Sequence record: MW272540.1
Length of the DNA: 64,000 nucleotides
Direction: 5' to 3' (one strand)
Shown: positions 1 to 64,000 of the stretch, one piece after another
Position numbering within the stretch: the first letter of the stretch is position 1
Layout: each line of letters starts with the position of its first letter
Notes under the pieces: model-generated
The model's input: the letters and a program-made list of their open reading frames with translations, nothing else
What the model was told of the DNA's origin: nothing
Database searches by the model: none
Program-made: the position numbers and the translations under genes

Positions 1-258
1 GCAGGTAATTTCATCGAACTTCCTATCCCAATCGAAGACCGTGATGTTTTGGATCGAGAAAAGTTGATGAAAATGCACAAAGATGGTATGCTTGTTGGTA
101 TGATTGTCGAATGCGAAGTAAACGCACCAACGACATCAAAAACAAGAAAAGCGGGGGAACCAGAGTTTAGTTTCTTCTTGCCTATCATCAAGAAATTGCG
201 TTATGATAAAGACAAAGCAAATCGTTATGAAGACGTTTTTGTAATCGATGGGGAGTAA
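1..258 (+). CDS. gp30: ATP-dependent DNA ligase, C-terminal end (truncated by window edge)
   Basis: Frame is open from base 1 and ends FFLPIIKKLRYDKDKANRYEDVF, matching the T4 gp30 C-terminal motif (LFLP..LREDK.KANTFEDVF). Confidence 0.85.
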   Translation, partial: AGNFIELPIPIEDRDVLDREKLMKMHKDGMLVGMIVECEVNAPTTSKTRKAGEPEFSFFLPIIKKLRYDKDKANRYEDVFVIDGE

Positions 259-285
259 TCCCCAATCAAATATGAGGAATATATT

Positions 286-477
286 ATGGTAGTTGCATAC
301 ATTACATACAAAGGTGTTGTAAAAGAAACCTCAGTGAATAACAGGGGTTTTGTAGATTTCGGTGTGGTGGGGGTTGACCCGTCACACCTGATCCATACAC
401 CTACCAAATTCAACCCCAATACCTTCACAGATAAAGATGGAAACATTCTTTTTATTAATGTGAGGTCCAAAAAATAA
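286..477 (+). CDS. Hypothetical protein, 63 aa
   Basis: GAGG SD upstream; fills the gap between ligase and dda. Confidence 0.6.
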   Translation: MVVAYITYKGVVKETSVNNRGFVDFGVVGVDPSHLIHTPTKFNPNTFTDKDGNILFINVRSKK

Positions 478-487
478 CGAGAGAACA

Positions 488-1789
488 ATGACAGAAGAAG
501 TAACTTTAACACCAAGTCAACAACGTGTTATTGATTTTGTTATGAATGGAACCGGACACGTTACTGTGTCCGGACCTCCGGGTAGTGGTAAAACCTTCCT
601 TGCAAAATATCTGATTGACGCGATTGGTGATTCCCTTGGTGTAACATTGGCAGCCCCAACACACCAAGCAAAGATCGTTCTATCTGAGATGTCTGGTATG
701 GAAGCATGTACCATTCATAGCCTAATGAAAGTGCATCCAGAGACTCTAGAAGATATTCAAATATTCGACCAAAGTAAAATTCCAGACCTTAGTAAACTCA
801 GATGGTTGTTTGTTGATGAGTGGTCAATGTATGACAAAAAACTCTTCCAAATAATCATGAAGTCAATCCCAGCGTTTACTCGTATTATTGCCTTTGGAGA
901 TAAAGACCAAATCCAGCCAGTTTCACACGAACCGGGGGTTTTGAGTCCTTTCTATACAGACCCTAGATTTACCCAAATAGAAATGACTGATATTATGAGG
1001 CAGTCTTTGGATAATCCAATTATTCAAGTGGCAACCGATATCAGAGAAGGTGGTTGGATTCATCATAACTGGAATAAAGAAAATAAAACCGGGGTTTTTA
1101 AGGTCAAGAGTATATCAGAACTGGTAAATTCCTATCTTCGTGTTGTCAAAACACCTGAAGACCTTATTAATTATCGCTTCCTTGCTTATACAAATAAAGT
1201 AGTTGACAAGGTGAATGGTATTATCCGAAAACATGTATACAAAACAGATAAGCCCATTATCGAAGGTGAAAAATTAGTCCTTCAAGAACCAGTAATGGTT
1301 GAGCACGATGATGGTATTATTGAAACTATATACACCAACGGAGAAACTATCACAGTTAAAAGTATTGAAGTACGAAATGATACCGTTCATATCGATGGTA
1401 GTCCGGATTTCAATATCGAATGTGCTAGTATTTTAGCTCGTTCCGATTACTCTGGGATTGAACATAAGTTTTCTGTTTTTTATGGAAATGAGGCTAAAGA
1501 GGAATTCGACTTTAGAATTTCTGAGGCCGCTGGTGTGATTAAACAAATGCCTCGTGGTGTCTCACAAAGAAATGCGTGGGATTCGTTTTGGTGCGCTAAA
1601 AAGCGTTATATTGACGTTAAGTCTCTTGGGGCTTGTACGATACATAAAAGCCAAGGATCCACCGTTAAAGGCGTTTGGTTGGCCCTGCATGATATTAGCT
1701 ATGCAGACGATAGTCTCCAACAACAACTGTGTTATGTTGCAGTAACCAGACCTACCCAGTTTTGTCTATATTTCGATGGGTCTAAATGA
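488..1789 (+). CDS. dda: Dda SF1B DNA helicase
   Basis: Walker A GPPGSGKT, APTH, TIHS, DEWSM, GDKDQIQP, TIHKSQGST, YVAVTR. Confidence 0.95.
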   Translation: MTEEVTLTPSQQRVIDFVMNGTGHVTVSGPPGSGKTFLAKYLIDAIGDSLGVTLAAPTHQAKIVLSEMSGMEACTIHSLMKVHPETLEDIQIFDQSKIPDLSKLRWLFVDEWSMYDKKLFQIIMKSIPAFTRIIAFGDKDQIQPVSHEPGVLSPFYTDPRFTQIEMTDIMRQSLDNPIIQVATDIREGGWIHHNWNKENKTGVFKVKSISELVNSYLRVVKTPEDLINYRFLAYTNKVVDKVNGIIRKHVYKTDKPIIEGEKLVLQEPVMVEHDDGIIETIYTNGETITVKSIEVRNDTVHIDGSPDFNIECASILARSDYSGIEHKFSVFYGNEAKEEFDFRISEAAGVIKQMPRGVSQRNAWDSFWCAKKRYIDVKSLGACTIHKSQGSTVKGVWLALHDISYADDSLQQQLCYVAVTRPTQFCLYFDGSK

Positions 1790-1838
1790 AGGGGGTTATT
1801 CCCCCTAAATACCTATATAATCCAAAAGAGGAAATATA

Positions 1839-2012
1839 ATGGAAAATTGTATTATTTGTAAACAACCGGTAAGTGATTACGACGCTGTGAAAACTCCACA
1901 TGGTACAGTTCACTCTGGTCCTTGTCTTAGTTATTACAATGACGCATCAAAGACAACTAATCTGAATGAATCAGACCTTGGAAAAGAGCTGGAAAAGGTG
2001 CAGATCCTGTGA
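1839..2012 (+). CDS. uvsY.-2: UvsY.-2-like small protein (57 aa; not in ORF track)
   Basis: MENCIICKQPV...TPHGTVHSGPCLSY resembles T4 UvsY.-2 (CVVCKTP...GPVHPGPC); GAGG SD; stop overlaps the uvsY start. Confidence 0.8.
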   Translation: MENCIICKQPVSDYDAVKTPHGTVHSGPCLSYYNDASKTTNLNESDLGKELEKVQIL

Positions 2013-2449
2013 GCGAACCTAAAAAGAATCAAGCATTTTCTTTAGAGGGTTTGCAAGAAGAATTGGAACAAGATTTACATATCGACCGTGGTAACATCCA
2101 AAATTCTGCAATGGATAATCCGATCATATACGGTAAATGGATCCGACATAAAGCGTCTTTGTGTCGGCAAAGGATTGGAATTGAAGCCGAACGGGTTACC
2201 GTTCTTAAAGAACGATTGATGTTTAACACTGGAAGAGGTGATGATGTTTGTGAATTCGATTTTTCACCGACTGAACTAAAAACTATTATTCCAGCAGAAG
2301 ACGAAGTGTTGATTGTAACCAAGAAACTAGATTATCTTGACTTGATGATCAAGTTTTGCGATGGTGCAATTGAAGCAGTTCGACAACGTGGATTTAGTAT
2401 CAGAGCAATAATCGATCACCAAGCTCTAATATCCGGAACAAAATTTTAA
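2009..2449 (+). CDS. uvsY: Recombination mediator UvsY
   Basis: LEQDLHID...NPIIYGKW...FCDGAIEAVRQRGFSI; size and synteny match T4 UvsY. Confidence 0.9.
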   Translation: MSEPKKNQAFSLEGLQEELEQDLHIDRGNIQNSAMDNPIIYGKWIRHKASLCRQRIGIEAERVTVLKERLMFNTGRGDDVCEFDFSPTELKTIIPAEDEVLIVTKKLDYLDLMIKFCDGAIEAVRQRGFSIRAIIDHQALISGTKF

Positions 2450-2453
2450 AAAC

Positions 2454-2485
2454 AAAAAGCCCACTCTCATTGAGTGGGCTTTTTT
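2454..2485. terminator. Bidirectional rho-independent terminator
   Basis: AAAAAGCCCACTC-tcatt-GAGTGGGCTTTTTT between convergent uvsY and uvsW.1. Confidence 0.85.
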
Positions 2486-2486
2486 A

Positions 2487-2765
2487 TTAGAAATCTTCTA
2501 CTTCTTCACCTTCACCAGCCTCTTCAGCTGCAAAGGCTTCTTTTCGACCTTCAATCGCATCACGGATCTGAATATCATCGGTATCTGAAATAGATACGGT
2601 TTTTCTTCTGGACTTATAATATCGTTCCAGTTCATCCAAACCTGATTTAGTCATCACCGCCATAATTTTACCTAAAAACTTTTCCACAGAAACCTGCGGT
2701 TTGTCATCTTCTCCACGTTCTTCGGTTTCCTCAACCAAAAGAACATAATCACCAAATGGAATCAC
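2487..2765 (-). CDS. uvsW.1: UvsW.1
   Basis: GLDELERYYKSR...DTDDIQIRDAIEGRK matches T4 UvsW.1; follows uvsW. Confidence 0.85.
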   Translation of the reverse strand: MIPFGDYVLLVEETEERGEDDKPQVSVEKFLGKIMAVMTKSGLDELERYYKSRRKTVSISDTDDIQIRDAIEGRKEAFAAEEAGEGEEVEDF

Positions 2766-4297
2766 AGTATTACCTCTCTAATTGTATATTCAAATTTTTC
2801 TGAATTGTATTTCTCAATACGAAGTAGACCATGTTTATATAAATAGTTTTTATGACTATATTTAACTGAACCCGGTTTACTCGTTTTTGATTCTATACAA
2901 AGATTATCTATAATGTCCCACAGATACGCCATATCTTTAGAACCATGTTTACGTAAAACACGACCGATTGATTGCAACACAAGGGTTTTTGCCTTAATAC
3001 CGGCTGCAAAAATAACGTGGTGTAGTTTCTTAATAGAAATACCAGTAGAGAAAACACCTAAACTCGCAACGATAATAACACCATCCCCAGCCTCTGCAAT
3101 TTTCTTCAATTCGTCTCGTTCATCAACTTTCGTACCACCATTCGCAAAATAAACTTTATCGTGTTTTTTCTTTAAAGCTTCGTAGAGCAATTTACCATGG
3201 TTAGTATGTCTAAAGAGTACAAGCGTATTTTCTTTCTTCTCTTTAGCTAGTTTCAGAGCTAGTTTACAAATAACCGCATTTCTTCTGGTGTGCTGTTCTA
3301 CGTAATCAATTTCTTGTTTATATTCTATACCCTTAACTAAAATACAATCCTCTTTTGGATATCTTAGCATAAGGCTATTTATTTTTAAGTCCGTTACTTG
3401 ACCTTCTTCCATTAATTGGACGGTGGAGACTGGTTTAAAAACTTCCCCAAACAATCCGACATAAGACATGATGTGACTCTTTCCATCTTTAAGCGAACCA
3501 CTCATACCGAACTTATAAGGGCATTCTGATAGATTGGTGACGATACTTTTGATCTCAGTCCCCAAGTTGTGACATTCGTCGATTATCAGACAACCAAATT
3601 GTTTAAACCAATGTATAGGCTGTTTGGACGCACTTTGCCAAGTAGATACATAGATTGGGGAATCTGAATCTTTGGACCTCCCAGACATAATACCGTGGCT
3701 ATATTTTGGATGCATGAAGCCATAATCTTTAAAATCATCTATCATCTGATTTACAAGACCGGTAGTTGGGACTATTAAAAGAACCTTCCCGCTATAATTG
3801 GTGATATACCAATAACAAATCAACGCCGCAATTAATGATTTACCTGCCGATGTTGGAAGGTTTAAAATACCACGGTTATGTGTGATCGCATAATAAACTG
3901 CATCTGCCTGATACCAATGGGCAGTAATTTTTTCCCCATTGCTAAGGATCTCTATTTCACTAAGCCATTTGTCGAAATCTTCTCTCGATGGGAAATGTAC
4001 ATCAGGAGTAAAATCTTCATCTTTCTCGAACTCGTAATCATTCTTTATACAATATTTTTCTAGATGATTGACTAGTCCATAAGGGAACTTCCCATCTGGT
4101 TGTAAAAGACGGATCCTACCATCCCACCCACTATATCTATATTTTGGGTTAAATTTGGCCCCGTTATCAGTTTCAAAAGAATAGTATTCTCTAAGCTCTC
4201 TAAAAATGTCCTGTTCTGTATCAATCACCGCATGACTATAGTCGTAAAATTTCGCTTTAACTTTCATCATATTCTCACTGTGTTTAAAATTTGTCAT
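2762..4297 (-). CDS. uvsW: UvsW SF2 helicase
   Basis: LPTSAGKSLI, DECH, SGSL, FSTGISIKKLHH, QSIGRVLR. Confidence 0.95.
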   Translation of the reverse strand: MTNFKHSENMMKVKAKFYDYSHAVIDTEQDIFRELREYYSFETDNGAKFNPKYRYSGWDGRIRLLQPDGKFPYGLVNHLEKYCIKNDYEFEKDEDFTPDVHFPSREDFDKWLSEIEILSNGEKITAHWYQADAVYYAITHNRGILNLPTSAGKSLIAALICYWYITNYSGKVLLIVPTTGLVNQMIDDFKDYGFMHPKYSHGIMSGRSKDSDSPIYVSTWQSASKQPIHWFKQFGCLIIDECHNLGTEIKSIVTNLSECPYKFGMSGSLKDGKSHIMSYVGLFGEVFKPVSTVQLMEEGQVTDLKINSLMLRYPKEDCILVKGIEYKQEIDYVEQHTRRNAVICKLALKLAKEKKENTLVLFRHTNHGKLLYEALKKKHDKVYFANGGTKVDERDELKKIAEAGDGVIIVASLGVFSTGISIKKLHHVIFAAGIKAKTLVLQSIGRVLRKHGSKDMAYLWDIIDNLCIESKTSKPGSVKYSHKNYLYKHGLLRIEKYNSEKFEYTIREVIL

Positions 4298-4304
4298 ATA
4301 TGAT

Positions 4305-4324
4305 TATTTAGGGAACTCTAAATA
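4305..4324. promoter_or_regulatory. Back-to-back late-type promoters (CTAAATA on each strand)
   Basis: TATTTAG at 4305-4311 points to uvsW; CTAAATA at 4318-4324 points to the membrane-protein gene. Confidence 0.65.
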
Positions 4325-4368
4325 AATTGGAGGGGATGCATTTTCCCTCTTGTGTAGGGAGAATAAAA

Positions 4369-4737
4369 ATGCTTATTAATAGCAAGTTATTTAAAGACAC
4401 TCTACCAGTCATAACGGTTATTATAGGTATTTGGGTTTCAATATTCTCATACAATGAGTTTATTGCTGACACAAGGCAGATTGCACTAAAAGAAGAGATA
4501 ACATCCCACATGGATAGATCTATAGACACATTACGGACAGAGATTAAGTCGCTACCAAATAAGGAGTCTGTAGAAACTGCACAATTGAGGGCTATGTTAT
4601 ACAGTAAGGATCTAATCGACGAGGTTAATAGGGGGAACCGAGAAGAATTATCTAGACTGGAAAAACGTATCAATGATATGGAAAGTGCAAAAAATGACAT
4701 ACCAAAAAATCGTAAGTATAAAAGCGAGGAAGGTTGA
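4369..4737 (+). CDS. Single-pass membrane protein with C-terminal coiled coil
   Basis: Hydrophobic TLPVITVIIGIWVSIFSY followed by charged heptads; GGGAG SD before ATG 4369. Confidence 0.6.
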   Translation: MLINSKLFKDTLPVITVIIGIWVSIFSYNEFIADTRQIALKEEITSHMDRSIDTLRTEIKSLPNKESVETAQLRAMLYSKDLIDEVNRGNREELSRLEKRINDMESAKNDIPKNRKYKSEEG

Positions 4738-4758
4738 GTTGTCTATGTGGGGTCATGG

Positions 4759-4787
4759 TGCGAATTTTGCTCATGACCTTTTTTTTG
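4759..4787 (+). terminator. Rho-independent terminator
   Basis: GGTCATG-loop-CATGACC followed by a T run. Confidence 0.7.
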
Positions 4788-4806
4788 AAAAACGGAGTGG
4801 TTATAT

Positions 4807-5838
4807 ATGATCGGGTATATATTAAAGAAAGATGATTTGCGTACTATAGAAGTAATTGAATTTGTAGGGTACGACAAAAATATGAAAAATAAATATTATA
4901 AAATAATATGTTCATTATGTTCTAAAGATCAGGAGCTATTCTATAAAGATTTTATAATGTCTAGTTCAAATATCAAAAAAGGTCGCATACCTTGTGGGTG
5001 TTCGTCTTGTCCTAATTGGGATGAAACTCAAACAAAAGTTTTGGTAACAAGAAAGTCAAATAATAGGTTTTATGTTGGTGATTATGATAGTTACATAGGA
5101 AGAAACACGAAAGTGAATCTAACTTGCATTAAATGTAATCATAAATGGAAACCTTCAGTTTCTAGTATATTATCCGGTAAAGGGTGTGATAAATGTGCAA
5201 GAAAGCAATCATCCATCGATAGGTCAAACAAAAAAGCGGAAGGATACCTAATAAAATATCTGTCTGAGAAAGGATATATTTTTGTTGGGTGGGAATTTGG
5301 AAAATACGAAAACACGTTTTCTAAATTCCAGTTTATGTGCCCAATACATGGTGAAAAATGGGGAACATACAACAATATCATAAACCACAAAAGAGGTTGT
5401 TCAGATTGTACCGATAAAGGTGGTGGATTCGACAGGACATCAGATGTTTCATACCTATACTTGGTTGAATGGACCAATGACATGGGATATTCATGGTTGA
5501 AATATGGTATAACAAATAATATGTCAAGAAGAATTAAACAGATTAAAAATGAAAACTTAAGAAAAAATGGTAGGGTATTGTTAAACAGAATACTGCATGT
5601 TTTTACCGGTTCTGGTGGTGATATAGCAAGTATAGAATCTTCTATAAAAAATCTGGTAGGAAAATCCCCAACAAATAAATCAGAAATGTATAGTGGGTTT
5701 ACTGAGTGTACAAGCAAGAATAACCTGTCAAAAATAATTTCATTAATTTCAGAAAATCATTTGCAAGAGATACCCTATGATGGTACTATAGACATCGTTG
5801 AGAAAAGGTCACCAAATGAGGTTGAAGATGACGAATGA
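4807..5838 (+). mobile_element. Putative free-standing homing endonuclease (Zn-ribbon repeats plus GIY-YIG-like C-terminus)
   Basis: Several CxxC units (CSLC, CGCSSC, CIKC..CDKC, CPIHG..CSDC) then YLYLVEW...LKYGITNNMSRRIKQ. Confidence 0.7.
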
Positions 5839-6334
5839 ACAAATTAACATTGTTATGAACAATTCGACCAGATTATTATTCGATCTCGATGGGGTACAAG
5901 CCGACTGGTGTATGGCGTTTGACCTTCGGTTTGGTGCTGGTGCTTCTGAACAGTTTGACCTTCTTGAGAAAGAAGACAAGGACAATATCAAAACCGAGCT
6001 GGCAAATGGTGATTTCTATCGACGTTTACCAGTTATGGAAAAGGGTGTTTCTCTGGTCATTGAAATGGTTCGTCGTGGTCGTGATGTTTCTATTTTGACT
6101 AGCGTTGGTCGTCAAAACCCAGAAAATGTAGTGCGTCAGAAAAAAGCTTGGATTTCTGATGTTTACCCAGCTGATGTTGCTAAGGTTCTCCTCGAAAACT
6201 TCTTCTTTACTCTGTGTAGTGAGGATAAAGCGGCCTTTGCGAGACCGGATATCTGTCTGATTGATGACCGTGAAAAGAGCCGCAAACCATTCATCGCTGC
6301 GGGCGGTATGGCCATCGATATCGGGGATCTCTGA
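5828..6334 (+). CDS. HAD-family 5'(3')-nucleotidase/phosphatase
   Basis: Motif I FDLDGVQAD, ILTS, motif IV LIDDREK. Confidence 0.75.
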   Translation: MTNEQINIVMNNSTRLLFDLDGVQADWCMAFDLRFGAGASEQFDLLEKEDKDNIKTELANGDFYRRLPVMEKGVSLVIEMVRRGRDVSILTSVGRQNPENVVRQKKAWISDVYPADVAKVLLENFFFTLCSEDKAAFARPDICLIDDREKSRKPFIAAGGMAIDIGDL

Positions 6335-6555
6335 TGGAAAATTTATTGTTGACAGTGAATATGATATCTGCTTCAATTGGTTTCATGGCAATATTGATTT
6401 TTGGAGACCATTTTTCTGAAAGACCTAATGTCCACCGAGGAATTTTGTTGGTGGTAAGTATTACCGTTTTCTTTGGGTATCTATGGTATGACATTTCATT
6501 CTATTATCCAGTAGGAATGTGTTTTTATTCTTTAATCTTAAAACTGAGGAATTAA
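6334..6555 (+). CDS. Small membrane protein (2 predicted TM helices)
   Basis: Two hydrophobic stretches; stop/start overlap with the upstream gene. Confidence 0.55.
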   Translation: MENLLLTVNMISASIGFMAILIFGDHFSERPNVHRGILLVVSITVFFGYLWYDISFYYPVGMCFYSLILKLRN

Positions 6556-6557
6556 TT

Positions 6558-6866
6558 ATGGAAATGTTTTTGAAAACTGCATTGTTTGGTGTTGTGGTTT
6601 TTTCTTTGGGGTGGTTGATTGATTGGTATTTTCATGGTCGAACCCAACCAGAAGAGAAAACTAAAAAAATTGTGTTGTCAAACACAGACAATCAGCGTAA
6701 AATGAAAAACGAATATAATAAACAAGTTCTGGTGCACAAAAAGCAGGAAAGCCAGAACAAGACACATAGTCGTGTTCTGCACACGGAGATTAAAGAAACT
6801 CCAAAAATCCATCCAGTAATGGCAAACTTTTTAAACAAACTTTATCAAGAAGGTAAAAATAAATGA
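6558..6866 (+). CDS. Hypothetical protein with N-terminal TM anchor
   Basis: GAGG SD; hydrophobic ALFGVVVFSLGWLIDWYF. Confidence 0.6.
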   Translation: MEMFLKTALFGVVVFSLGWLIDWYFHGRTQPEEKTKKIVLSNTDNQRKMKNEYNKQVLVHKKQESQNKTHSRVLHTEIKETPKIHPVMANFLNKLYQEGKNK

Positions 6867-7198
6867 GCGTAGGAATTCGCCCGGAATATCCAAACATTGT
6901 GTTTTTTAAAAATTCAGATGGAACATTCTCTAATCAATTTGCTTGGCGAAACGATAAAGGTCGAGATGCAGAAGCACTCCCGATAAAAATCAAGTCTTAT
7001 GAAGATCTGGAAGAACAGTGTCGTATTGTTAACGAAGGTCTAAAATATTTTGTGTGTTCTTCATGTGGGGTCGCACAAGATGAAGATCAATTTGCAGGCT
7101 TTGTATTTGCTGCAAAATATTGCAGTGGTTGTAAAAACACCAAAAAACAAGTTGCAAGTGCCATCAAAGAAAGCAAACAACCCGGTTTTTATAGTTAA
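6863..7198 (+). CDS. Hypothetical Zn-finger protein
   Basis: CSSC-x17-CSGC; ATGA coupling to the upstream gene. Confidence 0.6.
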   Translation: MSVGIRPEYPNIVFFKNSDGTFSNQFAWRNDKGRDAEALPIKIKSYEDLEEQCRIVNEGLKYFVCSSCGVAQDEDQFAGFVFAAKYCSGCKNTKKQVASAIKESKQPGFYS

Positions 7199-7210
7199 GG
7201 AGAAATAAAA

Positions 7211-8212
7211 ATGATTTTTGTAAAATATAATTCGCTTGAGAACCATTATCGTCAAAACGTGATTGATTCATTTGTACAGTCGGGATATACATCACCCGGC
7301 GTAGAATGGATTGCAATGGAGAAGATCCACGGTACAAACTTTCAAATTGCTGTAGATGATAATTATGTACAGGCTGGGCGACGGACCGACCTTCTGGGAG
7401 ATTTCGACCAGTTTTATGAAGCGGACCTGATTGTTAAGAAATATCACGATAATGCTCGGAATGTTTACAATTTTGTAAAATATCATTATCCAGCCGCCAC
7501 ACAGATTACAATTTTTGGTGAGTATGCAGGTAACCTGACTACTGGTAAGATGATCCAAAAAGAAGTAGAGTATGGTGAACAAGATTTTTACGTGTTTGAT
7601 GTTTTCGTCTTCTCAGGTGATGAAGGGATGTATCTTTCCCATGATTTTGTTATGATGGCGATTGATGGTAACTTTAAACATGCACCAATTATCTATCGAG
7701 GTGATTTTGAAGGTGTCACAAAACTCCCGAACGACTTCCAATCCGTTGTTATCCCAAGTAACAAAGCCGGGAAATTTGGTCTGGTTCAAGGGACCGATAA
7801 CACCGCAGAGGGTTTTGTTGCTAAAACTGTAGAACCGCACTACACCCGCCATGGTCGGACTATTTTCAAATCGAAAAACTCTAAGTTTACGGAGAAAGAG
7901 AAATCCGATAAGCCGGTAAAGGTAAAAGAACCTCTCGGGGAATCCGACCTTGCAATGGTACATGAGATTGCAGAATACATCACGGTAAACCGACTCAAAA
8001 ACGTACTCAGTAAGATTGGTATCCCAACCACTAAAGAGTTTGGTAAAGTTTCCGGTAACCTTTCTAAGGATGCAATTGAGGACTTTACAAAGGATACAGA
8101 AAAGAGTCTTCGTGATGCGGAACGCCCGTCTGATGTGGGTAAAGCAGTGAACAACCTTTCCGGGGAACTGGTTCGGGAACACTGGATGAACATTCTTGAT
8201 GGAAATTTCTAA
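7211..8212 (+). CDS. rnlB: RNA ligase 2
   Basis: Motif I EKIHGTNF, FGEYAG, FYVFDV, EGFV, FKSKNSKF; C-domain RLKNVLSKIG. Confidence 0.92.
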   Translation: MIFVKYNSLENHYRQNVIDSFVQSGYTSPGVEWIAMEKIHGTNFQIAVDDNYVQAGRRTDLLGDFDQFYEADLIVKKYHDNARNVYNFVKYHYPAATQITIFGEYAGNLTTGKMIQKEVEYGEQDFYVFDVFVFSGDEGMYLSHDFVMMAIDGNFKHAPIIYRGDFEGVTKLPNDFQSVVIPSNKAGKFGLVQGTDNTAEGFVAKTVEPHYTRHGRTIFKSKNSKFTEKEKSDKPVKVKEPLGESDLAMVHEIAEYITVNRLKNVLSKIGIPTTKEFGKVSGNLSKDAIEDFTKDTEKSLRDAERPSDVGKAVNNLSGELVREHWMNILDGNF

Positions 8213-8223
8213 AAAATAAATGA

Positions 8224-8260
8224 AAAGGGCTTGCTATCCGGTAAGCCCTTTTGATACTAT
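8224..8260 (+). promoter_or_regulatory. Sigma70-like early promoter overlapping a palindromic terminator
   Basis: TTGCTA-N18-TACTAT; the -35 and spacer lie within AAAAGGGCTT...AAGCCCTTTT. Confidence 0.55.
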
Positions 8261-8295
8261 ATCCATATCGAAACAAGAGACAAAAGGAAAGGTAT

Positions 8296-8937
8296 ATGGA
8301 CCACGTAAAATTCAACGAGATCATGGAAAATGTAGTTGGTATGGTTGAATCCGGGTTTGTTTCCAAGGCCGGTCAGAAACGAGCACTCAACGAATGTACC
8401 AATATGATGAATATGGTACGTGCTGAGTTCTCTTCCTTTTATCTCGACTCCATCAGCTTCGAAGAACGCAATATGAATCTTCCAGAGCATTCCGCAGCGG
8501 TTGACCTTTATTATGCACAACCAAACACAGCAACTTTCGGTAAGTACCTGAAGAAAGCAGAAAGCGCAATGCCTTGGATGGATAAGACCCTGTGTAACGA
8601 GCTGATATCTTTGGGCGAACAAGTTGTGGCAGTTATCGAGACCGTCAAGTCTGCTGAAATCAACGTTCCGGCTCCGAAGGTAAACGAAAAAGAAGTCGCC
8701 ATCAAAGAAAGTATCATGGATATCATGAAACGTCGTGGTGAACAGTACAACCGCTGTCTGCACCTTGATGAAGTTTTCGGATCCATGTGTGTGACTGCCA
8801 ATGTTCACATCGTTCACGGTCACAAAGGTACGGTCTTCCTTCGCGCCTTCTACTACGTTCTTGGTCGTCTGACCCCCCTGAGTGTGATTATCGCAGCCAT
8901 GGAAGAAAGCGCCCGCCGTGAAAAGGCAAACGGATGA
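8296..8937 (+). CDS. Hypothetical protein
   Basis: AGGAAAGG SD; high-expression codon style; coupled to the next ORF. Confidence 0.7.
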   Translation: MDHVKFNEIMENVVGMVESGFVSKAGQKRALNECTNMMNMVRAEFSSFYLDSISFEERNMNLPEHSAAVDLYYAQPNTATFGKYLKKAESAMPWMDKTLCNELISLGEQVVAVIETVKSAEINVPAPKVNEKEVAIKESIMDIMKRRGEQYNRCLHLDEVFGSMCVTANVHIVHGHKGTVFLRAFYYVLGRLTPLSVIIAAMEESARREKANG

Positions 8938-9197
8938 TGAATAAGAAAGCTCATGAGTTAATGGTGGGCCTGCTAAATGCGGGCCTTGATTGTAAGTTGA
9001 TATCGTCATCAACCAGTACATATATTAATGTAGAGGGTCACATGGTTAGAATATCTGATCATCGGGGCCATTCTAAATTTAAAGGTACACAAATCAGAAA
9101 AGATAGTGGATACCAGAAAACAAAATATGGTATGATATTTGGATATGGAGAAATTCCTATGGCGATTAAACATATTAAGAAATGCCTAAATAAGTAA
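8934..9197 (+). CDS. Hypothetical basic protein (VRISDH motif)
   Basis: ATGA overlap with the upstream stop. Confidence 0.6.
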   Translation: MMNKKAHELMVGLLNAGLDCKLISSSTSTYINVEGHMVRISDHRGHSKFKGTQIRKDSGYQKTKYGMIFGYGEIPMAIKHIKKCLNK

Positions 9198-9219
9198 TAT
9201 TGTTGTAGAGGAAAATCTA

Positions 9220-9993
9220 ATGGCTAAAAAAGAAGAACTAAAGGAATTTGACCTTGGTGTAATCAATGAGATTGTGGAATCTAATACCGCACCAGAAGCA
9301 AAGGCTAAAATCCAAACCTATGCAAAAGAGTGTGGGTTTAAGATCAGTAAATCAAATATTTCAGTTGACGATATGATCCAAAAATTGCTTGAAATGGCTG
9401 ACGAAAAAGAAAACGAGAAGCTGAATGCAAGCCCTATGGACAAAGTACCAACTCCAAAGGTCGATGTGGAATATAAACCGTCAGAGACAAAGGTTGAGGT
9501 TCCAGTTGAACCAATGGAACCAATCGGTTATAATCCCCCAGAGGTTGAGTTTGAAAAACTTACTGAAGCGATTCAGAAAGAAGAGTTGTATATTAAAGAA
9601 AAACTATCTATGGATGGTGTTGGTATTCCCACGGCAGATGAGCTTATAAAGACTTCTGGTGAACTGTACACACCATCAGTACCAGAGGATGGGAAATCTG
9701 TAGAAGTCGCTAAAACCGCAGCCAGTGAGCCGGAGAAAGTCGATCTTGATTGGATGACTGGGTTTACTCCAAAAACTTCTTTGATTGGCGTAACCGGGAA
9801 ACAGTATATGAACTGTCCATATTGGATTCTTGATTGGATTCTTGAAACAGGACCCACTTGGAAATCAAAGATTTCTGAAAATCCACGTGTATCGGACCAT
9901 GCAATGTTGAAGACTGTTCTTTATTACATTGTAATTAACGGTTCTGTTACCGTGCGAGAAAGTCGGAATTCCCAGTATCATACACTTTATTAA
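9220..9993 (+). CDS. inh: Inhibitor of prohead protease
   Basis: C-terminal PYWILDWI...WK...VLYYIVINGSVTVRESRNS matches T4 Inh; CTAAATA at 9186. Confidence 0.85.
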   Translation: MAKKEELKEFDLGVINEIVESNTAPEAKAKIQTYAKECGFKISKSNISVDDMIQKLLEMADEKENEKLNASPMDKVPTPKVDVEYKPSETKVEVPVEPMEPIGYNPPEVEFEKLTEAIQKEELYIKEKLSMDGVGIPTADELIKTSGELYTPSVPEDGKSVEVAKTAASEPEKVDLDWMTGFTPKTSLIGVTGKQYMNCPYWILDWILETGPTWKSKISENPRVSDHAMLKTVLYYIVINGSVTVRESRNSQYHTLY

Positions 9994-9997
9994 AATT

Positions 9998-10023
9998 AAG
10001 CCATCCTACTGGGTGGCTTTTTT
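9998..10023 (+). terminator. Rho-independent terminator
   Basis: AGCCATCC-tact-GGGTGGCT followed by a T run. Confidence 0.75.
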
Positions 10024-10076
10024 GATCCCTAAATATAGAATGGTCTATTTTGGCCTGTATTTAGAAGGATTAATAA

Positions 10077-10280
10077 ATGTATAGATTCACACAAGCAAAT
10101 CATGATACCTTTTTATTGACTGGTTATGAAGGGGATTATGACAAGGTAATAAGTCGGATCGACTTACATTTAGAAGAGATGTTAACTCCCTATTTCAGGG
10201 ATGGATTTAAGGTGGTTGTATTTTGTTCTAGTGCGGATAAGTTTATTTTATTAGAAAAGAACAAAACTAGTGTTTTTTAA
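10077..10280 (+). CDS. Hypothetical protein, 67 aa
   Basis: AAGGA SD; CTAAATA at 10029. Confidence 0.55.
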   Translation: MYRFTQANHDTFLLTGYEGDYDKVISRIDLHLEEMLTPYFRDGFKVVVFCSSADKFILLEKNKTSVF

Positions 10281-10355
10281 ATTATAACATGGTAGAATGA
10301 TATTCTTAATTAAAATTGGATGGATACTTTTTCATCCAATTTTGATTATTTTTTG

Positions 10356-10471
10356 ATCAAAATATTAGTTTCAATTGTAATCAAACTATAGATTCTCTAT
10401 AAGTATTTATATAGAAGATCTATAATTAGAACGAACGAAGTGAGTCGCCGGAGGCGGTTCGCTACGCTCAC
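10356..10471. repeat. Composite repeat copy 1: AT-rich block B (10356-10431) plus 41-bp block A (10431-10471)
   Basis: A (ACGAACGAAGTGAGTCGCCGGAGGCGGTTCGCTACGCTCAC) is identical to 53572-53612; B is a near-identical reverse complement of about 53621-53699. Confidence 0.9.
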
Positions 10472-10508
10472 TATTAATTTATGTATTTAGATGTGTTAGA
10501 ATGACTGT

Positions 10509-11075
10509 ATGAAAAGACGAATCGTAACTCTAATAGGTACTAGATACCCACAAAAAGAATATCAAGACCTAATGGTGCGCATCGGAAAGGCTTTTTCTGA
10601 AAAAGGATATGGTGCTCGTTCTGGTGGTGCTATTGGTTCTGATACTCTATTTTTACAAGAATATGATCCTAAGCTAACTATCATTTATAGACCCGATGAT
10701 AGACCCGGATGTGTGAATGTAAAGAATCATGAAAATTATTATGAATTTGAACTTATTGCCTCACGTGTTCATTGTTTAGGTTCTGGTGTTGGATGGGAAT
10801 TTATGCCTATAGGACATCAAGAACTTCACGCAAGAAATGTACCCCAAGTAATGGGTCTGAATCTAAAAACGTATTCAGATCTTGTGGTGTTCTGTGCCGA
10901 TGAAAATCATCGTGGTACGGTTTCTGGTGGAACAGCAACCGCTGTTAAAATAGCCCGGTCCTTAAATATTCCAACTATCAATATTATGAATGACGAGCAA
11001 AGAAAGAAGCTTTGTCAATGGCTAAAAATAGAAGATATACCGAAATATGAAAAGGTGGACATTTTCAACCTCTAA
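10509..11075 (+). CDS. SLOG-superfamily (DprA/Smf-like) nucleotide-binding protein
   Basis: LIGTR, RSGGAIGSD, LHARN, LVVF, SGGTATAVKIARSLNIP. Confidence 0.75.
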   Translation: MKRRIVTLIGTRYPQKEYQDLMVRIGKAFSEKGYGARSGGAIGSDTLFLQEYDPKLTIIYRPDDRPGCVNVKNHENYYEFELIASRVHCLGSGVGWEFMPIGHQELHARNVPQVMGLNLKTYSDLVVFCADENHRGTVSGGTATAVKIARSLNIPTINIMNDEQRKKLCQWLKIEDIPKYEKVDIFNL

Positions 11076-11114
11076 ATATTATTGTGGAATAGAACAATAA
11101 AAATAGAGGTTTGA

Positions 11115-11459
11115 ATGAAAAACTCACCACGGAAAATAGCTCACAAAGCCCATGATGCAATTCGACGTTTTAATTTGGTTCTTGGAGATACCGATACTTT
11201 ATGGAAAGATGAGCCAGAACGTGTTAAACGTGTTTGGTCTAAACATGTTTCTTATATAATTGACCATCCTGATTCTGACGCAAGAACAGTTCACGATCTA
11301 TGGAGGACATATAAACATAAAGAAGGGTGGATCTTCGGGGAAGAAAAATCATCAGAGGATAAGACACACCCATGTCTTACAACATATGACGACCTTCACG
11401 AAATTGAAAAGATGAAGTATTACATTTTCATGGAAACTATAAAAGAGCATAATAAATAA
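11115..11459 (+). CDS. RyR-domain protein
   Basis: HDLW..YKHKEGWIFGEEKS..KTHPCLTTYDDL..EK matches the RyR repeat consensus H..W..K..GW.YG..D..K.HP.L.PY..L. Confidence 0.8.
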   Translation: MKNSPRKIAHKAHDAIRRFNLVLGDTDTLWKDEPERVKRVWSKHVSYIIDHPDSDARTVHDLWRTYKHKEGWIFGEEKSSEDKTHPCLTTYDDLHEIEKMKYYIFMETIKEHNK

Positions 11460-11489
11460 AAAAGCCCCGACCAAAATCGGGGCTTTTTC
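11460..11489. terminator. Bidirectional terminator
   Basis: AAAAGCCCCGA-loop-TCGGGGCTTTT between convergent genes. Confidence 0.8.
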
Positions 11490-11702
11490 TTATTTCATAA
11501 GAGCTTTTATAAATCGCTCTTGATCGCTTTTAGGGATTGAGTTTAAATACTCTTTAGTTCTTGATAACTCAGAGTCAAAACGAAATTTATTATCCTTAAC
11601 TTTTTGTTCAAAGATCCGCTTCTGTGTTTCGTCTGGACTGGAATTAATAAGTTCTGCACATAGTTTAGTTAAATCACTATCCCATACTGTCATACCTGTC
11701 AT
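11490..11702 (-). CDS. Hypothetical protein, 70 aa
   Basis: ATG overlaps the gp24 stop (ATGA). Confidence 0.55.
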   Translation of the reverse strand: MTGMTVWDSDLTKLCAELINSSPDETQKRIFEQKVKDNKFRFDSELSRTKEYLNSIPKSDQERFIKALMK

Positions 11703-12931
11703 TGTTGATAATCCTGCATTTCTACAATACACATCCGGGCCAGCTGAGATTTATTCGCAGCACCCACCCAATCTTCACCATCATAAACTTTTGCTGGGTC
11801 CGCATCGATTTTTGTAAAATCTGGGGAGCAGCTAAGAGCGTATCGGTTGATGATCCCGATCACAGGTTGTAATGCTTGTGGGTCAGACGCAACCATAAAC
11901 GTCCCGGCTTCGTCTTCTTCGATATATGGACTGTAATATACAGCAGACACTGTATCCATTCCTTCAAACTGTTTCTTAACACCAACCAGCATATAATGAA
12001 CTGGGGTTTTTGTATCAACTACCAATTGCATTTTTGTACCGATAATTCGGTGTTCGTTGTCAACGAGTCCAGAGGTCTGTATCAACGCTGCAACGTGCGC
12101 ACTAGCTAACAGATAGGTTGGCTTAAAGGATGTGTCCAGAGTGATTTGAGCGCCCATACGACACGCTCTAGCAACCAGATCCCGACCGGCAAAGTATTCT
12201 GTAGTAGCTACGTTGTAGGGAACCGCTTTCTTTTCTTTAGTTGCAACTGTTACCAGCTTCATGATGATATCGCTGTTAATTTCTTCCGCAATAGCAACAG
12301 ATAAAAGATCCTCAACAGCAGCATCCCCATCCATATTCATACCGGCTAGGTCTTGAAGCATTTCTACTGTAATTTCAGTTCTCAGTTTACGACTTCTAAC
12401 ATGAGCTTTCCATTTATTCATAACATAACGAATATCTTGGATCTCGGTGTCTTCTTGGGTATAAGGTTGAATTGCATCAACAACAAGACGCAGATCCCCA
12501 GTAAATACCTTTTCGTAAGTTTGTTCGAATGTCAATGTACCGAAATCACCAGCTTTAAGAACTTGGAATACATAACCGTCTTTTCTGAAATAATCCCCTA
12601 CAGCCATACCGTCAGCAGGATCGCCAACTTGAGTAGCCATATTAAAATTACCACCATAATTACGGTTGTCAAGGTTAATATCTCTAATTTGAGAACCGTC
12701 TTTACTTACATATTCATATCTAACACCAAAAACGTTAGCTACTGGGTCACGTGTAGGTTGAACGCCCGCCAACTCATCGTAAATCTTGTTAAAGGTTTTT
12801 CTTGTTAGAGATACAAGAGAAGGGCGACCAGATACAATATCATCACTTCCAGATTCCGTAATTAGGTTTCCAGACATACGAGATTCTTTAATAAGATCCT
12901 GTATCTTTTTAGAATATATTTTGTTATTCAT
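11699..12931 (-). CDS. gp24: Capsid vertex protein
   Basis: GRPSLVSLTR, KSRKL-type RSRKLRTEITVEMLQDL, YYSPY; follows gp23. Confidence 0.92.
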   Translation of the reverse strand: MNNKIYSKKIQDLIKESRMSGNLITESGSDDIVSGRPSLVSLTRKTFNKIYDELAGVQPTRDPVANVFGVRYEYVSKDGSQIRDINLDNRNYGGNFNMATQVGDPADGMAVGDYFRKDGYVFQVLKAGDFGTLTFEQTYEKVFTGDLRLVVDAIQPYTQEDTEIQDIRYVMNKWKAHVRSRKLRTEITVEMLQDLAGMNMDGDAAVEDLLSVAIAEEINSDIIMKLVTVATKEKKAVPYNVATTEYFAGRDLVARACRMGAQITLDTSFKPTYLLASAHVAALIQTSGLVDNEHRIIGTKMQLVVDTKTPVHYMLVGVKKQFEGMDTVSAVYYSPYIEEDEAGTFMVASDPQALQPVIGIINRYALSCSPDFTKIDADPAKVYDGEDWVGAANKSQLARMCIVEMQDYQQ

Positions 12932-12974
12932 TTTGATTTGTTCCTTGAATAGTTTATTTTATTTAGGCCAAACG

Positions 12975-13008
12975 AAAAAGGGGACTGCATATAGCAGTCC
13001 CCTTTTTT
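12975..13008. terminator. Terminator after gp23
   Basis: AAAAAGGGGACTGC-atata-GCAGTCCCCTTTTTT. Confidence 0.85.
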
Positions 13009-13023
13009 AAAGGATTTACCTTA

Positions 13024-14706
13024 TTATGCACCCAGTACACGAACACGACGGTAGAAGGAGTTTTTACCGAAGATTGCAGCACCCGGCATACCGGACTTAA
13101 TCTTCTCAAAGCCCTTGTTCTTAGCGCCATCAGCGAACGGATGGAGTTTCAGACCGTACCGAGTCTTGAAACCAAGGATGGTTTGGAAGGACTTCGGATC
13201 AGTACCACGGAGCGGAGTCAGCGGAACGTATGGGCAGTAGTACAGACCAGCATCCATTTCGGAGCTACCCTTGTAACCTACAGTGAAATAATCTTCAACA
13301 GCGTATTGGTCGATATACACGCGGTATTTGTTAGCCAGAACGCCAGCGAACACGCTTACAGAGGTATCTGTGTTCATGGTAGTAGTACCAGCAGCAGCAG
13401 GGCTTACCAGTTGGTCACTAGAACCCAGAATTACCGCAACGTTACGGGAACAAACCAAGAAGTTACCATTACCACGACCGGTTTGACGACCGATTTCAGC
13501 GGCTTCTTTATCGATTTGGGTAACAAGCGCCTTCGCACTTTCACCTTGCCAACGAGCACCACGAACATCGTTCGGGTCACCGAAGTTAAACACGCCAGTA
13601 GCGCCACCATGTTGGTTAGTCCAACCAGATTTACCGATTTGTGCGGTAGCGTTGATCCACAGGATCAGCTCACGGTTGATTTCCAGCATGATTTCGTTAG
13701 CCAGAATAGAACTCAGCTCGCTGTCAGCATCCAGACCGTGTACGTTACGCAGATCTTGCGCCAGCTCGATGGAGTATTGAGCTTTCAGTTGACGGGCTTT
13801 CGCTTCAACAACTTGCTTGTCGATTCGGAAACTCATCTCGTTCCATGGGTTATCAGTAGAACCGTTGAAGTTTTCCTGAAGTTCAGCCATGGAAGTTGCC
13901 ATACCTTCACCGATTTCAACTGCCAGTTTATCATTGATCAGTTTCTTATAACCAGCGGTTTTTGCATCCGGGGCGGTATCAGCAGTATAAGCTTGGATAA
14001 ACTGAACTACTTTAGTACCAGAACCGGAGTAATTATCAACTTCTTCGTCCAGTTGGAAGCGAGCCAGATCACCAACAGAATAGGTAGTGGCTTTATCGAA
14101 AGCTGGGATCAGCGGTTTGGTTGCACCACGACCGGAGAAGCTTGCATCAGGACCGTACATCGGGTGGAATGCTTCACGAGCTTGTGCGTCCAGAGCGTCA
14201 TCACCATAGATTGCACGAAGGGTGAACACTTGACCAGTAGAGTTAACCATCGGCTGAACACCACAGATATCAAATGCAATCAGGTTAGCAATTGCACGAC
14301 GAGCCAGACCCATAACAGCCGGACCTACAGTGGTGATGTTACCAGAAGCTTCACCAGAGGCGATCTTCACAGCATCATAACCATGGTCACCAACGATGTT
14401 TGCTTCGGTCAGAACGGTTTGCAGTTCGGTATCCGACAGTTCTTTACCTTCAGACAGAGCTTGTTGTTTAGCTTCGTTGATCAGGGCTTTTGCTTCTTCC
14501 AGTTGAGCTTTGCGACCGGCTACGTCAATCATGGAATCGATAACAGATTGGTCGGTATAAACACCACCATCGTTAGATTTAATATCGTTGAACTGGTTTT
14601 CCATCAGACGGGCAACGATATCTTTGCGCTTCATTGACGCAATTTCCGGTGCACCTTCTTTTTCCAGCAAAGGCTTCCACTTATTAAGAATAGTAGATTT
14701 AGACAT
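13024..14706 (-). CDS. gp23: Major capsid protein
   Basis: GDHGYDA, DICGVQPM, YSIELAQDL, YCPYVPLTPLRG, FKTRYG. Confidence 0.97.
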   Translation of the reverse strand: MSKSTILNKWKPLLEKEGAPEIASMKRKDIVARLMENQFNDIKSNDGGVYTDQSVIDSMIDVAGRKAQLEEAKALINEAKQQALSEGKELSDTELQTVLTEANIVGDHGYDAVKIASGEASGNITTVGPAVMGLARRAIANLIAFDICGVQPMVNSTGQVFTLRAIYGDDALDAQAREAFHPMYGPDASFSGRGATKPLIPAFDKATTYSVGDLARFQLDEEVDNYSGSGTKVVQFIQAYTADTAPDAKTAGYKKLINDKLAVEIGEGMATSMAELQENFNGSTDNPWNEMSFRIDKQVVEAKARQLKAQYSIELAQDLRNVHGLDADSELSSILANEIMLEINRELILWINATAQIGKSGWTNQHGGATGVFNFGDPNDVRGARWQGESAKALVTQIDKEAAEIGRQTGRGNGNFLVCSRNVAVILGSSDQLVSPAAAGTTTMNTDTSVSVFAGVLANKYRVYIDQYAVEDYFTVGYKGSSEMDAGLYYCPYVPLTPLRGTDPKSFQTILGFKTRYGLKLHPFADGAKNKGFEKIKSGMPGAAIFGKNSFYRRVRVLGA

Positions 14707-14829
14707 TTTTATTTTCCTTTAAGGTTTATATTTTAAAAAGTTTTCGGATGAAAGAACCATTTCCTTCTCTCCTTACAAAATTATTTAGGGGTGATTTTTT
14801 ATAGTGTTTTTAACCACCCCTGAAATTAA

Positions 14830-15672
14830 TTACCAGTAAACGTATTGCTTAATGGACTCGTCGATTTTGGTGGATTTAGATTTCTTATCTTCGTCTTTAT
14901 CCTTACCTTTATCGTCTTTGTCTTTGCCTTCACCTTCGTCTTCGGTGTCATCTTTCTTAAAGTTCAGTTTGTCTTTATCTTCCTGCTCATTAAGATTGGT
15001 GGCTTTGGTTTCTACTTTTTGTGAAACCATCTCAACCAAAGAACCAATACGAGATTTGAATGCGTCAGCATCACCGAAAGTAATTCCCTCGCTCAAAGTC
15101 ATAACCTGTTCTTGTTGAATAACAGTCAGATCCTTAATAGACTCGGAAAGAATAGATTCACGCTCTTTACTCTGCAAAGATTCGGTCAGACTAGTATTTT
15201 TTGTCAGAAGAGTATTAATCTTCTCGTGTGCTTCGGAAAGTTCGGACTCCATTTCTGCAACAACATCGATAGACTCTTCAGGTACATGTACGTTATGTGC
15301 AACAAATGCCTCTTTCAGAGTTGCCAACAGACTTTCTGTCATTTGGGACTTAATACCAGATTGGATTGCAACTTTGTTGTCTTCCATAAACTGTTCTGTC
15401 AGGTGCTCAAAATAACCATCCAGAGTTTGCATCAGTTCTTCGTTTTTCTGGCGAGCAGCTTCTTCAACCAGTTCATCACTACGAGCGGCTAGTGCTTCGA
15501 TGTGTGATTCAGCCAGTCGAACGGCTTCGGAACGAACTTTAGCCTGAAAAACATCAGTCAGAGTTTCCTTAACACTTTCGTTTAATTGAACCCCTTCAAG
15601 CGCCTTGCTCAAAGCATCAGATTCAATAGTGATATTTTTAGCTTCACTAAGCAGTTGGTCTTTAATAGACAT
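14830..15672 (-). CDS. gp22: Prohead core scaffold
   Basis: Acidic coiled coil, VDVVAEME-like SIDVVAEME; synteny. Confidence 0.9.
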   Translation of the reverse strand: MSIKDQLLSEAKNITIESDALSKALEGVQLNESVKETLTDVFQAKVRSEAVRLAESHIEALAARSDELVEEAARQKNEELMQTLDGYFEHLTEQFMEDNKVAIQSGIKSQMTESLLATLKEAFVAHNVHVPEESIDVVAEMESELSEAHEKINTLLTKNTSLTESLQSKERESILSESIKDLTVIQQEQVMTLSEGITFGDADAFKSRIGSLVEMVSQKVETKATNLNEQEDKDKLNFKKDDTEDEGEGKDKDDKGKDKDEDKKSKSTKIDESIKQYVYW

Positions 15673-15696
15673 TGGGTTTTTCCTTATAATTGAAAA

Positions 15697-16383
15697 TTAA
15701 CTTTTTAATGCTTCGATTAAATTCTTAATCGCCTCATCATCTGTATTATTTAGGGGTTCATTTTTTGACTCATTCATACGATAAGCATTTGTATAAGCAC
15801 TAGGAGCACTCGGACCCCAAACAACGTCAACACCAACAGTTAGTTTATATCCCTCTTGAACCTCATTAAGCCCCTTAGAATTACGTTTTAGAGACCCCAG
15901 TCCACGAGAACTAACACCGGGAACCCAACCAGCGCGAATTAAAGCCGCAACTTTATCACCTTCTGCACCATCACCCTCGACAATTCTAGCCTTACCCCAA
16001 ACATCATTTCCTTTCCACCATAGTTTTTCAATAACCAAGGCAGCATGTTTAGGATCTGGATAAGATCTATTTCCGGGGTGATTAAGTTCACCAATAGATT
16101 GTTTGATATTAACTTGCTCTTTTATATATTTATCAACTGCCTTTTCCAAAATCTTTTTCGGATAAATCCGACCATTTCCATTTGGAATTTCAGCTTGAAG
16201 GAAAATACCCTCTATATACAAATTACCAGTATCTTTATCGTTGTATGATTCAACGAGTAACCCTTTACCATTACTCTCTGAAACACCTTCAGGACAACCC
16301 CAATTTTCAATTAGGAGTTTAACGTCTGATGGTTTTCCCGAATCTCTTCCTTCCCAAGTTTCGTTTATTGTGTCCATGATCAA
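15697..16383 (-). CDS. gp21: Prohead protease
   Basis: LYIEGIFLQAE, GELNHP, GWVPGVSSRGLG, VDVVWGPSAP. Confidence 0.95.
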   Translation of the reverse strand: MIMDTINETWEGRDSGKPSDVKLLIENWGCPEGVSESNGKGLLVESYNDKDTGNLYIEGIFLQAEIPNGNGRIYPKKILEKAVDKYIKEQVNIKQSIGELNHPGNRSYPDPKHAALVIEKLWWKGNDVWGKARIVEGDGAEGDKVAALIRAGWVPGVSSRGLGSLKRNSKGLNEVQEGYKLTVGVDVVWGPSAPSAYTNAYRMNESKNEPLNNTDDEAIKNLIEALKS

Positions 16384-16850
16384 AGCCCCATAGAATGACG
16401 CTTGCGCATTGCCTTTTTATACTTACGTTGGGCTCTTACTTGGATAGACGGGTTTGCCCGCTTGGTTTTAACTGCATGTCGTGCAATTTGACGCCGTTGG
16501 CTCTTACTAAGACCAGTGGTCTGTGTAGCCCGACGCTCACGAGTAGCCCGGTCATGAATACGAGTAACCGCACCCATGGAGTTGACACGCTTAACCAAAA
16601 CCTCATTTAGATCGGTTTCATTTTCAAGAATAGAGATAATAGCCAAAGCTTCGATTGCATTATCTGCGATCATATTTTCGGCGATAATATATGCATCATC
16701 ACCAAAAGTTTCCAAAAGCTTTTGTGCTTTAGGTGCAGAAGATTCGATACATTCGGAAATTAGTTGTGTGAGTAAATCATACTCTACATCAGATTCAAGA
16801 ATGCGCGAACCTTTTACACCCCATTTAGAAATAACATCGGTTTTTTCCAT
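16380..16850 (-). CDS. gp68: Prohead core protein
   Basis: QTTGLSKSQRRQIARHAVKTK...RAQRK. Confidence 0.9.
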   Translation of the reverse strand: MEKTDVISKWGVKGSRILESDVEYDLLTQLISECIESSAPKAQKLLETFGDDAYIIAENMIADNAIEALAIISILENETDLNEVLVKRVNSMGAVTRIHDRATRERRATQTTGLSKSQRRQIARHAVKTKRANPSIQVRAQRKYKKAMRKRHSMGL

Positions 16851-16880
16851 TTCTTTTTCCTTCTGGGGTTAAATTAAAAG

Positions 16881-17036
16881 TTATTCTGTATCGTCCTCGA
16901 ATGGGGCTAGTTCAGCGCCAAGTTGGACACGCATTTCCTGTGTTTTAGCGGCAATTCGTGAAAACATTTCAGTTTCAAATGCGGAACGAGCATTCAAGAG
17001 ATTACCCGCTCTAGCTGCTTCGATAAATTCTTCCAT
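16881..17036 (-). CDS. gp67: Prohead core protein gp67 (51 aa; not in ORF track)
   Basis: MEEFIEAARAGNLLNARSAFETEM; lies between gp20 and gp68; AAGG SD. Confidence 0.75.
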   Translation of the reverse strand: MEEFIEAARAGNLLNARSAFETEMFSRIAAKTQEMRVQLGAELAPFEDDTE

Positions 17037-17061
17037 TTTTATATACCTTTATTTAGAGTTG

Positions 17062-18642
17062 TTAAAAATCGTCTAATCCATCTTCTGGGTTAGGTGGGTT
17101 GAAAATAGTAGATTTAGATTCTTCTTCAATCTTTTTAATCTCTTCTTCGATTTGTTGATCTGTCATTTTCATAATGTTTTTCATTACGAAATCATTTGAG
17201 TAATAACGACCAATAATCTGGTTGTTCATCATATCCCCAACCACACGGATCCGACGCTCTAGAATTTCAATATCTTTCAATTCTTCATAATAAGAATCTT
17301 TGGCATAAACGATCCGGATATTTTCCTTTTCTAAATCCCAATCCTCTTTAGACATAATGCCTTTCAAGATTAGGTTAGTAATAAGGGGATCATAAAAAAC
17401 CGCATCAAATTGTTTTTGCATACCACGAACAATCTTTGTAAAAAGAAGTTCATCGCGGGATATATCACCACCATTCGAGAAAGTAACACCACCAGATTCA
17501 GCTGGTAGTCTACTAAGTGGGATTTTCATCGCTTCATAAAGCTTCCTATTAAACCAGCGAACATCGTCCATCTCACCAAGTGATTGTGCACCCGGAAGAG
17601 TGCTAATTTCAGTAGACGCTTTACCATCTCTACGCATCAACCAGAAATCTTCTGTCATGCTTAGGTTATTAGATGCAGTTTTTACCTTACCGGTTGAAGT
17701 GTCATATATGACCCGATTTTTAAATCCTTGCATGACTTTATTTACATGTTCTGCTGCTTTTTTAGGTGGTATACCAGCAACATCAATATAGAAAACCCGT
17801 CTTTCTGGGGCGCGAGAAACACGATATATAACTAACGCATCCTCAAGCATTTTTAATTGGTTTGCTGGTTTAATTGCAGCATGGAGATAACCAATTATAG
17901 ACCGACCATCACAAGATACTTTCCCGCTATGTGCATATGTCATTGCATCACGTGGAATAATGATACGGTTGTTATTTGTTGAGTTTAGGTTGTAGTTAAT
18001 ATTCTCTACTCCGGAATATACGAAATATTCTCGATATCCTTTGTATATACCTTCACCCTCTTGGTTTTCTTTAAAGTTTTCTCTTACAAATTCAACAGCA
18101 CGTGGATCCAATAAGCGCATTTCTTTAATGCCTTCTTTTGGTTTTTTCGGATCTATCATTTTATGAAAATAAATTCGACTATCCACATACCATCTACGAT
18201 ATAATCTTTTTCCTTCTTTTTCGAAATGAAGGAGTCTCAATACTTCTGCGAACTCTTCTTGTACAAGTTTCTTAACTCTATCTCCCCATTTGGTTGAATC
18301 CAAATCTAGGGAAACGCAATTTTTTTCATCCTCTTGGACAATAGAATCGTTTACAATCTCATCAATCGCATTATCAACTTCGTGATAATTGGTCAACGAC
18401 CGATATTGGTTTATTAATTGACGAGTGTTTAAAATTTGTGGGTTAGTCCCAAAGGTATACGCTTGATATGCTCTTGTAGGAGCGGACGTATCCATTCTAT
18501 CAATCGAATTAGCACCATCTGGATTATCAGGAGCTGCAAAGCTATCTATTCCAGAGCTTAATTCGTCTTTTAATTCCTTATCTTCGGATTTCGCCCAAAG
18601 CTTTAGGAAATTTGGAATTCCAAAACCATTAGATGTGAACAT
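17062..18642 (-). CDS. gp20: Portal protein
   Basis: YHEVDNAIDEIVN, WYVDSRIYFH, EDALVIYRVSRAPERRVFYID, EDFWLMRRDG. Confidence 0.97.
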   Translation of the reverse strand: MFTSNGFGIPNFLKLWAKSEDKELKDELSSGIDSFAAPDNPDGANSIDRMDTSAPTRAYQAYTFGTNPQILNTRQLINQYRSLTNYHEVDNAIDEIVNDSIVQEDEKNCVSLDLDSTKWGDRVKKLVQEEFAEVLRLLHFEKEGKRLYRRWYVDSRIYFHKMIDPKKPKEGIKEMRLLDPRAVEFVRENFKENQEGEGIYKGYREYFVYSGVENINYNLNSTNNNRIIIPRDAMTYAHSGKVSCDGRSIIGYLHAAIKPANQLKMLEDALVIYRVSRAPERRVFYIDVAGIPPKKAAEHVNKVMQGFKNRVIYDTSTGKVKTASNNLSMTEDFWLMRRDGKASTEISTLPGAQSLGEMDDVRWFNRKLYEAMKIPLSRLPAESGGVTFSNGGDISRDELLFTKIVRGMQKQFDAVFYDPLITNLILKGIMSKEDWDLEKENIRIVYAKDSYYEELKDIEILERRIRVVGDMMNNQIIGRYYSNDFVMKNIMKMTDQQIEEEIKKIEEESKSTIFNPPNPEDGLDDF

Positions 18643-18722
18643 TTATGAGGGTTCCTTTAACTTTATCTATAATTATTTAGGGGGATAAAATTTAAGGAGG
18701 GGGAATAATCCCCCAACCCGCA

Positions 18723-19211
18723 TTATTCCCACCAGTCCAGAGACAGGATAATTTCGAACATTTCCACTTCGGAACCGGTATCCCAGTCCAAAGCCAGTTC
18801 TGAAATTTGGGTAGGCCAACATCCATAAACTGTGTAAGATCTGGTTCTATTCCCAGCACGGTCTAACTGATGTACGGTCGCTTCTTTCTTATAAACTGTA
18901 GGAACTTCACCGTTAATATTACGACCAAGGGATTGCGCAATATTTTGCCAATCGATAAATTGTTGGCGAGTATTGTGTTGAGTGTCGTTATATACAGTAA
19001 TAGTCCAGTCGTCGAAAGTCCGATCTCCAGCCAATTTCATTTTTTTGTTTTGATACCCTAAAACAACTGGTTCTACAGTTGCACCCGGCATCGAAGCCGC
19101 TTTACATTTAAAGCGTAGGTCTTGACCCATGAAAGGGATCTCAACCTCAAACAAGTTAGGGCGAGCTAGGTCCCCCTGACTAAACGCTCTTGAAACGTCT
19201 GTTAAGTCCAT
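18723..19211 (-). CDS. gp19: Tail tube protein
   Basis: GDLARPNLFEV, AGDRTFDDWTIT, GCWPT..LDW. Confidence 0.95.
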   Translation of the reverse strand: MDLTDVSRAFSQGDLARPNLFEVEIPFMGQDLRFKCKAASMPGATVEPVVLGYQNKKMKLAGDRTFDDWTITVYNDTQHNTRQQFIDWQNIAQSLGRNINGEVPTVYKKEATVHQLDRAGNRTRSYTVYGCWPTQISELALDWDTGSEVEMFEIILSLDWWE

Positions 19212-19274
19212 TATTGAAAACCTCTTTAACTGATTTTATTTAGGGGTTGATTTTTCAACCCCTTTGTGTTTTAA

Positions 19275-21311
19275 TTAGTTCTGTACACCGACCAGTTCAT
19301 CAAAGTTTGCTGATGTTGCAGTTGCTGCAAATGTCAGGCTTACATAGTTGATAGAACGTGCTGGTTTAATCAGGATGGTTGCTACAAACTCATTGCGATC
19401 AATAACGGCTGGTGTGTTGTTTGTTTCGTCACAAACAACCCGGAAGTCATAGATACCACCAAGAGATTTGATAGAATCCAGATAGGCATTAACTTCACTG
19501 CGGAAAGACGAACGAGTAAACGCATCGTTATTCTCAAACAGTTTGTATTTTGCACTTTCTGTGATAGACTTCTTCAGAAGGTTAAACAACCGACGAACGT
19601 TAATACGGTCGAATGGTGTTGGGGCAAGACTCATGGTCTTATCACCATAAAGGATAAATCCTTGACCGGGGAAACCTACAATCGGGTTAATACTGTTCTG
19701 GTACAGCTCATCACGGTGTGATTGGCGAGTTTCAATAGCTAGTTTGCGAACGTCGAGGATCTGACCACGGTTGAATCCAGCCGGGGACATCCAAGGTTGC
19801 GAAACTGTGTCAGTACGTGCGCACAGACCAGCCAAATCAGCACTAAGCGGAATCCAGCGGTTTGTATCGTTGTATTTATCATACTGAAGCTTATAGTTAC
19901 CACCACATGAACTATAGGTAGTACCCACGTTCATATTGTCATCGACAACAGCACCAGATGAAGTTACACCACGACGCCATTCAACAATCTTACTGACTGC
20001 GGTTGCAACCGGGAGATTGATCATATATTCGCGTGGTGGGCTGATCCAACCTAAACAATCTTGACGCTCATCACAAATTGCAGCTACGGATTTTTGTACA
20101 GTAGAGGCAATAGCTACACCCTCACCCGCACATGTACCGGCGATAAACAGGTTTACGTCTACGTGTTCACGGTCTGCAAATAAATCCCATCCAGTAATCC
20201 AATCACCAGCAGATGCAGCTTCGTTACCACTTGCACCACCACCGAATGTTAGGATCCCTGAGTATTCTGCGGGCCAGCTTTCAGCAACACCTTGAATAAA
20301 GGTAGAGTACCCATTGATGAAGAATTCATCAACATAGATACTAGAACCGTAAATGTCTCTATCCCCTTCCTTAGTAGAAAGTACACGAGATTCAACAGCA
20401 GAACCACCCAAGAAAACAATCATTGCGAACTGGTCTTTGGTTTGTGGTCCATACTCCAAATATGAACTTGGGGTAATATTACCAAAACTCGAACCACTCG
20501 GGAAAGTTTTAAGGTTTACTGTTTTTACAGTTGTCGGTTTTCCATCAGTTCCGAAATTATAATAATCTTTATATGCGATAAAAGCAACTTGCAGATTATC
20601 ACCTTTCTGACCAGCATAACGAGAAGCGACTACCGGGATACCATAACTTTCACACATATCAATATATGTGTCCGAGTTTTCATCCCTACGTAACAGGGCT
20701 TCCCGCGCATATTCATCATTACGGATGTAAATTTCACTATCTTGACGAATACCATTCAGCACTGCGGTTGCAGATTGTCCGCTACCCGGACCGCCAGATG
20801 AAAATTGGATCTGCCAACCATTCTGAAGTGCAGGATAATCGTTTAATTCTTTTGCTTTAGCCACAACTTCGGCAGTAGAGAATTTAACAAAAGTAACACC
20901 ACCAACAGAGTTAAGAGCGGAAACTTTACCAGTTGTAATAGTAGTCCCGTTTTGAAGGATCTTAACATCATCACCGATACGATAATCAACACCCGGAGAT
21001 GTAATTGTATAATCGATTGTTTGGAAGAATGGACTTGAATTTCGGGCAGTATCTTCATCCAGAATACGCACTGTACGGAGATCGTTACCGTATTTTAAAA
21101 AGTTGATAGCACTCAACACGCTATCAGCGGTTTGATTATCTGGGCGACCAAATCGATCTATAAGATCGGTCTCAGAAACAATCTGAGCGATTTGATATGC
21201 AGGCCCCCACTGGAATTTACCAGCTAGGGCAGCCCGACCAGTGCTAGATCGGGCAATAGTTGTCTGCATATTAATCTCTTTGGCTTCTACACCCGGAGAG
21301 AGTAATGTCAT
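19275..21311 (-). CDS. gp18: Tail sheath protein
   Basis: MTLLSPGVEAKE, AGFNRG, FDRINVRRLF, KPARSINY. Confidence 0.97.
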   Translation of the reverse strand: MTLLSPGVEAKEINMQTTIARSSTGRAALAGKFQWGPAYQIAQIVSETDLIDRFGRPDNQTADSVLSAINFLKYGNDLRTVRILDEDTARNSSPFFQTIDYTITSPGVDYRIGDDVKILQNGTTITTGKVSALNSVGGVTFVKFSTAEVVAKAKELNDYPALQNGWQIQFSSGGPGSGQSATAVLNGIRQDSEIYIRNDEYAREALLRRDENSDTYIDMCESYGIPVVASRYAGQKGDNLQVAFIAYKDYYNFGTDGKPTTVKTVNLKTFPSGSSFGNITPSSYLEYGPQTKDQFAMIVFLGGSAVESRVLSTKEGDRDIYGSSIYVDEFFINGYSTFIQGVAESWPAEYSGILTFGGGASGNEAASAGDWITGWDLFADREHVDVNLFIAGTCAGEGVAIASTVQKSVAAICDERQDCLGWISPPREYMINLPVATAVSKIVEWRRGVTSSGAVVDDNMNVGTTYSSCGGNYKLQYDKYNDTNRWIPLSADLAGLCARTDTVSQPWMSPAGFNRGQILDVRKLAIETRQSHRDELYQNSINPIVGFPGQGFILYGDKTMSLAPTPFDRINVRRLFNLLKKSITESAKYKLFENNDAFTRSSFRSEVNAYLDSIKSLGGIYDFRVVCDETNNTPAVIDRNEFVATILIKPARSINYVSLTFAATATSANFDELVGVQN

Positions 21312-21323
21312 TTTATTTTCCTT

Positions 21324-23568
<2,245 letters not shown>

Positions 23569-23569
<1 letters not shown>

Positions 23570-24075
23570 TAAGAAACCTCTTCACTTTCACCATCAATAA
23601 TTAATGATTTTGCCTGTGTCTGGGTTCCTTCCTTCATCATTAATTCAGAAGGGGTCCCAACGAATACCGTGGCGTTTTCAATATTCATGGATGGTTGTTC
23701 TTTAGGTGTTTCTGTATTAGCTTTTGTTTTTTCAGATGTGATAGCATCCATTTCTTTATGGATTTTCAAAATCTCTTTTGTATTTGATGTCATTGCTGCC
23801 ATCAGCTGAACAAATGAATTTAATTGATTTGGACTTTCTGAGTTTTTTGCATTTTCTAATGCAATAGCTGCCATTGCCATCATCATTTGTTGTTGCTGAT
23901 TAATAGATTGCCTAGCGAAACTATAATCATCTTGTAAGTCTTGCGCTCGGTTAGCCGGGTTAGAAACAACCTCTTTTAATACAGTTGGTTCATATACGAC
24001 TGGCATAGAATTTTCGTCAAATACTGGCAATCCAGAAACATCTAAGAGATTTTTCATGTTTAGTTCATCACTCAT
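23569..24075 (-). CDS. gp16: Terminase small subunit
   Basis: NPANRAQDLQDDY..AR, ESP, ILKIHKEM, NIENATVFVGTPSELM. Confidence 0.93.
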
Positions 24076-24890
24076 GTTAAATTCTCTCTTGGTTTTGGTG
24101 GATTCGGATCTACCGGAATTGGAATACCTTCTGACCGGGTTTCAATATAAGTCCCATCCCATGTATTTGGTGTACTATCCAAAGGAACAACTTGGAGGTC
24201 GTCTGATTCATATAGGTCTTTTGGTAGTTGTTTTGTATTACCCCAAAAATCTATATATGAAGTTTTAATCTCGCCCTTCAGATCGGAGAAATTTGCATAC
24301 ATCCATCCATCAACTTCAAAAACTAAAGTCCATTCCAATCTACGTCTTTCTCCTTTATCACCTTCTAGGTCTTCTGCCATAATCACAGACTGTAGAGTTA
24401 TTTGAATATCTCTATCAATCGGTGTCAATTTATCGTGAAGTTCGGTAATTCGACATACAAAATTGGGTTGAAAATATGGAAGGATCTGTTCTATAATTGT
24501 GTGCATATCGGTCTCGAATCGAGTGAATATGCTAACCTCAAACATCATTTTCCATGGTACTGGGTTATAGATAAGATACGTTTTATTGTTTTTATCTGAA
24601 GCCTGCCTAACTGTCATACCGGTTTTCATCTGTTCGTTATAGATCATATCAACCATCTGAACACCGATACGGGGTAGAATAGTCTCCGCTCTTGCAACGT
24701 CACCATCTGACATGTTACTAAATGCGTTATTTATTTTAGCGATAAATCTTTCTTTAGATGCATAGGTGATAGGGACCTTATTATAGTATTTTTTACCATC
24801 ACGTTCTCTTTCTACCTGAACACCGCTCAATAGGTCCATTAGTAGAATAATATATCTACGGATAGAGCTATTATAGTAATAACCAAACAT
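24072..24890 (-). CDS. gp15: Tail sheath stabilizer/terminator
   Basis: MFGYYYNSSIRRYI, VPITYASKE, EQILPYFQP. Confidence 0.93.
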   Translation of the reverse strand: MFGYYYNSSIRRYIILLMDLLSGVQVERERDGKKYYNKVPITYASKERFIAKINNAFSNMSDGDVARAETILPRIGVQMVDMIYNEQMKTGMTVRQASDKNNKTYLIYNPVPWKMMFEVSIFTRFETDMHTIIEQILPYFQPNFVCRITELHDKLTPIDRDIQITLQSVIMAEDLEGDKGERRRLEWTLVFEVDGWMYANFSDLKGEIKTSYIDFWGNTKQLPKDLYESDDLQVVPLDSTPNTWDGTYIETRSEGIPIPVDPNPPKPRENLT

Positions 24891-24935
24891 TTCAATCTCC
24901 TTTTATTATATTTAGGGGGGTATTACCCCCCATAA

Positions 24936-25742
24936 TCAATCTATTCCACCAAAATCTTTAAACGGGTCTTCTTGGACGGTTGGGTCATTAAATGGATTAA
25001 ACGGTGCGGTTGCTTTCGGTGTACCTGTTCCGATAATCACGTCAAATTCGTCTACGAAACTATCCGCTTCATTAGCAACGAAGTCATCCTCTTCATATTC
25101 GATGATAGAAGTATCAACCCGTTTATCTAAATTACGAACTTTATCAAGACCACTCTCGTTACCAAGAATAAAAGATGTTGGATCGAAATCTGGTTGGATT
25201 TCTTCTCCGGAATATATGAATTTTTGTGCAGTAATTTTATATTGGGTTTCTTGTCCATTTTGGTAAAACGGATTATTGGGCTCAACCCAAGTAATTTCAA
25301 ATATTGCATTATTCATTGGGAAATATATCAAGTCACCTTCTCTAGCTTTTTCTCCATCCCCCTGACGGTTAAACAACTCAGGAGAAATAGTAAATTCCGC
25401 CTCGTCGTTTACACTCATCCCGAATTTTGAGAAGAATTCTTGTCTTCCTTGATAACCCTCGAAAGTGTCCAAATACATTGCAACCTTGAAAGCATTATTG
25501 AACTTAGATTGCATATCTTCACCAAATAATAAGTCTAGTTTAACCAATTCTCGGCGAATATAAAAAACTTCAACCCCTTTCATTTGTACTGATTCAGATA
25601 CCAAATGTCTAGCAAACGCTTGTGAATATCCATAGGCGTAATTATTGACATATGGATTCAAAACATGCTTTTTATTTGTGTTGTCTTCGTATCCTGATCC
25701 ATCTTCTAATCGAGCAAATAAATTTTCGTCAAACATTATCAT
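24936..25742 (-). CDS. gp14: Neck protein
   Basis: LFARLE, LNPYVN, EGDLIYFPMNN, KFIYSGE. Confidence 0.92.
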   Translation of the reverse strand: MIMFDENLFARLEDGSGYEDNTNKKHVLNPYVNNYAYGYSQAFARHLVSESVQMKGVEVFYIRRELVKLDLLFGEDMQSKFNNAFKVAMYLDTFEGYQGRQEFFSKFGMSVNDEAEFTISPELFNRQGDGEKAREGDLIYFPMNNAIFEITWVEPNNPFYQNGQETQYKITAQKFIYSGEEIQPDFDPTSFILGNESGLDKVRNLDKRVDTSIIEYEEDDFVANEADSFVDEFDVIIGTGTPKATAPFNPFNDPTVQEDPFKDFGGID

Positions 25743-26659
25743 TACCCCATAATAATTGGATCTGGACCAGACAGGGAAAGTAATTCCAATCTGAGTTTTT
25801 CAATTTCTTCTCTTGCTTCTTGGATTAGTCTAACCCCATCAACAGTAACACCCCCCGGAAGTTGCATACCTTGATGTTTAGCCATGATATTTCCCCAAAC
25901 TTCCTTGACTAGGGCGGTGGACATATCTTTAATCCAACGGTTGTTATACACCTTCTGGTCTGGGAATTCGTGTCGAGCTTCACCAATCACCCACTGTGGG
26001 AGTTTCTTATACGGATTAGCCCATTCCTGTTCATTGGTACTAACAGCTGCACCAGAACCAATAGGGGTCATGCTACCAATGTTGTTATACCCAAATTCGT
26101 CTAGATCGACGAAGTTTTGAATGTAAACTTCGAGAATAAGAATATCCCCTTTTTTAAAGTTTTTCCCGGCAACCTGAAGCATTCCGGATTTTGTATCAAA
26201 ATCATATTCTGGAAGTGGGTCTAGCTGGTCTTGAAGCATTTTTTGGTAAGAGCTAAATTGAGCAAAATAACCAACTGACCCAAAAGTACCAAATGGGCTA
26301 GGGCCATGGTAACAAGTACCACCACCAAGACTCATGATGAAGCTAGTAAACCAGTTCAGAGGAACACCACCACCAAGAAGAGTCATATTCCCAACCTGAC
26401 TACGTAGAATTCTAGTAACCGCAAAAATTGGATATTCGCTTAGATCAATATACCCGGTATTTGCTTGGTCTTCTGTCATTACGCAAGTAATAAAAGCCCG
26501 ATTCAATGCGTCATAGTGGTAATCTTTATAAAGCTCCAAAGCCCGACCAATGGAATCATATATCTGAGTTTCTGTTACTTCAATATTGATAATAGGCGCA
26601 CCAAGACGACGTAAAATATTATCTTTTAATTCTTTGGGGTTATTACAAGTATTATACAT
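25742..26659 (-). CDS. gp13: Neck protein
   Basis: NPKELKDNILRRLGAPIINIEV, YNNRWIKD, QLPGGVTVDG. Confidence 0.93.
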   Translation of the reverse strand: MYNTCNNPKELKDNILRRLGAPIINIEVTETQIYDSIGRALELYKDYHYDALNRAFITCVMTEDQANTGYIDLSEYPIFAVTRILRSQVGNMTLLGGGVPLNWFTSFIMSLGGGTCYHGPSPFGTFGSVGYFAQFSSYQKMLQDQLDPLPEYDFDTKSGMLQVAGKNFKKGDILILEVYIQNFVDLDEFGYNNIGSMTPIGSGAAVSTNEQEWANPYKKLPQWVIGEARHEFPDQKVYNNRWIKDMSTALVKEVWGNIMAKHQGMQLPGGVTVDGVRLIQEAREEIEKLRLELLSLSGPDPIIMG

Positions 26660-26693
26660 ATTCGTTTCCTTATCTTATAAACGTATTTAGAGA

Positions 26694-26728
26694 AAAGCCC
26701 CAACACGAAAAACGAGTCGGGGCTTTTT
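26694..26728. terminator. Rho-independent terminator
   Basis: AAAAGCCCC..GGGGCTTTTT downstream of the wac operon. Confidence 0.7.
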
Positions 26729-26729
26729 A

Positions 26730-26873
26730 TTAAGTTTCCTTGTTCTTATTATTTTCAATGTCTTCCTTATTCTTTTCTTGTTTTTTGGTAATGGCTTCCG
26801 CCAGCGCCTTTAACAATTGAGACAGGATTTCAAGTCCGATAGTTCTAAAGAACAAGAGTACCGCAGTTTGCAT
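26730..26873 (-). CDS. Small protein, 47 aa (not in ORF track)
   Basis: MQTAVLLFFRTIGLEILSQLLKALAEAITKKQEKNKEDIENNKNKET; GAAAGGGG SD. Confidence 0.55.
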   Translation of the reverse strand: MQTAVLLFFRTIGLEILSQLLKALAEAITKKQEKNKEDIENNKNKET

Positions 26874-26887
26874 TATATAACCCCTTT

Positions 26888-28387
26888 CTATACTATTTGT
26901 ATCCTTGTAGATCGGGTAACAACTTGACCATACGAGTTGCTATACGTTGCGAAATAGAAAATCGTTGTATCTAGTGTGCTTGTTACAGGTACAGAAAGAT
27001 TCGGAGTTGACCCAAGGACTACGCCCCTAGAATTTTTCCAAACTACACTAGTGTATCTATCACAATTTGTTTCAATTACAACTGTTGACCCTACCGATGC
27101 TTCGTATAAAACATTTGGCTGTAATGTTATTTTTGGTGCAACCGTACTCCACCAAGTTATAGAGCCAACTATATCAAGGGTTAAGAGTCCGTCAGATGAC
27201 GTCAGTTTGTTGTTTCCATTATTTGAAATGTTAAACAGATAACTTTGGTCATCCATGAAAATTTCAAACTGTTCTACAGTAATACCGTTGTTATTTAGAC
27301 CGAAAACGGTATCCACACCGTTACTAAGACTAAGATATGGTTCGTTTATCCGAGTGGATATTTCGCCGTTTATATATAGCCTTATATTTTGAGCAAATCC
27401 ATTACTCACATCATACCAAACCGCAACCCCAATACTATTATTTCTTGGTAATGCAGCTTTTAATTTTTTCTTATGATATACACCATCTGGTGTTCTAACC
27501 CAAAAATCATTGTTTACGAGGTCGATACCAATACCAACATTGACCCCACCAACGTCCTTAGACGCGATTATAAGCTCGGTTGCGTTATTACCCAATACAA
27601 GGGCACCGGATATCTTGTGTGATTTGTTAGCGACCATTAGAGAGCCCGCAGAGCGAAACCCTGCATTGGTGTTTAAGATCACCGCTTCATTGGTCAAAAT
27701 TAATGGAGTTGGTTGATAATCTATCACCTTATTTGTTTGGGTTACTTGTGGTGAATCGAAAGAAAAATCCCCGTTTGTATTATATCTAACACCCACACCA
27801 AAGTTGAACTGTATTAAACAATCCACTTTAGCTACAAACGTAGAATATATTTGTGTTCTTGTATCCCCGATATTTGGGTTTGTTTCAAACGCTTTTGTTA
27901 TAGTCAGATAATCAGCAACGTTTCCGCCGTTATCCATATAAATATCTGCCAATACTCCACTATGTACGGTAGTTTGGTTATTATTTTTGACCATAACACT
28001 TGCAGTGTAGACTTTCCCAGCTTTTAGAGATATTCGTGTCTGAAAAAACATTCGACTATTGACAGTTCGGAATGTATATCCCTTAGTATTTTCACTATCT
28101 TGGTTGAAGCTTATTGCAAATGCGTTATTTCCTGTACTAGGAGAATTATTATAAACTGTATAGGTAGGAGGAACGTTACCAATCTTCGTACCATCAGAAT
28201 AATAATAAAGGTCCGTTCCGTTCAGCATCCGACTATTCGCTAACAGGTTTTCATCACCAAGATCATAGGCTCTATGCCAAGCACCATTAGAAAACACCCA
28301 AGGTACAGATTTATGCCAATTATTGTTGCTTTTAACGGATGGGATGGCGTTATGCGCCACCCCATTTTTATACACTTTGTTAGACAT
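26888..28387 (-). CDS. Putative virion adhesin (W-rich N-terminus, CBM-like, LamG-like and Ig-like segments)
   Basis: Follows wac; NLLANS, RLYING, C-terminal PKITLQP..VVW..Y..TYSN.YG; beta-rich throughout. Confidence 0.55.
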   Translation of the reverse strand: MSNKVYKNGVAHNAIPSVKSNNNWHKSVPWVFSNGAWHRAYDLGDENLLANSRMLNGTDLYYYSDGTKIGNVPPTYTVYNNSPSTGNNAFAISFNQDSENTKGYTFRTVNSRMFFQTRISLKAGKVYTASVMVKNNNQTTVHSGVLADIYMDNGGNVADYLTITKAFETNPNIGDTRTQIYSTFVAKVDCLIQFNFGVGVRYNTNGDFSFDSPQVTQTNKVIDYQPTPLILTNEAVILNTNAGFRSAGSLMVANKSHKISGALVLGNNATELIIASKDVGGVNVGIGIDLVNNDFWVRTPDGVYHKKKLKAALPRNNSIGVAVWYDVSNGFAQNIRLYINGEISTRINEPYLSLSNGVDTVFGLNNNGITVEQFEIFMDDQSYLFNISNNGNNKLTSSDGLLTLDIVGSITWWSTVAPKITLQPNVLYEASVGSTVVIETNCDRYTSVVWKNSRGVVLGSTPNLSVPVTSTLDTTIFYFATYSNSYGQVVTRSTRIQIV

Positions 28388-28396
28388 TCGGTTACC

Positions 28397-31300
28397 TTAG
28401 TTGATGAACTCAAAGAACACATCACCCTCTTTAGGTGTGGCTGGCGCGTCAGTTGCAAAATCACCGTAGTAATATGCTCGGACCCACTGTCCACTTTGCC
28501 GCACATATTTGTTACCATCGTTAGGTGCTTCAAAACTTTGTGCAGTTAGCACTTTATCGTTATTGATAGTCACTTCTGTGGCAGAAATACGAGTTGGTAA
28601 GGTAGAATCACCTAAAGCAATATGTTTTTCTGTGTCTGGTTGTTCAATGCTAATAATATTCTTACTAACGTTATTTATAGTGGTTGATATACCAAAAGAT
28701 CTATTAGCACCAACTTCCGCTAGTTTAATAGTCGTTACTTTACCAGCCAATTCAACAAACACTCTTGAATCACCAATGGTCATCAACTTATCAGCACCAA
28801 CAGTATCTATTTTCGCAACGTTATATCCACCAATGATAAAATCACTATTCAGATTAACTGAAACGTCTTTATCCGGGTCGATACCGTCATGAATTAGAGT
28901 CCATTGTCCACCTTTACGTGCGTAGAAATTAGCGTCGTTCGGTGCGTCTATTGCATCAGTCCATACTCTAGAAGAGTTGACAGTCAAACTACCATAAACG
29001 TTAACTGGTTTCGGAGATGTAGCATCACCAATATTGATCCCGGTAGGGGATTTATATTCGATAAGGACACCGTTTGCTGTCGATATTTTACTATCCAACA
29101 GGAAATTAGAAACCGTACCACGGAGAGACAGTTTACCAGTATTAGCACCAATCTTAGTTGTTACTGTGGCTGCATCAACAGTCATTGCAGTAACTACACC
29201 ACCGTTTGTTCTAGCTAGAATGGATACGTTTTCTGCGAGTGTAAAATCTCTTTCACCAACTGCTTGCCAGAACCCAGTACCATCATCATTAACACGAACA
29301 TAAGGAAGTCCAGATTGTGGGGCATCGTCAATTCCACCAGTCCCACCACCACCATCTGTTACAACCATCCATTGGTTATTTTTACGTGCGTAAAAACTAC
29401 CATCTGCTGGTGCATCCATGCCTTGGTGCCAAACACGATATTTCTCAACACCGGGACCCTGTACATAGAAATCTTTCGCCAGAATGTTTGTGCAATTGGT
29501 ATCACCAAATATCAATGAATCGCTGGTGTTTGAAACTACACTGTAGTTAACCCCCATACCGACGTTCATCTTGATAGATGTACTCTGATCCATAATCAAG
29601 TTATCAATTTTACTAAGGAAAGAAATATTCGCATTAGACGAACCAAATTGAATTTTCCCACTAGTCAATTTAATAACATCAGCGCCAGCATATCCAATTT
29701 TAGCATCTTGTTCTAAAGTAAAACCTTTTTCTGGGTTGATATCTGTAATATAAGATTTATAGTTACCGATATGAAGAACATCATATTCATCAACACCGTT
29801 ACCAAATTTAAGCGCGTTTACATCCTTACCAATCAGAACAGTGTTTTTATCATTCTGTCCTAGTTTTACAGTTTGGTCTGTTGCCCCTAATAGGATTTTT
29901 CCGTATTTTCTAAGATCGGAGGTTGTATCTAAAGACAAGTTACCGATGATATCACCAACGATGCGAATTTTGGTAGCCCCAGTATGACCGAAGGTTGGGA
30001 TATAATTACCATCAGAACCGGTTGAATACGAAACAAGAGCCGTACCATCGATTGCAGTTATTTTTTTACTATCACCAACTACGAAGTTAGTTGTAAATAA
30101 ATCCCGCCAGAACCAGTTTGTACCATCAAATTCTCTAGACCACACAGCGCCAAGTTGTTGGCTTGATGGGTTTGATACATAACCAACACCGTTTTTATAT
30201 TCAGAATACATACCGTCGAACATTTCTTTCGCTGCACGATATACACCTTTTTTACGGAACTCTTCATCTGCTGGACTATTAGTACCTTCAACCTTCACAT
30301 AAAGACCGGTAGATGGGTTTCCTACGGTATTTTGAAGGTCTTCGATAGCAGTACGATATTCCACGTTAACAGTATCGGAGATACCAGATACCCGCCCATC
30401 CAAATTAGAGAAATGTTCGGCTTCTCGTTGGTCTATTTCTTTGACCTTTCCTTGCAAACCATCAAGTGGACTACCACCTAAAACTTGTTCGTTCTTAGAA
30501 ACGCGAATTCGGAGATCGTTAATTCGTCCCCATGCGGTTGTATCTAAGTTTGAATCACTTGCACTACCCAAAGAGCGGTGTAGGTCATCAGCCAAGTTTG
30601 AAGTCTGTTTAGACATGTTACCGATATAATCGATATCTTTTTTGGTATGGATTACATATTCATAAAGATTGGGAACGGTTACATATGTATCAGTTTCAAC
30701 GTCAATATATTGGAGAGGGAATTCACCATAACCGGTATGAATAGAAAGTTCCTCAACTAACGGGGTGTTTATTTCGTCGGCAAACTCTAACTTAGAAAGT
30801 CTACCATAAATTGTTCTTGTTGGGTCGTAATCGTCACCAAGTTCAATTCTAATCTGGTTTACTTCTTCTCTCAGGGATGCTGGGGTTGAGTCTTCCCACC
30901 ATTTTTCTAGTGATGTTACTCGGACATCCAGATTCACCCCAGTATTATAATTTCGTTCTACCTGACCTTTAACACCAGAAGCCAAAGTACCGGGGGATGG
31001 CATACCATCAATATCAAATCCAGAGTAGTTACCCAGCATTTGTTTGATGTGTAAGTCGTCCGCTCTTAAAGTTCTAAATCGCAATGAAGGATCGCCAACA
31101 CCGATATTATCGGAGATTGACCGGATCTGAGCGTCAAGAAGAATATCAGTTTCTTTAATAGTCGCGATTTCTTGATCGTGGGATGTTGCTTTTCCTTCTA
31201 ATACATCAACCCGCTCATATAGATCCATTCCGTCGCCAGAATTAATTATTTCATCGTGAACATTAACCTTATCAATTATTTCATTGACTTTGGTTAACAT

Positions 31301-31513
31301 TTTATCTTGGTTGAGATCAAGGATCTCAACGTTTTCCTCTATTTGAACGGAGGGGCGGTTTAAATTACCGCCCTTGTCTCCTACAATCAGAGGGTTTGCA
31401 CCTTCTGGATTCTCCCCGTTCTTTATCCAGTCCACTTGTTGTTGACCGGAACCAGCTGGCGGAATATCCGATTTGAACTTCAGATCATCCAGTGACGGTT
31501 TTATAATTGCCAT
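28397..31513 (-). CDS. wac: Fibritin/whisker protein, extended (1038 aa)
   Basis: N-terminal WIKNGE...NRPSVQ matches T4 Wac; coiled coil; foldon-like DAP.DG..YARK..QW repeats. Confidence 0.9.
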   Translation of the reverse strand: MAIIKPSLDDLKFKSDIPPAGSGQQQVDWIKNGENPEGANPLIVGDKGGNLNRPSVQIEENVEILDLNQDKMLTKVNEIIDKVNVHDEIINSGDGMDLYERVDVLEGKATSHDQEIATIKETDILLDAQIRSISDNIGVGDPSLRFRTLRADDLHIKQMLGNYSGFDIDGMPSPGTLASGVKGQVERNYNTGVNLDVRVTSLEKWWEDSTPASLREEVNQIRIELGDDYDPTRTIYGRLSKLEFADEINTPLVEELSIHTGYGEFPLQYIDVETDTYVTVPNLYEYVIHTKKDIDYIGNMSKQTSNLADDLHRSLGSASDSNLDTTAWGRINDLRIRVSKNEQVLGGSPLDGLQGKVKEIDQREAEHFSNLDGRVSGISDTVNVEYRTAIEDLQNTVGNPSTGLYVKVEGTNSPADEEFRKKGVYRAAKEMFDGMYSEYKNGVGYVSNPSSQQLGAVWSREFDGTNWFWRDLFTTNFVVGDSKKITAIDGTALVSYSTGSDGNYIPTFGHTGATKIRIVGDIIGNLSLDTTSDLRKYGKILLGATDQTVKLGQNDKNTVLIGKDVNALKFGNGVDEYDVLHIGNYKSYITDINPEKGFTLEQDAKIGYAGADVIKLTSGKIQFGSSNANISFLSKIDNLIMDQSTSIKMNVGMGVNYSVVSNTSDSLIFGDTNCTNILAKDFYVQGPGVEKYRVWHQGMDAPADGSFYARKNNQWMVVTDGGGGTGGIDDAPQSGLPYVRVNDDGTGFWQAVGERDFTLAENVSILARTNGGVVTAMTVDAATVTTKIGANTGKLSLRGTVSNFLLDSKISTANGVLIEYKSPTGINIGDATSPKPVNVYGSLTVNSSRVWTDAIDAPNDANFYARKGGQWTLIHDGIDPDKDVSVNLNSDFIIGGYNVAKIDTVGADKLMTIGDSRVFVELAGKVTTIKLAEVGANRSFGISTTINNVSKNIISIEQPDTEKHIALGDSTLPTRISATEVTINNDKVLTAQSFEAPNDGNKYVRQSGQWVRAYYYGDFATDAPATPKEGDVFFEFIN

Positions 31514-31551
31514 TACCTAGTACCCCAATTGTGAAAGTTATATATCTGTAT

Positions 31552-32910
31552 TTAGGTTGTTGTATATACGTCTTTAATACCCCAGACTCGCCACATACGA
31601 CAGTTTTCACCAATAGTCTGAAAGAACCTACCATTACTGGGGTCAAATCTACCTATCCACCAAATAGAATCTGCATGAACAATCCAATACCCATATGTAT
31701 AATAAAACTCTTGAGCATTTGTTATTTGTTGTTTGCTCATTTGATATGAAGTCATTTCTCTGGCATTATCACCAGTGGCTTCAAATATCAAACTATCAAA
31801 ATTCCACCATGGTTGGCTTAACCAAAAACTCCCACTAGGTAATCCACCCTGCGGACTCGCATCAAACAATAGGGTTCTTTCCGAAGATGTGAAATTCACG
31901 CGAGAACCTTTAGCAGTTTTTGTTGCTAGGCTAGAAGTTAAAGAATTATATAGACCATCAACATAATCTTTTCTGGTTGCGGCATCAGCACCCGCTTGTT
32001 GAGAACCAACAAATATAGACGGAGCAGAGATCGGTCCAGTGAATGCACCACCAGTTTTAGGCATGAGTTGCGCGGCACCATGGGCAGTTAATGCATGTGA
32101 AAATAATCCATCAACTGGAACGTTTGACAATGCCACAATCCCGTATTGTTGGGTACTTCCGATAGGGAGGGTCGCCGGACTCAAAGCAACGTCAGATAAC
32201 GCACGTGCGTTTGCTTCTGCTTGCGTAGCCATCCGGGTTGTACCAACTCTGGTGGTGGTTGCGCGAGTTTCTATAAAGCCTTTTGGGCTAACAGCAACCC
32301 CATTATGCAGACCAGCATTGACTACCGGACTCGGTGATATTTTAACTACCCCCGAAGTGGTTTCAGTCGCACCAGCTGGGTTAGTGGTAATTGCGAATGT
32401 ATCAATCATCGCTTTAACTACTGCTGGGGTTGTTGCTGTGGTGCTATCTAAACCAAGAACACCAACAGCAACAGTAGATAGTTTTAAAGTCCCCGATTTG
32501 GTTGTGGACCCCCCAGCTTTATTTCGGATAATATCCCAAATACCGCTAGTGTGAATCCCGATAGACGTACTTGCGTTAGCCTCATTACGTTCAGAACTAT
32601 TAGCAAAACGAACAAGACCTTTGACAGTTTCCGACGCATCTGGACGAACCCATTTAGCTTGTAAAGTTTTGGGGGTAACAATAGCGTCCGGAACAATACC
32701 ATCTAAAACTTCTTGTTCCGTGGCAATACGTAATATTCCCATTTTTGTTTCAGTGGCTTTCATATCCTCATAATTACCAATTGCATGAGGTTGAATTAAA
32801 TTAGCCATTTTCTGGACATTAGTTGTATCAGATGGGAAATTAGTGGTTGATGGGTCCAGCTCCACATCAACCGCTTTTGAACTGATATGCTGTTCGGTAT
32901 TATTTATCAT
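31552..32910 (-). CDS. gp12: Short tail fibre
   Basis: NNT.QHIS, FPS..TNVQ, ATET..G..RIAT repeats; synteny after gp11. Confidence 0.85.
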   Translation of the reverse strand: MINNTEQHISSKAVDVELDPSTTNFPSDTTNVQKMANLIQPHAIGNYEDMKATETKMGILRIATEQEVLDGIVPDAIVTPKTLQAKWVRPDASETVKGLVRFANSSERNEANASTSIGIHTSGIWDIIRNKAGGSTTKSGTLKLSTVAVGVLGLDSTTATTPAVVKAMIDTFAITTNPAGATETTSGVVKISPSPVVNAGLHNGVAVSPKGFIETRATTTRVGTTRMATQAEANARALSDVALSPATLPIGSTQQYGIVALSNVPVDGLFSHALTAHGAAQLMPKTGGAFTGPISAPSIFVGSQQAGADAATRKDYVDGLYNSLTSSLATKTAKGSRVNFTSSERTLLFDASPQGGLPSGSFWLSQPWWNFDSLIFEATGDNAREMTSYQMSKQQITNAQEFYYTYGYWIVHADSIWWIGRFDPSNGRFFQTIGENCRMWRVWGIKDVYTTT

Positions 32911-32913
32911 TTT

Positions 32914-33885
32914 TTAACCTATCTTTTTCCAATAATAAAGAGTAACCATGCTACTATCAGCTAATACCTTATCTTCAGTAAGGAACCGTTCCCAATACCC
33001 ATTACCATAGGAAGCGGGGGAACCAACAACCCACGCCATATTAATTCCATTTTTAGCCCAAGGTTGTGGTGTATGGTCTCTCATATCTTTATATGTGAAA
33101 GAAATTGAATCGACACCGACGGTAGAAAGATCCTTTATATATAGATCTTGGTCTTTGAAAGACTGTAACACAGCATAAACCGCATCTCTGAAAAGAGTCT
33201 CAGAAGTACCATCAGCAACTGTTAATCGTGTTCCAAATATATCAAAGGTAGTCGGAGAACCTACCATATCAGAAGAAACCGCACCACTAAATGTTAGTAA
33301 ATCTGATTGTGGTACACCAGAAGGGTCCCTATTATCTAAATTGATAATAACAGACTGGTTATTCATTCTACCAACATTTGCCGCGTCCATAATGGCATTC
33401 TGGATTGTCGGGAATGGTGTATGTCTAGATGCGTCCTGTAATGTGGCTGAACCGATATTACCGGTCGTTGCAAGACCGTCCAAAGAAGTCTCTTGGATAA
33501 ACTCAAGATCATTAGCTCGGCGAGATCGAATTTTAGAACCTTCTCTAGCTCTTGAAGGGTCAACGCTGGTACGTCCATCGAAAGGGGTTGCCATTGCAAC
33601 CCCAGATGTCACATTAGATAATTCAGCAGAAGTATTTGAATCAACTTCTGTAATTTTAACTCGAAAGTATTTATTAGAATACAACGGGTTAGTTGGTGGC
33701 ATTTTCAATTTATCAGAAGCCGCTGACGGATCTATTACATCTGCCCAAGAAGTACCATTAGAAGAAGAACTCCAAGAGTATTTTAATTCGGCATTTGGTA
33801 GTGAAGTCGTTGCAGCTATTGTAAATGTGTATGGGCTACCAGCATAATATGTTATATTCTGAGGTTGTTGAAAAATAGTAATCAT
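32914..33885 (-). CDS. gp11: Baseplate wedge gp11 with N-terminal Ig-like extension
   Basis: SRRANDLEF...IGS.T...PTIQNAI.D matches the T4 gp11 start but begins about residue 115. Confidence 0.8.
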   Translation of the reverse strand: MITIFQQPQNITYYAGSPYTFTIAATTSLPNAELKYSWSSSSNGTSWADVIDPSAASDKLKMPPTNPLYSNKYFRVKITEVDSNTSAELSNVTSGVAMATPFDGRTSVDPSRAREGSKIRSRRANDLEFIQETSLDGLATTGNIGSATLQDASRHTPFPTIQNAIMDAANVGRMNNQSVIINLDNRDPSGVPQSDLLTFSGAVSSDMVGSPTTFDIFGTRLTVADGTSETLFRDAVYAVLQSFKDQDLYIKDLSTVGVDSISFTYKDMRDHTPQPWAKNGINMAWVVGSPASYGNGYWERFLTEDKVLADSSMVTLYYWKKIG

Positions 33886-33886
33886 T

Positions 33887-36028
33887 TTATTCCACTCTTA
33901 GCCATCTATGGGCGGTTGCTGTCGGTTGAACAATCCCAATAGGGTTAACTGGGGCATTTGGTCTGGTATATACAAAATCTTCTTTGTATTTTTTGAAGCC
34001 CGGACCTTGTTCGTCAGGGTCATATTGACACCCACCAATTAGAACATCACCATTAGGATCTGCAATAAGTGCCTTTTCGGTACTTGTTGTTCCCGGTGTG
34101 TTTTCTGGTAGGATCACAACCTCATTTTCACCAACAAATCCACCAGAGCTGTGTCTAGGTTGTCCGTTTACATCAAGATCTTGATGGTTCAAACCATATA
34201 TTGGGTCATTTGGGTTTTCACTATTCCAACCAGCAATTGTCATCCCTTCTGCCCAACGAACCCAAGTACCCATTCCCATATAAGTCGCGGGGTTGTTGGG
34301 GTTGTGTGCGTTTTCATAAACAGTCCCAACCGGATGGAAAATATCAAACATCATTTGAATGGTGTTTACGCTAACACCCATTTGATCATTCGGGTCTGCT
34401 TGTACTGTTTTTTGGCTTGGGTTATACGGGTCTGAATATTTGATCTTCCCGCTAATGTTTAGCTGATTGCTTGCGACATATTTACTATCCGTTTCTTGAA
34501 TGATGTCTTCCAGATCCAAGAGTGAACCAATGTCATTGTTAAACCAACGAATTGTAATAATGTCACCATGGTCCAACGGTTCGTTAATTACAAACTCTCT
34601 CATTCTTCCATTAGCATCTTCTACCGGTCCAAAGTCTGCACCAGAGGAAACCCAAACACCACCCTGAACAATACAAGATTCCTCGGTGATCGCGTCTGCA
34701 CCGTCACAAACAAAGAACGGAATATCAGCTGAACCAGCTTTCAAAAGCTGTCTACCGTTAATAAGGATCTCTAAAGTTTTTGGGTTGAACGATTCACTTT
34801 CTTGGAAACCAAACTCACTAATACTAAAGCGATATTTAGCGGCAAGGTCACCAACAAATCTACGCCCTAACTCGGTTTCGTAATCCACCGGAGCTAATGA
34901 ACTAGAATATACCCGTATTGAACCAGTTTCATAAGAGCTACGGAAGGTAGCAAACCCATCCAAGAATGTTTCTACAACGATAACATCACCTAGTTCGCAA
35001 GGTTTGGTTAGTCTGATGGTATAACCATCTAGCGCAGCAATACTACTCATACCAACGTTTAAAGTAACTTGAGCAGTCCCTTTAAATGCAGCCAAAATAT
35101 CAGGCGTTGCACTATTTGAAACATATTCCTTAGTTATATTATCCAGTTCAAATATATAAGAGCTTCCACCAAAAGCAACTGTCATATACTGAACATTCAA
35201 TGGGACTTTATCCAAATCGAATTTAATATAGGACAATCCGGTACTTTCTCTCGAATAAAACCTGATAATATCGGTATTTTCCACTTTTCCAACGATGGAA
35301 CCACCAGTGTTTTTAATGAATCCGTAAGACATACCACCCAAAGAAGCTGGGGTAACCTTAATTTGGACTGGAGGAGCAACACTAGCAGAAACAACAGAAC
35401 CGTAATTCGATTCGGAACTTAATTTGCTACCATAATACAGAATGTTGCCGCGCTTATATACGTTGATTGCTTGTGTGTTATAACCAGACGGGAAAATATC
35501 TACAAAATCGGTCTGACCTTCAGTTGCAATAAATTCCCTCTTAATAACACTAGACATATCACCAGATTTGATTTCACCAACATACTTACTAGCAACATAA
35601 TCCCAGTTCCCCGGAGAGCAATAAACTAATTCAACGTCCATATTGTTTCTGTCAAGACGATGAACACCCGGAGACCCTTTTATTGTGTTGGTCCCGCTTG
35701 GGATCAGAGTAACTGGGTTAGCTCCCCAAGTTCCAATAACATCCCGAAGACGAATCACCTTTCCATAATCCGATGGTGAACCAAGAGGGAGATTAACGGT
35801 TATCTTCCCGGTTGTGGTGTTAATGACCCACGCTTGACCCATAATACAAACTAAATTATGTGTATGGTCAGAATAAGGTTTCCATGCACCGGCAGCATGG
35901 GGGATATTACCATCCCCAAGGTTGTAATAAAGTTCGTCAAAGTTGTCGTTTATCTTCGAACCACCTTTGCGAAGGTAATCACCGGTTCCGTCATCAACAC
36001 GATTACCAATTATAATTTTCTGTTTCAT
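33887..36028 (-). CDS. gp10: Baseplate wedge/tail pin gp10
   Basis: MKQKIIIGNRVDDGTGDYLRKGG, ELVYCSPG, HPVGTVYENAHNPNNPATYMG. Confidence 0.93.
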   Translation of the reverse strand: MKQKIIIGNRVDDGTGDYLRKGGSKINDNFDELYYNLGDGNIPHAAGAWKPYSDHTHNLVCIMGQAWVINTTTGKITVNLPLGSPSDYGKVIRLRDVIGTWGANPVTLIPSGTNTIKGSPGVHRLDRNNMDVELVYCSPGNWDYVASKYVGEIKSGDMSSVIKREFIATEGQTDFVDIFPSGYNTQAINVYKRGNILYYGSKLSSESNYGSVVSASVAPPVQIKVTPASLGGMSYGFIKNTGGSIVGKVENTDIIRFYSRESTGLSYIKFDLDKVPLNVQYMTVAFGGSSYIFELDNITKEYVSNSATPDILAAFKGTAQVTLNVGMSSIAALDGYTIRLTKPCELGDVIVVETFLDGFATFRSSYETGSIRVYSSSLAPVDYETELGRRFVGDLAAKYRFSISEFGFQESESFNPKTLEILINGRQLLKAGSADIPFFVCDGADAITEESCIVQGGVWVSSGADFGPVEDANGRMREFVINEPLDHGDIITIRWFNNDIGSLLDLEDIIQETDSKYVASNQLNISGKIKYSDPYNPSQKTVQADPNDQMGVSVNTIQMMFDIFHPVGTVYENAHNPNNPATYMGMGTWVRWAEGMTIAGWNSENPNDPIYGLNHQDLDVNGQPRHSSGGFVGENEVVILPENTPGTTSTEKALIADPNGDVLIGGCQYDPDEQGPGFKKYKEDFVYTRPNAPVNPIGIVQPTATAHRWLRVE

Positions 36029-36029
36029 T

Positions 36030-36956
36030 TTATGCCCCGATTGATTCGATAGACTTAATAAATACGTCGATAATAGCCGTACTTATGTTTGTAATTGTAA
36101 GAACCACCGTACTACCAATTATCGAATATTTGGCATCAAATAAGAGGTTGTCTTCTGGTTGTAATGGTTCTTTCGTCCGGATCCTAGCGTATTCGGTAGA
36201 ATAAACATTTAGGTCGGCAGTGCTACTATTATTTACCATCAGTAAAGTTTCGCAAGATTCTTGCATAGCAGCTGCACCCCGTTGAGTGACAAACATCATA
36301 TGTTTAACCGCGTTATATTGGGTTTTATTAAACAATACTAGGTTACGTTCTGCACCCGGAGCAATACCGGACATAGTTGCAGAATATGAAGTTGCGTTAT
36401 CTCCATATAGGGATTCGATCCGATAATTCCATTTCGAGCCAGCTGAACTAGCCTCAGTAACCCAAAATGTTATTCTGAAATATGGCTTATTCAAAACGAT
36501 GCGGTTTCCAAGGGTTCCGATACTATCACCGCTACCACTGGTTCTGATGATCACTTCTTTACCTGTACCGTATCCAACCGACCCATCACTATTGATAAGT
36601 TCGATACATTCCCCGGCGTGATTACTACCAACTGGTAATGTAATCGTTAGGTCACCAGCACCGTCACGAAGAACAGATACATCATGCATAGAACCATATT
36701 CAACCGGGTTCCCCGATGGTTGTTCTGCACCAGCATAGTAAGCCCTTGTATGCTTTTGGTAGTACCCAGTTGCGTGAAGGGTTTGTACCCTATTACCAAG
36801 TCCGGAAGTTTTACCAATACGATAATCCCCGAATACGTTATAGATACTGTTAAGATCTTGGTTTATCTTAACGCCGCCATCGTGTAGAGTGTCCCCGGTC
36901 CCTTCTTGCCCGCGAACGCCTGTATCGATTAGCTCTTTTGGCTTTTGTACTGACAT
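36030..36956 (-). CDS. gp9: Baseplate wedge tail-fibre connector
   Basis: PKELID.G...GDTLHDGG.KIN, LHATGYYQK. Confidence 0.92.
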   Translation of the reverse strand: MSVQKPKELIDTGVRGQEGTGDTLHDGGVKINQDLNSIYNVFGDYRIGKTSGLGNRVQTLHATGYYQKHTRAYYAGAEQPSGNPVEYGSMHDVSVLRDGAGDLTITLPVGSNHAGECIELINSDGSVGYGTGKEVIIRTSGSGDSIGTLGNRIVLNKPYFRITFWVTEASSAGSKWNYRIESLYGDNATSYSATMSGIAPGAERNLVLFNKTQYNAVKHMMFVTQRGAAAMQESCETLLMVNNSSTADLNVYSTEYARIRTKEPLQPEDNLLFDAKYSIIGSTVVLTITNISTAIIDVFIKSIESIGA

Positions 36957-37017
36957 TGTTATAGATCCTTTTGTTTATAGATTACTTCAGTATTTAGGGA
37001 TTTTTTTAAAAAAGGTA

Positions 37018-37045
37018 TTGCATTGCGGATTCGTTGTGTTATGAT
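37018..37045 (+). promoter_or_regulatory. Sigma70/extended -10 promoter for inserted cassette
   Basis: TTGCAT-N16-TATGAT with TG. Confidence 0.6.
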
Positions 37046-37084
37046 GACCTTGTTGAAACGAAACACCTCTTAATCAAAAAGGAA

Positions 37085-37306
37085 ATGACTATGACTAACG
37101 TACAAATGTTCTTCGGTTCCCGCGCTACTGCTCGTCAAGCCTCCTTCGGTAAAATGACCGACAACGGTCAAGGTTCCGAAAAACGCTGGGCTCGCACGGT
37201 TTCCGTAAATACTAAAGAAGCAACCCAAACCACAATGACACGCAAAGGCCGTCGTGGTGAACAAGTCGCTACCACGGTGGTAGTGAAAAAGGCAAAGAAA
37301 TGGTAA
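37085..37306 (+). CDS. Small basic hypothetical protein
   Basis: AAGGA SD; FGSRATAR..GKMTD.G...RWA. Confidence 0.65.
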   Translation: MTMTNVQMFFGSRATARQASFGKMTDNGQGSEKRWARTVSVNTKEATQTTMTRKGRRGEQVATTVVVKKAKKW

Positions 37307-37310
37307 AACA

Positions 37311-37961
37311 ATGAAAAAGATAGTAAGTGTATGTCTTTTATCGCTATCATTGTTCACAATGACCCCAGCCATCGGAGCATCTTTTGATTGTTCGTTGGCT
37401 GGTACAAAAATTGAGCATATGATTTGTGAAAACGACAATATCAATAAATTAGATGAAGAATTAAACGTTCTTTATAAAAACGCGAGATCAAATCCATCGG
37501 TTGTTTCAGAACAAAAAGAATGGATTAAGATGAGAAATGGTGTCAGTACACCAAGAGAATTGGAAAACATGTATTTGTCAAGAGTTCAAGAACTTAGTTC
37601 GAGGGCTGTGGGAAATACAAAATTCGAAATAGTAAAGCAAAATCGAATCGTTGAGAAAAAGAAGAAAACATTAGAAGAACTGATTGTGTTCATACTTAAA
37701 AACGATGTATACCCACTCGATGGGAAATATTACAGCGTGAAAGAAAGAGCCGATACGGGGGACGATTCTTTAAATGCTTGCTTACAGGATGGGACTTTAA
37801 TGTCAATTACGTTAATTCGTGATAAAATGGTAGATCTTGGTATATATAACAAATACTGGGACCAAGTAAAAACAAAATTATACATCGGTATGTATAACTC
37901 ATCTGTAGAAAGTATAAAAACAGACGAAAAACAAAGAACTCTTTGCAAATTGCAATATTAA
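37311..37961 (+). CDS. Secreted LprI/DUF1311-type lysozyme-inhibitor-like protein
   Basis: Sec signal peptide, then ASFDC..A.T.IE.MIC....LD..L..LY...EQK.WIK.RN. Confidence 0.7.
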   Translation: MKKIVSVCLLSLSLFTMTPAIGASFDCSLAGTKIEHMICENDNINKLDEELNVLYKNARSNPSVVSEQKEWIKMRNGVSTPRELENMYLSRVQELSSRAVGNTKFEIVKQNRIVEKKKKTLEELIVFILKNDVYPLDGKYYSVKERADTGDDSLNACLQDGTLMSITLIRDKMVDLGIYNKYWDQVKTKLYIGMYNSSVESIKTDEKQRTLCKLQY

Positions 37962-37992
37962 AAAAGCCCACTCATAAAAGAGTGGGCTTTTT
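37960..37992. terminator. Bidirectional terminator
   Basis: AAAAAGCCCACTC-ataaaa-GAGTGGGCTTTTT. Confidence 0.85.
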
Positions 37993-37993
37993 G

Positions 37994-38977
37994 TTAGAAT
38001 TGAAAAACTACGTTGAATTCTTCAGTCTGATCCCTAGACCTAATAACGGGTTGGCGGTTATCCATATAGATAATGTTCCCACTATGTCGTTCTAATTGGT
38101 CTGGTGTATAAGTTAACTCAGTCGCTTTGACATCCGGGTCACTAGGTTCTGCCTTCACCAACAGTGGGTTGCAAACTAGCCCCATTTGTCTAAACCCAGT
38201 ATTACCAATTTTACTTGACGCTGGGAAACTGTAACTGTCAAAATAAGCACGAAACCTAAGAGTATCACACTTTATCCGGTTCAGCAAATTATAATCATTT
38301 GGATACCAAGACAACACGTTTTGATATCCCCAGACAGAAGGGTTATCTTTAAGATCGTCTGGTGTTGGAACTACAATATATTCGTTAGAACAATCGTTAA
38401 TTGCAACGTCACTTGGGATAGTATACAGGTATTCCCAAATATAACCATCCTTCATATCAACCCCGTCAGATTTACCAATCGGGAGGATACTTTTAATGGA
38501 TGGGGTCCATTGTTCCCCAATTTTCAAACACTCTTCTTTGGTGATCACTGACTCAATAGAGCAGAGACCATCGCTTGGTACATCTACGCATCGATAAACG
38601 ATCCACCCAGAGCCGATTTCACTCCGGTTATAAGGTGCGGTATTCGTGACAACAATATCCCCAACATGAAACGTCTGTGGATTTGTATATCTCTGATCAC
38701 CCCAGTCCCTACGAGGAACAACCGGGCGGATCATCTCTTTCTGGATCTTCACTGCCCCCAACATTCTAGCCCACACATCAGAAAATCCCTCGGTTGTATC
38801 ATCTGGATATGGCGGCGCAAATTTCGGGTCTGACTCGTTGTCTGCCCAAGCATCTTTTCTTCCAAAATAGGCATAAAGCGTATTTTTTGAAACATCATCA
38901 CCAATTGCATTATAAAAGTTTAAAAGGTTAGCGACCCGAAAGTCGCTGGTAACCTTAGCTCTGTAAATTACTGACAT
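37994..38977 (-). CDS. gp8: Baseplate wedge subunit
   Basis: IYRAKVTSDFR, VVPRRDWGD, GYIWEYLYTIP, SGNIIYMDNRQP. Confidence 0.95.
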   Translation of the reverse strand: MSVIYRAKVTSDFRVANLLNFYNAIGDDVSKNTLYAYFGRKDAWADNESDPKFAPPYPDDTTEGFSDVWARMLGAVKIQKEMIRPVVPRRDWGDQRYTNPQTFHVGDIVVTNTAPYNRSEIGSGWIVYRCVDVPSDGLCSIESVITKEECLKIGEQWTPSIKSILPIGKSDGVDMKDGYIWEYLYTIPSDVAINDCSNEYIVVPTPDDLKDNPSVWGYQNVLSWYPNDYNLLNRIKCDTLRFRAYFDSYSFPASSKIGNTGFRQMGLVCNPLLVKAEPSDPDVKATELTYTPDQLERHSGNIIYMDNRQPVIRSRDQTEEFNVVFQF

Positions 38978-41900
38978 TATTTATTCACCTTAACCTGTGA
39001 TGGACTTACAGGGACAACCAAATTACTGACGTCTCTTGGTAATCCAATATCGTCCTTTAATCTTCTTTCTGATAGTCTCTTGAGATCTGAGAATCTACTA
39101 CTGAACGCACTAAACAATGGACTACCGTCTAATCGTCTCTCAGACGGTGTATAAACAACTCCGCCTATCACCCAATCCGATTCATCGGTATCATAGTTTC
39201 TAGCCTCAAAAACGCTTCCAGTGGACTCGTTGATTGCATTATTCCATGCAGATACATCGAATGGTGTTTGTACCAATTCTTCTTCCATCAATTGACCGGT
39301 AACCGGGTCAAATAGTGGACTAGGATCTAAGAAAGAACCATTAGGATCCTGTATTGTTTTATATTTAGGTGTAAGACTTGGTAAACCAGAATCCCATCTA
39401 AACGATTTGTTAATATCTACCACGGTTTCATTATGAGCCATAGAGATACCACCATTCACAAATACAGTAAGAAGAGTTATACCAATAAATCCAAAACCCA
39501 CCGGGTGGACAAATCGGATCACATCCTCTTTATATCTAGCGGTGTTTAATTCCGACCGGATCCGCATCATGTAATAAGAGCGGTTTCTATTGATATAATC
39601 GATATCCGAATAAGCAAGCTCTTTACCTCGAACACCACGAGTTATTTCACCAGTGAATGAACTAGACTCCGATTTTATTTCTTGTCCCGTTTCGAATTTA
39701 CCAATTAGGTTGTGAATTGTTATTTTCCATCTTAATTGACCATCAACGAATTGACGTTCTATATAAGTAACATTTGCTCTACCAGTTTCGGTGAATATGG
39801 TTCTACCAACTAAGTCCGTACTTATATTTGAAGATTTTACCATAATGTCATAATCAATACCAACTTGTGATTCGATTTCAACATCTACATCAGCGTTATA
39901 AAGCAATTTGAACAGGAATTTATAACTGTCTATTGTTCCTTTAGAACTATAAAAGTTGTTCGCATTGGCTTCAAAAAACTTAACCACCGCATCACGCTTG
40001 TCCTGATCAAGATATATATTTCTTCTTCTCATTTCAGACCAGAGATAAACGAAAGAATCTTTCTCTCTTGGGTATTTCAACTTAATGAAGTTGAGAAGTT
40101 TTCCATACATCGAATCTGTACCATCTGATAGGAACTGAAAATAATATTCAATGAATTTCGAAAAGTTCGAGTCGTTGAAGTAGTATTCCGGACCCATCAC
40201 TTGCAACATTGGCGATATATCTGGGTCAACAAGTCCCTCGGTCTGTGTTGTGTCTACCACTACGTCACGTTCCTGATTAACAAGTTGAGCTTGCATAGCA
40301 ACGTGTTCTGGTCTCCAAATTATAGATGCCTCATCACGAACACGATATGGGAACTCATAATATCCAAATATTTCTCCACCAAGACTATTTTCGCGGTTAT
40401 ATAGACTATGGATCAATATACCATTGCAATATTTGCTGAAGTTTTGGAAATTTATATTATCCAGATAGAAAGTGACTGTACCTTTATCCCAAACTTCTTT
40501 GTTAATATTTCTTTCAGTATCGATTGTATACTGATATTTTGTGGATGGTGTAATAAGAACTATCCGGTTTTCATGGTTTTTCCAAATCCTTTCACCAGTC
40601 ATAGCCATGTAATCAAATCCAGCTTCATTATAATAATTGGCAGGTTTTAATTTAAATTCGCTACCATCTTCGGTTTCCCATTGATATAGGTAAACTTTCT
40701 TATCACTCAAATACCCGAATTCAGAACTATATTTAACAGCGGAATCAACTTCGTCCGGATATTTCAATGGGAGGTCTGTATCAACAACAGTATCAGAATA
40801 TCTATATGTCGCACCAGAAACAAACAGTTTAGTTCCATCTGTACTCATATCAGAATATAGGTGTTCGATGTTATACCTTTCTTCTTCTGTGTTCCCGAAT
40901 ACACGAACCCAAGAACCACCGTCAGGGACTGAAGGTTTCACTATTTGTCCGTTTTCTTCGTACAAGTCAAATACCGCAGGATAAGCGAAATCCGCAACAA
41001 ACCGACCATATTTTACCGGATCGATCACTTTATTAGTGATGTCGGAATATATATCAGCAATGAATTGGAACGAATCATGATTTTCAGGAGATACAAAATT
41101 AACTTCCATCAATACACCGTGGGTTCTACCACGAAATACCCTCGATTCCCATCTGGTGGATACTTGACCAACATGAGACCCATTGGGAAGGAATGTGACC
41201 ATTTCTCTTGAAACGTCGATACCATTAACGTAATTTGAACCATCCGGATCTGTATAATTCAGATCACCAAGAACAAAATCTTCCTTCTTATATATCTCGT
41301 CAAAACGATATACACCAGAATAGCTAGATTTTTTAACTTGATGTGGGTCCCGCTTATCACCACCCGGTTCTATTTCACCACTAACCAAGGCATAGCATAC
41401 GTCATTAAGGGAATCCAATTTTTTAACAACAACATTTGGGTTATCACATATTTGATATGAAACAGGATCCCAAATAATTTTTCCGTTGCTATCTACAGGA
41501 CCACCACTAAGCATAATACGACGACAAACACCGTCAGCCGCAGCATACAACCAACGACTAGAAACGGTCTGAGCTTCAACCTTACGGCGAATGTCATCAG
41601 GATATAAAGCAAAAGTACCAAAGAACATTGTAGGGAATGGGATGGTCATATCAGTATCCATCTTAACGAATGTTAATTGATCATCGGACCAATAATATTG
41701 GTCTGAACTAAATCTGACATCGTTAACATTACGACCATAAAAAGCATAGTCATAACCAAGAAGGAATGATGTATTACTGTTCTGGCTCATAACTGTATTA
41801 CCAGCCGGATATCCAATCCGGTCAGTTACTGCTTGGTAATAATACCAGTTCTGACCACCATCATTTGTAACTTTACAATAGTTCTGATATTTCTCGAAAG

Positions 41901-42474
41901 AGTAAACAATACGCTTGTTCACACCTAGATATATATTTTTCACATCCTTACAGATACGAGACACAGAACCAAGAATTTCGTGATATTCACTATCTTCCGC
42001 AATAAAATTCTCAACGTTTGTTACGTTAGCAATACCCGGATCATAGATAAAATATTCATTCATCAAACTTGCTTGTAACCGACCATTATTAAAATCGATG
42101 TAATCCATTTTATTTTTATAGAGTTTTTTGTCTATAAATTCAAAAGACGGTATGAACTTCTCCATAGTTGTTATTTGATATGCGTTGGTTGAAAAGGTTT
42201 CTATTACATCACTAACAACCCAATCCCCACGTTCCATACCCGGATGTGTTACCAAAACTCTAAATTTATATTTCGTATCTGGAATTAAAGATGAACTAAA
42301 ATATTCGGGGGTGTATTGCACCCCCAATTGTGTCCAACTTTCAACCCCACCCGAAACAAGTGTGTATTCTACAAGATAGAAAAAGTTAGATCCAACGTCA
42401 TCCCATTTTAAATGAATGAAGTTAGCACCCAACATCGACACACGAAGACTTGTTATTGAAGGGGATTTAATCAT
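38977..42474 (-). CDS. gp7: Baseplate wedge initiator
   Basis: IKSPSITSLR, VFGNTEEER, YPREKD, KGTIDSYKFLFK, FVHPVGFGFIG. Confidence 0.93.
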   Translation of the reverse strand: MIKSPSITSLRVSMLGANFIHLKWDDVGSNFFYLVEYTLVSGGVESWTQLGVQYTPEYFSSSLIPDTKYKFRVLVTHPGMERGDWVVSDVIETFSTNAYQITTMEKFIPSFEFIDKKLYKNKMDYIDFNNGRLQASLMNEYFIYDPGIANVTNVENFIAEDSEYHEILGSVSRICKDVKNIYLGVNKRIVYSFEKYQNYCKVTNDGGQNWYYYQAVTDRIGYPAGNTVMSQNSNTSFLLGYDYAFYGRNVNDVRFSSDQYYWSDDQLTFVKMDTDMTIPFPTMFFGTFALYPDDIRRKVEAQTVSSRWLYAAADGVCRRIMLSGGPVDSNGKIIWDPVSYQICDNPNVVVKKLDSLNDVCYALVSGEIEPGGDKRDPHQVKKSSYSGVYRFDEIYKKEDFVLGDLNYTDPDGSNYVNGIDVSREMVTFLPNGSHVGQVSTRWESRVFRGRTHGVLMEVNFVSPENHDSFQFIADIYSDITNKVIDPVKYGRFVADFAYPAVFDLYEENGQIVKPSVPDGGSWVRVFGNTEEERYNIEHLYSDMSTDGTKLFVSGATYRYSDTVVDTDLPLKYPDEVDSAVKYSSEFGYLSDKKVYLYQWETEDGSEFKLKPANYYNEAGFDYMAMTGERIWKNHENRIVLITPSTKYQYTIDTERNINKEVWDKGTVTFYLDNINFQNFSKYCNGILIHSLYNRENSLGGEIFGYYEFPYRVRDEASIIWRPEHVAMQAQLVNQERDVVVDTTQTEGLVDPDISPMLQVMGPEYYFNDSNFSKFIEYYFQFLSDGTDSMYGKLLNFIKLKYPREKDSFVYLWSEMRRRNIYLDQDKRDAVVKFFEANANNFYSSKGTIDSYKFLFKLLYNADVDVEIESQVGIDYDIMVKSSNISTDLVGRTIFTETGRANVTYIERQFVDGQLRWKITIHNLIGKFETGQEIKSESSSFTGEITRGVRGKELAYSDIDYINRNRSYYMMRIRSELNTARYKEDVIRFVHPVGFGFIGITLLTVFVNGGISMAHNETVVDINKSFRWDSGLPSLTPKYKTIQDPNGSFLDPSPLFDPVTGQLMEEELVQTPFDVSAWNNAINESTGSVFEARNYDTDESDWVIGGVVYTPSERRLDGSPLFSAFSSRFSDLKRLSERRLKDDIGLPRDVSNLVVPVSPSQVKVNK

Positions 42475-42475
42475 T

Positions 42476-44434
42476 TTATATTACCACCGGATTCATTTCA
42501 ATAGTTGTATATTGTGGTCGCAGGTTGTTTTCGAAAACAATCAAAGTACCGTATGAAGGGAATATATTCAAAGAGGTCGGTACACTATGAAGCTCGATAT
42601 AAGCTGCAACAAATTGGTCTGGATCTTTATTCAAAACACCAATATCAAAAGATATCTGGTCCATCTCATAGTTAATAGATCCCACTACATAGTATTTACT
42701 GCGATCATCAATCACCTTACGATCAAAATCAGTACCTGTATATTCAGGAACTGCTGTGATGTGTCCCGCAGCAAATGGACCAATAAGCATGAGACCAGTG
42801 TTTGCAGAATGTATACCAGACGGGTCTGGGATGTCATTCTTTTTGGTCGCCACATAATGAACATCATAACTAGTTGTTGCATTATGGGTATATTTGATTT
42901 CCGAACTATATACAGAACCTTCAACAAGATCATTGTTATATTGGATACCGTTCATAGGACTTACCAAATAATTATCAATTTCTCTAACTAGTCCGATTTC
43001 AGTTTCTGTACCCAGAATCGAAACGTCAGTTTTATCTATACGACCGTTCATTTTAGAGGTATAAAAACCAGCGTTGAAGATTTCAACTTCTTCGGTATAA
43101 TACCGGTCGATAGAATTCAGGATCTGACCTTGTAACCATTCCTCGGTCTGGGGAAGTTGGTTAAGTGCATAAGTCACCTTTGCATGTGTTTTAACATACA
43201 TGTAGTTTGGACTGTGGACAACCGGTGTGATTGTTGCAACGTTATAAGGTCTCAGATAGTTTTGAATATCTTCTTTTTGTACCGTAGTCAGATACAGACC
43301 ATCTTTTGGCTTAATTGCAATAAAAGCATATCCCGGCTTTTCTGTATCAGTATAACACTGGATCGCTTGTACAATATTACCAAAGCGACTAGATACGAAT
43401 GTTTCGTAATCTGAGGCAGTCACACAACGGCGCTGTGTTTCTCTCATAACCGGACCTAGGGCACGGATACGCTCGATATCTTCAACCTCACCACCACCGA
43501 TAGAACCGACATAATTTACGTCGTTGATCCCATCCGGGCTTGTCGGGTTTTCTCCGATTGATTCCACAACCAGATTAGGAATAGTATCAACATAATCAAA
43601 TCCACGTGTACCATTAGCAACAGAACCTTTTGTGCTAATATATTCAACCACAATAGTATCACCAACGGCTGGTCGCATACCACCAACGTAATTACTACGC
43701 AACATCCCATTTGTATCAACCGTAGATTCCCCCTCACCGAAATAAATTTCTGTGAATGAATCTATCGTTTCTCTTTGATAAAAAATGGTAGATGTTCCAC
43801 CAACTCTAACTATAGGTTTGTTAGTCCAATCATCCCATTTTGCACCGTTCACATAAACATTTACATATCTACGGTCAATATTAGGGTCTTGAATAATTAT
43901 ACTTCCATCTTTACCAAAAGTTATTTCATTTCTGATAATACGCCCCTGAACAAGATTTAAGTCGGTGATATATCGCTTGTTGATTCCACGAATAACCTCA
44001 ACGTCTTCCCAAGTCACATAATCATAAAATTCAACTTCTTCAATGGATGCAGTAAACTTAGTACCCTTCGGAATGGTAATAGAAATTGGGCTACTATCAA
44101 TCGGACTATAATATGCCTGAAACCTGATGGTATTTGTTGATGCACTCATCCCAAAAGGCATATATCCTTGATCCTGTGCATGTTGAACAACAGACGGTCT
44201 CAATCTGGCGGTTTGACTATATCCTTCAAACAAAGCACCATTAGCGAATTGTTGATGATACATAAGGGCATAAGACATCGCTTCTACGAGAGAAGTTAAT
44301 CTAGAACCTTCAAAATCATAATCTTTAAATTCATCTTGGTTTTTTAAAAAAGTTTTTAGTTTATCTTTAAATCCATCAAATGTACTTTCTTTAAATACAC
44401 TAGGGATTTCAATTTGGTTAATTTTATTAGCCAT
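42476..44434 (-). CDS. gp6: Baseplate wedge subunit
   Basis: DYDFEGSRL, QRRCVTASDY, FENNLRPQY. Confidence 0.95.
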   Translation of the reverse strand: MANKINQIEIPSVFKESTFDGFKDKLKTFLKNQDEFKDYDFEGSRLTSLVEAMSYALMYHQQFANGALFEGYSQTARLRPSVVQHAQDQGYMPFGMSASTNTIRFQAYYSPIDSSPISITIPKGTKFTASIEEVEFYDYVTWEDVEVIRGINKRYITDLNLVQGRIIRNEITFGKDGSIIIQDPNIDRRYVNVYVNGAKWDDWTNKPIVRVGGTSTIFYQRETIDSFTEIYFGEGESTVDTNGMLRSNYVGGMRPAVGDTIVVEYISTKGSVANGTRGFDYVDTIPNLVVESIGENPTSPDGINDVNYVGSIGGGEVEDIERIRALGPVMRETQRRCVTASDYETFVSSRFGNIVQAIQCYTDTEKPGYAFIAIKPKDGLYLTTVQKEDIQNYLRPYNVATITPVVHSPNYMYVKTHAKVTYALNQLPQTEEWLQGQILNSIDRYYTEEVEIFNAGFYTSKMNGRIDKTDVSILGTETEIGLVREIDNYLVSPMNGIQYNNDLVEGSVYSSEIKYTHNATTSYDVHYVATKKNDIPDPSGIHSANTGLMLIGPFAAGHITAVPEYTGTDFDRKVIDDRSKYYVVGSINYEMDQISFDIGVLNKDPDQFVAAYIELHSVPTSLNIFPSYGTLIVFENNLRPQYTTIEMNPVVI

Positions 44435-44855
44435 CTGATAGTTCCATTTTTAACTGGATCACAGAAGATATATCAGTGATCAGGGAATAATATATAGTGA
44501 CAATATATTCGTTTCTGTCATACATTGGGATGACTTGAACCTGTCGTATTTTTACTCTTGGTTCATAATTTCTAATTGCGTCGAATATACTTCTCTCAAC
44601 TGCACTAGTTGACGCATCGTTCATAAGTTCAAATAACTGAGCATTGATATCACAACCAAAATTAGGATCAAACGGTTTTTCTCCTTTTCTAGTCGCTATA
44701 ATACCAGCCATTGATTGTTGTACTGCATTAACGTTTGTCGTCATCAAAACGTCATTTGTTTTTATATCCCGACGAAAAAAAGGATCTATATCTGAATAAT
44801 ATATATCCTTTTCATTGGTCAGAATTTTTAATCTATTTCCAAAAAAACCAGCCAT
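44427..44855 (-). CDS. gp25: Baseplate wedge/sheath initiator
   Basis: YSDID, GEKPFDPNFGC, IRNYEPRV. Confidence 0.93.
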   Translation of the reverse strand: MAGFFGNRLKILTNEKDIYYSDIDPFFRRDIKTNDVLMTTNVNAVQQSMAGIIATRKGEKPFDPNFGCDINAQLFELMNDASTSAVERSIFDAIRNYEPRVKIRQVQVIPMYDRNEYIVTIYYSLITDISSVIQLKMELSDG

Positions 44856-44863
44856 TAATTACC

Positions 44864-45160
44864 TCACACGACAAAAATATTAGAGGAACATTCAACAATG
44901 ACCTCGCCTTCTGTACAAATATCAGCCAATTGCGCAACACGTTTTCCTTCGATAAAAACCTTCGCACTACTAGCAATAACGAGACCTGATTTAGGACTCG
45001 GATCATCACCGGGTTTTATATGTGTTATCACCCGGTCATCTTCCCTAACCAATATTTGTTTACCATTAGCAAAAACCGTTGTGGTAGTACCAACAACCCG
45101 ACTTGGTAGCCAAGGTCCGGGTCCAATTGTTTTTGCATTATTTAATACTAATCCAGCCAT
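44864..45160 (-). CDS. gp5.4: PAAR-like spike tip protein
   Basis: 98 aa; T.G.GPW.P, SAKVFIEGK.VAQLAD; synteny. Confidence 0.75.
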   Translation of the reverse strand: MAGLVLNNAKTIGPGPWLPSRVVGTTTTVFANGKQILVREDDRVITHIKPGDDPSPKSGLVIASSAKVFIEGKRVAQLADICTEGEVIVECSSNIFVV

Positions 45161-45161
45161 T

Positions 45162-45674
45162 TCATATCCCCAATTTAGGAAAAGGACCAGACGAATTAAC
45201 GTAAGCCCTAAATTTTGCAACCCACCCATCGAAAGAACCAATTATCGTCATGGTTTCCACTTTCTGAATTGTGTTTCTAACAGGTAGTGTCGGAACAGTG
45301 ATATCGTCATAAACCAACGTCTGTGTGTATGTTACAACCCGTTTAAGCTCACTTGGTGGGTCGAACGCCACGAGGTCACAGGTAGACGGTTCAGGTAGGT
45401 TAGCAAATGCGTTTGTTTGGGTTATCTGTAGCGTTGTCCTATCTCGATAGCGCAAAACTAAGTCAACTTTTCCATCAAAATAGTCATTGACATGACCGTG
45501 TAATCTGTTACCATCTAACAAAATCCCATCGGGCGATAAATCCTCCGATGGAGTTACAACGAAGCTAACAAACTGTTCAGACGGGGTTAGTGTATAGCTA
45601 AATGTGCTATCAACCTGAGTCTCCCCATCAAATATAGTGGGTTTCCAGTTTGTTGGTATGTTTATTTGTGCCAT
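45162..45674 (-). CDS. gp5.1: gp5.1-like protein
   Basis: NRLHG, LRYR, LVYD, IIGSFDGWVAKFRAYV; GGAG SD and CTAAATA just upstream of ATG 45674. Confidence 0.75.
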   Translation of the reverse strand: MAQINIPTNWKPTIFDGETQVDSTFSYTLTPSEQFVSFVVTPSEDLSPDGILLDGNRLHGHVNDYFDGKVDLVLRYRDRTTLQITQTNAFANLPEPSTCDLVAFDPPSELKRVVTYTQTLVYDDITVPTLPVRNTIQKVETMTIIGSFDGWVAKFRAYVNSSGPFPKLGI

Positions 45675-45731
45675 ATAAAAAATCCTCCATATGGAGTATT
45701 TAGGGCTGTTTATATAAAAAGAGGTTATAAA

Positions 45732-46076
45732 ATGGAATCTTTCCAATTTAAAAGTGTAGAATCGTTTATTGCTTTTAAGCATAAAAGCGTGGACAATAAC
45801 AAGATCGGAGACAAAATTGGGCTTGGTCCATTTGTTGTTACAAATTTCGTACATGGTAGAATTTTGGGTATTCAAGATCAAGAAGAACTCGAAGAAGAAT
45901 TTTTCCCAATCTTTGATGAGGATGAGGTTAGAATGTATCTGACTAAATTATCTGAAAACAAACAGTCCAACTTAGAAGATTATAAAGTTAACGCACTTAA
46001 AAACGAATTACTGGTTATAAAAGCAAACTTAACCAAAGAGATTCATAGAATCGACACTCTACTGGATAATATGTAA
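45732..46076 (+). CDS. Hypothetical protein (antisense insert)
   Basis: GAGG SD; TAATG-coupled to the next ORF. Confidence 0.6.
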   Translation: MESFQFKSVESFIAFKHKSVDNNKIGDKIGLGPFVVTNFVHGRILGIQDQEELEEEFFPIFDEDEVRMYLTKLSENKQSNLEDYKVNALKNELLVIKANLTKEIHRIDTLLDNM

Positions 46077-46351
46077 TGAAACTAATTTATATTGGAAGTA
46101 ATTATGGTGGTTTCAAACAAAATCAAATTCACAATTTTCGTGTTAGACGAGAACTAACTAATTTCCTAGAAAAGAATTTCGATAAAATAGAAAATGAAGA
46201 TGTTTTGATGAAAGTCGAAATGAAAGAAACTATTTATTGGGATTTCTGCCCATACGATATGGATGTTGGAAATGGAAAAATGACTTTCGTTTGGGACCTA
46301 GACAAAGAAATCCTATCAGATTTTATACATCATCGCGCACAAGAAATTTAA
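46076..46351 (+). CDS. Hypothetical protein (antisense insert)
   Basis: Coupled start; followed by a terminator. Confidence 0.55.
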   Translation: MKLIYIGSNYGGFKQNQIHNFRVRRELTNFLEKNFDKIENEDVLMKVEMKETIYWDFCPYDMDVGNGKMTFVWDLDKEILSDFIHHRAQEI

Positions 46352-46356
46352 AAAAC

Positions 46357-46384
46357 AAAAGGGAACCCGAAGGTTCCCTTTTTA
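46357..46384. terminator. Bidirectional terminator
   Basis: AAAAGGGAACC-cgaa-GGTTCCCTTTTT. Confidence 0.85.
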
Positions 46385-48202
46385 GTTAATATTCACAGTA
46401 GAACCACTAATCTCAGTTGTACCAGCAGAAGTGATAAGACTTTGTGCAGCTTGAGATTTATAATTTCCCCCAACTGTCGATGTAAAATTCCCACCGACAT
46501 TTAGATTATAATCCCCATCCACCGAATTATCACAGTTACCAGCCACTTGAGCAGTTAGGTTTCCTTCTATATTGCTATCTACGTTCCCGTTTACAGTTTG
46601 AGTAACGTTACCTTTAACTATTTGGTCCATATTTCCATGTATAGTTTCAGTAACATTTCCTTTCACAACTTGGGATAAGTTCCCGTCAACTTGTTGAGTG
46701 CAGTTACCCATAACATAAACAGTCGCATTACCTTCCACAACCGCTTGATAATCACCTTTCACGTTCAAATATTTATTGGCTAAATCTATTTCGAAATTCT
46801 CACCATATATCTTAGTTACTTGACGACCGTCACCAGACCACTCTATAAACGTCCCAGAGGGGTGTTTTCTATGGTATCTCTCAGCACCCGGAGTATCGTC
46901 GAACTCTTGAACATGCCCAGATTCAGACTCGTATACGTGGTTGTATGGGTATTGAGCCCGATACGCACTCTTTGGTTCTTCAAAAAGCAAACCATCATCG
47001 CGGGGAACTGGGGGAACTGACGGATCTTCTTCATCGTCCAAAGGAACTGGATCGGAAGTGACAGCAACCATCCTCATAAACGACGCAGTTGGAATATTAA
47101 TACTGTCAGTATCCAAAGACATGGTTCTTAAAGATATGGGGGGTGTCGGTTCTTGTGGGACCATCACACCATAAGATTCTAGGTTTCCGGTTAACACGAT
47201 CCTAGAAACTCGATTTGCCCGTCCGGGGGTTTGTTTAGCCCAGAGTGAATCTAACATCCCCTGTTGGGCTTCCTTCCATCGTTCGTTGTACATATGATCA
47301 AGCGTAGTTCTAAACTTAGCTAGACCACCGGCACCCATCTGAAAGGCCATGTTCTCTAAAGCCATCTGTCTAGACCGGTTAACTTTGACATAAACCTTTC
47401 TGATGTTTTCAAATCTCATCATATCAGATCTGGTTTTTTGGATATCCTCACTAAACAGCTTTGAAACGTCCTCTGGCGATATTGTTCCACCTTTGACAGG
47501 ATGACCTAGCTGTTGGGTTAGAATCGCGTCTATACGCGCTACGTCTCTTGTTTTCTCATGAATAATCAAGTGACCAATCCCGATGGTAGGATATCCCAAA
47601 GAATCCAAATACCATACGTTTCTAACGCCTTCATCACCCTTCAGCATTTTTTCTATGGTGAAATTCGGGTCATCGTCTTCTGGGATCTCATCTATGGGTC
47701 TGTCATCTGGTGCAACTGCAATAGAAGAGTTTTCATCTTGAGTATATACACCAAGAGGCATACCGTCAATTGATGGGGGGGCACTCCCGTTTATACTATC
47801 ACCCTTCTGACCACCACCCGCTAATATATTCACGTCATTTCCGATATATCTCGGAAATTGACCGAATGGGTCACAAAAACCTTTCAAAGTATTTGGTTGT
47901 TGAACATAGGATCCGGGGATTGTAAAAAGGATAAGACCATCTTGTTTAAATGCGTCCCTGAATATCCCACCAACCCAACTACCTTCAACTAAACCAGTCG
48001 GACTATCACCAACCCCAGATATAGATGCTGATGTAGTTGGTAGAGCCGAGTGAAACCAAAGTAATTCATCTGTTGGGATACCTAGCAAATCATTTTTTGA
48101 TTTTTGGTCCGTGTGTATCCCCATTACACGGACCCTATATCTACCTTGTTTTAGAGGGTCGAATCTATCCTCAACCACCCCAAAAAACCATTCTAAATTC
48201 AT
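46382..48202 (-). CDS. gp5: Baseplate hub/tail lysozyme
   Basis: FFGVVEDRFDPLKQGR, T4-lysozyme DEG..Y.DSLGYPTIGIGH, AQYPYNHV, VxG beta-helix repeats. Confidence 0.97.
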   Translation of the reverse strand: MNLEWFFGVVEDRFDPLKQGRYRVRVMGIHTDQKSKNDLLGIPTDELLWFHSALPTTSASISGVGDSPTGLVEGSWVGGIFRDAFKQDGLILFTIPGSYVQQPNTLKGFCDPFGQFPRYIGNDVNILAGGGQKGDSINGSAPPSIDGMPLGVYTQDENSSIAVAPDDRPIDEIPEDDDPNFTIEKMLKGDEGVRNVWYLDSLGYPTIGIGHLIIHEKTRDVARIDAILTQQLGHPVKGGTISPEDVSKLFSEDIQKTRSDMMRFENIRKVYVKVNRSRQMALENMAFQMGAGGLAKFRTTLDHMYNERWKEAQQGMLDSLWAKQTPGRANRVSRIVLTGNLESYGVMVPQEPTPPISLRTMSLDTDSINIPTASFMRMVAVTSDPVPLDDEEDPSVPPVPRDDGLLFEEPKSAYRAQYPYNHVYESESGHVQEFDDTPGAERYHRKHPSGTFIEWSGDGRQVTKIYGENFEIDLANKYLNVKGDYQAVVEGNATVYVMGNCTQQVDGNLSQVVKGNVTETIHGNMDQIVKGNVTQTVNGNVDSNIEGNLTAQVAGNCDNSVDGDYNLNVGGNFTSTVGGNYKSQAAQSLITSAGTTEISGSTVNIN

Positions 48203-49437
48203 GATACCACCTTACCCCGAATATCAGAATCAGAAATCAATTCTATATTCATAAAATATGTTTCTCTTGTTAATACATGGTTTATGGAATTAACCAACCA
48301 ATGACCAGCATCCTTAGATGTCATATCACCGTTCATATCACCAGCTATAATATTTACCACACTACCGCTTTTAATATCGGAGTTTCCCGCGATTTGAATA
48401 AGCATACGCTTTGCATTAAGAGACACACGATTCGTTGCTCTAATACCTAATGAGTTTCCATTAGACCCCATATTGATATACTTATACATCTGGTCTTCAG
48501 TTGTAAAAAGAACACAGGTATTTCTTTCCGGCTTAATATCCCCACCATACCAACTTTCTGGATTTAGCGTTGGATATATTTCTTTGACGGTCTGATAATC
48601 CTGATATTTATTTGTGTATAACTTTTTATCGATACTCATAGAGTGAACATCGACACCGAGACCACCTAATCTATATTGTTCTGGGATATTATATCCCTTC
48701 ACACGTTGCATTTTTATAATTTTGTTATACATCGTGGTATCGTGAGTTGCTTCAAATATTAAATCAACTACCGGGTCTTCAATAAGAAGGGAAGTCCCGG
48801 ATTTAAAATTTATACCGTCGATATTTTCAAATAAATAAAAGTTGCTATCGCCTTTCGCATTAGGCTCTGACGATTGGGAAGATTGTGCCAAGTGATTTAT
48901 AACAGCCAATGGTGTCATATTTGGAATAACAATATCCCGATTGTATAAAGTAGGTTCAATTTTCATCAATTCATCTGTATAACCAATAAGCTTAAGCATA
49001 TCTGAAATAATAGAATGAATAGATGTATTAGAATAACTCTTACTTACTTTCCTATACTCGTTATTATGTTCTTCCTCAGAAACAAAATGTATTCTAATAT
49101 ACTTTTTTGTTTGTGTCTCAGGCGAGGTTATATCTTCGTATCGCACTACTTTAAAATTTTTAGAAAACGTTGTTGCGTCTTCACCATTCAAATGAACGGA
49201 CCTAAAGCTTATTTGTATCTTTTCATCACCACGAGGGTTTATCGAGTTTATGAAGTTCATAAAATCAACAAAATCTAAAGTACCTTTGAAGAGACCTTGT
49301 GAGATCCCTTCAGTGATGCTTACAGATTTAAAAATCTCGGATAAATCAAACGCAGTTGGTTCAGAACCCTGATAAAAAGCAATACGATCAATCGTAAAGT
49401 TTTCATAAGCCGCCGTACTTCGTCTACTTATTCCCAC
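48199..49437 (-). CDS. gp27: Baseplate hub subunit
   Basis: GDEKIQISF, DIVIPNMTP, YLFENIDGINF, GHWLV..I.H. Confidence 0.8.
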   Translation of the reverse strand: MGISRRSTAAYENFTIDRIAFYQGSEPTAFDLSEIFKSVSITEGISQGLFKGTLDFVDFMNFINSINPRGDEKIQISFRSVHLNGEDATTFSKNFKVVRYEDITSPETQTKKYIRIHFVSEEEHNNEYRKVSKSYSNTSIHSIISDMLKLIGYTDELMKIEPTLYNRDIVIPNMTPLAVINHLAQSSQSSEPNAKGDSNFYLFENIDGINFKSGTSLLIEDPVVDLIFEATHDTTMYNKIIKMQRVKGYNIPEQYRLGGLGVDVHSMSIDKKLYTNKYQDYQTVKEIYPTLNPESWYGGDIKPERNTCVLFTTEDQMYKYINMGSNGNSLGIRATNRVSLNAKRMLIQIAGNSDIKSGSVVNIIAGDMNGDMTSKDAGHWLVNSINHVLTRETYFMNIELISDSDIRGKVVS

Positions 49438-49990
49438 GGATTTTCTCCATCATTCTGGTATATTCATCCATAAATCGACCTAAGTCGGTTGGATTTAATA
49501 CATTTATTGTACGTTTTGATTCATTTATACTCAATTCATGTTCTATAGCAGTCACCGGAACAAGAACACCAGTATGTTGAATGAATCTATGCAACTTATC
49601 GCCTTCGTCATACCAAACACCAGAACCAATAGGATATTCCACAACCCTAAAATACATCTCACCATTTGGGTCTAGATGATACAAAACTGTACCCTCTTTT
49701 TGTGGCAAGTTTTGATATTTTTTAGCGGTATACTTGTGTACTATTTCTTCTGGACATATCCAATCATAAAATGGGTCGTAGATATCGTTTAAATATAAAA
49801 GGATCCAATAATATTTTGTATCTCCATATAGTTCATAAGATACATTTTCCGGTCTAGGTGATCCGGAAAGAATATATTTCCGGATCACGAATTTTTTGAT
49901 TATTTCGTCAAAATAGCTACCATGCGGTTTAAATATATTCGCAGTAGGTGAACCATTATAACTTATTGGGGGGAAATAATTAAATAGCAT
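49424..49990 (-). CDS. gp53: Baseplate wedge subunit
   Basis: MLFNYFPPI, PRPENVSYELYG...YWILL..N.IYDP.YDW, NESKRTI. Confidence 0.92.
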   Translation of the reverse strand: MLFNYFPPISYNGSPTANIFKPHGSYFDEIIKKFVIRKYILSGSPRPENVSYELYGDTKYYWILLYLNDIYDPFYDWICPEEIVHKYTAKKYQNLPQKEGTVLYHLDPNGEMYFRVVEYPIGSGVWYDEGDKLHRFIQHTGVLVPVTAIEHELSINESKRTINVLNPTDLGRFMDEYTRMMEKIRGNK

Positions 49991-51057
49991 TATTTTTTAC
50001 CTCCATTACCAGAACCATAAGAACCAAAGAAAAATTCCCCAGTATCTGGTGTTCCAAGACCTTTAGTAAGTTCTTCCCAATAATCCCTATAAACTGGACG
50101 AAGTTCTGTTACAGTCAATTCAAAATCGATTGCAATAGAATCCGCAGCACTAGCGGAGAAGGTATCATACAATTGGTCTGGGGTTTTGTTTATTCGAATA
50201 TTAGATATACCAGCAGGCCCCATCGCAAATTTCGGGGTATATCTAATTTTTTGGGTTTGGTCTTGACTGACACGTTCCTCTATAAACCAAAGAGGCGGAA
50301 CTTCCAAAGACGTATAACCTTCACCAGAGGCAATTTGAGATTGAGTATCCAATCCAAGATCCGCAAGCGATACAGCCCCACGGTTTTCAGCCGAGCTAAG
50401 AACCATAAATGTTTTTATGATCTGACCGACTTCCTTCAATTCAGCAAGAGACCTTGGTCTGAATTGGAAAAGAAAGTTTTGTTGACGCACAGATGTACCC
50501 TTATACATCTGTGCACTACGGTCCCCTAGAACGTTACCAGTGACCTGTGAGTTGAATCTTTGGGTCAATCCACCCACTTCTACGGCAAGCTTCTGTAAAG
50601 CCGCTTTACCAGTCGCAGAAGCGGCATTACCAGCCTTATCCATCATACCATCTTGGTCTGATGCGTTAGCACGGTAATTCATCAAAACGTCTTGGATGAA
50701 ACCACCATCATTCGAATCATAGTTATGACTTATATTTTCGTTCATGTTGGGCATATATAGTTGAATTACAGCTAATGTTTCTTCATTGAAACTACCCTTA
50801 ACCGACCTCATTGACCTTTCTGTGATGTCGTTGTTACTCAAACCCCCAGTTGTTGGTTTTACCGCATAAAACACTAAATAGGACGAATGTCTATTATCGC
50901 TTCCCTTCAATGTCAATGGATATTGTAACGCACTAATTCCTTTTTGTTTGGTGTTTTTATTTTCGAGGATCAGAGTACCACCCTCAGTTTTTACCCCACC
51001 AGTACCAGCTAGAACACCATCAGCGGCTCTTGAGGCATCTACAATACTAACCTTCAT
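49990..51057 (-). CDS. gp48: Baseplate tail tube cap
   Basis: LQYP, IQLYMP, YKGTSVR..NFLF..PR, VPPLW. Confidence 0.85.
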   Translation of the reverse strand: MKVSIVDASRAADGVLAGTGGVKTEGGTLILENKNTKQKGISALQYPLTLKGSDNRHSSYLVFYAVKPTTGGLSNNDITERSMRSVKGSFNEETLAVIQLYMPNMNENISHNYDSNDGGFIQDVLMNYRANASDQDGMMDKAGNAASATGKAALQKLAVEVGGLTQRFNSQVTGNVLGDRSAQMYKGTSVRQQNFLFQFRPRSLAELKEVGQIIKTFMVLSSAENRGAVSLADLGLDTQSQIASGEGYTSLEVPPLWFIEERVSQDQTQKIRYTPKFAMGPAGISNIRINKTPDQLYDTFSASAADSIAIDFELTVTELRPVYRDYWEELTKGLGTPDTGEFFFGSYGSGNGGKK

Positions 51058-51083
51058 TAAAAACCCTCTTGGTTGTTTATCTT

Positions 51084-51099
51084 TATTTAGGGCTAAATA
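51084..51099. promoter_or_regulatory. Back-to-back late-type promoters
   Basis: TATTTAG-GG-CTAAATA between divergent gp48 and gp4. Confidence 0.75.
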
Positions 51100-51123
51100 C
51101 TAATATATATGGGGGATAAAATT

Positions 51124-51594
51124 ATGGCTGGAAGAAGTACATACAAAGGTCAATATTTCGTTAAGAATAGAGAAAAGTATAAAGGGGACCCAAAAAAGGT
51201 CACATATCGAAGTTCTTGGGAAAAATATATAATGGAAATGCTTGATAATAGTCCAGATGTTCGATATTGGAATAGTGAAGAGATGGTTATCCCATATTTT
51301 TCAAATGCGGACGGAAAGAAAAGGCGTTATTTCATGGATTTCTATATACAATGGGTGGATGGTAGTATTTCCCTATGGGAAGTAAAGCCACAGAAAGAAA
51401 CAATTCCGCCGGTTGCACCTAAAAGAAACACACTCAAGTCAAAACAGACTTTTATGGAACAAGTATATACATGGAACGTAAATACAGACAAATGGAAAAC
51501 CACCGCAGAAATCTGTAAGAAAAAAGGGTGGCGATTTAATATAATTACCGAATCCGCATTAAAAATGATGGGATTTAAAGGACTGAACAAATGA
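51124..51594 (+). CDS. gp4: Head completion protein
   Basis: KYKGDPKKVTYRSSWE, GKKRRYFMDF, EVKP, VNTDKW. Confidence 0.93.
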   Translation: MAGRSTYKGQYFVKNREKYKGDPKKVTYRSSWEKYIMEMLDNSPDVRYWNSEEMVIPYFSNADGKKRRYFMDFYIQWVDGSISLWEVKPQKETIPPVAPKRNTLKSKQTFMEQVYTWNVNTDKWKTTAEICKKKGWRFNIITESALKMMGFKGLNK

Positions 51595-52589
51595 TATTTG
51601 AAATCAATGAACGTGCTGAAACTACGGCAGAAAAAAGACAAAGGCGAGATTGGATAGAGATCGGCGCAAAGTTCATGGATGCTAGAAAAAAAGCACCTAC
51701 CATGACAGCAAAAAAATTTGCAGAAGAAAATGGACTTAATTATGAAACGTTCAGTCGGGCAATGCGTCGTTTTAGAGATGATATTAAAAAATATTATTCT
51801 CTTACGAACCCGAACAAGAACAAACAGCAATGGATTGAGCTTGGTGTAGACTATTTAACAAAAAAAGAAAAAACTAATATATCCCAAGCTGAATATATAA
51901 AAGCAACTGGCTTGAACCAAGAAACTGCTTCTAGAGCTTTCCGAAGATTCAAGAGTGATATCATTCTCGCAAAAAAATTAAAAGATGCGAAAGAAACCGG
52001 AAGACGACTAACAAACAACGAGAAATACCAGTTGATGTTACAGGATTTCCGAACTAAAGTTCGTCAATATGAGAAAGAACCACAAAAATCAGAGAGAAAG
52101 TCTATTGACTGGTTCAACACTTTTATTAAAAAGAACGTGAGAGGACATAGGGTTTCAAAACCACAACCGGGAAGGTTGTATACTTTTGCGTATGACGCAA
52201 AACATAAAGCAACTCTACCATATTGGGATAAATTCCCACTTATTGTATATCTCGGGTTGAGTACAAAACACAGAGGTTTGATGTTGGGCTTAAACCTTCA
52301 CTATATTCCAGTGAAAGCCCGCAAAGAATTTATGGAAGAACTTTTAAAACACGCAACTACAGAACGTATAACCAATAGAACAACCCTAAATATAAATTGG
52401 GGGAAGGTCAAAGGTATGAGAGGGGTAGATCACATGATCAAAGCGTATTTGCCTAATCATGTTAAAGGTCCATTTATGGAAATAAAACCGCAAGATTGGA
52501 GTTCTGTTATCAATCTTCCGACTCAGCGTTTTGTTTCTGGTATGCCTCCTAAGACCTACAATACTAACAAGGTTTGGAGTTCATATTAA
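51591..52589 (+). CDS. gp2: DNA end protector
   Basis: PQPGRLYTFAYDAKHK.TLPYWDKFPLI, GLNLHY. Confidence 0.95.
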   Translation: MIFEINERAETTAEKRQRRDWIEIGAKFMDARKKAPTMTAKKFAEENGLNYETFSRAMRRFRDDIKKYYSLTNPNKNKQQWIELGVDYLTKKEKTNISQAEYIKATGLNQETASRAFRRFKSDIILAKKLKDAKETGRRLTNNEKYQLMLQDFRTKVRQYEKEPQKSERKSIDWFNTFIKKNVRGHRVSKPQPGRLYTFAYDAKHKATLPYWDKFPLIVYLGLSTKHRGLMLGLNLHYIPVKARKEFMEELLKHATTERITNRTTLNINWGKVKGMRGVDHMIKAYLPNHVKGPFMEIKPQDWSSVINLPTQRFVSGMPPKTYNTNKVWSSY

Positions 52590-53527
52590 TGTCACTAATA
52601 CCACCAATTCCAAGTATAGATTCCCTAGTGGATGGGGCTCTTACTTTCGGAGAAGGAATCTTAAACGAAGGGGATGCAAGTGAGATCCCCGATTTAACCA
52701 GATTTATGCGGAAAGTAGAAAACACCGATTTGGCAAGACCTAATATGTTCATTGTCCGATTTGGTGATTTCCGAACCACAATTTTTAGTGATGGTGTTTT
52801 CGATAGCGACTTGCCTATTTTCCCGGATGGATCGGGTGTCAGTACAAGCGATGATCTATTTTCTGGATCTAGCTATACTTGGCATAGGATACAAGATGTT
52901 GCTTTGGGGCAAGCTCATAAAATACTCACACCAAGTATGAAAAGAATATTTGGTGCTTGGGACCCATCTTTAATACGAATTATACCGGGTGCTGGTGAAA
53001 TTCTAGACGGTTTCTTAGGTTTAGATTATGATGTCAATAAAGACTTAGCTTTAATGGTTAAATCAGTTTCATTGCCATCATCAACTTTAGAAACCCAGAT
53101 CAATAGAATTGATAAATTACCCAGACATGAGGTAAAAGGTAGAAACTATGGGACAATGACCATGACGTTTTATTGCTCTCCTTCATATGAAGAACGGGCA
53201 TTAATGCTAACATGGCAAAACACCATTGTAGACCCGAAAAATGGTAGGTTTGGTTTCTACAATACTTACGCAAAAGATATAGACGTTATCACGCTTGATA
53301 GACACGGTGTAAAACAATCGACTGTACACAACGTAGGTTGTTTCCCTATTGAAGTTGGTGAAGTTCAACTTGACTTTGAGAATAATTCTCAAGTGTCTAC
53401 GTTCACAGTAACCTTTGCTGTTTCTACTACTACCCATGTACCAACTAAGGGTACAGAAACCGGTATAGATTCAATAGAGAGTATCATCAGACGTACTACA
53501 GGTGTTCTAAACGCTATTAAGAACTAA
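52589..53527 (+). CDS. gp54: Baseplate tail tube initiator
   Basis: DLARPNMF, W.NTIVDP, QVSTF.VTFA tube fold. Confidence 0.8.
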   Translation: MSLIPPIPSIDSLVDGALTFGEGILNEGDASEIPDLTRFMRKVENTDLARPNMFIVRFGDFRTTIFSDGVFDSDLPIFPDGSGVSTSDDLFSGSSYTWHRIQDVALGQAHKILTPSMKRIFGAWDPSLIRIIPGAGEILDGFLGLDYDVNKDLALMVKSVSLPSSTLETQINRIDKLPRHEVKGRNYGTMTMTFYCSPSYEERALMLTWQNTIVDPKNGRFGFYNTYAKDIDVITLDRHGVKQSTVHNVGCFPIEVGEVQLDFENNSQVSTFTVTFAVSTTTHVPTKGTETGIDSIESIIRRTTGVLNAIKN

Positions 53528-53530
53528 GAT

Positions 53531-53559
53531 AAACCCGGATCTAACGATCTGGGTTTTTT
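53531..53559 (+). terminator. Rho-independent terminator
   Basis: AAACCCGGATC-taac-GATCTGGGTTTTTT. Confidence 0.8.
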
Positions 53560-53571
53560 GTTATCTAAAAC

Positions 53572-53699
53572 ACGAACGAAGTGAGTCGCCGGAGGCGGTT
53601 CGCTACGCTCACAGATTACTTTCTAATTATAGATCTTCTATATAAATACTTATAGAAACTTTATAGTTTGATTGCAAGTGAAACTAATATTTTTTGATT
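53572..53699. repeat. Composite repeat copy 2: block A (53572-53612) plus reverse-complement block B (53621-53699)
   Basis: See copy 1; contains TATAAATA at 53641. Confidence 0.9.
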
Positions 53700-53797
53700 A
53701 AATTTTAACCGTATAATAGATCAATTAAGTCTCGTAGCTGGATCTGTTATACTAGGTAGGTAAATACTCTTATAATGAGATAATAAGGATTCTATAA

Positions 53798-54574
53798 ATG
53801 TCTACGATAGATAAAAATGTTCTTCTAACTGCTATGAAGAAGAATGTTCAAGAAACTAAGGTGAAGCTCTCTAATGGTAAAGAGATCCGGATCCGTGCTT
53901 TTGTAATGAAAGAAATGAAACTCCTTATGATGGCAAATGAAGCCGGTAAAGGAATTGAAGACGCAATCATCCAGATTGTTAAAAACTGTATTCTTACAAA
54001 GGGTGTAGTTGTAGAACAACTTCCTATCTTTGATCTGGAATCGATTTATATTGCTTTGTATCAGCTTTCTAAGGCATCTCCATACATTCCAGTTACTTTT
54101 ACTTGTGCTAATGAAATTCTTGATGAGAATGGAGAAATTCAATATGACAAATACGGTAACGTGGTTCTATGTGAGAATGAAATTAAAGTAAATTTGAATC
54201 TTAAAACCGCTAAACTCTCGGAAGCACCATCAAACGAAATCGTTTTGAACGAGAATATGAAGATTATCATGCGATATCCGAATATTAGTGAGGTTGAATA
54301 TTTCAATATCGATAAAGAATCGGAACTTTTTAATCTTATAGTTCGTTGTATCGACGAGGTTCATATGGGTTCTGACATTGTTAAAGTTGGGGTTGATATA
54401 CCTTATGAGGATATCGGGGAAGTAATGGAATATGCAGATGACAGCGCCATTATAAAAATGAGTAAGTTTGTTACTGGAATTCCTCAACATACCCTAAATA
54501 TACCAGTAAAGTGTAAAAAATGTGGTCATGAAGAAATAGTAACGCTAACGGGAGTTGAAAGTTTTTTCGTATAA
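53798..54574 (+). CDS. gp26: gp26/gp51-family baseplate hub/tail assembly chaperone
   Basis: IRAFVMKEMK.L, FDLESIYIAL, IIMRYP, CKKCGH, ends ESFFV. Confidence 0.8.
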   Translation: MSTIDKNVLLTAMKKNVQETKVKLSNGKEIRIRAFVMKEMKLLMMANEAGKGIEDAIIQIVKNCILTKGVVVEQLPIFDLESIYIALYQLSKASPYIPVTFTCANEILDENGEIQYDKYGNVVLCENEIKVNLNLKTAKLSEAPSNEIVLNENMKIIMRYPNISEVEYFNIDKESELFNLIVRCIDEVHMGSDIVKVGVDIPYEDIGEVMEYADDSAIIKMSKFVTGIPQHTLNIPVKCKKCGHEEIVTLTGVESFFV

Positions 54575-54738
54575 CCCTCGTTAACCATACAATATTTGAC
54601 CATTTCAATACAGTTTATAAATTAAGAAAAGATGGATGGTTACATTCAGATTTAGAAGAGATGACACCTTTTGAATTTGGAGTATACGTCCAGCTTTATC
54701 TTCATGAACTTAGAGAAAAGGCAAAAGAGGGTGAATAA
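54562..54738 (+). CDS. gp51: gp51-like C-terminal extension reached by -1 frameshift (no own start codon)
   Basis: -1 frame RITLVNHTIFDHFNTVYKLRKDGWLHSDLEEMTPFEFGVYVQLYLHELREKAKEGE; the frame opens only after TGA 54556; T TTT TTC at 54562-54568; its stop overlaps the gp29 ATG. Confidence 0.7.
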   Translation, partial: FFRITLVNHTIFDHFNTVYKLRKDGWLHSDLEEMTPFEFGVYVQLYLHELREKAKEGE

Positions 54739-56630
54739 TGATTGGCGAGGGAAAAAACAAGGTCTTAGATCCATCGATAAAAGACCTTAAAGAGTCTCTT
54801 GATATAGTCACGGATTCTATGCTTACGCTCGATGACAAAACGGAAAAGTTGACAAAATCAACCACCGATTTGACTGCTGCTTATGATATTAATTCTGATG
54901 CTAGTGTTTCTTTATCTCAGGAACAAGAAAAACTAACTAACCAGATTAAAAGGCAGCGTAAGACAAATATCAATAGAGATAAGGTAAACTCCGATCTCGA
55001 AAAAGAGCGCATTAAAGAATTACAGACGATTCAGGATTCCAACGAAAGACGGAAGAAGCTTGAAACTATTCTTAATGATCAACAACCTTTGGTTGATTAC
55101 TCTAATAATATTCCTGTTGAGGATGATTCCGGAAATAAAAAGAAGAAACCTATTCCGGAAGAAACAAGAGAGACCTTAGAAGAATTTATTAAGAGAGAAG
55201 TTGGAGATAGAGACGAATTTATCGAAAACTTTAAAAAGGAAAACCAGAAGACTGGTAAATTTATTCGAGAAGTTGCGGCAAAAGCTAACATAATTAATCG
55301 AATGAAAAACTCCGAGACGTCAGCAACTGCCAAAATATTGGGTCATACCATGAGTGCTGGTATGGGTATGATAACTGGAACAATTGATAATTTATTATCG
55401 TCAATCCCCGGTTATCGTGAAACTGCCAATGCTACAAAATTTGTTGCCGGGTCTATCTATGATGCACATAAAGCCAGAAAGGAAAAGAACCTTGACCGGA
55501 AAGCAGAAAAGACTTACGAAGCGAAGAAATCTGATGCAGTTTCTAAATTTCAACAAATCCCAACCCCCGGAAAATCTCCAACCGAAGAAAAAATAAAACA
55601 AGAGAGAGATTCGAGGGATAAGAAAAAGGAATCTGATGCAAATTCAAGAGAACGAGACGCAAACGATAAACGTCATAAAGGATTAATGTCTGTTCTTAAA
55701 GGACTTCAAATGTCCATGATCCTTGGTAAGCTAATGTCGTTTATAGGGCCTATAATGGCTATTGGTGGTGGGTTGATGGCTGCTGTTACTGGTCTAAGTG
55801 GTTCAGTTGCTGGTATTGGTGCGGCGGTTGCGGCGGCTCTTGGTGCTGTAGTTGGAAAGATGATCGGAAGTATGACCGACCTATTTAAAAAATTGCCGGG
55901 TTTTAGTGGACCTAAAACAACTCCGACAAAACCGACTATAGATCCAAAAACAAATAAACCAACCACAGAACCACCGAAGAATGGAAAACCAAATACTCCG
56001 AAACCTAGCGGTGGTCCCACTATAGAAACAAAGCCAACCAGTACCCCGAAACCGGGTGTTCCTGATGCGGCTGGTAAGGCGGGGAAAACCGCAGGTAAAG
56101 CTGGTGCAGGGAAAGTTGCCGCAGAAGCTGCATCTAAATTCCTTCGGTCTGGTGGTGCTCGTAAATTGGCTGGCTTTGCTTTAAAACTTGGCCTTAGAGC
56201 CATCCCATTCGCTGGTGCTGCGCTTTTAGCTTACGACATATACTCAGCCATTAAGGATAACCCCGAAATGGTAGAGAAGGGTATGGAAGCCGCCAAAGGG
56301 GCTTTTGGTAATGTTGGTGAAGTATTAGGTATTTCTTCTGCTAATGCGTCGGATGAACCTGTTGATGGTAGTAAATTGAAACCTGTTATTAAGTCTGGTG
56401 AGGACCAAGCCACATCGGCTAGGATCGAGGAAGGTAATAGGAAGGTTGAACAATTTAGAGCCAAACAGGCAGAAGAAGAGAGGAAACGGGAAGAAAGAAG
56501 GACAGAAGCTATGTACGCATCATATAACACACAAACATATAACAGTATGACGTCTGTGTTGCCGTCTGGTTTTGGTCCATATCATCCAGAAACCCCTGTA
56601 GGATCCTATGGAGTTCAACCGATATCATGA
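54738..56630 (+). CDS. gp29: Tape measure/baseplate hub protein
   Basis: Long helical and Gly/Ala-rich hydrophobic segments; sits between the chaperone and gp3. Confidence 0.7.
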   Translation: MIGEGKNKVLDPSIKDLKESLDIVTDSMLTLDDKTEKLTKSTTDLTAAYDINSDASVSLSQEQEKLTNQIKRQRKTNINRDKVNSDLEKERIKELQTIQDSNERRKKLETILNDQQPLVDYSNNIPVEDDSGNKKKKPIPEETRETLEEFIKREVGDRDEFIENFKKENQKTGKFIREVAAKANIINRMKNSETSATAKILGHTMSAGMGMITGTIDNLLSSIPGYRETANATKFVAGSIYDAHKARKEKNLDRKAEKTYEAKKSDAVSKFQQIPTPGKSPTEEKIKQERDSRDKKKESDANSRERDANDKRHKGLMSVLKGLQMSMILGKLMSFIGPIMAIGGGLMAAVTGLSGSVAGIGAAVAAALGAVVGKMIGSMTDLFKKLPGFSGPKTTPTKPTIDPKTNKPTTEPPKNGKPNTPKPSGGPTIETKPTSTPKPGVPDAAGKAGKTAGKAGAGKVAAEAASKFLRSGGARKLAGFALKLGLRAIPFAGAALLAYDIYSAIKDNPEMVEKGMEAAKGAFGNVGEVLGISSANASDEPVDGSKLKPVIKSGEDQATSARIEEGNRKVEQFRAKQAEEERKREERRTEAMYASYNTQTYNSMTSVLPSGFGPYHPETPVGSYGVQPIS

Positions 56631-57205
56631 TAAGAAATCAAACGCACATCACCAATATGCGTCTGGAAATTCCAGACGCTAATACAACAATGAATTTTGT
56701 TAACGCCGCGCAATCGGTAAATATACCATCACTAGAGATGGAAATTTCTAGAGTTTCTATAAATCAAATGGCGTCTGGTAATTTACCGGGGTCTAAGATT
56801 AACTATGAACCATTGAGAGTGAGATTTCTAATCGATGAAGATTTTAAATCGTATCAAGAGATCTACCAGTGGATGATTTCAGTCACTGATAGCAGGACTT
56901 TTGATTCTACTGCTCATTTACCGGGTGCTAGACCTAGAACCATGTTAGTTCATATACTAGATAACTCTAAAAGAAACATCTTGATGACCTTCAAATTGAA
57001 TGACCCATTCCCCAGCACAATTGACGAAATAGAGATGAGCTATGTGGATTCTGGAAACCCAGCCATAACTGGTATGGTTTCTTTTCATTATGCTACTATG
57101 AGTCTTTTGGATAAGAATGGTAATGAAATTTTACCGCTCAAAACTAAGGTCGGTACTGGTACAGGTTCAAACGGTGGGCTCGCTTTGCACCCATCACTAA
57201 GATAA
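56627..57205 (+). CDS. gp3: Tail tube terminator
   Basis: NQTHITN, QSVNIP, LPGSKINYEPL.VRFLIDED, YQWM. Confidence 0.9.
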   Translation: MIRNQTHITNMRLEIPDANTTMNFVNAAQSVNIPSLEMEISRVSINQMASGNLPGSKINYEPLRVRFLIDEDFKSYQEIYQWMISVTDSRTFDSTAHLPGARPRTMLVHILDNSKRNILMTFKLNDPFPSTIDEIEMSYVDSGNPAITGMVSFHYATMSLLDKNGNEILPLKTKVGTGTGSNGGLALHPSLR

Positions 57206-57207
57206 AA

Positions 57208-57236
57208 TTAAGTGCTTCTTTTTGTTGTGTTATAAT
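57208..57236 (+). promoter_or_regulatory. Extended -10 promoter upstream of gp1
   Basis: TGTGT-TATAAT. Confidence 0.5.
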
Positions 57237-57259
57237 CAAACCAAAAGAGGTACAAATTT

Positions 57260-57997
57260 ATGATCTATGCTATATCTGGTTTGAAAAGAACTGGAAAGGA
57301 TACGGTATCTAAATTCATCCAAGAAATGACTGGGGCTACTCCGTATGCACTGGCATATCCAATAAAAAAGGCTTTGCATTATGCTATGTGCGAACGTAGT
57401 GACGCAAGATTATCCTTATCTTGGAAGGATATCAACGGTGAAACTTCGTTTGACCGGGAAAAGGATCTCGAACTTTCTACATTAGAATTAAAATCTATCC
57501 TAAATAATGCTATACTGTATTGTAATCGAGAGTTCAATAAGTTCGAATTCACCGAGTTGGCTAAACTCATGCGTGATGTTTCTGAATTGAAATCCTCTGA
57601 TAGTATGTCATTTTGGGATATCTTTTGTTTAAGCTTTGCTAAATTTTTCGGAAACACCGAAAGAGTTGTAGAGATTGAGAACAAATATAAATGGTCGGTT
57701 CGTCGTCTGATGCAGACCCTAGGAACCGATTTAATTGTCAATGTTCGTCGTGATTATTGGTTGCAGTGTATTCCAACTTATGGATCTGACATTATTATCA
57801 CAGACATAAGACAAACCCACGAAATGCAATATTGTAGAGATAACAATGCAAAAGTTATCTTTGTTGTTAAATCTGGTATCGTATCTAAAGACTCTCATAT
57901 TACAGAACGAGGTTTAGAGCCAAAAGCCAGTGATATCATCGTATACAACGATGGTACGTTAGAATCTTTAAAATCAAAAATTCAATCTTTAATTTAA
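57260..57997 (+). CDS. gp1: dNMP kinase
   Basis: ISGLKRTGKDT, VRRLMQTLGTD, IITDIRQ.HE, HITE. Confidence 0.93.
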   Translation: MIYAISGLKRTGKDTVSKFIQEMTGATPYALAYPIKKALHYAMCERSDARLSLSWKDINGETSFDREKDLELSTLELKSILNNAILYCNREFNKFEFTELAKLMRDVSELKSSDSMSFWDIFCLSFAKFFGNTERVVEIENKYKWSVRRLMQTLGTDLIVNVRRDYWLQCIPTYGSDIIITDIRQTHEMQYCRDNNAKVIFVVKSGIVSKDSHITERGLEPKASDIIVYNDGTLESLKSKIQSLI

Positions 57998-58009
57998 GGT
58001 AAAATAAAA

Positions 58010-58240
58010 ATGCAAGAACAAGTACAACAACTTCAACAAGTAATTCTGGAACTGAAAGCTCGTATCTTTGATATCAGTGAAGCCCAATCCCGTAAAGAGC
58101 AAGAACAGGCTCAGATCTATCAGCATTTTGCAGACGCACTTGGTCTAGACAAAGAAGAAGCAACCCGACTGGATGCTTATCTAGCTAAGATCGAAAGTCT
58201 GAAGGCTGGTCAAAAACCGGTTGTTGACAGCGGCGAATAA
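58010..58240 (+). CDS. gp57A: Tail fibre chaperone
   Basis: ILELKARIFD; follows gp1 as in T4. Confidence 0.75.
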   Translation: MQEQVQQLQQVILELKARIFDISEAQSRKEQEQAQIYQHFADALGLDKEEATRLDAYLAKIESLKAGQKPVVDSGE

Positions 58241-58251
58241 TGATGTAAGAT

Positions 58252-58283
58252 AAGGGGGTGACGTAGGTCGTCCCCTTATTTTT
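58252..58283 (+). terminator. Rho-independent terminator
   Basis: AAGGGGTGAC-gtag-GTCGTCCCCTT followed by T-rich sequence. Confidence 0.6.
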
Positions 58284-58293
58284 TGGAGTCTTT

Positions 58294-58593
58294 ATGAAAA
58301 AGAGATACAAACTTGTTGACAAGGCTGGTTTTGTTATGGCATCGTATGAACCAGAAATCGTATCAAATGAGCCGGTCATCGAGCCAGTATTTATTGAAGA
58401 AAGGAAACTTTTGGCTGACCTATTGACTGATGTTTCGTTTACGGTTACTATTGCAAAACGATATAAACAAGTCGGTATTACTTCTAAACAGATTAGTAAG
58501 ATCCCGGTTGCAGAGTTTCACGAAAAAACAAAAGATTTTCAGTTTTACTTGATTATGATGGAAGAGTTTGATAAATTCTTTATCGAAGCCTAA
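58294..58593 (+). CDS. Hypothetical protein
   Basis: GGAG SD. Confidence 0.6.
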   Translation: MKKRYKLVDKAGFVMASYEPEIVSNEPVIEPVFIEERKLLADLLTDVSFTVTIAKRYKQVGITSKQISKIPVAEFHEKTKDFQFYLIMMEEFDKFFIEA

Positions 58594-58616
58594 ATACAGT
58601 TTTGAGAGGATATGTA

Positions 58617-59630
58617 ATGTCTAAAATGTTCGACCAGTTGCTTGAGTCTATGAACCAAGCAATTGCCCTTAAAACTCTTGGGTTGTCTTCCAATTTTACT
58701 GAAGAAGAACTCAAAGCCGCTTATCGAAAAGCAGCAAAAGACAATCACCCAGATCGCGGTGGTAGTACAGAAAAAATGCAGTCTGTTAACTCTGCATACG
58801 AAGAACTTAAAAATTCCGGTTCTTCTGCGACTCGTGAAGCCTCTTGGGCTCAACGAAAGCAGAAACAAGAAGACGAAAAACGTGTTGTGACTAATTTTGT
58901 TACCCACATGTTTGATAAGTTTTTTGATATCAATGCTTATCTCGATTACTTCCAAAAAATGAGTGGTAAAAAATTCACTTTTGAAAGGAAAATCAATGTT
59001 GGTACTTGGGGAACCGCGTCTGTAGATTATAAATTTTCATCAGAAGACCGTTCTGTTTTCTTTGATCTTAATGCTATGGCTCATGTGTTTATCACAAAAG
59101 CTCTTGGTGCTGGTATTGATAAACCGGAATTGGATAAAATGGGTGTCTTTACTGAGGTCTTGATCGACCGTAAGAAAGTAAAAATGTCTCAAAGTAATTA
59201 CAATCAATCAGAAACAGAAAAGTTCATGAAGGATCCGAAAATCCTTTTCCCAGAAACAAAACTGAAAAAAGCTTTTTCGGCTGACAAGAAAGTAAAACCG
59301 CTTAAAAAAGCTGATTATGTTCTTTTTGTTAAGAAAGAACTTGAAGGCAAACACCTTGGTGGTGATGATTTTGCTGTTGACATCGGTAACGGTTCTGTGA
59401 TTTACTTCTCTCGTATGACATGGATGAGAAAAGGTGTATGGAATATCAGTGGTCGAACTGGGACTAAGGAACGTTGGTCTGTCACTACTCCTTTCTACGA
59501 GACAGAAACTCCAGAAAATATGGACGTAATGAAAGAACTTGTTCAAACAATGAAATCTCATAATTCTTCAAATGGTCAGCAGATGGAGTCTCTTGTGAAA
59601 AAAATTATGTTGAAAGCAAACAAGACTTAA
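58617..59630 (+). CDS. J-domain (DnaJ-like) co-chaperone
   Basis: LGL..EEELKAAYRKAAKDNHPDRGGSTEKMQ.VN.AYEEL with intact HPD. Confidence 0.88.
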   Translation: MSKMFDQLLESMNQAIALKTLGLSSNFTEEELKAAYRKAAKDNHPDRGGSTEKMQSVNSAYEELKNSGSSATREASWAQRKQKQEDEKRVVTNFVTHMFDKFFDINAYLDYFQKMSGKKFTFERKINVGTWGTASVDYKFSSEDRSVFFDLNAMAHVFITKALGAGIDKPELDKMGVFTEVLIDRKKVKMSQSNYNQSETEKFMKDPKILFPETKLKKAFSADKKVKPLKKADYVLFVKKELEGKHLGGDDFAVDIGNGSVIYFSRMTWMRKGVWNISGRTGTKERWSVTTPFYETETPENMDVMKELVQTMKSHNSSNGQQMESLVKKIMLKANKT

Positions 59631-59637
59631 AATAAAA

Positions 59638-59666
59638 TTCACTGGGGGTAATTTGTGTGTTATAAT
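59638..59666 (+). promoter_or_regulatory. Sigma70-like promoter
   Basis: TTCACT-N17-TATAAT with TG. Confidence 0.65.
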
Positions 59667-59696
59667 TACCCCATAAATAACTAGAGAGAAAATAAT

Positions 59697-59888
59697 ATGT
59701 ATAAATTTGTAATTCATCCCGTTGATCATACTGCAACCAAAATTTTGGTTGACTCCAAGCGTGTGGTTGGTTTGGTTGAAAAATCCGGTATCACGGTAAT
59801 TACCGTAGAGGATAAATGGGGTAATGATTTTATTTTCAATATCAGCGATAATTTTGATTATATTGCGGGTAAAATTATTCACGATTGA
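59697..59888 (+). CDS. Hypothetical protein, 63 aa
   Basis: GAGAG SD downstream of the promoter. Confidence 0.55.
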   Translation: MYKFVIHPVDHTATKILVDSKRVVGLVEKSGITVITVEDKWGNDFIFNISDNFDYIAGKIIHD

Positions 59889-59950
59889 AAGATATCGTGT
59901 TAATATAGGTTTGTCGGGTGAGATTCCCGACAAACAAAAGGTATTTTAGT

Positions 59951-60024
<74 letters not shown>

Positions 60025-60038
60025 CTAAAATACTTTCC

Positions 60039-60122
60039 GGGGATGTGGTGAAATTGGCAGACACACCAGATTTAGGTTCTGGCGCTTAATGTGTGTGGGT
60101 TCGAATCCCACCATCCCCACCA
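60039..60122 (+). tRNA. tRNA-Leu(UAG)
   Basis: CCAGA-TTTAGGT-TCTGG; variable arm; CCA end. Confidence 0.92.
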
Positions 60123-60145
60123 AATTATAAAAATGAGAAACATAA

Positions 60146-60793
60146 ATGAAAATAATTGTATTGAATGGGAAAGAGTATTCTATCCCAGTTTGTTGTAAAT
60201 ATTTGGGTGTTGACCCGGATGGTGAAATTTTTTGTTATGTAGAAAAGCCGATTCGTTATTATTCTAATAACGATTGGATTTTTGTTCCACCGAAAGAAAA
60301 CGAGGATGATGCGTTTTATATCGGAAAAGTAGAAAATAAAAATCTTCTTGGTCTGTGTATTTCTCTTGATGAAAATACTGAATATAAAGAAACTTCTTGT
60401 TGGGTAAGGCTTGGTTCTTATAATATCCCAAACCGAAACGGACGAGTTATCCATATAACAGAACCTCTTTTACAAGAGTTTAAAGATAAACTACCAAAAA
60501 AGATCAACCACGGACAAAATACACTTAAAAACAATAATTTTTATGATGTTCCGAATCCAGTTGGTACTATTAACGATATCTCTTGGGAACTTCGTGATAA
60601 CGGTATAATGCATGTTTATGGTAATATATCAAAATACGATAACCCGGTCTGGGATAAGTTTTGTGGAGATCACGACTTCTCATTAAGAGCGGTTGGAACG
60701 ATTCGGAAAACAGACAGTCTTATTCACGAGGATGTTTCCAATATCATTTCTTGGGATCTAGAAGATTTTGATCTGATTGAAAAAAGATTTTAA
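60146..60793 (+). CDS. Two-domain protein; C-terminal half resembles a gp21/HK97-type prohead protease
   Basis: PNRNGR, INHG, ISWE..NG..VYGNI, FSLRAVG, IISWDL parallel the gp21 motifs. Confidence 0.5.
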   Translation: MKIIVLNGKEYSIPVCCKYLGVDPDGEIFCYVEKPIRYYSNNDWIFVPPKENEDDAFYIGKVENKNLLGLCISLDENTEYKETSCWVRLGSYNIPNRNGRVIHITEPLLQEFKDKLPKKINHGQNTLKNNNFYDVPNPVGTINDISWELRDNGIMHVYGNISKYDNPVWDKFCGDHDFSLRAVGTIRKTDSLIHEDVSNIISWDLEDFDLIEKRF

Positions 60794-60823
60794 TTTTTAT
60801 TAAAAATATGAGAGTATAATATT

Positions 60824-61951
60824 ATGGGTTCTTTTAATACAGTTTGTGGTGTAACAAAGCATATTGTTTCTTGTGGTGAACCGGTGGTTTTGCTACCTGT
60901 GGTTTCTAGGCATGGTGACATGATCCCCGCTTCTGCTGGTGTGTATATCTCAGATCGATATTGTCTTGCTTTTCATCTACCTCTATTCGCTGTATATGAC
61001 GATTATGGGTGTTTTGATATTGAACCGGGGGAGATCTATGACTCGTTTGTTGATGTAGTTAAAACTAATTACGTAAAGAATGAGCTTGATCCTAATGTAG
61101 ATAGTCAATATCAAGATTATGTAAATGTTGATGTGGAAGACCTTTTTTCCAATAAGATGTGTTTTCAAGATTTGATGCATGACGAAAAACTGTTTGTCAA
61201 ATCGCCGAAATATAACAAATCTAAAAAGTCTAGACTAATGTTCATGGTCATCAAACGTTCTGTTTGGGATGAGATGGTCTTTGCTGGGTACGAATATCAG
61301 GCTAAAGCGTGGAATAGCGATTATTACACTAAGAGTATCAAACTAACCAATAAAGCTTTTGATAAAATATCGGATATGGAAGCCCTATCAAAAGAAGAAT
61401 TGGAATCAAAAGCGAAGACTCAGTTTGAGAAGATGAAAAACCTACTTGAAGAAGATTTTTCGGACCTTGGTATTGGATTGGAATATTTTATTGGTAAAAC
61501 TGGTTGTTTGGGTGTATACTCTGATGTTGTTAATACGTCGTATGATTGTCCATTTGATACATCAAATCAAACCGAAAATTCTGTTCGGGTTGTTGCAAAA
61601 AACAGAGATTTGTTTTATGACCTAAAAGCTGTAATTTCAACAATGCAAATGTTGAACATCGAATTTTACCCACAAATGTACGGTCGTCAAAGTTACAACC
61701 ATGCAGATCATGCAAAGCTTATGTGTAAATTGCAGCTTGCTGGTCATAACAATGACCTCAATACTATTGGCTATATGGATTGTAATTTCCGTATTCGTGT
61801 GAAGAAAGATAAACTAGATCAGTTGTGTTCTGACAAAAATTGGAATTCAAAAGAACCGGATTTAAAGCTTGACAACGGAAAGTACGTTGTAGTAGAATCT
61901 AAGTACGGTGAATTGAACGATTACCGAGATGTAGAAATCGTAAGTATTTGA
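60824..61951 (+). CDS. Hypothetical protein, 375 aa
   Basis: MGSFNTVCG...LPLFAVYDDYG; GAG SD. Confidence 0.7.
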   Translation: MGSFNTVCGVTKHIVSCGEPVVLLPVVSRHGDMIPASAGVYISDRYCLAFHLPLFAVYDDYGCFDIEPGEIYDSFVDVVKTNYVKNELDPNVDSQYQDYVNVDVEDLFSNKMCFQDLMHDEKLFVKSPKYNKSKKSRLMFMVIKRSVWDEMVFAGYEYQAKAWNSDYYTKSIKLTNKAFDKISDMEALSKEELESKAKTQFEKMKNLLEEDFSDLGIGLEYFIGKTGCLGVYSDVVNTSYDCPFDTSNQTENSVRVVAKNRDLFYDLKAVISTMQMLNIEFYPQMYGRQSYNHADHAKLMCKLQLAGHNNDLNTIGYMDCNFRIRVKKDKLDQLCSDKNWNSKEPDLKLDNGKYVVVESKYGELNDYRDVEIVSI

Positions 61952-61999
61952 GTTAAATCATGCATTTGGGGTGAAAATAGTAGCCCTAAATAATATTAT

Positions 62000-62092
62000 G
62001 GTAGGTTGGCAGAGATGGATTATTGCAACGGTCTTGAAAACCGTCGGCGGGAGAAATCTCGTCCGTGGGTTCGAATCCCACACCTACCTCCA
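62000..62092 (+). tRNA. tRNA-Ser(UGA)
   Basis: ACGGT-CTTGAAA-ACCGT; long variable arm; CCA; CTAAATA at 61986. Confidence 0.92.
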
Positions 62093-62096
62093 AAAT

Positions 62097-62189
62097 GCGC
62101 GAGTGGCGAAGTTGGTTGAAACGCATCGGACTTAAAATCCGATACTGCATAATGGCACACCGTGGGTTCGATTCCCACCTCGCGTACCA
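62097..62189 (+). tRNA. tRNA-Leu(UAA)
   Basis: TCGGA-CTTAAAA-TCCGA; CCA. Confidence 0.92.
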
Positions 62190-62198
62190 TAATTAAAT

Positions 62199-62298
62199 GG
62201 TTCTGCCCTTACTAATTTAGAGCGAGATAAGCCCTCGCAGATGGTGATGGTAATCCGCAAGAAGACCATAAACAAAGGCTAATTGGTGAGAACCACCA
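62199..62298 (+). ncRNA. Putative CCA-terminated stable RNA (not a cloverleaf)
   Basis: 5' GGTTCT pairs with 3' AGAACC-A-CCA; internal GCGAG/CTCGC and ATGGT/ACCAT hairpins; no T-loop. Confidence 0.5.
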
Positions 62299-62349
62299 GT
62301 GGGGGTCGCGACAGAATCATTTAATTATGGATTATTTTGGAATTTTATT

Positions 62350-62691
62350 ATGAATAAATTACAACGGGAAATTTATCAAAAAGATGTTTCGTTTCTTGTA
62401 AGAAAAGGTTTGACAATTCAACAAGCATCTCTTGTTGTAAAACAAACAAAACCTGAATATGATATGCAAGAAAATATCTATCGGTATTTTAACAAAGACA
62501 ACAAGGAAACTTATGTGATCCAACGTTTGGGTAAATGTTGTGGTCCATGGCTGAGTGTAAGTTGTCGAAAACTCAACAAAAAAGGTTTTATTAAGTTTGA
62601 TTTTTCTGATATAATCTATGTTGAGTATATGGGTATGAAAGTTGAGGCTCATAGAGTCATTTTTGAGAGTGTACCAAATGTTATCGTTTAA
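62350..62691 (+). CDS. Hypothetical protein
   Basis: GGAA SD before ATG 62350. Confidence 0.55.
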   Translation: MNKLQREIYQKDVSFLVRKGLTIQQASLVVKQTKPEYDMQENIYRYFNKDNKETYVIQRLGKCCGPWLSVSCRKLNKKGFIKFDFSDIIYVEYMGMKVEAHRVIFESVPNVIV

Positions 62692-62842
62692 AGAATATAT
62701 TTCTTTGGAAGAAAAGATTGAACATAGAAATGGAAAATGGTATGTTATGGATTCTACTGGTTCTAAGGAATTGGGTGAACATGACTCCAAAGAAAAAGCC
62801 GTTGCTCAACTTCAAGCCATAGAAATAAACAAACATAAATAA
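62678..62842 (+). CDS. Small protein (MLSFKEYI.LEE, possible head-internal protein)
   Basis: 54 aa; an LEE site fits the gp21 I/L-X-E cleavage consensus. Confidence 0.55.
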   Translation: MLSFKEYISLEEKIEHRNGKWYVMDSTGSKELGEHDSKEKAVAQLQAIEINKHK

Positions 62843-62871
62843 TTCACTCCCCTAAATATTTGTGTTATAAT
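62843..62871 (+). promoter_or_regulatory. Nested early and late promoter for the tRNA cluster
   Basis: TTCACT-N17-TATAAT with CTAAATA (62852-62858) inside the spacer. Confidence 0.7.
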
Positions 62872-62895
62872 AGAAAATATAAAATCCTCTTTGGC

Positions 62896-62972
62896 GGTTC
62901 GTTAGCTCAGTTGGTTAGAGCGCCCGCCTGTTAAGTGGAAGGTCGTGGGTTCAAGTCCCACACGAACCGCCA
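62896..62972 (+). tRNA. tRNA-Asn(GUU)
   Basis: GGTTCGT/ACGAACC; CTGTTAA loop; CCA. Confidence 0.92.
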
Positions 62973-62986
62973 AAGAGGATTTTAAT

Positions 62987-63127
62987 CGCTTGTTGAACGT
63001 GGGAAAATAGCAAAATCAGGGAAAGTTGTGCACGACGGAACCTTAAAGTAGCTTTCTAAGTACCTGTTGTCTGGCAGTTCACACATACGTATATTTGTGA
63101 TGGGTTCGAGACCCTAACAAGCGTCCT
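62987..63127 (+). ncRNA. About 140-nt tRNA-like RNA (acceptor stem and T-arm, large non-canonical centre)
   Basis: CGCTTGTT/AACAAGCG; GGG-TTCGAGA-CCC; ends T-CCT; no anticodon arm. Confidence 0.6.
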
Positions 63128-63133
63128 AATTAT

Positions 63134-63215
63134 GGAGACTTTGGTGTATGGCGCACGGTACGTTATAAACACCGCGTACAAGAAACTCCCGTTCGAATCG
63201 GTAGGGTCTCCCCTA
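63134..63215 (+). pseudogene. Degenerate tRNA-like element with distorted anticodon arm
   Basis: GGAGAC/GTCTCC; GTG/CAC D-stem; CCG-TTCGAAT-CGG; CGGT/ACCG encloses an 11-nt loop. Confidence 0.5.
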
Positions 63216-63231
63216 AATTTTATAATCTTAA

Positions 63232-63567
63232 TTAAAAGAGGTTGTCTATGTCGTCGCTAAACGCAAGCCACTTGGGCGGAAAGGAAAAAATTCGGTTTAT
63301 GTAAGTGGATACACCACTGATAATAAACCAGTAGTGTGTAACGTGTTTTATCAATCCGAAACAAACGGAATACCGCTTGATATTCTTATTGAGACTCTGT
63401 ATAATTCGGGATATATCATTGATTGGATCACATTCATTAATGATGCTCTAAAAGTTGGGTGGAAGAAAGAAACCATCTTCAAGAAGATAAAATACGCTTT
63501 CGATGATATCGATATAGAAAACAAAGAAAAGACTCTAGATAAAATATCTACCTATCTAGACCTATGA
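63232..63567 (+). CDS. Hypothetical protein with ambiguous start (possible 1-nt frameshift after ATG 63248)
   Basis: Frame is open from 63232 (VVAKRKPLGRK..SGYTTDNKPVVCNVF..ETNGIPL); the SD-preceded ATG 63248 is out of frame. Confidence 0.5.
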   Translation, partial: LKEVVYVVAKRKPLGRKGKNSVYVSGYTTDNKPVVCNVFYQSETNGIPLDILIETLYNSGYIIDWITFINDALKVGWKKETIFKKIKYAFDDIDIENKEKTLDKISTYLDL

Positions 63568-63579
63568 GTTGTCATAGGT

Positions 63580-63652
63580 GTGACCATAGTAGTAATCGAT
63601 AGCTATCCGGATTGTGACTCCGGGGGTACGGGTTTGAGTCCCGTTGGTCACC
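63580..63652 (+). tRNA. tRNA-His(GUG), CCA not encoded (CCT)
   Basis: GTGACCA/TGGTCAC-C; CCGGA-TTGTGAC-TCCGG. Confidence 0.85.
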
Positions 63653-63674
63653 CCTATGACAATTTAAAACACTT

Positions 63675-63760
63675 GGGTGTGTAATCGGTAACTGGTAGCC
63701 GTGCGGTCTGTAAAACCGTTCCCTCTGGGACTGATGGTTCGAGTCCATCCATACCCACCA
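63675..63760 (+). tRNA. tRNA-Tyr(GUA)
   Basis: GCGGT-CTGTAAA-ACCGT; variable arm; CCA. Confidence 0.92.
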
Positions 63761-63761
63761 C

Positions 63762-63837
63762 GCTGAATTAGCTCATCTGGTAGAGCGACGGTTTTGTAAT
63801 CCGTAGGTGGTCCGTTCGAGTCGGACATTCAGCACCA
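63762..63837 (+). tRNA. tRNA-Thr(UGU)
   Basis: GCTGAAT/ATTCAGC; TTTGTAA loop; CCA. Confidence 0.92.
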
Positions 63838-63847
63838 AATTTATTTT

Positions 63848-63926
63848 GGGCCTATAGCACAATTGGTTAGTTGCAATCAGCTCATAACTGATAGGTTCCC
63901 GGTTCGAGTCTCGGGTAGGCCCACCA
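63848..63926 (+). tRNA. tRNA with CAU anticodon (elongator Met or lysidine Ile2)
   Basis: GGGCCTA/TAGGCCC; ATCAG-CTCATAA-CTGAT; CCA. Confidence 0.88.
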
Positions 63927-64000
63927 GATTAAAAAGCTGTTATGAGTCCCACAGCTTTCAAAATTATCAAATGGGATGTTGATGCGCGTATGTAGCCGGG

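Follow-up and report, generated by a model that had tools for sequence, protein, structure and literature searches.

What is the role of a two-part non-coding element that occurs twice in a stretch of phage DNA, at sites 43 kb apart, with one of its parts turned around between the copies? The stretch analysed, which we call the window, comprises 64,000 nucleotides of the sequence record MW272540.1 (Aeromonas phage ZPAH1); a window position plus 124000 gives the coordinate in the record. Both copies of the element match ZPAH1, a T4-like phage (Straboviridae, Emmerichvirinae) with a genome of 231 kb, at 100%. The copy at 10.4 kb is flanked by a small hypothetical gene and a SLOG/DprA-like gene, and that at 53.6 kb by the genes for the baseplate-tail tube initiator and the baseplate hub. 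A first-pass annotation had suggested a replication origin or priming signal, a recombination site or a small RNA, and had attributed the identity of the copies to selection or to recent mobility.

The repeats are as that annotation had described them. Block A is repeated exactly in direct orientation, with 41 of 41 nucleotides identical between 10431-10471 and 53572-53612. The copies of block B are inverted repeats of one another (10359-10444 and 53608-53693; 86 nt with 87% complementarity), and comparison of B alone between the copies by BLAST gave 93% identity over 73 nt. A is inverted relative to B between the 10.4-kb and 53.6-kb copies. The occurrence of an exact 41-nt repeat with an adjoining 73-nt repeat within 64 kb is far beyond chance. 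The GTGAG/CTCAC ends, the inner GC hairpin and the TATAG-type repeats are all present, as is TATAAATA within B (10404-10411 on the minus strand; 53641-53648 on the plus strand). Using repeat comparison, BLAST, an alignment of 36 units and duplex stability, module B of the 10.4-kb copy is placed at 10366-10430 on the plus strand, followed by module A (10431-10471, plus strand), a 41-nt irregular GC hairpin that is flipped relative to the usual layout of B and A. The 53.6-kb copy comprises the identical A (53572-53612, plus strand) and a B on the minus strand (53622-53686), together forming the layout that is usual in the relatives, read on the other strand, i.e., B and then A in its A(-) sense.

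How many such units does the phage carry? The annotation had implied two, but a search of the whole record found exactly six in ZPAH1, each with B and A, at 16.0, 67.3, 110.8, 134.4, 177.6 and 209.5 kb of the record; the fourth and fifth are those of the window. BLASTN across the genome and its relatives revealed the element at syntenic intergenic sites in 10 of 10 relatives (Aswh_1, CC2, AS-zj, P19, AS-sw, AS-yj, AsSzw2, Aszh-1, 65 and avDM6), with four to six units in each. Judging synteny by distances and flanks, four sites are common to every lineage; the 67-kb-type site is missing in phage 65, and the 209-kb-type site in both 65 and avDM6. In 65 and avDM6 the counterpart of the 177-kb unit has B with other GC hairpins in place of A. 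In phage 65 this is the B without A at record 102,151-102,215; in avDM6 the other hairpins lie between two B modules of inverted orientation (record 78,492-78,697).

The element appears to be confined to this group of phages. Significant matches in the phage collection came from 20 records, all of them Emmerichvirinae Aeromonas phages (65/CC2 group), and a pattern scan of IMG/VR with the right arm of B returned only 65, CC2 and AS-zj together with chance AT-rich matches; neither the collection search nor the IMG/VR scan found a similar element outside the Emmerichvirinae. Matches of the B core to the left ends of Acinetobacter Friunavirus genomes (E 0.09-0.3) fall in a repetitive AT-rich region and were judged to be chance. 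A literature search found no paper on the element.

The units are dispersed through the ZPAH1 genome with gaps of 24-51 kb, and this spacing is more even than random (P = 0.009 for the minimum gap, 0.004 for the maximum gap and 0.002 for the variance). The evenness is similar in CC2, which shares ancestry with ZPAH1 and is not independent of it; the even spacing is therefore in effect one observation. Both copies in the window lie 1-2.6 kb from turning points of the cumulative GC skew (at about 11 kb and 51 kb), a proximity that carries little weight because skew follows gene direction here. A positional match of the units to the origins of T4 was too loose to count.

Module B is about 65 nt long and 79% A+T (about 21% G+C). 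It begins with a conserved asymmetric left box (10366-10385 on the plus strand in the 10.4-kb copy), followed by an imperfect, AT-rich palindrome with 21-nt arms that are 8 nt apart and 76-81% complementary (10381-10401 and 10410-10430). The arms are longer in the 110-kb unit, at 35 nt; an apparent flip of B there was an artefact of this full 35-nt-arm palindrome, and the layout of the unit is the usual one. The module carries two -10-like hexamers. In the 10.4-kb copy a TATAAT at the right end faces A, and a TATAnT in the left arm, on the other strand, faces outward. Across the 36 aligned units the left box, the inner dyad arms and the two outward-facing hexamers are invariant, with hexamer variation restricted to tolerated positions. 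Only two copies depart from TATAAT in the right hexamer (TACAGT and TACACT), and both are still TAnnnT; the left hexamer takes all four bases at position 5 with the rest unchanged. By nearest-neighbour calculation over 40, 60 and 80 bp, the two B copies of the window rank from second to fourth among the least stable duplexes in the 64 kb, and both have the character of an AT-rich DNA unwinding element, as in T4-type oriF/oriG.

Is B held in place by selection? It is better conserved than the intergenic DNA around it, and its identity across genera is 78-90%, compared with only about 70-78% for genes. Together with the syntenic positions in every relative, this upholds selection, one of the two explanations that had been offered for the identity of the copies. 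B from ZPAH1 and B from 65 are identical at a fraction of 0.78 of positions, and this value is the same at orthologous and non-orthologous loci; for the close pair 65 and avDM6 the identity is 0.98 at the same locus and 0.87 at different loci. Changes in the dyad core that are specific to a lineage are common to all the copies of that lineage. The value of 0.78 for any pairing of loci indicates that lineage-specific changes in B spread to all copies over long times, as would be expected from gene conversion, or from co-evolution of the sites with one common binding factor.

Module A is an irregular hairpin of 41-46 nt, with conserved outer arms that include fixed mismatches, a 4-bp G+C top stem and a loop of 3-4 nt. 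It is separated from the end of B by a spacer of 0 to 13 nt. Four copies of A are identical within ZPAH1 and four within CC2, and the sequences differ between these genomes. Among 13 distinct variants the top stem has at least five sequences with pairing retained by compensation, and overall 90% of cells pair, compared with 31-44% when the partner is slid. A pseudoknot was considered as an alternative to the nested fold; either gives 90% pairing, only the top stem covaries, and the two are therefore inseparable. The 10.4-kb A folded as RNA has a calculated free energy of -16.8 kcal/mol (z = -2.0), and as RNA the module is more stable than shuffled sequences in both senses (z from -1.1 to -4.8 for A(+), and from -0.8 to -3.3 for the other sense). 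Folded as DNA, the ZPAH1 variant does not differ from shuffles in stability (z about 0; -0.2).

Which of the two layouts is ancestral at the 10.4-kb site? The usual layout is found there in CC2 and its relatives, in 65 and in avDM6, and A is turned only in ZPAH1 and Aswh_1, with the breakpoints exactly at the ends of A. On this comparison of layouts, the 10.4-kb copy is the derived, flipped form. There has been a second, older flip of A, which is common to every phage that has the 209-kb-type unit. This makes two events in the history of the family, and no running switch.

On one side of each unit is the end or terminator of a gene, and on the other the promoter of the gene that follows. The 10.4-kb unit lies directly behind the intrinsic terminator hairpin of the upstream gene (10307-10348, plus strand), which has A and T runs at its sides and is kept in the relatives; the 53.6-kb unit lies directly behind the intrinsic terminator of the baseplate-tail tube initiator gene (53531-53556, plus strand). 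The orientation of the units relative to the flanking genes varies, the right hexamer of B facing the next gene at four of the six ZPAH1 loci and away from it at two. An early or late promoter belongs to the downstream gene itself at five of the six loci, as exemplified by the extended -10 early-type promoter of the SLOG/DprA-like gene at 10494-10502 (plus strand). A directly adjoins a ribosome site and start codon at the 16-kb-type locus alone, an arrangement common to all five lineages.

Two further structures were observed beside units. An extended -10 promoter-like site lies at 10289-10297, with the terminator hairpin no more than 10 nt beyond it, and upstream of the unit the segment 10289-10348 could act as an attenuator or give a very short transcript. 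Adjacent to the 16-kb unit is a large inverted repeat (record 16,045-16,135), with arms of about 26 bp and a loop of ~45 nt. CC2 and phage 65 keep this structure with different arm sequences, and its retention with changed arms makes it a candidate structured RNA or terminator.

Does the unit correspond to one of the ordinary signals of gene expression? A scan with the sigma-70 consensus found no promoter common to both window copies. The early-type promoters of ZPAH1 are of the extended -10 type, and B, having neither a -35 box nor a TG extension, does not match them. The late-promoter core of ZPAH1 is CTAAATA, which occurs 32 times in the window compared with about 21 in shuffles; 19 of the 32 are in intergenic DNA, which makes up 7.5% of the window, and 21 lie 20-82 nt before a gene start on the same strand. 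C's commonly stand before this core, and in some cases a GC hairpin; the core itself differs from the T4 motif TATAAATA. No CTAAATA is present inside B. The TATAAATA in B, which the annotation had described as pointing away from A in both copies, is not enriched (6 occurrences compared with 7.3 expected) and is absent from the B of 65 and avDM6; since the late motif of ZPAH1 is CTAAATA, it is not supported as a late promoter. Nor is A an intrinsic terminator. It has no T run, and was not called by a scan that does call the adjoining terminators at 10307-10348 and 53531-53556. A search of Rfam over the units at the six ZPAH1 loci, with E up to 1, gave no match.

The reading that we tentatively favour is that the unit is an orientation-independent DNA site at which the duplex opens and transcription or replication starts, and hence a candidate origin. 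A replication origin was among the suggestions of the first-pass annotation, and the grounds for preferring it are indirect, namely the copy number, the even spacing, the independence of orientation and the extreme instability of the duplex. More generally, copies that are few, even, stable, orientation-independent and easily melted, with a dyad core that changes in concert and a poor fit to the usual classes, point to a genome-wide cis-acting DNA site, and it is this combination of features that leads us to prefer such a site to an ordinary expression signal or a selfish insert. A start primed by transcription is favoured because the best-understood origins of T4 consist of a promoter and an unwinding element.

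How might such a site work? The unit would act as double-stranded DNA regardless of its orientation. The dyad core of B would bind a symmetric factor of the phage or host, and B melts more easily than almost any stretch nearby. The two outward-facing TAnnnT hexamers, ~35 bp apart around the core, could then let RNA polymerase initiate to either side with no need of a -35 box; to the right, it would begin at the foot of the GC hairpin A. We propose that A can flip without loss because it forms a hairpin in either orientation. By analogy with oriF and oriG of T4, and with the dispersed palindromic homologous regions (hrs) of baculoviruses, the six evenly spaced units would serve as replication-start sites, possibly doubling as special promoters. 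It is from the observed anatomy, copy number, conservation, spacing and instability of the units, and their misfit to ordinary promoter and terminator classes, that we infer factor binding, transcription starts and origin activity.

Several observations count against the origin reading. The hexamers lie inside the unwinding element, unlike T4, where the promoter is upstream of it. AsiA is present in ZPAH1, yet no MotA-type activator was detected; a Pfam search gave no match to MotA in ZPAH1, and gave none in the control genomes either. The product encoded at the position of T4 motA (asiA-gene 52 interval; record 206,686-207,135) was considered as an analogue and rejected, being a 149-aa membrane protein with hydrophobic segments. 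Moreover the strict conservation of the arms of A is unexplained if any hairpin will do.

A purely transcriptional reading, itself doubtful, is nearly as likely as the origin-like one. The unit would then be a cassette resembling the promoter-early stem-loops (PeSLs) of the T4-type phages RB49/phi1, PST/T4 and nt-1/KVP40 (PMC2839356, PMC4122927), with no role in replication. B would be a factor-dependent (middle-like), perhaps bidirectional promoter, and A a 5′-terminal stem-loop that stabilizes the transcript or insulates neighbouring units. The TAnnnT hexamers are conserved, with A beginning 4-13 nt downstream, and the intergenic placement behind terminators is also that of PeSLs (PMC4122927). 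With AsiA present, promoters independent of a -35 box are to be expected, and at the 16-kb locus the position of A against the ribosome site and start codon in five lineages leaves no room for a further promoter. Against this, B has no -35 box, extended -10 or CTAAATA, a sigma-70 promoter common to both copies is lacking, and the downstream genes have promoters of their own at five of the six loci. Two or three of the units face away from the next gene, the conserved 65-85 bp exceeds what a promoter needs, and the six copies are evenly dispersed, unlike the dozens of PeSLs in hyperplastic regions (PMC2839356).

We regard as unlikely an element that acts at the level of RNA, in which a long AU-rich hairpin and the GC hairpin are transcribed and function as a small RNA, a processing site or a stability element. 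The stability of A relative to shuffles as RNA, and not as DNA, does favour an RNA role for this module, and its top stem covaries. The small RNA suggested by the annotation is possible only at the 10.4-kb locus, where an orphan CTAAATA (10484-10490, minus strand) points into A, then B, and then the terminator at 10307-10348. This motif is invariant in five lineages and among the units is restricted to that locus. With the terminator, which is bidirectional, it could give rise there to a late non-coding RNA of about 165 nt. Such a bracket is found at one locus only, however, and the absence of an Rfam match also argues against this explanation. The arm sequences are conserved even though the mixed orientations and the flips of A would make the RNAs of different loci complementary. 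In addition, little read-through RNA is expected when most of the units lie directly behind terminators.

Could the repeat be maintained for its own sake? It might be selfish, or kept up by recombination (a MITE/REP-like repeat, or a linker for modular exchange), and serve no function of the phage, with the flips as by-products of palindrome instability, but we consider this improbable. The homogenization of A into four identical copies in ZPAH1 and four in CC2, different between the two genomes, would be consistent with it, as would the two flips in the family, a join of two unit contexts exactly at a unit in the AS-sw record, and the breaks and Ns of assemblies at units. Yet the sites are syntenic across genera in which genes are about 70-78% identical and B 78-90%, the copy number is steady at four to six, and the copies of 65 and avDM6 evolve locus by locus (0.98 compared with 0.87). 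No target-site duplications common across lineages were found, and a search for the Y1_Tnp transposase, for which the positive control worked, found none in the phage. A mobile element of the MITE or REP type was rejected on these observations, and the recent mobility that the annotation had entertained is not supported, the positions being stable across genera, with no target duplications and no Y1 transposase.

The units have consequences for the assembly of these genomes. Ns are found inside units in the AS-zj and AS-sw records. In AS-sw (record 4,772-7,889) a left context of the 134-kb type, 1.6 kb in length and 98.8% identical to its other copy in AS-sw, is joined to a right context of the 16-kb type exactly at the unit; either a rearrangement through the repeat or a misassembly would explain this. 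Using window positions 9800-11000, close relatives of ZPAH1 were observed in four unrelated DNA runs (X1, X3, X4 and X6), one of them from a retting metagenome. The contigs of these relatives are broken at the unit, where depth exceeds that of the flanks several-fold, as a repeat with six copies would lead one to expect. One contig of X3 runs from A, in its ZPAH1 orientation, into the right-hand flank; a join of that kind is partly present in X1. A search among the runs that contain the element found no RNA run from an infection.

Reversible flipping of A within a phage population, at a programmed invertible switch or a site-specific recombination site, would account for the inversion of A between copies and between orthologous loci, but this is very improbable, and the recombination site of the annotation correspondingly unlikely, given two flips in the history of the family, an orientation that is fixed per locus across many isolates, the ZPAH1 orientation of the X3 contig (and partly of X1), the lack of strand-changing joints in the contigs of the four runs (which hide minor forms) and a length of 41 bp that is too short for recombinase-mediated inversion.

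The element provides a conserved, countable candidate origin or special promoter at six fixed sites, throughout a subfamily of large Aeromonas phages that are used in aquaculture phage work. Even if only regulatory, it is a new repeat family distinct from PeSLs, and in practice it causes these genomes to be broken or wrongly joined in assembly.

How does the unit compare with known systems? Like PeSLs, it is a repeated composite intergenic module of T4-type genomes in which an AT-rich, promoter-like part is combined with a GC stem-loop, placed between transcription units and homogenized within the genome. The differences are substantial. PeSLs have a sigma-70 -35/-10 pair with a spacing of about 17 nt, and B has -10-like hexamers only, with no -35 box. 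The stem-loop of a PeSL is a terminator upstream of the promoter; A does not terminate, and lies downstream of the right hexamer of B in the usual unit. PeSLs have a fixed orientation directly before a gene and are clustered by the dozen in hyperplastic regions, whereas the Aeromonas units are orientation-free, comprise four to six evenly dispersed, stable copies (six in ZPAH1, one of which abuts a start codon) and contain a conserved palindrome of 65-85 bp. The unit may work somewhat like a PeSL, but judged by its sequence it fails each of the defining features tested, and membership of the class was rejected.

Other repeats offer more limited parallels. REP/BIME elements, which are associated with RAYT transposases, are imperfect palindromes of about 35-45 nt with conserved mismatches, intergenic and present in both orientations. 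Module A is likewise a short imperfect palindrome with fixed mismatches, lying between genes in both orientations; it differs in that the phage has no Y1/RAYT gene, and in that A is always coupled to B, in six copies at syntenic sites. The hrs of baculoviruses and the oriS/oriL of herpesviruses, to which a dimeric viral factor binds, are imperfect AT-rich palindromes, dispersed and repeated, and act as orientation-independent enhancers and/or origins. The Aeromonas units recall them as dispersed imperfect AT-rich palindromes, but the analogy is one of design only, hrs and oriS/oriL belonging to eukaryotic viruses with unrelated sequences and proteins. We know of no T4-type origins that have been mapped outside T4 itself, nor of a means of predicting them in its relatives.

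In design the unit also resembles oriF (uvsY) and oriG (34) of T4, in which a promoter is combined with a DNA unwinding element and the transcript primes synthesis via an R-loop (PMC3016281). The Aeromonas unit resembles these in being compact (~100 bp), with promoter-like -10 elements and an easily unwound AT-rich stretch, and in occupying five to six sites in a genome at distances of tens of kb, some of them near strand-switch or skew turning points; oriE, oriF and oriG of T4 are also near turning points of the cumulative GC skew (PMC3016281). The unwinding element of T4 is downstream of the promoter, in contrast to hexamers that are inside the AT-rich palindrome, and T4 uses MotA-dependent promoters, where the ZPAH1 units have no Mot box and MotA is undetectable. 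The origins of T4 share no motif and the Aeromonas units share one sequence, and origins with a common motif would for that reason be a departure from T4 (PMC3016281). It is a rather doubtful possibility that the Emmerichvirinae mark their origins with one shared unit, comprising an AT-rich dyad, divergent starts and a GC hairpin, set at six places at even intervals. If so, the T4 superfamily would gain its first origins that are sequence-defined and predictable; bound by a phage factor, they would be the counterpart, in a prokaryotic virus, of the baculovirus hr elements.

What the first reader, a model, noticed from the sequence alone, without database searches (positions are those of the whole stretch)
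10509..11459. Adjacent SLOG and RyR-domain genes: candidate anti-Thoeris/nucleotide-signal module
Seen: a stand-alone SLOG/DprA-like protein directly followed by a 114-aa protein with a clear RyR repeat; both are co-oriented and closed by one terminator, with a CTAAATA at 11072 between them. Known: SLOG is the gcADPR-sensing domain of the Thoeris effector ThsA and binds nucleotides in other conflict systems. From memory, and needing verification, phage RyR-domain proteins have been reported to hydrolyse gcADPR signals. Inference: a two-gene counter-defence unit, with SLOG as sponge or nucleotide-processing enzyme and RyR as signal-degrading enzyme. I do not know of this pairing being characterised.
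Basis: partly seen in the sequence, partly recalled or inferred. Interest (0 to 1): 0.8.

Follow-up and report, generated by a model that had tools for sequence, protein, structure and literature searches.

The report
Adjacent phage SLOG and RyR genes
Two neighbouring genes of an Aeromonas T4-like phage encode a RyR-domain protein, from a family shown in 2026 to neutralise bacterial cyclic ADP-ribose alarm signals, and an uncharacterised SLOG nucleotide-binding protein; the first is a new, slightly odd member of a known kind, and the second is a plausible but unproven companion.

Summary
The window is Aeromonas phage ZPAH1. ORF A (10509-11075, 188 aa) is a stand-alone SLOG-fold protein. ORF B (11115-11459, 114 aa) carries a RyR domain above Pfam's cut-off. 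A terminator lies on each side of the pair, and the CTAAATA at 11072 matches a genuine promoter-like motif of this phage.

Two 2026 preprints describe RyDEP (a 2'/3'cADPR glycosidase, PDB 35TM) and RyR Tad (a gcADPR sponge). ORF B keeps five ligand-binding residues of those proteins. It has Tyr102 where RyDEP has its catalytic Asp117, so a sponge is more likely than an enzyme.

ORF A belongs to a very large viral SLOG family. Other members are often fused to NADAR, DUF4326 or Macro domains. The family was predicted in 2022 to sense or process ADP-ribose derivatives and has not been tested.

The adjacency is fixed in Aeromonas T4-like phages of at least five lineages, down to about 31-39% identity. 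It is absent elsewhere: 0 of 77 SLOG loci and 0 of 77 RyR loci from other phages have the partner within 5 kb.

The best reading is two autonomous ADPR-signal counter-defence modules that sit together, not an obligate two-gene system. Interest is moderate.

The parts
10281..10508 (+). Upstream intergenic region. It holds a terminator-like hairpin (10307-10348) that ends the preceding transcription unit, then a repeated intergenic element (about 10359-10480) that is the candidate promoter region for ORF A.
   Evidence: Terminator scan. A second copy of the element lies at 53572-53693 on the - strand. It occurs at 8 places in the ZPAH1 genome and 4-6 in related phages. No promoter could be assigned with confidence.
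10509..11075 (+). ORF A: a stand-alone SLOG-fold (DprA-like Rossmannoid) protein of 188 aa, member of the widespread 'viral SLOG' family (phrog_768).
   Evidence: phrog_768 at E 2.8e-53. AF2 pLDDT 92.8. Foldseek against PDB finds DprA, ShosA, Moco-carrier, LOG and ThsA. Foldseek against viral models gives TM 0.73-0.80 to phage 'DprA-like' proteins. Columns invariant in 17 relatives include G10, R12, R37, S38, G39, D45, L106-N110 and G141-A145. The family has 6206 representative clusters.
11072..11078 (+). CTAAATA promoter-like motif (late type in this phage group) overlapping the ORF A stop codon, 36 nt upstream of the ORF B start.
   Evidence: The motif is enriched (32 against 15.3) and positioned upstream of same-strand ORFs, 17 of 32 against 1.1 expected. 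It is conserved in CC2.
11106..11109 (+). GAGG ribosome-binding site for ORF B, 5 nt before the ATG.
   Evidence: Read directly from the sequence.
11115..11459 (+). ORF B: a single-repeat RyR (Repeat12-like) domain protein of 114 aa, member of the RyDEP / RyR Tad family, with Tyr102 in place of the catalytic or binding Asp.
   Evidence: Pfam PF02026 at 43.1 bits. PDB sequence hits include 35tm. Residue mapping onto DyoEdafos gp78 and CB1 gp68. The AF2 model has four helices, pLDDT 84.3.
11459..11488 (.). Bidirectional intrinsic-terminator-like hairpin shared with the convergent head-gene operon.
   Evidence: Terminator scan, detected on both strands.

Best explanation
ORF B is a member of the viral RyR-domain family (RyDEP / RyR Tad) that counters Thoeris-type TIR signalling. 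By analogy it forms a homodimer whose pocket binds 2'cADPR, 3'cADPR or related ADPR-derived signals. Because the catalytic acid is replaced by Tyr, it most likely sequesters the signal (sponge) rather than cleaving it. ORF A is a member of the large stand-alone viral SLOG family. It most likely binds or processes an ADP-ribose-derived nucleotide of its own, as a second and independent counter-measure. The two genes form one terminator-bounded unit in Aeromonas T4-like phages. ORF A is read from an upstream promoter that was not identified. ORF B is read through from it and additionally from its own late-type CTAAATA promoter. They are co-located modules with a common theme, not an obligate two-component system.

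Shown: domain identities, residue mapping, transcription-unit anatomy and distribution.

Inferred: ligand binding, sponge mode, dimerisation, timing of expression, and any ADPR-related role of ORF A.
For: - **RyR family membership:** Pfam RyR is above cut-off and there is a sequence match to PDB 35tm, the RyDEP structure (PMC13232231).
- **Binding residues:** gap-free BLASTP puts H60, W63 and H85 on RyDEP H75, W78 and H100. K78 and K101 fall on RyR Tad K147 and K170. These five columns are 70/70 conserved in distinct viral RyR domains.
- **Catalytic position:** Y102 replaces D117/D171. That column is D in 68 of 70 and Y in 2, and Y is invariant in the close clade.
- **Published activities:** six of eight tested RyDEP homologues bound the signals and none of the eight cleaved them; two were characterised as sponges (PMC13232231). 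CB1 gp68 is a sponge (10.64898/2026.06.04.730250).
- **SLOG fold:**
- **SLOG family context:** of 46 multidomain members among the 150 best family representatives, 8 carry DUF4326, 7 NADAR, 1 Macro and 1 MazG. A Macro-domain gene recurs as a neighbour in 5 of 80 loci. This is the architecture described for viral SLOG in PMC9503650.
- **Adjacency within Aeromonas Straboviridae:** it is kept in ZPAH1 and Aswh_1, the CC2 group, the phage 65 group, Aeh1, Ah1 and AsFcp_2, down to 39% (SLOG) and 31-34% (RyR) identity. The gap is 32-39 bp while flanking accessory genes differ.
- **Transcription unit:** terminators flank the pair and ORF B has a promoter-like motif.
Against: - No binding, cleavage or expression data exist for either protein.
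- The Tyr at the Asp position could weaken binding; the K170A/D171A double mutant of RyR Tad bound about 100-fold worse.
- The RyR monomer model gave no significant Foldseek match.
- ORF A's best structural matches are ssDNA-binding proteins, DprA and ShosA, and some family members are fused to helicase or exonuclease domains.
- Outside Aeromonas phages the two families never sit together in the samples taken. The adjacency may simply be inherited from one insertion next to an older SLOG gene. In PM2 the SLOG gene sits at the same site, next to gp24, with no RyR gene.
- A late-type promoter is not what one expects of an early-acting counter-defence gene.
Confidence: 0.55

Rival explanations
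1. Obligate two-step unit. The RyR protein captures or opens the cyclic signal and the SLOG protein then destroys the product or a second bond, so the pair works only together.
For: The genes are adjacent, on the same strand and 32-39 bp apart, with no terminator between them, in every Aeromonas RyR-bearing phage checked. The pair persists across deep divergence while its neighbours change. There is a precedent for RyDEP feeding a neighbouring pathway, NARP1 (PMC13232231). SLOG was predicted to act on ADPR derivatives (PMC9503650).
Against: 0 of 77 non-Aeromonas SLOG loci have a RyR gene within 5 kb. 0 of 77 non-Aeromonas RyR loci have a SLOG gene within 5 kb. RyDEP and RyR Tad are each sufficient alone in the published work. 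ORF B lacks the catalytic Asp. ORF B has its own promoter-like motif. No SLOG-RyR fusion was seen among 46 multidomain SLOG proteins or in the RyR proteins examined.
Confidence: 0.15
2. ORF A is a DprA/ShosA-like ssDNA-binding or recombinase-loading protein, possibly an antitoxin mimic. It has nothing to do with ORF B, and the adjacency is a historical accident in a variable region next to the head genes.
For: The best Foldseek matches are the H. pylori DprA Rossmann domain (E 1.5e-6) and ShosA (E 3.2e-5). PADLOC gives ShosA at E 1.6e-5. The loops after the first two strands align with DprA, and R12 aligns with the DprA Arg in the GTR loop. There are sporadic family fusions to AAA_30 helicase and a PolB exonuclease. 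The SLOG gene sits at the same site without RyR in PM2. uvsW and uvsY lie a few kb away.
Against: Similarity to DprA is limited to the first 50 or so residues. The Pfam and TIGRFAM DprA cut-offs are not met. There are no SAM or winged-helix domains. Family-specific invariant polar residues (R37, H107, R109, N110, T142, T144, N158) look like a small-ligand or catalytic site. The commonest fusion partners are NADAR and DUF4326, not DNA-handling domains.
Confidence: 0.2
3. ORF B is an active glycosidase like DyoEdafos RyDEP, with Tyr102 or another residue substituting for the missing acid.
For: The catalytic His equivalent (H60) and all other pocket residues are kept. The Asp-to-Tyr change is conserved rather than random and recurs once independently, in L149.
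Against: D117 is one half of the catalytic dyad required for cleavage in RyDEP (PMC13232231). Homologues that do keep the Asp were non-catalytic in that study. The column is Asp in 68 of 70 sequences.
Confidence: 0.07

Closest known systems
RyDEP (Mycobacterium phage DyoEdafos gp78; PDB 35TM; PMC13232231)
   Same: A single RyR/Repeat12-like domain of similar size (138 aa against 114 aa). Identity is 32% over 53 residues without gaps. H75, W78 and H100 are conserved as H60, W63 and H85. The predicted layout has four helices. Both are phage-encoded accessory genes.
   Different: The catalytic D117 is Tyr102 here. The genomic context is a SLOG gene next to the head genes, not a NARP1 NAD+-reconstitution operon. 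Cleavage is therefore not expected.
RyR Tad (Pectobacterium phage vB_PatP_CB1 gp68; 10.64898/2026.06.04.730250) and the sponge-type RyDEP homologues H4 and H7
   Same: Identity is 33% over 103 residues. The binding residues H129, W132, K147, H154 and K170 are all conserved. This is the likely mode of action: sequestration of 3'cADPR, 2'cADPR or cADPR.
   Different: gp68 has an extra N-terminal domain. The Kuttervirus homologue has an N4 gp49-like domain, PF13876, in that position. ORF B is the RyR domain alone. D171 is Tyr here.
Viral stand-alone SLOG domains as surveyed by Iyer, Burroughs, Anantharaman and Aravind 2022 (PMC9503650)
   Same: ORF A's family shows the architecture they describe: mostly stand-alone proteins, with fusions to NADAR, DUF4326 and Macro and sporadic fusions to helicase or exonuclease. 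It is common in large phages.
   Different: That work predicts cleavage or sensing of ADPR derivatives and has no experiment. It does not mention RyR domains (0 occurrences). It assigns most viral SLOGs to the YpsA-like clade, whereas ORF A's best structural matches are DprA and ShosA.
DprA (bacterial recombination mediator) and ShosA (antitoxin of the Shosta defence system; PMC12961424)
   Same: The same Rossmannoid SLOG fold, and shared glycine-rich loops after strands 1 and 2.
   Different: ORF A has no SAM or C-terminal domains. It falls below the family cut-offs. The rest of the sequence carries family-specific motifs. ssDNA or RecA binding was not tested.
SLOG domain of the Thoeris effector ThsA (gcADPR sensor)
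   Same: Same superfamily (Foldseek E 3.7e-3 for EcThsA and 1.4e-2 for the BcThsA SLOG-3'cADPR complex).
   Different: It ranks below DprA, ShosA, Moco-carrier and LOG-like proteins. There is no Sir2 partner domain. No evidence was obtained that the gcADPR-binding residues are shared.

Membership tests
RyDEP / RyR Tad family (viral RyR Repeat12-domain proteins, Pfam PF02026) | RyR-domain profile match above the curated threshold | tested here: met
   PF02026 at 43.1 bits against a cut-off of 27.4, E 5.1e-11. PDB hits to RyR3 R12 and to 35tm.
RyDEP / RyR Tad family | Ligand-pocket residues: His and Trp on helix 3, Lys and His in the following loop, and Lys at the start of helix 4 | tested here: met
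   H60, W63, K78, H85 and K101 map onto RyDEP H75, W78 and H100 and onto RyR Tad H129, W132, K147, H154 and K170. These columns are 70/70 conserved.
RyDEP glycosidase subclass | Catalytic dyad His75 + Asp117 | tested here: not met
   The His is present (H60). The Asp is replaced by Tyr102 in a gap-free alignment. The Tyr is invariant in 6 close relatives. The column is D in 68 of 70 viral RyR domains.
RyDEP / RyR Tad family | Homodimer through helices 1 and 4; binding of 2'cADPR or 3'cADPR; relief of Thoeris defence | not testable with these tools
   Only a monomer could be modelled. No ligand or phenotype data exist.
SLOG superfamily | Three-layer Rossmannoid fold with glycine-rich nucleotide-binding loops after strands 1, 2 and 4 | tested here: met
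   AF2 pLDDT 92.8 with alternating strands and helices. Foldseek matches to DprA, ShosA, Moco-carrier, LOG, ThsA and YpsA. Invariant G10/R12, S38-G39/D45 and G141-T142.
DprA proper (recombination mediator) | Family profile above cut-off, and the accessory SAM and winged-helix domains | tested here: not met
   PF02481 at 17.9 bits against 29.6. TIGR00732 at 14.5 against 191. The profile aligns only over residues 6-54. The protein is 188 aa and a single domain.
Viral SLOG family of PMC9503650 (ADPR-derivative processing or sensing, predicted) | Stand-alone in phages, with recurrent fusions to NADAR, DUF4326 and Macro | tested here: met
   Among 46 multidomain family members: DUF4326 in 8, NADAR in 7, Macro in 1 and MazG in 1. 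Macro recurs as a neighbour in 5 of 80 loci. The predicted activity itself has not been tested by anyone.
ThsA-type gcADPR-sensing SLOG | Specific similarity to the ThsA SLOG and its ligand-binding residues | tested here: inconclusive
   Resemblance is at superfamily level only (E 3.7e-3 and 1.4e-2, ranks 27 and 41). Residue-level superposition was not possible with the tools.
Conserved two-gene SLOG-RyR system | Adjacency or fusion recurring across unrelated phage lineages | tested here: not met
   The genes are adjacent only in Aeromonas Straboviridae: 3 of 80 SLOG loci and 3 of 80 RyR loci, all from that clade. No fusions were seen.

The most novel reading that the evidence does not exclude
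ORF A would be the first member of the very large viral SLOG family (6206 representative clusters; 1422 of 50,697 phage records) shown to act on TIR-derived ADPR signals, as a sponge or as an N-glycosidase. It would cooperate with a Tyr-variant RyR sponge, so that the pair covers two different signals or two bonds of one signal. That would define a new anti-Thoeris protein family. It would also give the Asp-to-Tyr RyR variants a distinct ligand specificity.
Probability: 0.2. Interest if true: 0.75.

Novelty: new variant of a known kind. Interest (0 to 1): 0.45.

Why it matters
The RyR half was surprising a year ago but is now described, so ZPAH1 adds a member. It is an informative one: a natural variant at the catalytic or binding Asp position, fixed in one phage clade. 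That bears on how the family switches between cleaving and sequestering signals.

The SLOG half touches an open question. Thousands of phages carry this stand-alone SLOG protein, and its role has only been predicted. Stable linkage to a RyDEP-family gene in Aeromonas T4-like phages is independent contextual support for an ADPR-signal role, and it points to a concrete, small and well-modelled protein to study. The linkage is limited to one lineage, so its weight is modest.

Tried and rejected
- **Foldseek of the ORF B monomer model against PDB:** no significant match. The best was RyR3 R12 at E 1.0, so the sequence evidence was used instead.
- **Word-indexed homologue searches:** they returned only close relatives, 5 and 17 proteins.
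- **Single-protein locus scans:** they found 1-2 loci. The 8-sequence RyR alignment was too divergent for pattern scanning, and a 5-sequence one worked.
- **A dominant conserved neighbour of the SLOG gene:** none found. The largest neighbour cluster covers 7 of 80 loci.
- **SLOG domains fused to or next to RyR in other phages:**
  - The Kuttervirus RyR protein has an N4 gp49-like N-domain, not SLOG.
  - Vibrio phage vB_VmeM-32 has RyR alone.
  - DyoEdafos gp89, annotated 'DprA-like', is not of ORF A's family (hhalign probability 1.3%).
- **The GenBank label 'RNA ligase' for ORF A:** rejected, because no ligase family matches.
- **A sigma-70-type promoter for ORF A:** rejected. Matches in the region are no more frequent than in shuffles, 8 against 7.8.
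- **The classical 8-base late box:** it is not enriched in the window, 6 against 7.3. CTAAATA is the motif that behaves like a promoter.
- **Literature searches:** no experimental work on phage SLOG proteins of this family was found.

Full report
**Identity of the window and the observation**

The 1.2-kb region is 100% identical to Aeromonas phage ZPAH1 (MW272540.1; Straboviridae, Emmerichvirinae, Ishigurovirus; host A. hydrophila). Both ORFs are present as described.
- ORF A runs 10509-11075 and encodes 188 aa.
- ORF B runs 11115-11459 and encodes 114 aa.
- Both are on the + strand, separated by 39 bp.

The pair lies between the inh region and the convergent head-gene operon (gp24, gp23 and onward). 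A terminator-like hairpin precedes the pair at 10307-10348. A bidirectional one closes it at 11459-11488, and none lies between the genes.

**The CTAAATA motif**

CTAAATA occurs 32 times in the window against 15.3 expected, and none of 100 shuffles reached that number. 17 of the 32 copies lie within 60 nt upstream of a same-strand ORF start, against 1.1 expected for random sites. These include sites before gp24, the portal gene and inh.

It therefore behaves as a promoter box of this phage, presumably the late one; the class is my inference. The copy at 11072-11078 is 36 nt upstream of the ORF B start and is conserved in CC2. ORF A has no such box on its strand. Its upstream intergenic region carries a repeated element instead.

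**ORF B**

ORF B matches Pfam RyR (PF02026) at 43.1 bits, above the 27.4-bit cut-off. It matches RyR3 Repeat12 crystal structures and PDB 35tm by sequence.

- PMC13232231 (bioRxiv, May 2026) describes RyDEP, which is DyoEdafos gp78 (structure 35TM). It is an inverting glycosidase that opens the ribose-ribose bond of 2'cADPR and 3'cADPR. The catalytic dyad is H75/D117, W78 stacks on the adenine, and H100 sits on the phosphates. Six of eight tested homologues bound the signals; none of the eight cleaved them, and two acted as sponges.
- 10.64898/2026.06.04.730250 describes RyR Tad (CB1 gp68), a sponge for 3'cADPR, 2'cADPR and cADPR. Its binding residues are H129/W132, K147/H154 and K170/D171.

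I fetched both proteins by the accessions given in the papers and compared them with ORF B.
- Gap-free BLASTP places ORF B H60, W63, H85 and Y102 on RyDEP H75, W78, H100 and D117.
- BLASTP to gp68 places K78, K101 and Y102 on K147, K170 and D171 (multiple alignment).
- In 70 distinct viral RyR domains from IMG/VR, the His, Trp, Lys, His and Lys columns are invariant. The last column is Asp in 68 and Tyr in 2.
- The Tyr is invariant in ORF B's six close relatives.

ORF B is thus a clear family member that lacks the catalytic acid. I read it as sponge-type, with the caveat that the same Asp also contributes to binding in RyR Tad. The AF2 monomer model has the expected four helices at pLDDT 84.3, but Foldseek gave nothing significant with it.

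**ORF A**

ORF A matches phrog_768 ('DprA-like') at E 2.8e-53. Pfam DprA and TIGR00732 are both far below their cut-offs. PADLOC gives ShosA at E 1.6e-5.

An AF2 model built on 17 relatives is confident, with pLDDT 92.8. Foldseek against PDB ranks the matches as follows.

| Match | Foldseek E-value |
|---|---|
| H. pylori DprA Rossmann domain (TM 0.52) | 1.5e-6 |
| ShosA | 3.2e-5 |
| Moco-carrier protein | 2.4e-4 |
| TT1465, a conserved hypothetical protein | 2.7e-4 |
| Type-II LOG (C. glutamicum) | 3.1e-3 |
| EcThsA | 3.7e-3 |
| BcThsA SLOG with 3'cADPR | 1.4e-2 |
| YpsA | 1.6e-2 |

This gives SLOG superfamily membership with no special affinity to ThsA. Against viral models it matches many phage 'DprA-like' proteins at TM 0.73-0.80.

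Profile similarity to DprA covers only the first 50 or so residues. The rest carries family-specific invariant polar residues: R37, H107, R109, N110, T142, T144 and N158.

The family is very large.
- It has 6206 representative clusters at E <= 1e-3 in the 1.84-billion-protein library.
- It occurs in 1422 of 50,697 phage records.

Among the 150 best representatives, 46 are multidomain. Of those, 8 carry DUF4326, 7 NADAR, 1 Macro and 1 MazG, with single cases of helicase and exonuclease fusions. This is the picture drawn for viral SLOG domains in PMC9503650. That paper predicts that they sense or cleave ADP-ribose derivatives and states that they are experimentally uncharacterised. I found no later experimental paper. 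The GenBank product name 'RNA ligase' is unsupported.

**Is the pairing meaningful?**

Within Aeromonas Straboviridae, yes, as a conserved arrangement. The SLOG gene lies directly upstream of the RyR gene, on the same strand and 32-39 bp away, in all of these:
- ZPAH1 and Aswh_1;
- the CC2 group (more than 12 records);
- avDM6, 65 and 65.2;
- Aeh1, Ah1, phiWae14 and AsFcp_2.

This is every Aeromonas RyR record whose coordinates I could compare. Identity falls to 39% for SLOG and 31-34% for RyR, and the accessory genes between inh and the pair differ between lineages.

Outside that clade the answer is no.
- Of 80 IMG/VR loci retrieved with the SLOG profile, only the 3 Aeromonas phages have a RyR gene within 5 kb.
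- Of 80 loci retrieved with the RyR profile, only 3 have a SLOG gene within 5 kb, and these are phage 65, Aeh1 and Ah1.

RyR domains elsewhere occur in other contexts:
- alone;
- fused to an N4 gp49-like domain, in Kuttervirus; CB1 gp68 also carries an N-terminal domain of unknown function;
- inside a NARP1 operon in DyoEdafos.

The SLOG gene has no dominant neighbour; the largest cluster covers 7 of 80 loci. In Pectobacterium phage PM2 it occupies the same site, between rnlB and gp24, with no RyR gene. The simplest history is one insertion of a RyR gene between an older SLOG gene and the shared terminator in an ancestor of these Aeromonas phages.

**Mechanism, with likelihoods**

- Most likely (about 0.55): two autonomous counter-defence modules with a common ADPR-signal theme, co-transcribed.
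  - ORF B would be a dimeric sponge for TIR-derived cyclic ADPR signals.
  - ORF A would be a binder or processor of an ADPR-derived nucleotide.
- An extra late-type promoter on ORF B would fit a stoichiometric sponge needed when late proteins appear. Structural proteins determine Thoeris sensitivity in the second preprint. This link is inference.
- Rivals: an obligate two-step unit (0.15); ORF A as a DprA/ShosA-like DNA-handling protein unrelated to ORF B (0.2); ORF B as an active glycosidase despite the Tyr (0.07).

**Novelty and verdict**

The RyR family and its anti-Thoeris role are already described, so ORF B is a new member with a variant key residue. The SLOG family is a known and predicted kind that remains uncharacterised. 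The SLOG-RyR linkage is, as far as the library shows, not described, but it is confined to one phage clade. I rate the finding a new variant of a known kind, with interest 0.45.

In the GenBank record of Aeromonas phage 65 both genes are interrupted, by one frameshift each as judged by tblastn. In 65.2 both are intact. The scripts printed piece coordinates for that locus before I applied the rule about breaks. I do not repeat or use them.

I also recalled short family motifs while reasoning. No conclusion rests on them.

Noticed in passing
window, 32 sites, e.g. 9186-9192 (+), 11072-11078 (+), 12960-12966 (-), 18674-18680 (-): CTAAATA behaves as this phage's promoter box, presumably the late one. 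It occurs 32 times against 15.3 expected. 17 of the 32 lie within 60 nt upstream of same-strand ORF starts, against 1.1 expected at random, and its strand follows gene orientation. The classical 8-base box searched is not enriched (6 against 7.3).
   Followed up: partly
window 10359-10480 (+) and 53572-53693 (-): A repeated intergenic element of about 120 bp. It occurs at 8 places in the ZPAH1 and Aswh_1 genomes and at 4-6 in Ceceduovirus phages. A conserved AT-rich part is followed by a GC-rich hairpin, and the hairpin is in opposite orientation in the two window copies. It may be a mobile promoter/stem-loop cassette of the kind known in T4-type phages (from memory, not tested).
   Followed up: partly
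window 10509-11075: The GenBank record names ORF A 'RNA ligase' (QQG34024.1). No ligase family matches it in Pfam, PHROGs or NCBIfam. The name is probably a transfer from the nearby rnlB gene.
   Followed up: yes
L012 (PM2) 2981-4546; L013 (Matisse) 2962-4552; L016 (DyoEdafos) 7387-9170: The SLOG gene directly follows RNA ligase 2 (rnlB) in PM2 and Matisse, and Matisse has a nicotinamide phosphoribosyltransferase gene 1.3 kb downstream. DyoEdafos has an unrelated 'DprA-like' gene next to an RNA ligase. This recurring proximity of SLOG-like and RNA-ligase genes is unexplained.
   Followed up: no
L010 (Salmonella phage Marshall) 5452-6324; L015 (CB1) 2773-3324: In Kuttervirus phages the RyR domain is the C-terminal half of a 290-aa protein whose N-terminal part is an N4 gp49 / Sf6 gp66-like domain (PF13876). 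CB1 gp68 also has an N-terminal domain, which the preprint describes as a fold of unknown function; I did not scan it against Pfam.
   Followed up: partly
L009 (Vibrio phage vB_VmeM-32) 6001-6351; L149: The VmeM-32 RyR protein has Trp at the catalytic-His column and sits alone between two terminators at the head-gene boundary. L149, an unrelated 36.6-kb viral contig, independently has Tyr at the Asp column.
   Followed up: no
L004 / L019 / L098 (Aeromonas phage 65): In the phage 65 record both the SLOG and the RyR gene are interrupted, by one frameshift each. The near-identical phage 65.2 has both intact, so sequencing error or recent decay cannot be told apart.
   Followed up: partly
P0023, P0024: Two proteins of about 1480 aa contain two or three tandem copies of this SLOG domain plus a C-terminal NADAR domain. 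These are polyvalent-protein-like architectures.
   Followed up: no

What the first reader, a model, noticed from the sequence alone, without database searches (positions are those of the whole stretch)
37018..37992. Early-promoter cassette with a secreted LprI-type lysozyme inhibitor inserted antisense between gp9 and gp8
Seen: own sigma70-like promoter, a small basic ORF, a signal-peptide ASFDC..IC protein and a bidirectional terminator, splitting the late baseplate operon; gp9 has its own CTAAATA at 36991. Known: LprI/DUF1311 proteins inhibit lysozyme, and T4 Spackle is a periplasmic inhibitor of the gp5 tail lysozyme. Inference: a non-homologous Spackle analogue for superinfection exclusion or lysis control, or protection against animal lysozyme.
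Basis: partly seen in the sequence, partly recalled or inferred. Interest (0 to 1): 0.65.

Follow-up and report, generated by a model that had tools for sequence, protein, structure and literature searches.

The report
Early gene cassette with secreted DUF1311 protein
A T4-like Aeromonas phage carries a self-contained early-expressed two-gene insert between two baseplate genes, and its secreted protein belongs to a family only loosely linked to lysozyme inhibition, so the cassette is real but its proposed job is untested.

Summary
The window is Aeromonas phage ZPAH1 (100% identity). A roughly 960-bp plus-strand cassette lies between gp9 and gp8. It has an early-type promoter, a 71-aa basic ORF, a 216-aa signal-peptide protein and a two-way terminator hairpin. 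Only ZPAH1 and Aswh_1 among deposited phages carry it. Sister phages have just a late promoter and a hairpin in an 80-bp gap, so the operon break existed before the insertion.

The cassette fits the known promoter-early/stem-loop (PeSL) type of mobile cassette in T4-like phages. The 216-aa protein has an N-terminal DUF1311 ("LprI", PF07007) domain that only just reaches threshold. Its C-terminal domain is confidently modelled and matches no solved fold.

Sister phages carry one roughly 30%-identical homologue beside RNA ligase 2. ZPAH1 lacks exactly that gene, so the cassette copy is a divergent replacement at a new site.

"Lysozyme inhibitor" is not established. According to the Salmonella ScwA paper, LprI's activity is attributed to its MliC domain, which is absent here, and a DUF1311-only protein failed to protect against lysozyme. 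DUF1311 proteins do act as periplasmic immunity proteins against cell-wall toxins. A periplasmic inhibitor role is therefore plausible but unproven. The complex prediction could not be run.

The parts
36030..36956 (-). gp9 baseplate wedge / tail-fibre connector (left flank; not part of the cassette)
   Evidence: PF07880 at 1e-25 and phrog_967 at 1.7e-104. Annotated as such in MW272540.
36990..36997 (-). gp9 late promoter core CTAAATAC, belonging to the phage backbone
   Evidence: The motif occurs 10 times in the window against 2.7 expected, and no shuffle reached 10. It is conserved at the same place in CC2, avDM6 and phage 65, which lack the cassette.
36999..37016 (.). A/T tract (T7 then A6) between the divergent late and early promoters. 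This is the left junction of the insertion and a probable UP-like element.
   Evidence: Sequence read directly. Homology with the cassette-free relatives ends here. It aligns with the A-rich tract upstream of the paralogous early promoter.
37018..37045 (+). Early (sigma-70-type) promoter: -35 TTGCAT, 16-nt spacer, extended -10 TGT-TATGAT
   Evidence: It aligns with the promoter of the paralogue at record 58.4 kb. It fits the promoter family seen upstream of at least 6 early genes of the same phage. The generic scanner missed it. No transcript data exist.
37046..37090 (+). Conserved early leader (CCTTGTTGAAACGAAAC ... AAAAAGGAAATGAC) with a Shine-Dalgarno AGGA
   Evidence: The same leader follows other early promoters of ZPAH1. 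There is an exact TTGTTGAAACGA at 37050-37061. AAAAAGGAAATGAC is shared with both paralogues.
37091..37306 (+). 71-aa basic protein of unknown function, one of three paralogues in the genome
   Evidence: phrog_8445 at 9e-27. Paralogues lie at record 58184-58399 (80% aa identity) and 4996-5196 (48%), each the first gene behind an early promoter. Positions 37076-37205 are about 98% identical in DNA to the 58-kb copy, against 60-80% in the flanks. No hit in Pfam, NCBIfam, PADLOC, PDB or the Atlas.
37311..37379 (+). Signal peptide (residues 1-23: MKK, hydrophobic core, IGA|S) of the 216-aa protein
   Evidence: Sequence read directly. This N-terminus is conserved in all full-length homologues. The GenBank start at 37359 would cut it off. 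There is no lipobox.
37380..37610 (+). DUF1311 / 'LprI' (PF07007) helical domain with the SFDC...IC cysteine pair and the Q..W...R motif
   Evidence: PF07007 at 22.1 bits against a cut-off of 22, and 22.6 bits in the six-frame search. phmmer found 2492 relatives, and 103 of the 119 proteins scanned (the query plus its 118 best hits) carry PF07007. The AF2 model has pLDDT 85-92 here. The best structural match is 6ar7 at Z 9.1; the DUF1311 structure 3gi7 gives Z 5.6.
37611..37658 (+). Low-confidence linker (residues 101-116)
   Evidence: pLDDT below 50 for residues 100-116. Length and sequence vary among homologues.
37659..37961 (+). C-terminal domain (residues 117-216, plus the stop codon): helix, beta-hairpin, three helices, with conserved Cys157 and Cys212. 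No known fold match.
   Evidence: AF2 model of the domain alone: pLDDT 91, pTM 0.82. Best PDB match is Z 5.0, over a helical hairpin only; Foldseek E-values are all above 1. BFVD returns only the same family. C157 is invariant and C212 nearly invariant. phrog_4675 at 6.5e-31 over residues 9-214.
37961..37992 (.). Two-way intrinsic terminator hairpin (AAAAAGCCCACTC / GAGTGGGCTTTTT). It replaces the resident backbone hairpin and marks the right junction.
   Evidence: It folds at -21.2 and -21.3 kcal/mol on the two strands, z -6.6 and -6.5. The arms are 13 nt and 100% complementary. avDM6, phage 65 and CC2 have a different hairpin at this position.
37994..38977 (-). gp8 baseplate wedge subunit (right flank; not part of the cassette)
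   Evidence: PF09215 at 6.5e-127.

Best explanation
SHOWN. Positions 36999-37992 form a mobile 'promoter-early / stem-loop' (PeSL-type) cassette. In the ZPAH1/Aswh_1 lineage it replaced the resident terminator hairpin between gp8 and gp9. It reads antisense to the late baseplate genes and is insulated from them by its own two-way terminator.

It carries two genes. The first is a 71-aa basic protein from a three-copy family. The second, probably translationally coupled (stop and start are 4 nt apart), is a 216-aa protein. That protein has a Sec signal peptide, a DUF1311 (PF07007) helical domain, a flexible linker and a C-terminal domain with no detectable relative among solved structures. Two conserved cysteine pairs are present.

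Each sister phage checked has exactly one gene of this family, in the slot between RNA ligase 2 and the prohead-protease inhibitor gene. ZPAH1 has lost precisely that gene and instead carries this 30%-identical version at the new site.

INFERRED. The protein is made early and exported to the periplasm, where it is oxidised to a disulfide-bonded form. By analogy with DUF1311 immunity proteins of type VI secretion systems, it binds and neutralises a cell-wall-degrading enzyme that reaches the periplasm of the infected cell. The likeliest target is the tail lysozyme of a superinfecting phage or a muramidase-type toxin from competing bacteria. In that case it would work like T4 Spackle without being related to it.

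The anatomy and family assignment are near certain. The enzyme-inhibitor mechanism is a minority-to-even bet, and the confidence given refers to that mechanism.
For: Identity and uniqueness of the insertion. Contigs with the same junctions occur in four other public runs.

Early promoter family and leader. Terminator.

PeSL concept (strong sigma-70-like promoter with an AT-rich upstream region plus a stem-loop, flanking ORFans that differ between close relatives): PMC2839356 and PMC4122927.

Family membership. Conserved signal peptide and cysteines. Domain models.

One family member per phage, with the neighbouring genes conserved at 69-79%.

Full-length homologues sit in accessory, moron-like positions of other mobile elements. 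These include the int/xis end of lambdoid phage ev099, an enterobacterial region carrying phage-family genes (PF26211, DUF5983), an integrative island in comM, and early regions of other T4-like phages.

Functional analogy: the DUF1311 protein Etsi4 rescues cells from a periplasm-acting toxin (PMC12981562). DUF1311 genes lie next to lysozyme-like or LysM T6SS effectors (PMC9796082; PMC8867033; PMC12135965). The DUF1311 protein ScwA is periplasmic, depends on DsbA and controls the lytic transglycosylase MltD (PMC7933661).

ZPAH1 and its Aeromonas relatives lack a recognisable Spackle. One bacterial relative fuses two DUF1311 modules to an Imm-type superinfection-immunity domain.
Against: There is no direct evidence of any binding partner.

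The PF07007 score is borderline, and the match covers only profile positions 9-70 of 106. The second cysteine pair typical of bacterial DUF1311 domains is missing.

The DUF1311-only protein ScwA did not protect against lysozyme, and the MliC domain credited with LprI's activity is absent here.

Phage Marfa has both Spackle and a homologue, so the two are not simple substitutes.

The gp5 lysozyme domain is the best-conserved part of gp5 among sister phages (81-86%), whereas their DUF1311 proteins are about 30% identical. There is therefore no sign of co-divergence.

The C-terminal domain is likely to carry the specificity and gives no functional clue.
Confidence: 0.4

Rival explanations
1. Spackle analogue in the narrow sense. 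The periplasmic protein binds the gp5 tail-lysozyme domain of superinfecting ZPAH1-like phages and blocks cell-wall penetration.
For: It is early and periplasmic, as Spackle is (PMC7677548). No PF25676 gene occurs in ZPAH1, avDM6, AS-szw or CC2. The DUF1311 family is linked to muramidase-type toxins. Full-length homologues lie in moron positions of prophages, where exclusion genes are typically found. A DUF1311-Imm fusion exists.
Against: Marfa has both Spackle and a homologue. The gp5 lysozyme domain is 81-86% conserved while the candidate inhibitors are 30% identical. No binding test was possible.
Confidence: 0.17
2. Phage-borne orphan immunity protein. It protects the infected cell, for the length of the infection, against peptidoglycan-hydrolase effectors injected by the type VI secretion systems of neighbouring bacteria.
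For: The only experimentally supported role for DUF1311-only proteins found in the papers read here is T6SS immunity (PMC12981562). Orphan DUF1311 immunity genes are common (PMC9796082). The gene is exchanged between phages, prophages and islands, as immunity genes are.
Against: No homologue examined here lies beside a T6SS effector. The phage family has an extra C-terminal domain and lacks the second cysteine pair of the bacterial domain. A lytic infection offers only a short window in which such protection would pay off.
Confidence: 0.1
3. Regulator of host or phage cell-wall enzymes for the phage's own purposes. Either it modulates host lytic transglycosylases as ScwA does, or it holds the phage's own lysozyme in check to time lysis.
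For: ScwA (DUF1311, periplasmic, disulfide-bonded) raises MltD levels, and its overproduction lyses cells (PMC7933661). ZPAH1 encodes a T4-type endolysin and rIII-type lysis-inhibition functions.
Against: ScwA carries its DUF1311 domain at the C-terminus and has a different architecture. T4-type endolysins reach the periplasm only late, through the holin, whereas this gene has an early promoter. Homologues in prophage moron positions suggest a benefit to the host cell rather than lysis control.
Confidence: 0.1
4. A periplasmic protein unrelated to cell-wall enzymes. In this reading DUF1311 is merely a widespread secreted scaffold module, and the C-terminal domain, which has no known relative, performs a different task such as masking a receptor or transporter, or blocking DNA entry.
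For: The N-terminal module is joined to very different partners (ankyrin repeats, SH3, PDZ, Ltp, Imm, membrane domains) and is often repeated in tandem. This suggests a generic module. The C-terminal domain is the part specific to the phage, prophage and island family, and it matches nothing known. Many phage exclusion proteins act on receptors or on DNA entry rather than on lysozymes (own knowledge: T5 Llp, T4 Imm).
Against: No positive evidence points to any particular alternative target. The functional reports on DUF1311 proteins found in the papers read here all concern cell-wall enzymes or toxins.
Confidence: 0.2

Closest known systems
PeSL (promoter-early stem-loop) ORFan cassettes of T4-like phages (Arbiol et al. 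2010, PMC2839356; Comeau et al. 2014, PMC4122927)
   Same: It has a sigma-70-type early promoter with an AT-rich upstream tract and a stable GC-rich stem-loop terminator. These bracket non-essential genes of unknown function. The cassette is present or absent between very close relatives. It brings its own transcription signals and is insulated from its neighbours. A patch of near identity to another early promoter/leader region of the same genome fits recombination between such elements.
   Different: It lies inside the conserved late baseplate module and reads antisense, rather than in a hyperplastic early region. The target site held only a terminator hairpin and a late promoter, not a full PeSL. 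Mini-circle intermediates were not tested and cannot be tested here.
DUF1311 / PF07007 'LprI' domain proteins: M. tuberculosis LprI, Salmonella ScwA, the T6SS immunity protein Etsi4, and P. putida PP0307 (PDB 3GI7)
   Same: It has a signal peptide, an N-terminal Cys-x11-Cys motif (SFDC...IC), the Q..W...R motif and a small helical bundle. The Pfam score is at the cut-off. Thousands of phmmer relatives exist, most of which carry PF07007.
   Different: There is no MliC domain (LprI has one) and no lipobox. The second cysteine pair of the bacterial domain is replaced. An additional C-terminal domain of about 100 aa, with its own cysteine pair, is shared only with a subfamily found in phages, prophages and islands (phrog_4675).
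T4 Spackle (gene 61.3, PF25676), periplasmic inhibitor of the gp5 tail lysozyme (PMC7677548)
   Same: It is a small secreted protein encoded by an early gene of a T4-like phage, and the proposed role is the same.
   Different: There is no sequence relationship, and Spackle does not appear among the structural matches. The ZPAH1 protein is twice as large and has two domains. Marfa encodes both proteins.
Lambdoid-phage 'morons' (own promoter and terminator, a gene useful to the host)
   Same: It is a self-contained transcription unit inserted between two genes of an unrelated operon. A full-length homologue occupies such a position in lambdoid phage ev099.
   Different: ZPAH1 is a virulent phage, so any benefit applies to the infected cell during the lytic cycle rather than to a lysogen.

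Membership tests
PF07007 (LprI / DUF1311) domain family | Score against the Pfam model at or above the gathering cut-off (22 bits) | tested here: met
   22.1 bits, E 2e-4, residues 31-77 against profile positions 9-70 of 106. 22.6 bits in the six-frame search. This is borderline but backed up: the sister-phage homologues score 30-31 bits, and 103 of the 119 proteins scanned (query plus best phmmer hits) carry PF07007.
PF07007 (LprI / DUF1311) domain family | Conserved N-terminal cysteine pair and the Q..W...R motif | tested here: met
   F25, D26, C27, E35, I38, C39, D48, Y55, Q68, W71 and R75 are invariant or nearly so across relatives.
PF07007 (LprI / DUF1311) domain family | Second conserved cysteine pair (RNxCxxxxC) seen in most bacterial members | tested here: not met
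   The consensus of the 119 aligned proteins has RNxCxxxxC. ZPAH1 and the full-length phage subfamily have RNG/K-x-T/S... with no cysteines there.
PF07007 (LprI / DUF1311) domain family | Helical-bundle fold like the solved DUF1311 structure (PDB 3GI7) | tested here: inconclusive
   3gi7_B gives Z 5.6 over 64 residues. The best match is 6ar7_A at Z 9.1 over 72 residues. Small helical bundles give such scores by chance.
Proven lysozyme inhibitors (MliC/PliC, Ivy, PliG; the MliC part of LprI) | MliC/PliC beta-barrel domain (PF09864), or another inhibitor fold | tested here: not met
   No such Pfam hit even at E up to 1. The C-terminal domain model is helical with one beta-hairpin. No lysozyme inhibitor appears among the structural matches.
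Proven lysozyme inhibitors (MliC/PliC, Ivy, PliG; the MliC part of LprI) | Measured binding or inhibition of a lysozyme | not testable with these tools
A biochemical assay is needed.
T4 Spackle (PF25676) | Match to the Spackle profile | tested here: not met
   No match anywhere in ZPAH1, avDM6, AS-szw or CC2. The same search finds Marfa's Spackle at 98.8 bits.
PeSL-type mobile cassette of T4-like phages | Sigma-70-like early promoter with an AT-rich upstream region, repeated as a family in the genome | tested here: met
   The promoter's activity itself was not measured.
PeSL-type mobile cassette of T4-like phages | Associated stable stem-loop acting as a terminator | tested here: met
   -21 kcal/mol on both strands, z about -6.6, flanked by A and T runs.
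PeSL-type mobile cassette of T4-like phages | Insertion/deletion difference between close relatives, with junctions in the promoter / AT-rich / stem-loop sequences | tested here: met
   The cassette is present in ZPAH1 and Aswh_1 and absent from 20 or more related Aeromonas phages. The left junction is in the A/T tract, and on the right the cassette hairpin takes the place of the backbone hairpin.
PeSL-type mobile cassette of T4-like phages | Location in a hyperplastic region of non-essential early genes | tested here: not met
   It lies between gp9 and gp8 in the conserved baseplate module.
PeSL-type mobile cassette of T4-like phages | Circular excision product (mini-circle) | not testable with these tools
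   Contigs of four public runs show no joint that skips the cassette. Contigs cannot reveal rare circles, so inverse PCR is needed.

The most novel reading that the evidence does not exclude
A two-domain secreted protein family (DUF1311 plus a C-terminal domain with no known fold relative) shared by T4-like phages, lambdoid prophages and integrative islands is a new class of periplasmic inhibitor of incoming cell-wall hydrolases. On this reading it is a non-homologous functional counterpart of T4 Spackle, or a phage-carried T6SS immunity protein. Phages would keep exactly one copy and swap divergent alleles, through promoter/terminator cassettes, even into the core baseplate module.
Probability: 0.2. 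Interest if true: 0.7.

Novelty: new member of a known kind. Interest (0 to 1): 0.35.

Why it matters
If the protein does neutralise a cell-wall hydrolase, it would give Aeromonas T4-like phages, which lack Spackle, their missing superinfection-exclusion factor. Alternatively, it would show that virulent phages carry immunity against bacterial T6SS toxins. It would also provide the first functional handle on the DUF1311 domain in phages, where the domain has been noted since 2006 but never studied (PMC1524935).

Two points stand regardless of function. First, the locus is a clean natural example of a promoter/terminator cassette landing inside a conserved late structural module without disturbing it, because it replaced a resident terminator. 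Second, it shows a one-copy-per-genome gene being replaced by a 30%-identical version at a different site.

Practical notes for annotators:
- The 'lysozyme inhibitor LprI family' label propagated on such genes overstates what is known.
- The deposited start codon of ZPAH1_orf00288 probably removes the signal peptide.

Tried and rejected
There is therefore no computational binding test.
- The search for homologous proteins gave only the protein itself and one weak hit. The exhaustive HMMER search was needed to find relatives.
- Sequence searches against the PDB, with the single sequence and with a profile, gave nothing.
- Foldseek against the PDB gave no hit with E below 1, for either the whole model or the C-terminal domain.
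- VIA-align gave only generic helical matches for the C-terminal domain, best Z 5.0.
- BFVD returned only members of the same family.
- NCBIfam and PADLOC gave nothing for either protein.
- The Atlas gave only DUF1311 clusters, at scores of 0.80-0.82, below its reliability level. It gave nothing for the small ORF.
- Rfam gave only sub-threshold matches driven by the terminator hairpin.
- No public RNA run holds the stretch.
- The lipoprotein reading is rejected. The only early cysteine (C8) lies inside the hydrophobic core with no lipobox, and cleavage after IGA fits signal peptidase I.
- 'The cassette split the operon' is rejected. The hairpin and gp9 late promoter are already there in relatives without the cassette.
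- Simple transposition of the ancestral copy beside RNA ligase 2 is rejected. The neighbouring genes are 69-79% identical to avDM6, but this gene is only 30% identical.
- Base composition does not point to a foreign source (33.5% GC against 38.7% for the window).
- The co-divergence test against gp5 gave no signal.
Full report
IDENTITY OF THE WINDOW. The region 36900-38050 is 100% identical to Aeromonas phage ZPAH1 (MW272540.1, Straboviridae, Ishigurovirus, host A. hydrophila). It is 98.2% identical to Aeromonas phage Aswh_1. No other deposited phage matches it at the DNA level. Window coordinates equal record coordinates minus 124000.

THE OBSERVATION. On the minus strand, gp10 (33887-36028), gp9 (36030-36956), gp8 (37994-38977) and gp7 (38977-42474) are identified by strong Pfam and PHROG matches. 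The 1037-bp gap between gp9 and gp8 holds two plus-strand ORFs. One is a 71-aa basic protein (37091-37306). The other is a 216-aa protein (37311-37961).

The hairpin at 37961-37992 has 13 perfect pairs. It folds at about -21 kcal/mol on either strand (z about -6.6). A-runs lie on one side and T-runs on the other, so it can terminate transcription in both directions. The generic terminator scanner missed it, probably because the A/T runs pair and extend the stem. Rfam gives only sub-threshold matches to leader and terminator families on it.

The gp9 late-promoter core CTAAATAC lies at 36990-36997 on the minus strand. The motif occurs 10 times in the window against 2.7 expected.

THE PROMOTER. 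The generic sigma-70 scan did not report a promoter upstream of the small ORF, because the -35 box TTGCAT matches only 3 of 6 positions. A better test is comparison within the genome.

The small ORF has two paralogues in ZPAH1, at record 58184-58399 and 4996-5196. Each is the first gene after an intergenic gap in an early-gene region. Their upstream regions, and those of several other early genes nearby, share a recurring arrangement:
- an A-rich tract;
- a -35 box of the type GT-TTGAC;
- a spacer of about 17 nt;
- a -10 box of the type GAGATACT or TAATACT;
- the leader CTTTGTTGAAACGA;
- in the small-ORF paralogues and two other genes, the ribosome-binding region AAAAGGAAATGAC.

The cassette has the same arrangement: AAAAAAGG-TATTGCAT, 16 nt, TGT-TATGAT, then GACCTTGTTGAAACGAAAC ... 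AAAAAGGAAATGACTATG. I therefore accept the early-promoter reading on family resemblance. Activity itself was not measured, and no public RNA run holds this DNA.

THE CASSETTE IS AN INSERTION. In more than twenty related Aeromonas phages, the gp9-to-gp7 query matches in two pieces that lie about 960 bp closer together than in ZPAH1. These phages include CC2, AS-szw, AS-sw, P19, phage 65, 65.2 and avDM6.

In CC2, avDM6 and phage 65 the gp9-gp8 gap is about 80 bp. It holds only the conserved late promoter (GTATTTAGG) and a GC-rich hairpin flanked by A and T runs. So the break in the late operon is ancestral. It is a terminator or attenuator after gp8, followed by a fresh late promoter for gp9.

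In ZPAH1, homology to these relatives ends in the A/T tract just beyond the late promoter. It resumes at the gp8 stop codon. The backbone hairpin (AAAAATCCCCAG...CTGGGGATTTTT) is gone, and the cassette's own hairpin (AAAAAGCCCACTC...GAGTGGGCTTTTT) sits in its place.

Contigs from four other public runs, among them two metagenomes, carry the same gp9-cassette and cassette-gp8 junctions at 99% identity. No contig skips the cassette. The contigs break at 37048-37194, which is exactly the stretch repeated elsewhere in the genome.

Positions 37076-37205 (ribosome-binding site plus the 5' half of the small ORF) are about 98% identical to the 58-kb paralogue. The flanks are only 60-80% identical. This is a footprint of recombination or gene conversion between early promoter/leader regions.

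All this matches the promoter-early/stem-loop (PeSL) cassettes described for T4-like phages. Those are strong sigma-70-like promoters with AT-rich upstream regions plus stem-loop terminators. They bracket ORFans that differ between close relatives and are shuffled by recombination in those signals (PMC2839356; PMC4122927). The unusual point here is the landing site: inside the conserved baseplate module and antisense to it, rather than in a hyperplastic early region.

THE 216-aa PROTEIN. The N-terminus (MKKIVSVCLLSLSLFTMTPAIGA|SFDC) is a standard Sec signal peptide with an A-x-A-type cleavage site and no lipobox. It is conserved in all full-length homologues. This argues for the ATG at 37311 rather than the deposited start at 37359. 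The stop codon of the small ORF lies 4 nt upstream, so translational coupling is likely (inference).

Pfam gives PF07007 (LprI, formerly DUF1311) at 22.1 bits against a cut-off of 22, for residues 31-77 only. That is borderline, but the assignment is sound for three reasons:
- An exhaustive phmmer search finds 2492 relatives at E up to 0.001, nearly all through residues 1-100.
- Of the 119 proteins scanned (the query plus its 118 best hits), 103 carry PF07007.
- The homologues in sister phages score 30-31 bits.

The invariant positions are the family's hallmark: F25, D26, C27, E35, I38, C39, D48, Y55, Q68, W71 and R75. The second cysteine pair of the bacterial consensus (RNxCxxxxC) is missing in the phage subfamily.

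AlphaFold2, using ten full-length homologues, gives two confident domains joined by a disordered linker: residues 24-100 and 117-216, with the linker at 100-116. The N-domain matches small helical bundles. The best match is the uncharacterised Burkholderia protein 6ar7 at Z 9.1, and the DUF1311 structure 3gi7 gives Z 5.6. Neither is decisive for a helical bundle.

The C-domain modelled alone has pLDDT 91 and pTM 0.82. It consists of a helix, a beta-hairpin and three helices, with conserved Cys157 and Cys212. It has no convincing relative among solved structures. VIA-align gives a best Z of 5.0 over a helical hairpin, and Foldseek E-values are all above 1. Among predicted viral structures it matches only its own family, for example a 'DUF1311 domain-containing protein' of Aeromonas phage 60AhydR15PP.

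There is no MliC domain. Neither PADLOC nor NCBIfam has a model for it.

WHERE THE FAMILY LIVES. tblastn finds the N-terminal module in 125 phage records, from Aeromonas, Escherichia (RB49-like), Klebsiella and others. Twenty of these cover at least 80% of the protein.

In avDM6, AS-szw and a metagenomic T4-like contig, the full-length homologue sits in a fixed slot: RNA ligase 2, gene X, [DUF1311 gene], gene Y, prohead-protease inhibitor. ZPAH1 has RNA ligase 2 and genes X and Y at 79%, 69% and 73% identity to avDM6 (prohead-protease inhibitor also present), but the DUF1311 gene between X and Y is cleanly missing.

A PF07007 profile search finds exactly one gene in each of ZPAH1, avDM6, AS-szw, CC2 and Marfa. 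The ZPAH1 copy is only 30% identical to avDM6's. So the lineage keeps one such gene, but ZPAH1/Aswh_1 exchanged the resident allele for a very divergent one at a new site. It is not a simple transposition of the old copy.

Other full-length homologues lie:
- at the int/xis end of the lambdoid phage ev099, where the gene is annotated 'lysozyme inhibitor LprI family protein';
- in an enterobacterial region carrying phage-family genes (PF26211, DUF5983);
- in a small island inserted in comM, together with an EcoRV-type restriction system and serine recombinases;
- after the primase gene in Klebsiella phage Marfa and, by position and size, in another T4-like contig.

These are all accessory, frequently exchanged positions.

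WHAT IS KNOWN ABOUT DUF1311. The Pfam name comes from M. tuberculosis LprI. According to PMC7933661, that protein also has an MliC domain. [quoted passage not shown]

The same paper shows that Salmonella ScwA, a DUF1311 protein without MliC, is periplasmic and depends on DsbA. It raises the level of the lytic transglycosylase MltD and lyses cells when overproduced. It does not affect lysozyme sensitivity. I could not obtain the original LprI paper.

On the other hand, DUF1311-only proteins with signal peptides are encoded next to lysozyme-like, LysM/transglycosylase and WHIX T6SS effectors as presumed immunity proteins (PMC9796082; PMC8867033; PMC12135965). One of them, EHEC Etsi4, was shown to rescue cells from the periplasm-acting toxin Etse4 (PMC12981562). 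The domain was noted in phage RB49 as early as 2006, without follow-up (PMC1524935).

So 'binds or controls cell-wall enzymes in the periplasm' is a fair generalisation. 'Inhibits lysozyme' is not established.

MECHANISM. Several points are shown or near-certain:
- It is a mobile early cassette.
- It encodes a secreted two-domain DUF1311-family protein.
- There is one copy per phage, and the allele has been replaced.

The rest is inferred. The protein is exported early and oxidised in the periplasm. There it binds an enzyme that attacks the wall of the infected cell. Candidate targets are the tail lysozyme of a superinfecting phage (Spackle-like; PMC7677548) or a T6SS muramidase.

In favour of this inference:
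- The Aeromonas phages checked have no Spackle gene, while the control search found Marfa's.
- Homologues occupy prophage moron positions.
- One bacterial relative (P0030) fuses two DUF1311 modules to a T4 Imm-type superinfection-immunity domain at 47.6 bits. Another relative carries an Ltp domain.

Against it:
- Marfa has both Spackle and a homologue.
- The lysozyme domain of gp5 is the most conserved part of that protein among sister phages (81-86%), whereas the DUF1311 proteins differ by 70%.
- The N-terminal module is combined with very varied partners (ankyrin, SH3, PDZ, membrane domains), as a generic scaffold would be.
- The C-terminal domain, probably the specific part, is uninformative.

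I put the cell-wall-hydrolase-inhibitor reading at about 0.4 overall. The narrow Spackle-analogue reading accounts for about 0.17 of that.

THE SMALL ORF. The 71-aa protein has a net charge of about +10 and belongs to phrog_8445. It has three copies per genome in this phage group. Its N-terminal motif (FFGSR..AR...FGKM.DNG...RWA) recurs in Erwinia, Salmonella, Hafnia and Listeria phages. No family, structure or Atlas hit gives a function. For this finding its main interest is that it supplies the homology, with its promoter and leader, through which the cassette has recombined.

VERDICT. The element is a new instance of two known kinds: a PeSL-type cassette and a DUF1311-family secreted protein. 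Two modestly unusual features are insertion into the core baseplate module and replacement of the resident allele from a different site. The lysozyme-inhibitor/Spackle-analogue function is a reasonable hypothesis that rests on an overstated family name. It remains untested.

Noticed in passing
window 37359 versus 37311 (record 161359 versus 161311): The deposited CDS ZPAH1_orf00288 starts at M17 and so lacks the signal peptide. All homologues align from the upstream ATG at 37311, which is probably the true start.
   Followed up: partly
L007:2679-3030 (record about 58.2-58.5 kb) and L008:2482-2765 (record about 5.0-5.3 kb): There are two further copies of the 71-aa gene, each the first gene behind an early promoter. 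The 58-kb copy is preceded by a complete stem-loop plus promoter (PeSL-like) element. It shares a 125-130-nt patch of about 98% identity with the cassette copy, which suggests gene conversion.
   Followed up: partly
L008:396-4338 and L007:2901-3029, minus strand (ZPAH1 early regions): A recurring early promoter/leader motif precedes many small early genes: GT-TTGAC, about 17 nt, TTTTGAGATACT, then CTTTGTTGAAACGA. The conserved transcribed leader might itself have a regulatory role.
   Followed up: no
P0030 (L033:1559-2539), metagenomic contig: This protein has two tandem DUF1311 modules fused to a C-terminal Imm_superinfect (PF14373) membrane domain at 47.6 bits. It is a natural fusion linking the DUF1311 module to a T4 Imm-type domain.
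   Followed up: partly
L009 (Klebsiella phage Marfa, record 13555-16670): Marfa encodes both a Spackle homologue and a 252-aa DUF1311 two-domain homologue within 3 kb of each other, around the primase gene.
   Followed up: partly
L018-L020 (metagenomic contigs carrying P0028): A full-length homologue lies in a small island inserted into a comM-like (Mg-chelatase) gene. The island also holds an EcoRV-type restriction-modification system, an HTH regulator and two serine recombinases.
   Followed up: no
L031:1-1128 (Aeromonas phage 65): In phage 65 the deposited annotation fuses gp9 and gp10 into one 'gp9plus10' gene. ZPAH1, CC2 and avDM6 have separate gp9 and gp10, and the N-terminus of gp10 also matches the gp9/10 N-terminal family.
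   Followed up: no
window 37454-37478 and 38000-38024: A 25-nt inverted repeat, 80% complementary, links the DUF1311 coding region and the 3' end of gp8. It is probably a chance match.
   Followed up: no
window 47231-47635 (gp5) and L029:1474-1974 (endolysin, record about 205.4 kb): ZPAH1 has two T4-type lysozyme domains: the gp5 tail lysozyme and a 166-aa endolysin encoded just after a long tail-fibre-like gene. These are the obvious test targets for any inhibitor.
   Followed up: partly

Follow-up and report, generated by a model that had tools for sequence, protein, structure and literature searches.

A conserved tRNA-framed RNA element of Aeromonas T4-like phages as a putative counterpart of T4 species 1 RNA

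Bacteriophage T4 RNAC, or species 1 RNA, has been without an assigned function since the 1970s, a period of about 50 years. Its gene rnaC (NC_000866 70908-71046) is 139 nt long and is annotated together with rnaD directly after tRNA-Arg in the T4 tRNA cluster, and blastn identified rnaC in 751 records of enterobacterial phages. A fold of rnaC was derived from T4, a second Tequatrovirus and three Karamvirus relatives. Briefly, the acceptor-like stem has 7 bp, with a tandem U.U that is conserved and a pair 3 that covaries. Directly after its 5' strand comes a rod that is unbranched up to its apical loop, then a single-stranded A-rich link, a 10-bp covarying hairpin, and a T arm with a covarying 5-bp stem and the loop UUCGAAU, which precedes the acceptor-like 3' strand. 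Rfam has no family for T4 rnaC. The roles of RNAC and RNAD were stated as unknown in 2010 (PMC3014915) and in 2022 (PMC9697503), a 2025 paper likewise states that the function is unknown (PMC12685909), and on Northern blots RNAC was a late, stable RNA (PMC9697503). A literature search found no paper on such RNAs in Aeromonas phages.

Other described systems also place a tRNA-like part on a larger RNA. In the engineered tRNA scaffold of Ponchon and Dardel, the acceptor stem and T arm frame a structured foreign RNA that takes the place of the anticodon arm, and in E. coli the inserted RNA was precisely processed, modified and protected from decay (PMC3753655). The tRNA-like domain of tmRNA consists of an acceptor stem and T arm joined to the long helix P2, with no true D stem. 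The YrlA RNAs (RF02553) are small non-coding RNAs with a module mimicking the acceptor/T-arm part of a tRNA, which is internal, and the YrlA terminal stem binds Ro/Rsr.

The stretch analysed here, referred to as the window, is 64,000 nt of Aeromonas phage ZPAH1 (MW272540; Straboviridae, Emmerichvirinae, Ishigurovirus), in which position 62987 corresponds to position 186987 of the record. The element under study occupies 62987-63126 on the plus strand (140 nt) inside the dense tRNA cluster of ZPAH1, in a stretch that carries no annotation in the ZPAH1 record and is overlapped by no ORF longer than 41 aa. It is preceded by a tRNA-Asn(GUU) with an encoded CCA (62896-62972, plus strand; ARAGORN, Rfam 69 bits) and followed by an ARAGORN call of 'tRNA-Ile(tat)' (63135-63213). 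The true tRNAs flanking the element have the full CCA encoded. In the phages compared the element was always located a few nucleotides 3' of a tRNA and on the same strand, the place of tRNA-Asn being taken by tRNA-Met(CAU) in Tulanevirus and Biquartavirus phages. The 14-nt spacer between tRNA-Asn and the element (62973..62986, plus strand) ends in an invariant AAU (AAT before C1 in 11/11 sequences), the U of which is position -1 of the predicted RNase P site. A promoter-like site ahead of tRNA-Asn (62843..62871, plus strand; TTCACT, 17-nt spacer, TG-TATAAT) has 10/12 consensus matches and an extended -10, and possibly marks the start of a transcription unit of tRNA-Asn, the element and the odd tRNA that follows, although the number of such sites in the region was not above that in shuffled sequence.

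The ends of the element have the form of a tRNA. In ZPAH1, CGCUUGUU (62987-62994) pairs with AACAAGCG (63116-63123) through 8 Watson-Crick pairs, of which 7 are conserved across relatives; the eighth is lost in the Aes508 group, and U8 alternatively joins the next helix. The acceptor-type stem defined by comparison and covariation therefore comprises the 5' strand CGCUUGU (62987..62993, plus strand) and the 3' strand ACAAGCG (63117..63123, plus strand), with pairs 1-6 invariant and pair 7 found as U-A, C-G or U-G. The T arm (63102..63114, plus strand) is invariant and consists of GGG (63102-63104), the loop UUCGAGA (63105-63111) and CCC (63112-63114). Only these 3 pairs of the T stem are Watson-Crick, the two outer positions of a normal 5-bp stem being A.A and U.U mismatches. 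The comparison also identified a discriminator that is U or C and an invariant CC (63124..63126, plus strand). The base 3' of the CC is U or G, with A in none of the sequences, and completion of a CCA end would thus depend on the CCA-adding enzyme of the host. In terms of canonical tRNA features the element has the 7-bp acceptor stem, the discriminator, the CC (with the A not encoded) and a T-loop of the UUCRANN type, while the cloverleaf of canonical tRNA (RF00005) is absent, the bases after the acceptor strand covarying with a strand about 70 nt downstream.

Much of this had been anticipated by a sequence-only reading of the stretch, in which the tRNA-type acceptor stem and the TTCGAGA loop were recognised directly from the letters. 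Its 8-bp terminal stem holds for ZPAH1 and shortens to 7 bp across relatives, and the end that it placed at 63127 has been moved to 63126, the last base of the U and CC at 63124-63126. The core that it described as about 100 nt lacking a D/anticodon cloverleaf is about 107 nt long and has neither a D arm nor an anticodon arm, in agreement with the ARAGORN and Rfam results below, and the missing G3:U70 follows from pair 3 being C-G. Its exclusion of a group I intron and of tmRNA was also borne out, the core being too short for the former and no tag being present for the latter. An intron-containing tRNA was considered and rejected since there are no D-arm or anticodon-arm exons and 107 nt is too short for a group I intron; the element thus matches no known intron-containing tRNA, by exons or by Rfam family. 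A tmRNA was rejected given the C-G at pair 3, the lack of an internal AUG-led frame and the negative ARAGORN and Rfam tmRNA searches.

ARAGORN called neither a tRNA nor a tmRNA on the element, and none of the 4227 Rfam families matched it at the gathering score or at E<=10. This included the tRNA model, the intron and ribozyme families and YrlA/Y RNA (RF02553), each at E<=10, as well as the tmRNA families. RF02553 did give a match of 17 bits elsewhere in the window (59909-59979). The folding energy of the element was -34.4 kcal/mol (z = -0.41 versus shuffles), which is no better than shuffled sequence, so stability is no argument for it. A descriptor of the stem plus T-loop gave one unrelated chance match in the 64-kb window on both strands, and at about one chance match per window the pattern alone is not beyond chance. 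Conservation and covariation together put the element beyond chance. A search for a repeated module common to the element and the rest of the ZPAH1 cluster found only T-loop words.

By blastn the element was present at 79-100% identity in 45 phage records, all of Aeromonas T4-like phages of the genera Tulanevirus, Biquartavirus and Ishigurovirus, including 'Stenotrophomonas' phage IME13, which is a Tulanevirus. It was annotated in none of the 45. Between ZPAH1 and the other genera, similarity covered only window positions 62979-63132, the flanks could not be aligned, and similarity to ZPAH1 stopped within 3-4 nt of the predicted RNA ends. The invariant block runs from the AAU directly before C1 to the N-AAU directly after CC, and from this extent the conserved unit is taken to be an RNA delimited by its own terminal stem. 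Among 11 distinct sequences, 101 of the 140 positions were invariant; the spacers adjoining the element vary and carry indels. Whole-genome model searches found one copy per genome in each of five Aeromonas phage genomes. On these comparisons of sequence, the element is a real RNA gene.

Wider searches added few copies. An exact 15-mer search of IMG/VR returned 36 loci, 5 of them true and all in known phages; a three-anchor degenerate pattern gave one true match among 13 loci in JGI metagenomes, and of the 16 loci to which it led in 185,579 species genomes none was true, with no bacterial copy. In all, these databases yielded one or two further copies. The covariance model of the Aeromonas element family (R1) found nothing on 14 T4-like contigs fetched through gp30.3. 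Neither the element nor rnaC was found in phage 65 (NC_015251), Aeh1 (NC_005260), phiAS5 (NC_014636), CC2 (NC_019538) or KVP40 (NC_005083). Phage 65 belongs to the same genus as ZPAH1 yet lacks the element, so the distribution is patchy, and its absence from phage 65, Aeh1, phiAS5 and CC2 indicates that the element is dispensable for Aeromonas T4-like phages generally. The ZPAH1 element was about 93% identical to the Tulanevirus copies within unrelated flanks. This identity across genera, the unrelated flanks and the absence in a congener make lateral transfer of the cassette likely. Phage 65 and CC2 were compared for a clean insertion site and the region was found to be differently organised in both.

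The secondary structure was derived from 11 distinct sequences, which were aligned (alignment A3) and re-aligned on better sequences (alignment A8). In order, the fold comprises the acceptor stem; P2, an irregular rod of 15 bp with two hairpins at its end; a hairpin resembling a variable arm; and the T arm. The 5' strand of P2 (UGAAC GU GGG A AAUAG; 62994..63010, plus strand) begins 0-1 nt after the acceptor 5' strand, which leaves no D arm, and its 3' strand is CUGUUGUCUGGCAGUUCA (63064..63081, plus strand). Of the five basal P2 pairs, three covary (UGAAC/GUUCA, UAGAC/GUCUA, CAGAC/GUCUG), and the outer 10 pairs are invariant except for one G-U/G-C switch. Read from the other strand, three G.U pairs of the ZPAH1 rod would become A.C mismatches, which supports the plus strand, that of the tRNAs, as the RNA strand. 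The rod continues into a mostly invariant, purine-rich junction strand CAAAAUCAGGGAAA (63011..63024, plus strand) and the hairpin P3 (63025..63036, plus strand), which is GUUG-UGCA-CGAC in ZPAH1 and in which three of the four pairs change on both sides, the sequence being replaced between phage groups with the stem kept. It is followed at 63037..63063 (plus strand) by GGAACCUUAAA and a candidate hairpin P4 (63048-63063, GUAGCUU-UCU-AAGUAC), the proposed loop of which contains the one frequently variable position (U/A). P4 is tentative, as its pairs do not covary and one is broken in the 44RR sequence, and for P4, the purine-rich junction (GGGAAAG / GGAACC) and those pairs of the rod that do not vary, the pairing is a prediction. 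The hairpin in the variable-arm position (CACAU...UUGUG; 63082..63099, plus strand) has two pairs that change on both sides and is replaced in the Aes508 group by a different one (UUGGU...ACCA).

In the consensus fold, 94% of pair cells were paired. The alignment of homologues, put forward as a check with the sequence-only reading, had in its A8 form 9 pairs changing on both sides compared with 5.3 +/- 1.2 in shuffles (3/500 shuffles reaching 9) and 0-2 in slid controls, A8 having been fitted to the structure model and so leaning towards that structure. An independent MAFFT alignment had 7 such pairs versus 3.6. The compensatory changes preserve four helices. Readings of the core as a loop E, a kink-turn or a pseudoknot were dropped because the flanking pairs were unfit by eye, and the extra helices G35-G36/C58-C59 and 32-36/58-62 were set aside as having support in only some of the sequences.

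One sequence came from a wastewater metatranscriptome (run X17), in which a 162-nt contig consisted of adapter, the equivalent of window 62993-63130 plus three bases, and adapter. The insert of about 141 nt is a Tulanevirus-type variant of the element whose first base is 6-7 nt into the 5' strand and whose last base is 10 nt beyond the acceptor stem, and it could be of DNA or precursor origin. This one contig may hint at expression of the element.

The comparison with T4 rnaC covers both plan and setting. The two genes are 139 and 140 nt long, are present in one copy per genome and are located in the tRNA cluster, on the tRNA strand, directly after a small RNA or tRNA. Both RNAs have a 7-bp terminal acceptor-like stem beginning C1-G, G2-C, a long irregular rod right after the acceptor 5' strand with no D arm, and a hairpin in the variable-arm position followed by a T arm, the loop in rnaC being of the UUCGAAU type. 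The earlier description of T4 species 1 as an RNA of about 140 nt with tRNA-like ends was accurate in this respect. The rods, however, differ, that of rnaC being unbranched with an invariant UUGACG apical loop, which was not found in the ZPAH1 element, and that of ZPAH1 ending in two hairpins with variable loops. The acceptor stem of rnaC contains the tandem U.U and ends in UA without CC, whereas that of ZPAH1 is fully paired and followed by N-CC. The T stem is 5 bp in rnaC and 3 bp in the element, the variable-arm hairpin 10 bp and 5-6 bp, respectively, and the hosts are enterobacteria in one case and Aeromonas in the other.

Covariance models of the two families did not recognise one another. 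R1 gave no match to T4 rnaC at E<=10 with filters off, and the model of the rnaC family (R2) did not find the element, which was outscored by ordinary class II tRNAs. Whole-genome searches, in which the positive controls worked, gave one R1 match and no R2 match in each of five Aeromonas phages, and one strong R2 match with nothing from R1 beyond tRNA-level noise in each of five rnaC phages. With ten genomes carrying exactly one of the two and five phages carrying neither, the families are alternatives and neither is universal. These results support a separate family of the same kind as rnaC, the resemblance being one of architecture and context only. The placement of the element in a class of phage tRNA-like RNAs of the species 1 type accordingly stands for plan, size and niche and falls short for homology to rnaC, none being detectable. 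The element is probably the Aeromonas-phage counterpart of T4 RNAC, either as an analogue or as a homologue diverged beyond recognition.

The element also differs from the other systems described above. The engineered scaffold is man-made and keeps the D arm, whereas the element is natural, D-armless and has an extra variable-arm hairpin. Compared to tmRNA, which is about 360 nt, the element at 140 nt lacks G3:U70, pseudoknots, a tag ORF and a D-loop analogue between the acceptor stem and P2, and is recognised by neither ARAGORN nor Rfam. In contrast to the internal module of YrlA, the acceptor stem is formed by the element's own termini.

Variation within the rnaC family itself was also observed. 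The cores of the EnC15 and L058 members (L051:429-567, L058:12452-12591) are unrelated to the T4-type core (as in L002:2909-3046(-)), the core types having only the apical loop UUGACG in common, and the frame of acceptor stem, rod base, 10-bp hairpin and T arm was kept. Two further rnaC homologues (L057:11846-11984 and L059:11780-11918, 142-144 bits) have UGCAUGC as T-loop instead of UUCGAAU, which indicates that the canonical T-loop is not essential in the rnaC family. An unannotated 127-nt tRNA-like gene adjoins tRNAs in other T4-like contigs (L055:10463-10589, L056:10683-10809, L059:11985-12111). This gene, which ARAGORN did not call, combines an acceptor stem of 7 bp and a T arm of 5 bp with a D arm of class II type (GAAAUCGGUAGAC), and its anticodon region is enlarged by about 45 nt.

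Given this architecture, the element is probably an independent gene for a stable, non-coding, tRNA-framed RNA, a natural 'tRNA scaffold' whose payload binds a factor. The frame would be the 7-bp acceptor stem, the T arm, the variable-arm-like hairpin and the NCC tail, co-transcribed with the tRNAs. RNase P, the 3' trimming and CCA-adding enzymes and the enzymes that modify the T-loop accept minihelices, and the frame keeps features that tRNA-processing enzymes recognise, namely the acceptor/T-arm stack, the U at -1 and N-CC. We infer that host RNase P would cut exactly at C1 after the invariant AAU, that 3' trimming would stop at NCC with the CCA-adding enzyme completing the end, and that T-loop enzymes would modify U54 and U55. 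Such processing would free the RNA from the tRNA precursor and shield it against decay. Recognition by these enzymes is not assured, the T stem having 3 pairs and no D loop being present to lock the T-loop. The payload would be the 15-bp irregular rod ending in two hairpins, in place of the anticodon/D half, and would carry the activity, most likely by binding or sequestering a protein encoded by the Aeromonas host or the phage. The strands of the payload and the junction are invariant across three phage genera, and it is the rod strands and junction that are invariant and not the hairpin loops, which points to recognition as a shaped helix by a protein and not to base-pairing with a target. 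A design of frame plus payload also fits the finding that the rnaC-family frame carries two different cores.

It is conceivable, though unlikely, that the frame is itself the active part and serves as a decoy or competitor for proteins that bind the acceptor/T-arm, such as host tRNA-targeting defence nucleases or toxins, with the core providing bulk and stability. Phage tRNAs are known to counter tRNA-cleaving defences. The frame is what the two unrelated families have in common, cores are swappable within the rnaC family, and the acceptor stem, T-loop and NCC of the element are invariant, all of which a decoy would explain. Across three genera, however, the core is as invariant as the frame in its rod strands and junction, the element has no anticodon loop, the usual target of the known tRNA nucleases, and the T-loop has degenerated to UGCAUGC in part of the rnaC family.

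The element might instead act in cis within the precursor of the tRNA operon, for example as a guide for processing, a structural spacer or a pause site for transcription, and be degraded once processing is complete. This would account for the constant position directly after a tRNA and for the single RNA-library fragment without the predicted mature ends. Such a role is improbable as the neighbouring tRNA differs between genera (Asn versus Met) with the element unchanged and the conserved block ends where the RNA itself does. A conserved NCC tail and a U at -1 also belong to a molecule that is released, and in T4 the analogous RNA is stable and accumulates (PMC9697503).

The compensatory changes that keep four helices intact, the 101/140 invariant positions next to variable spacers with indels and a tRNA model that is blank even at E<=10 make it very improbable that the element arose by decay of a class II tRNA or is carried along, without function, by recombination and homing endonucleases active in tRNA clusters. 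Decay or passage would be in keeping with the patchy distribution at about 93% identity between distant genera, with the HNH and Seg-type endonuclease genes in these clusters, and with the variable-arm-like hairpin that adjoins the T arm. An aminoacylated RNA acting on the ribosome or in another aminoacyl transfer, in the manner of tmRNA, is hardly credible. The 7-bp acceptor stem, discriminator and CC and an acceptor/rod/T-arm layout resembling the tRNA-like part of tmRNA speak for it, but G3:U70 is missing, the discriminator can be U or C, no reading frame for a tag is present, the only AUG being at the T stem, and the ARAGORN tmRNA search and Rfam tmRNA families were negative.

The scaffold reading can be extended, tentatively, to the T4-like phages at large, which might use a D-armless tRNA frame to deliver host-specific effector RNAs. 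The rnaC payload would then act in enterobacteria and that of the element in Aeromonas, in each case on a factor of the respective host, perhaps one of immunity, that it would neutralise or recruit, and recombination in tRNA clusters would carry the whole cassette (about 147 bp) from one phage to another, unrelated one. This proposal is speculative and we hold it to be possible rather than probable; were it true, the function of T4 species 1 RNA would be revealed by comparing both payloads together with their partners. A second family that is unrelated in sequence and has the same frame, size, niche and one-per-genome rule indicates that the design has been selected and is not an accident of T4, and the two families separate the common part, the tRNA-like frame, from the specific part, the payload. 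The family is new, being unannotated in its carrier records and absent from Rfam, and is of a kind already known but unexplained.

Other features of the ZPAH1 cluster were of interest. The 'tRNA-Ile(tat)' called by ARAGORN directly after the element (63135-63213, plus strand) is 79 nt long with an abnormally placed anticodon, and the Rfam tRNA model gave no match to it, including at E<=10. Its acceptor stem is 7 bp, its T stem is weak and the loop in its anticodon region is oversized. In other genera the element is followed by a tRNA-Ile(CAU), which is not a homologue of this sequence, and blastn matches to 63135-63213 were confined to ZPAH1 and Aswh_1. This stretch may be a second non-canonical tRNA-like RNA. 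Three copies of a motif CTCCCCTAAAT(A/T)TT lie at the edges of small units of tRNA or ncRNA (window 62847-62861 and 63208-63222; L001 5234-5248). The motif includes CTAAATA, which resembles late promoters in some relatives of T4. Directly 3' of tRNA-Leu, a candidate RNA of about 100 nt (62197-62297, plus strand) has a 6-bp terminal stem (GGUUCU/AGAACC) followed by A and CCA, with no T arm, and may be the counterpart of T4 rnaD.
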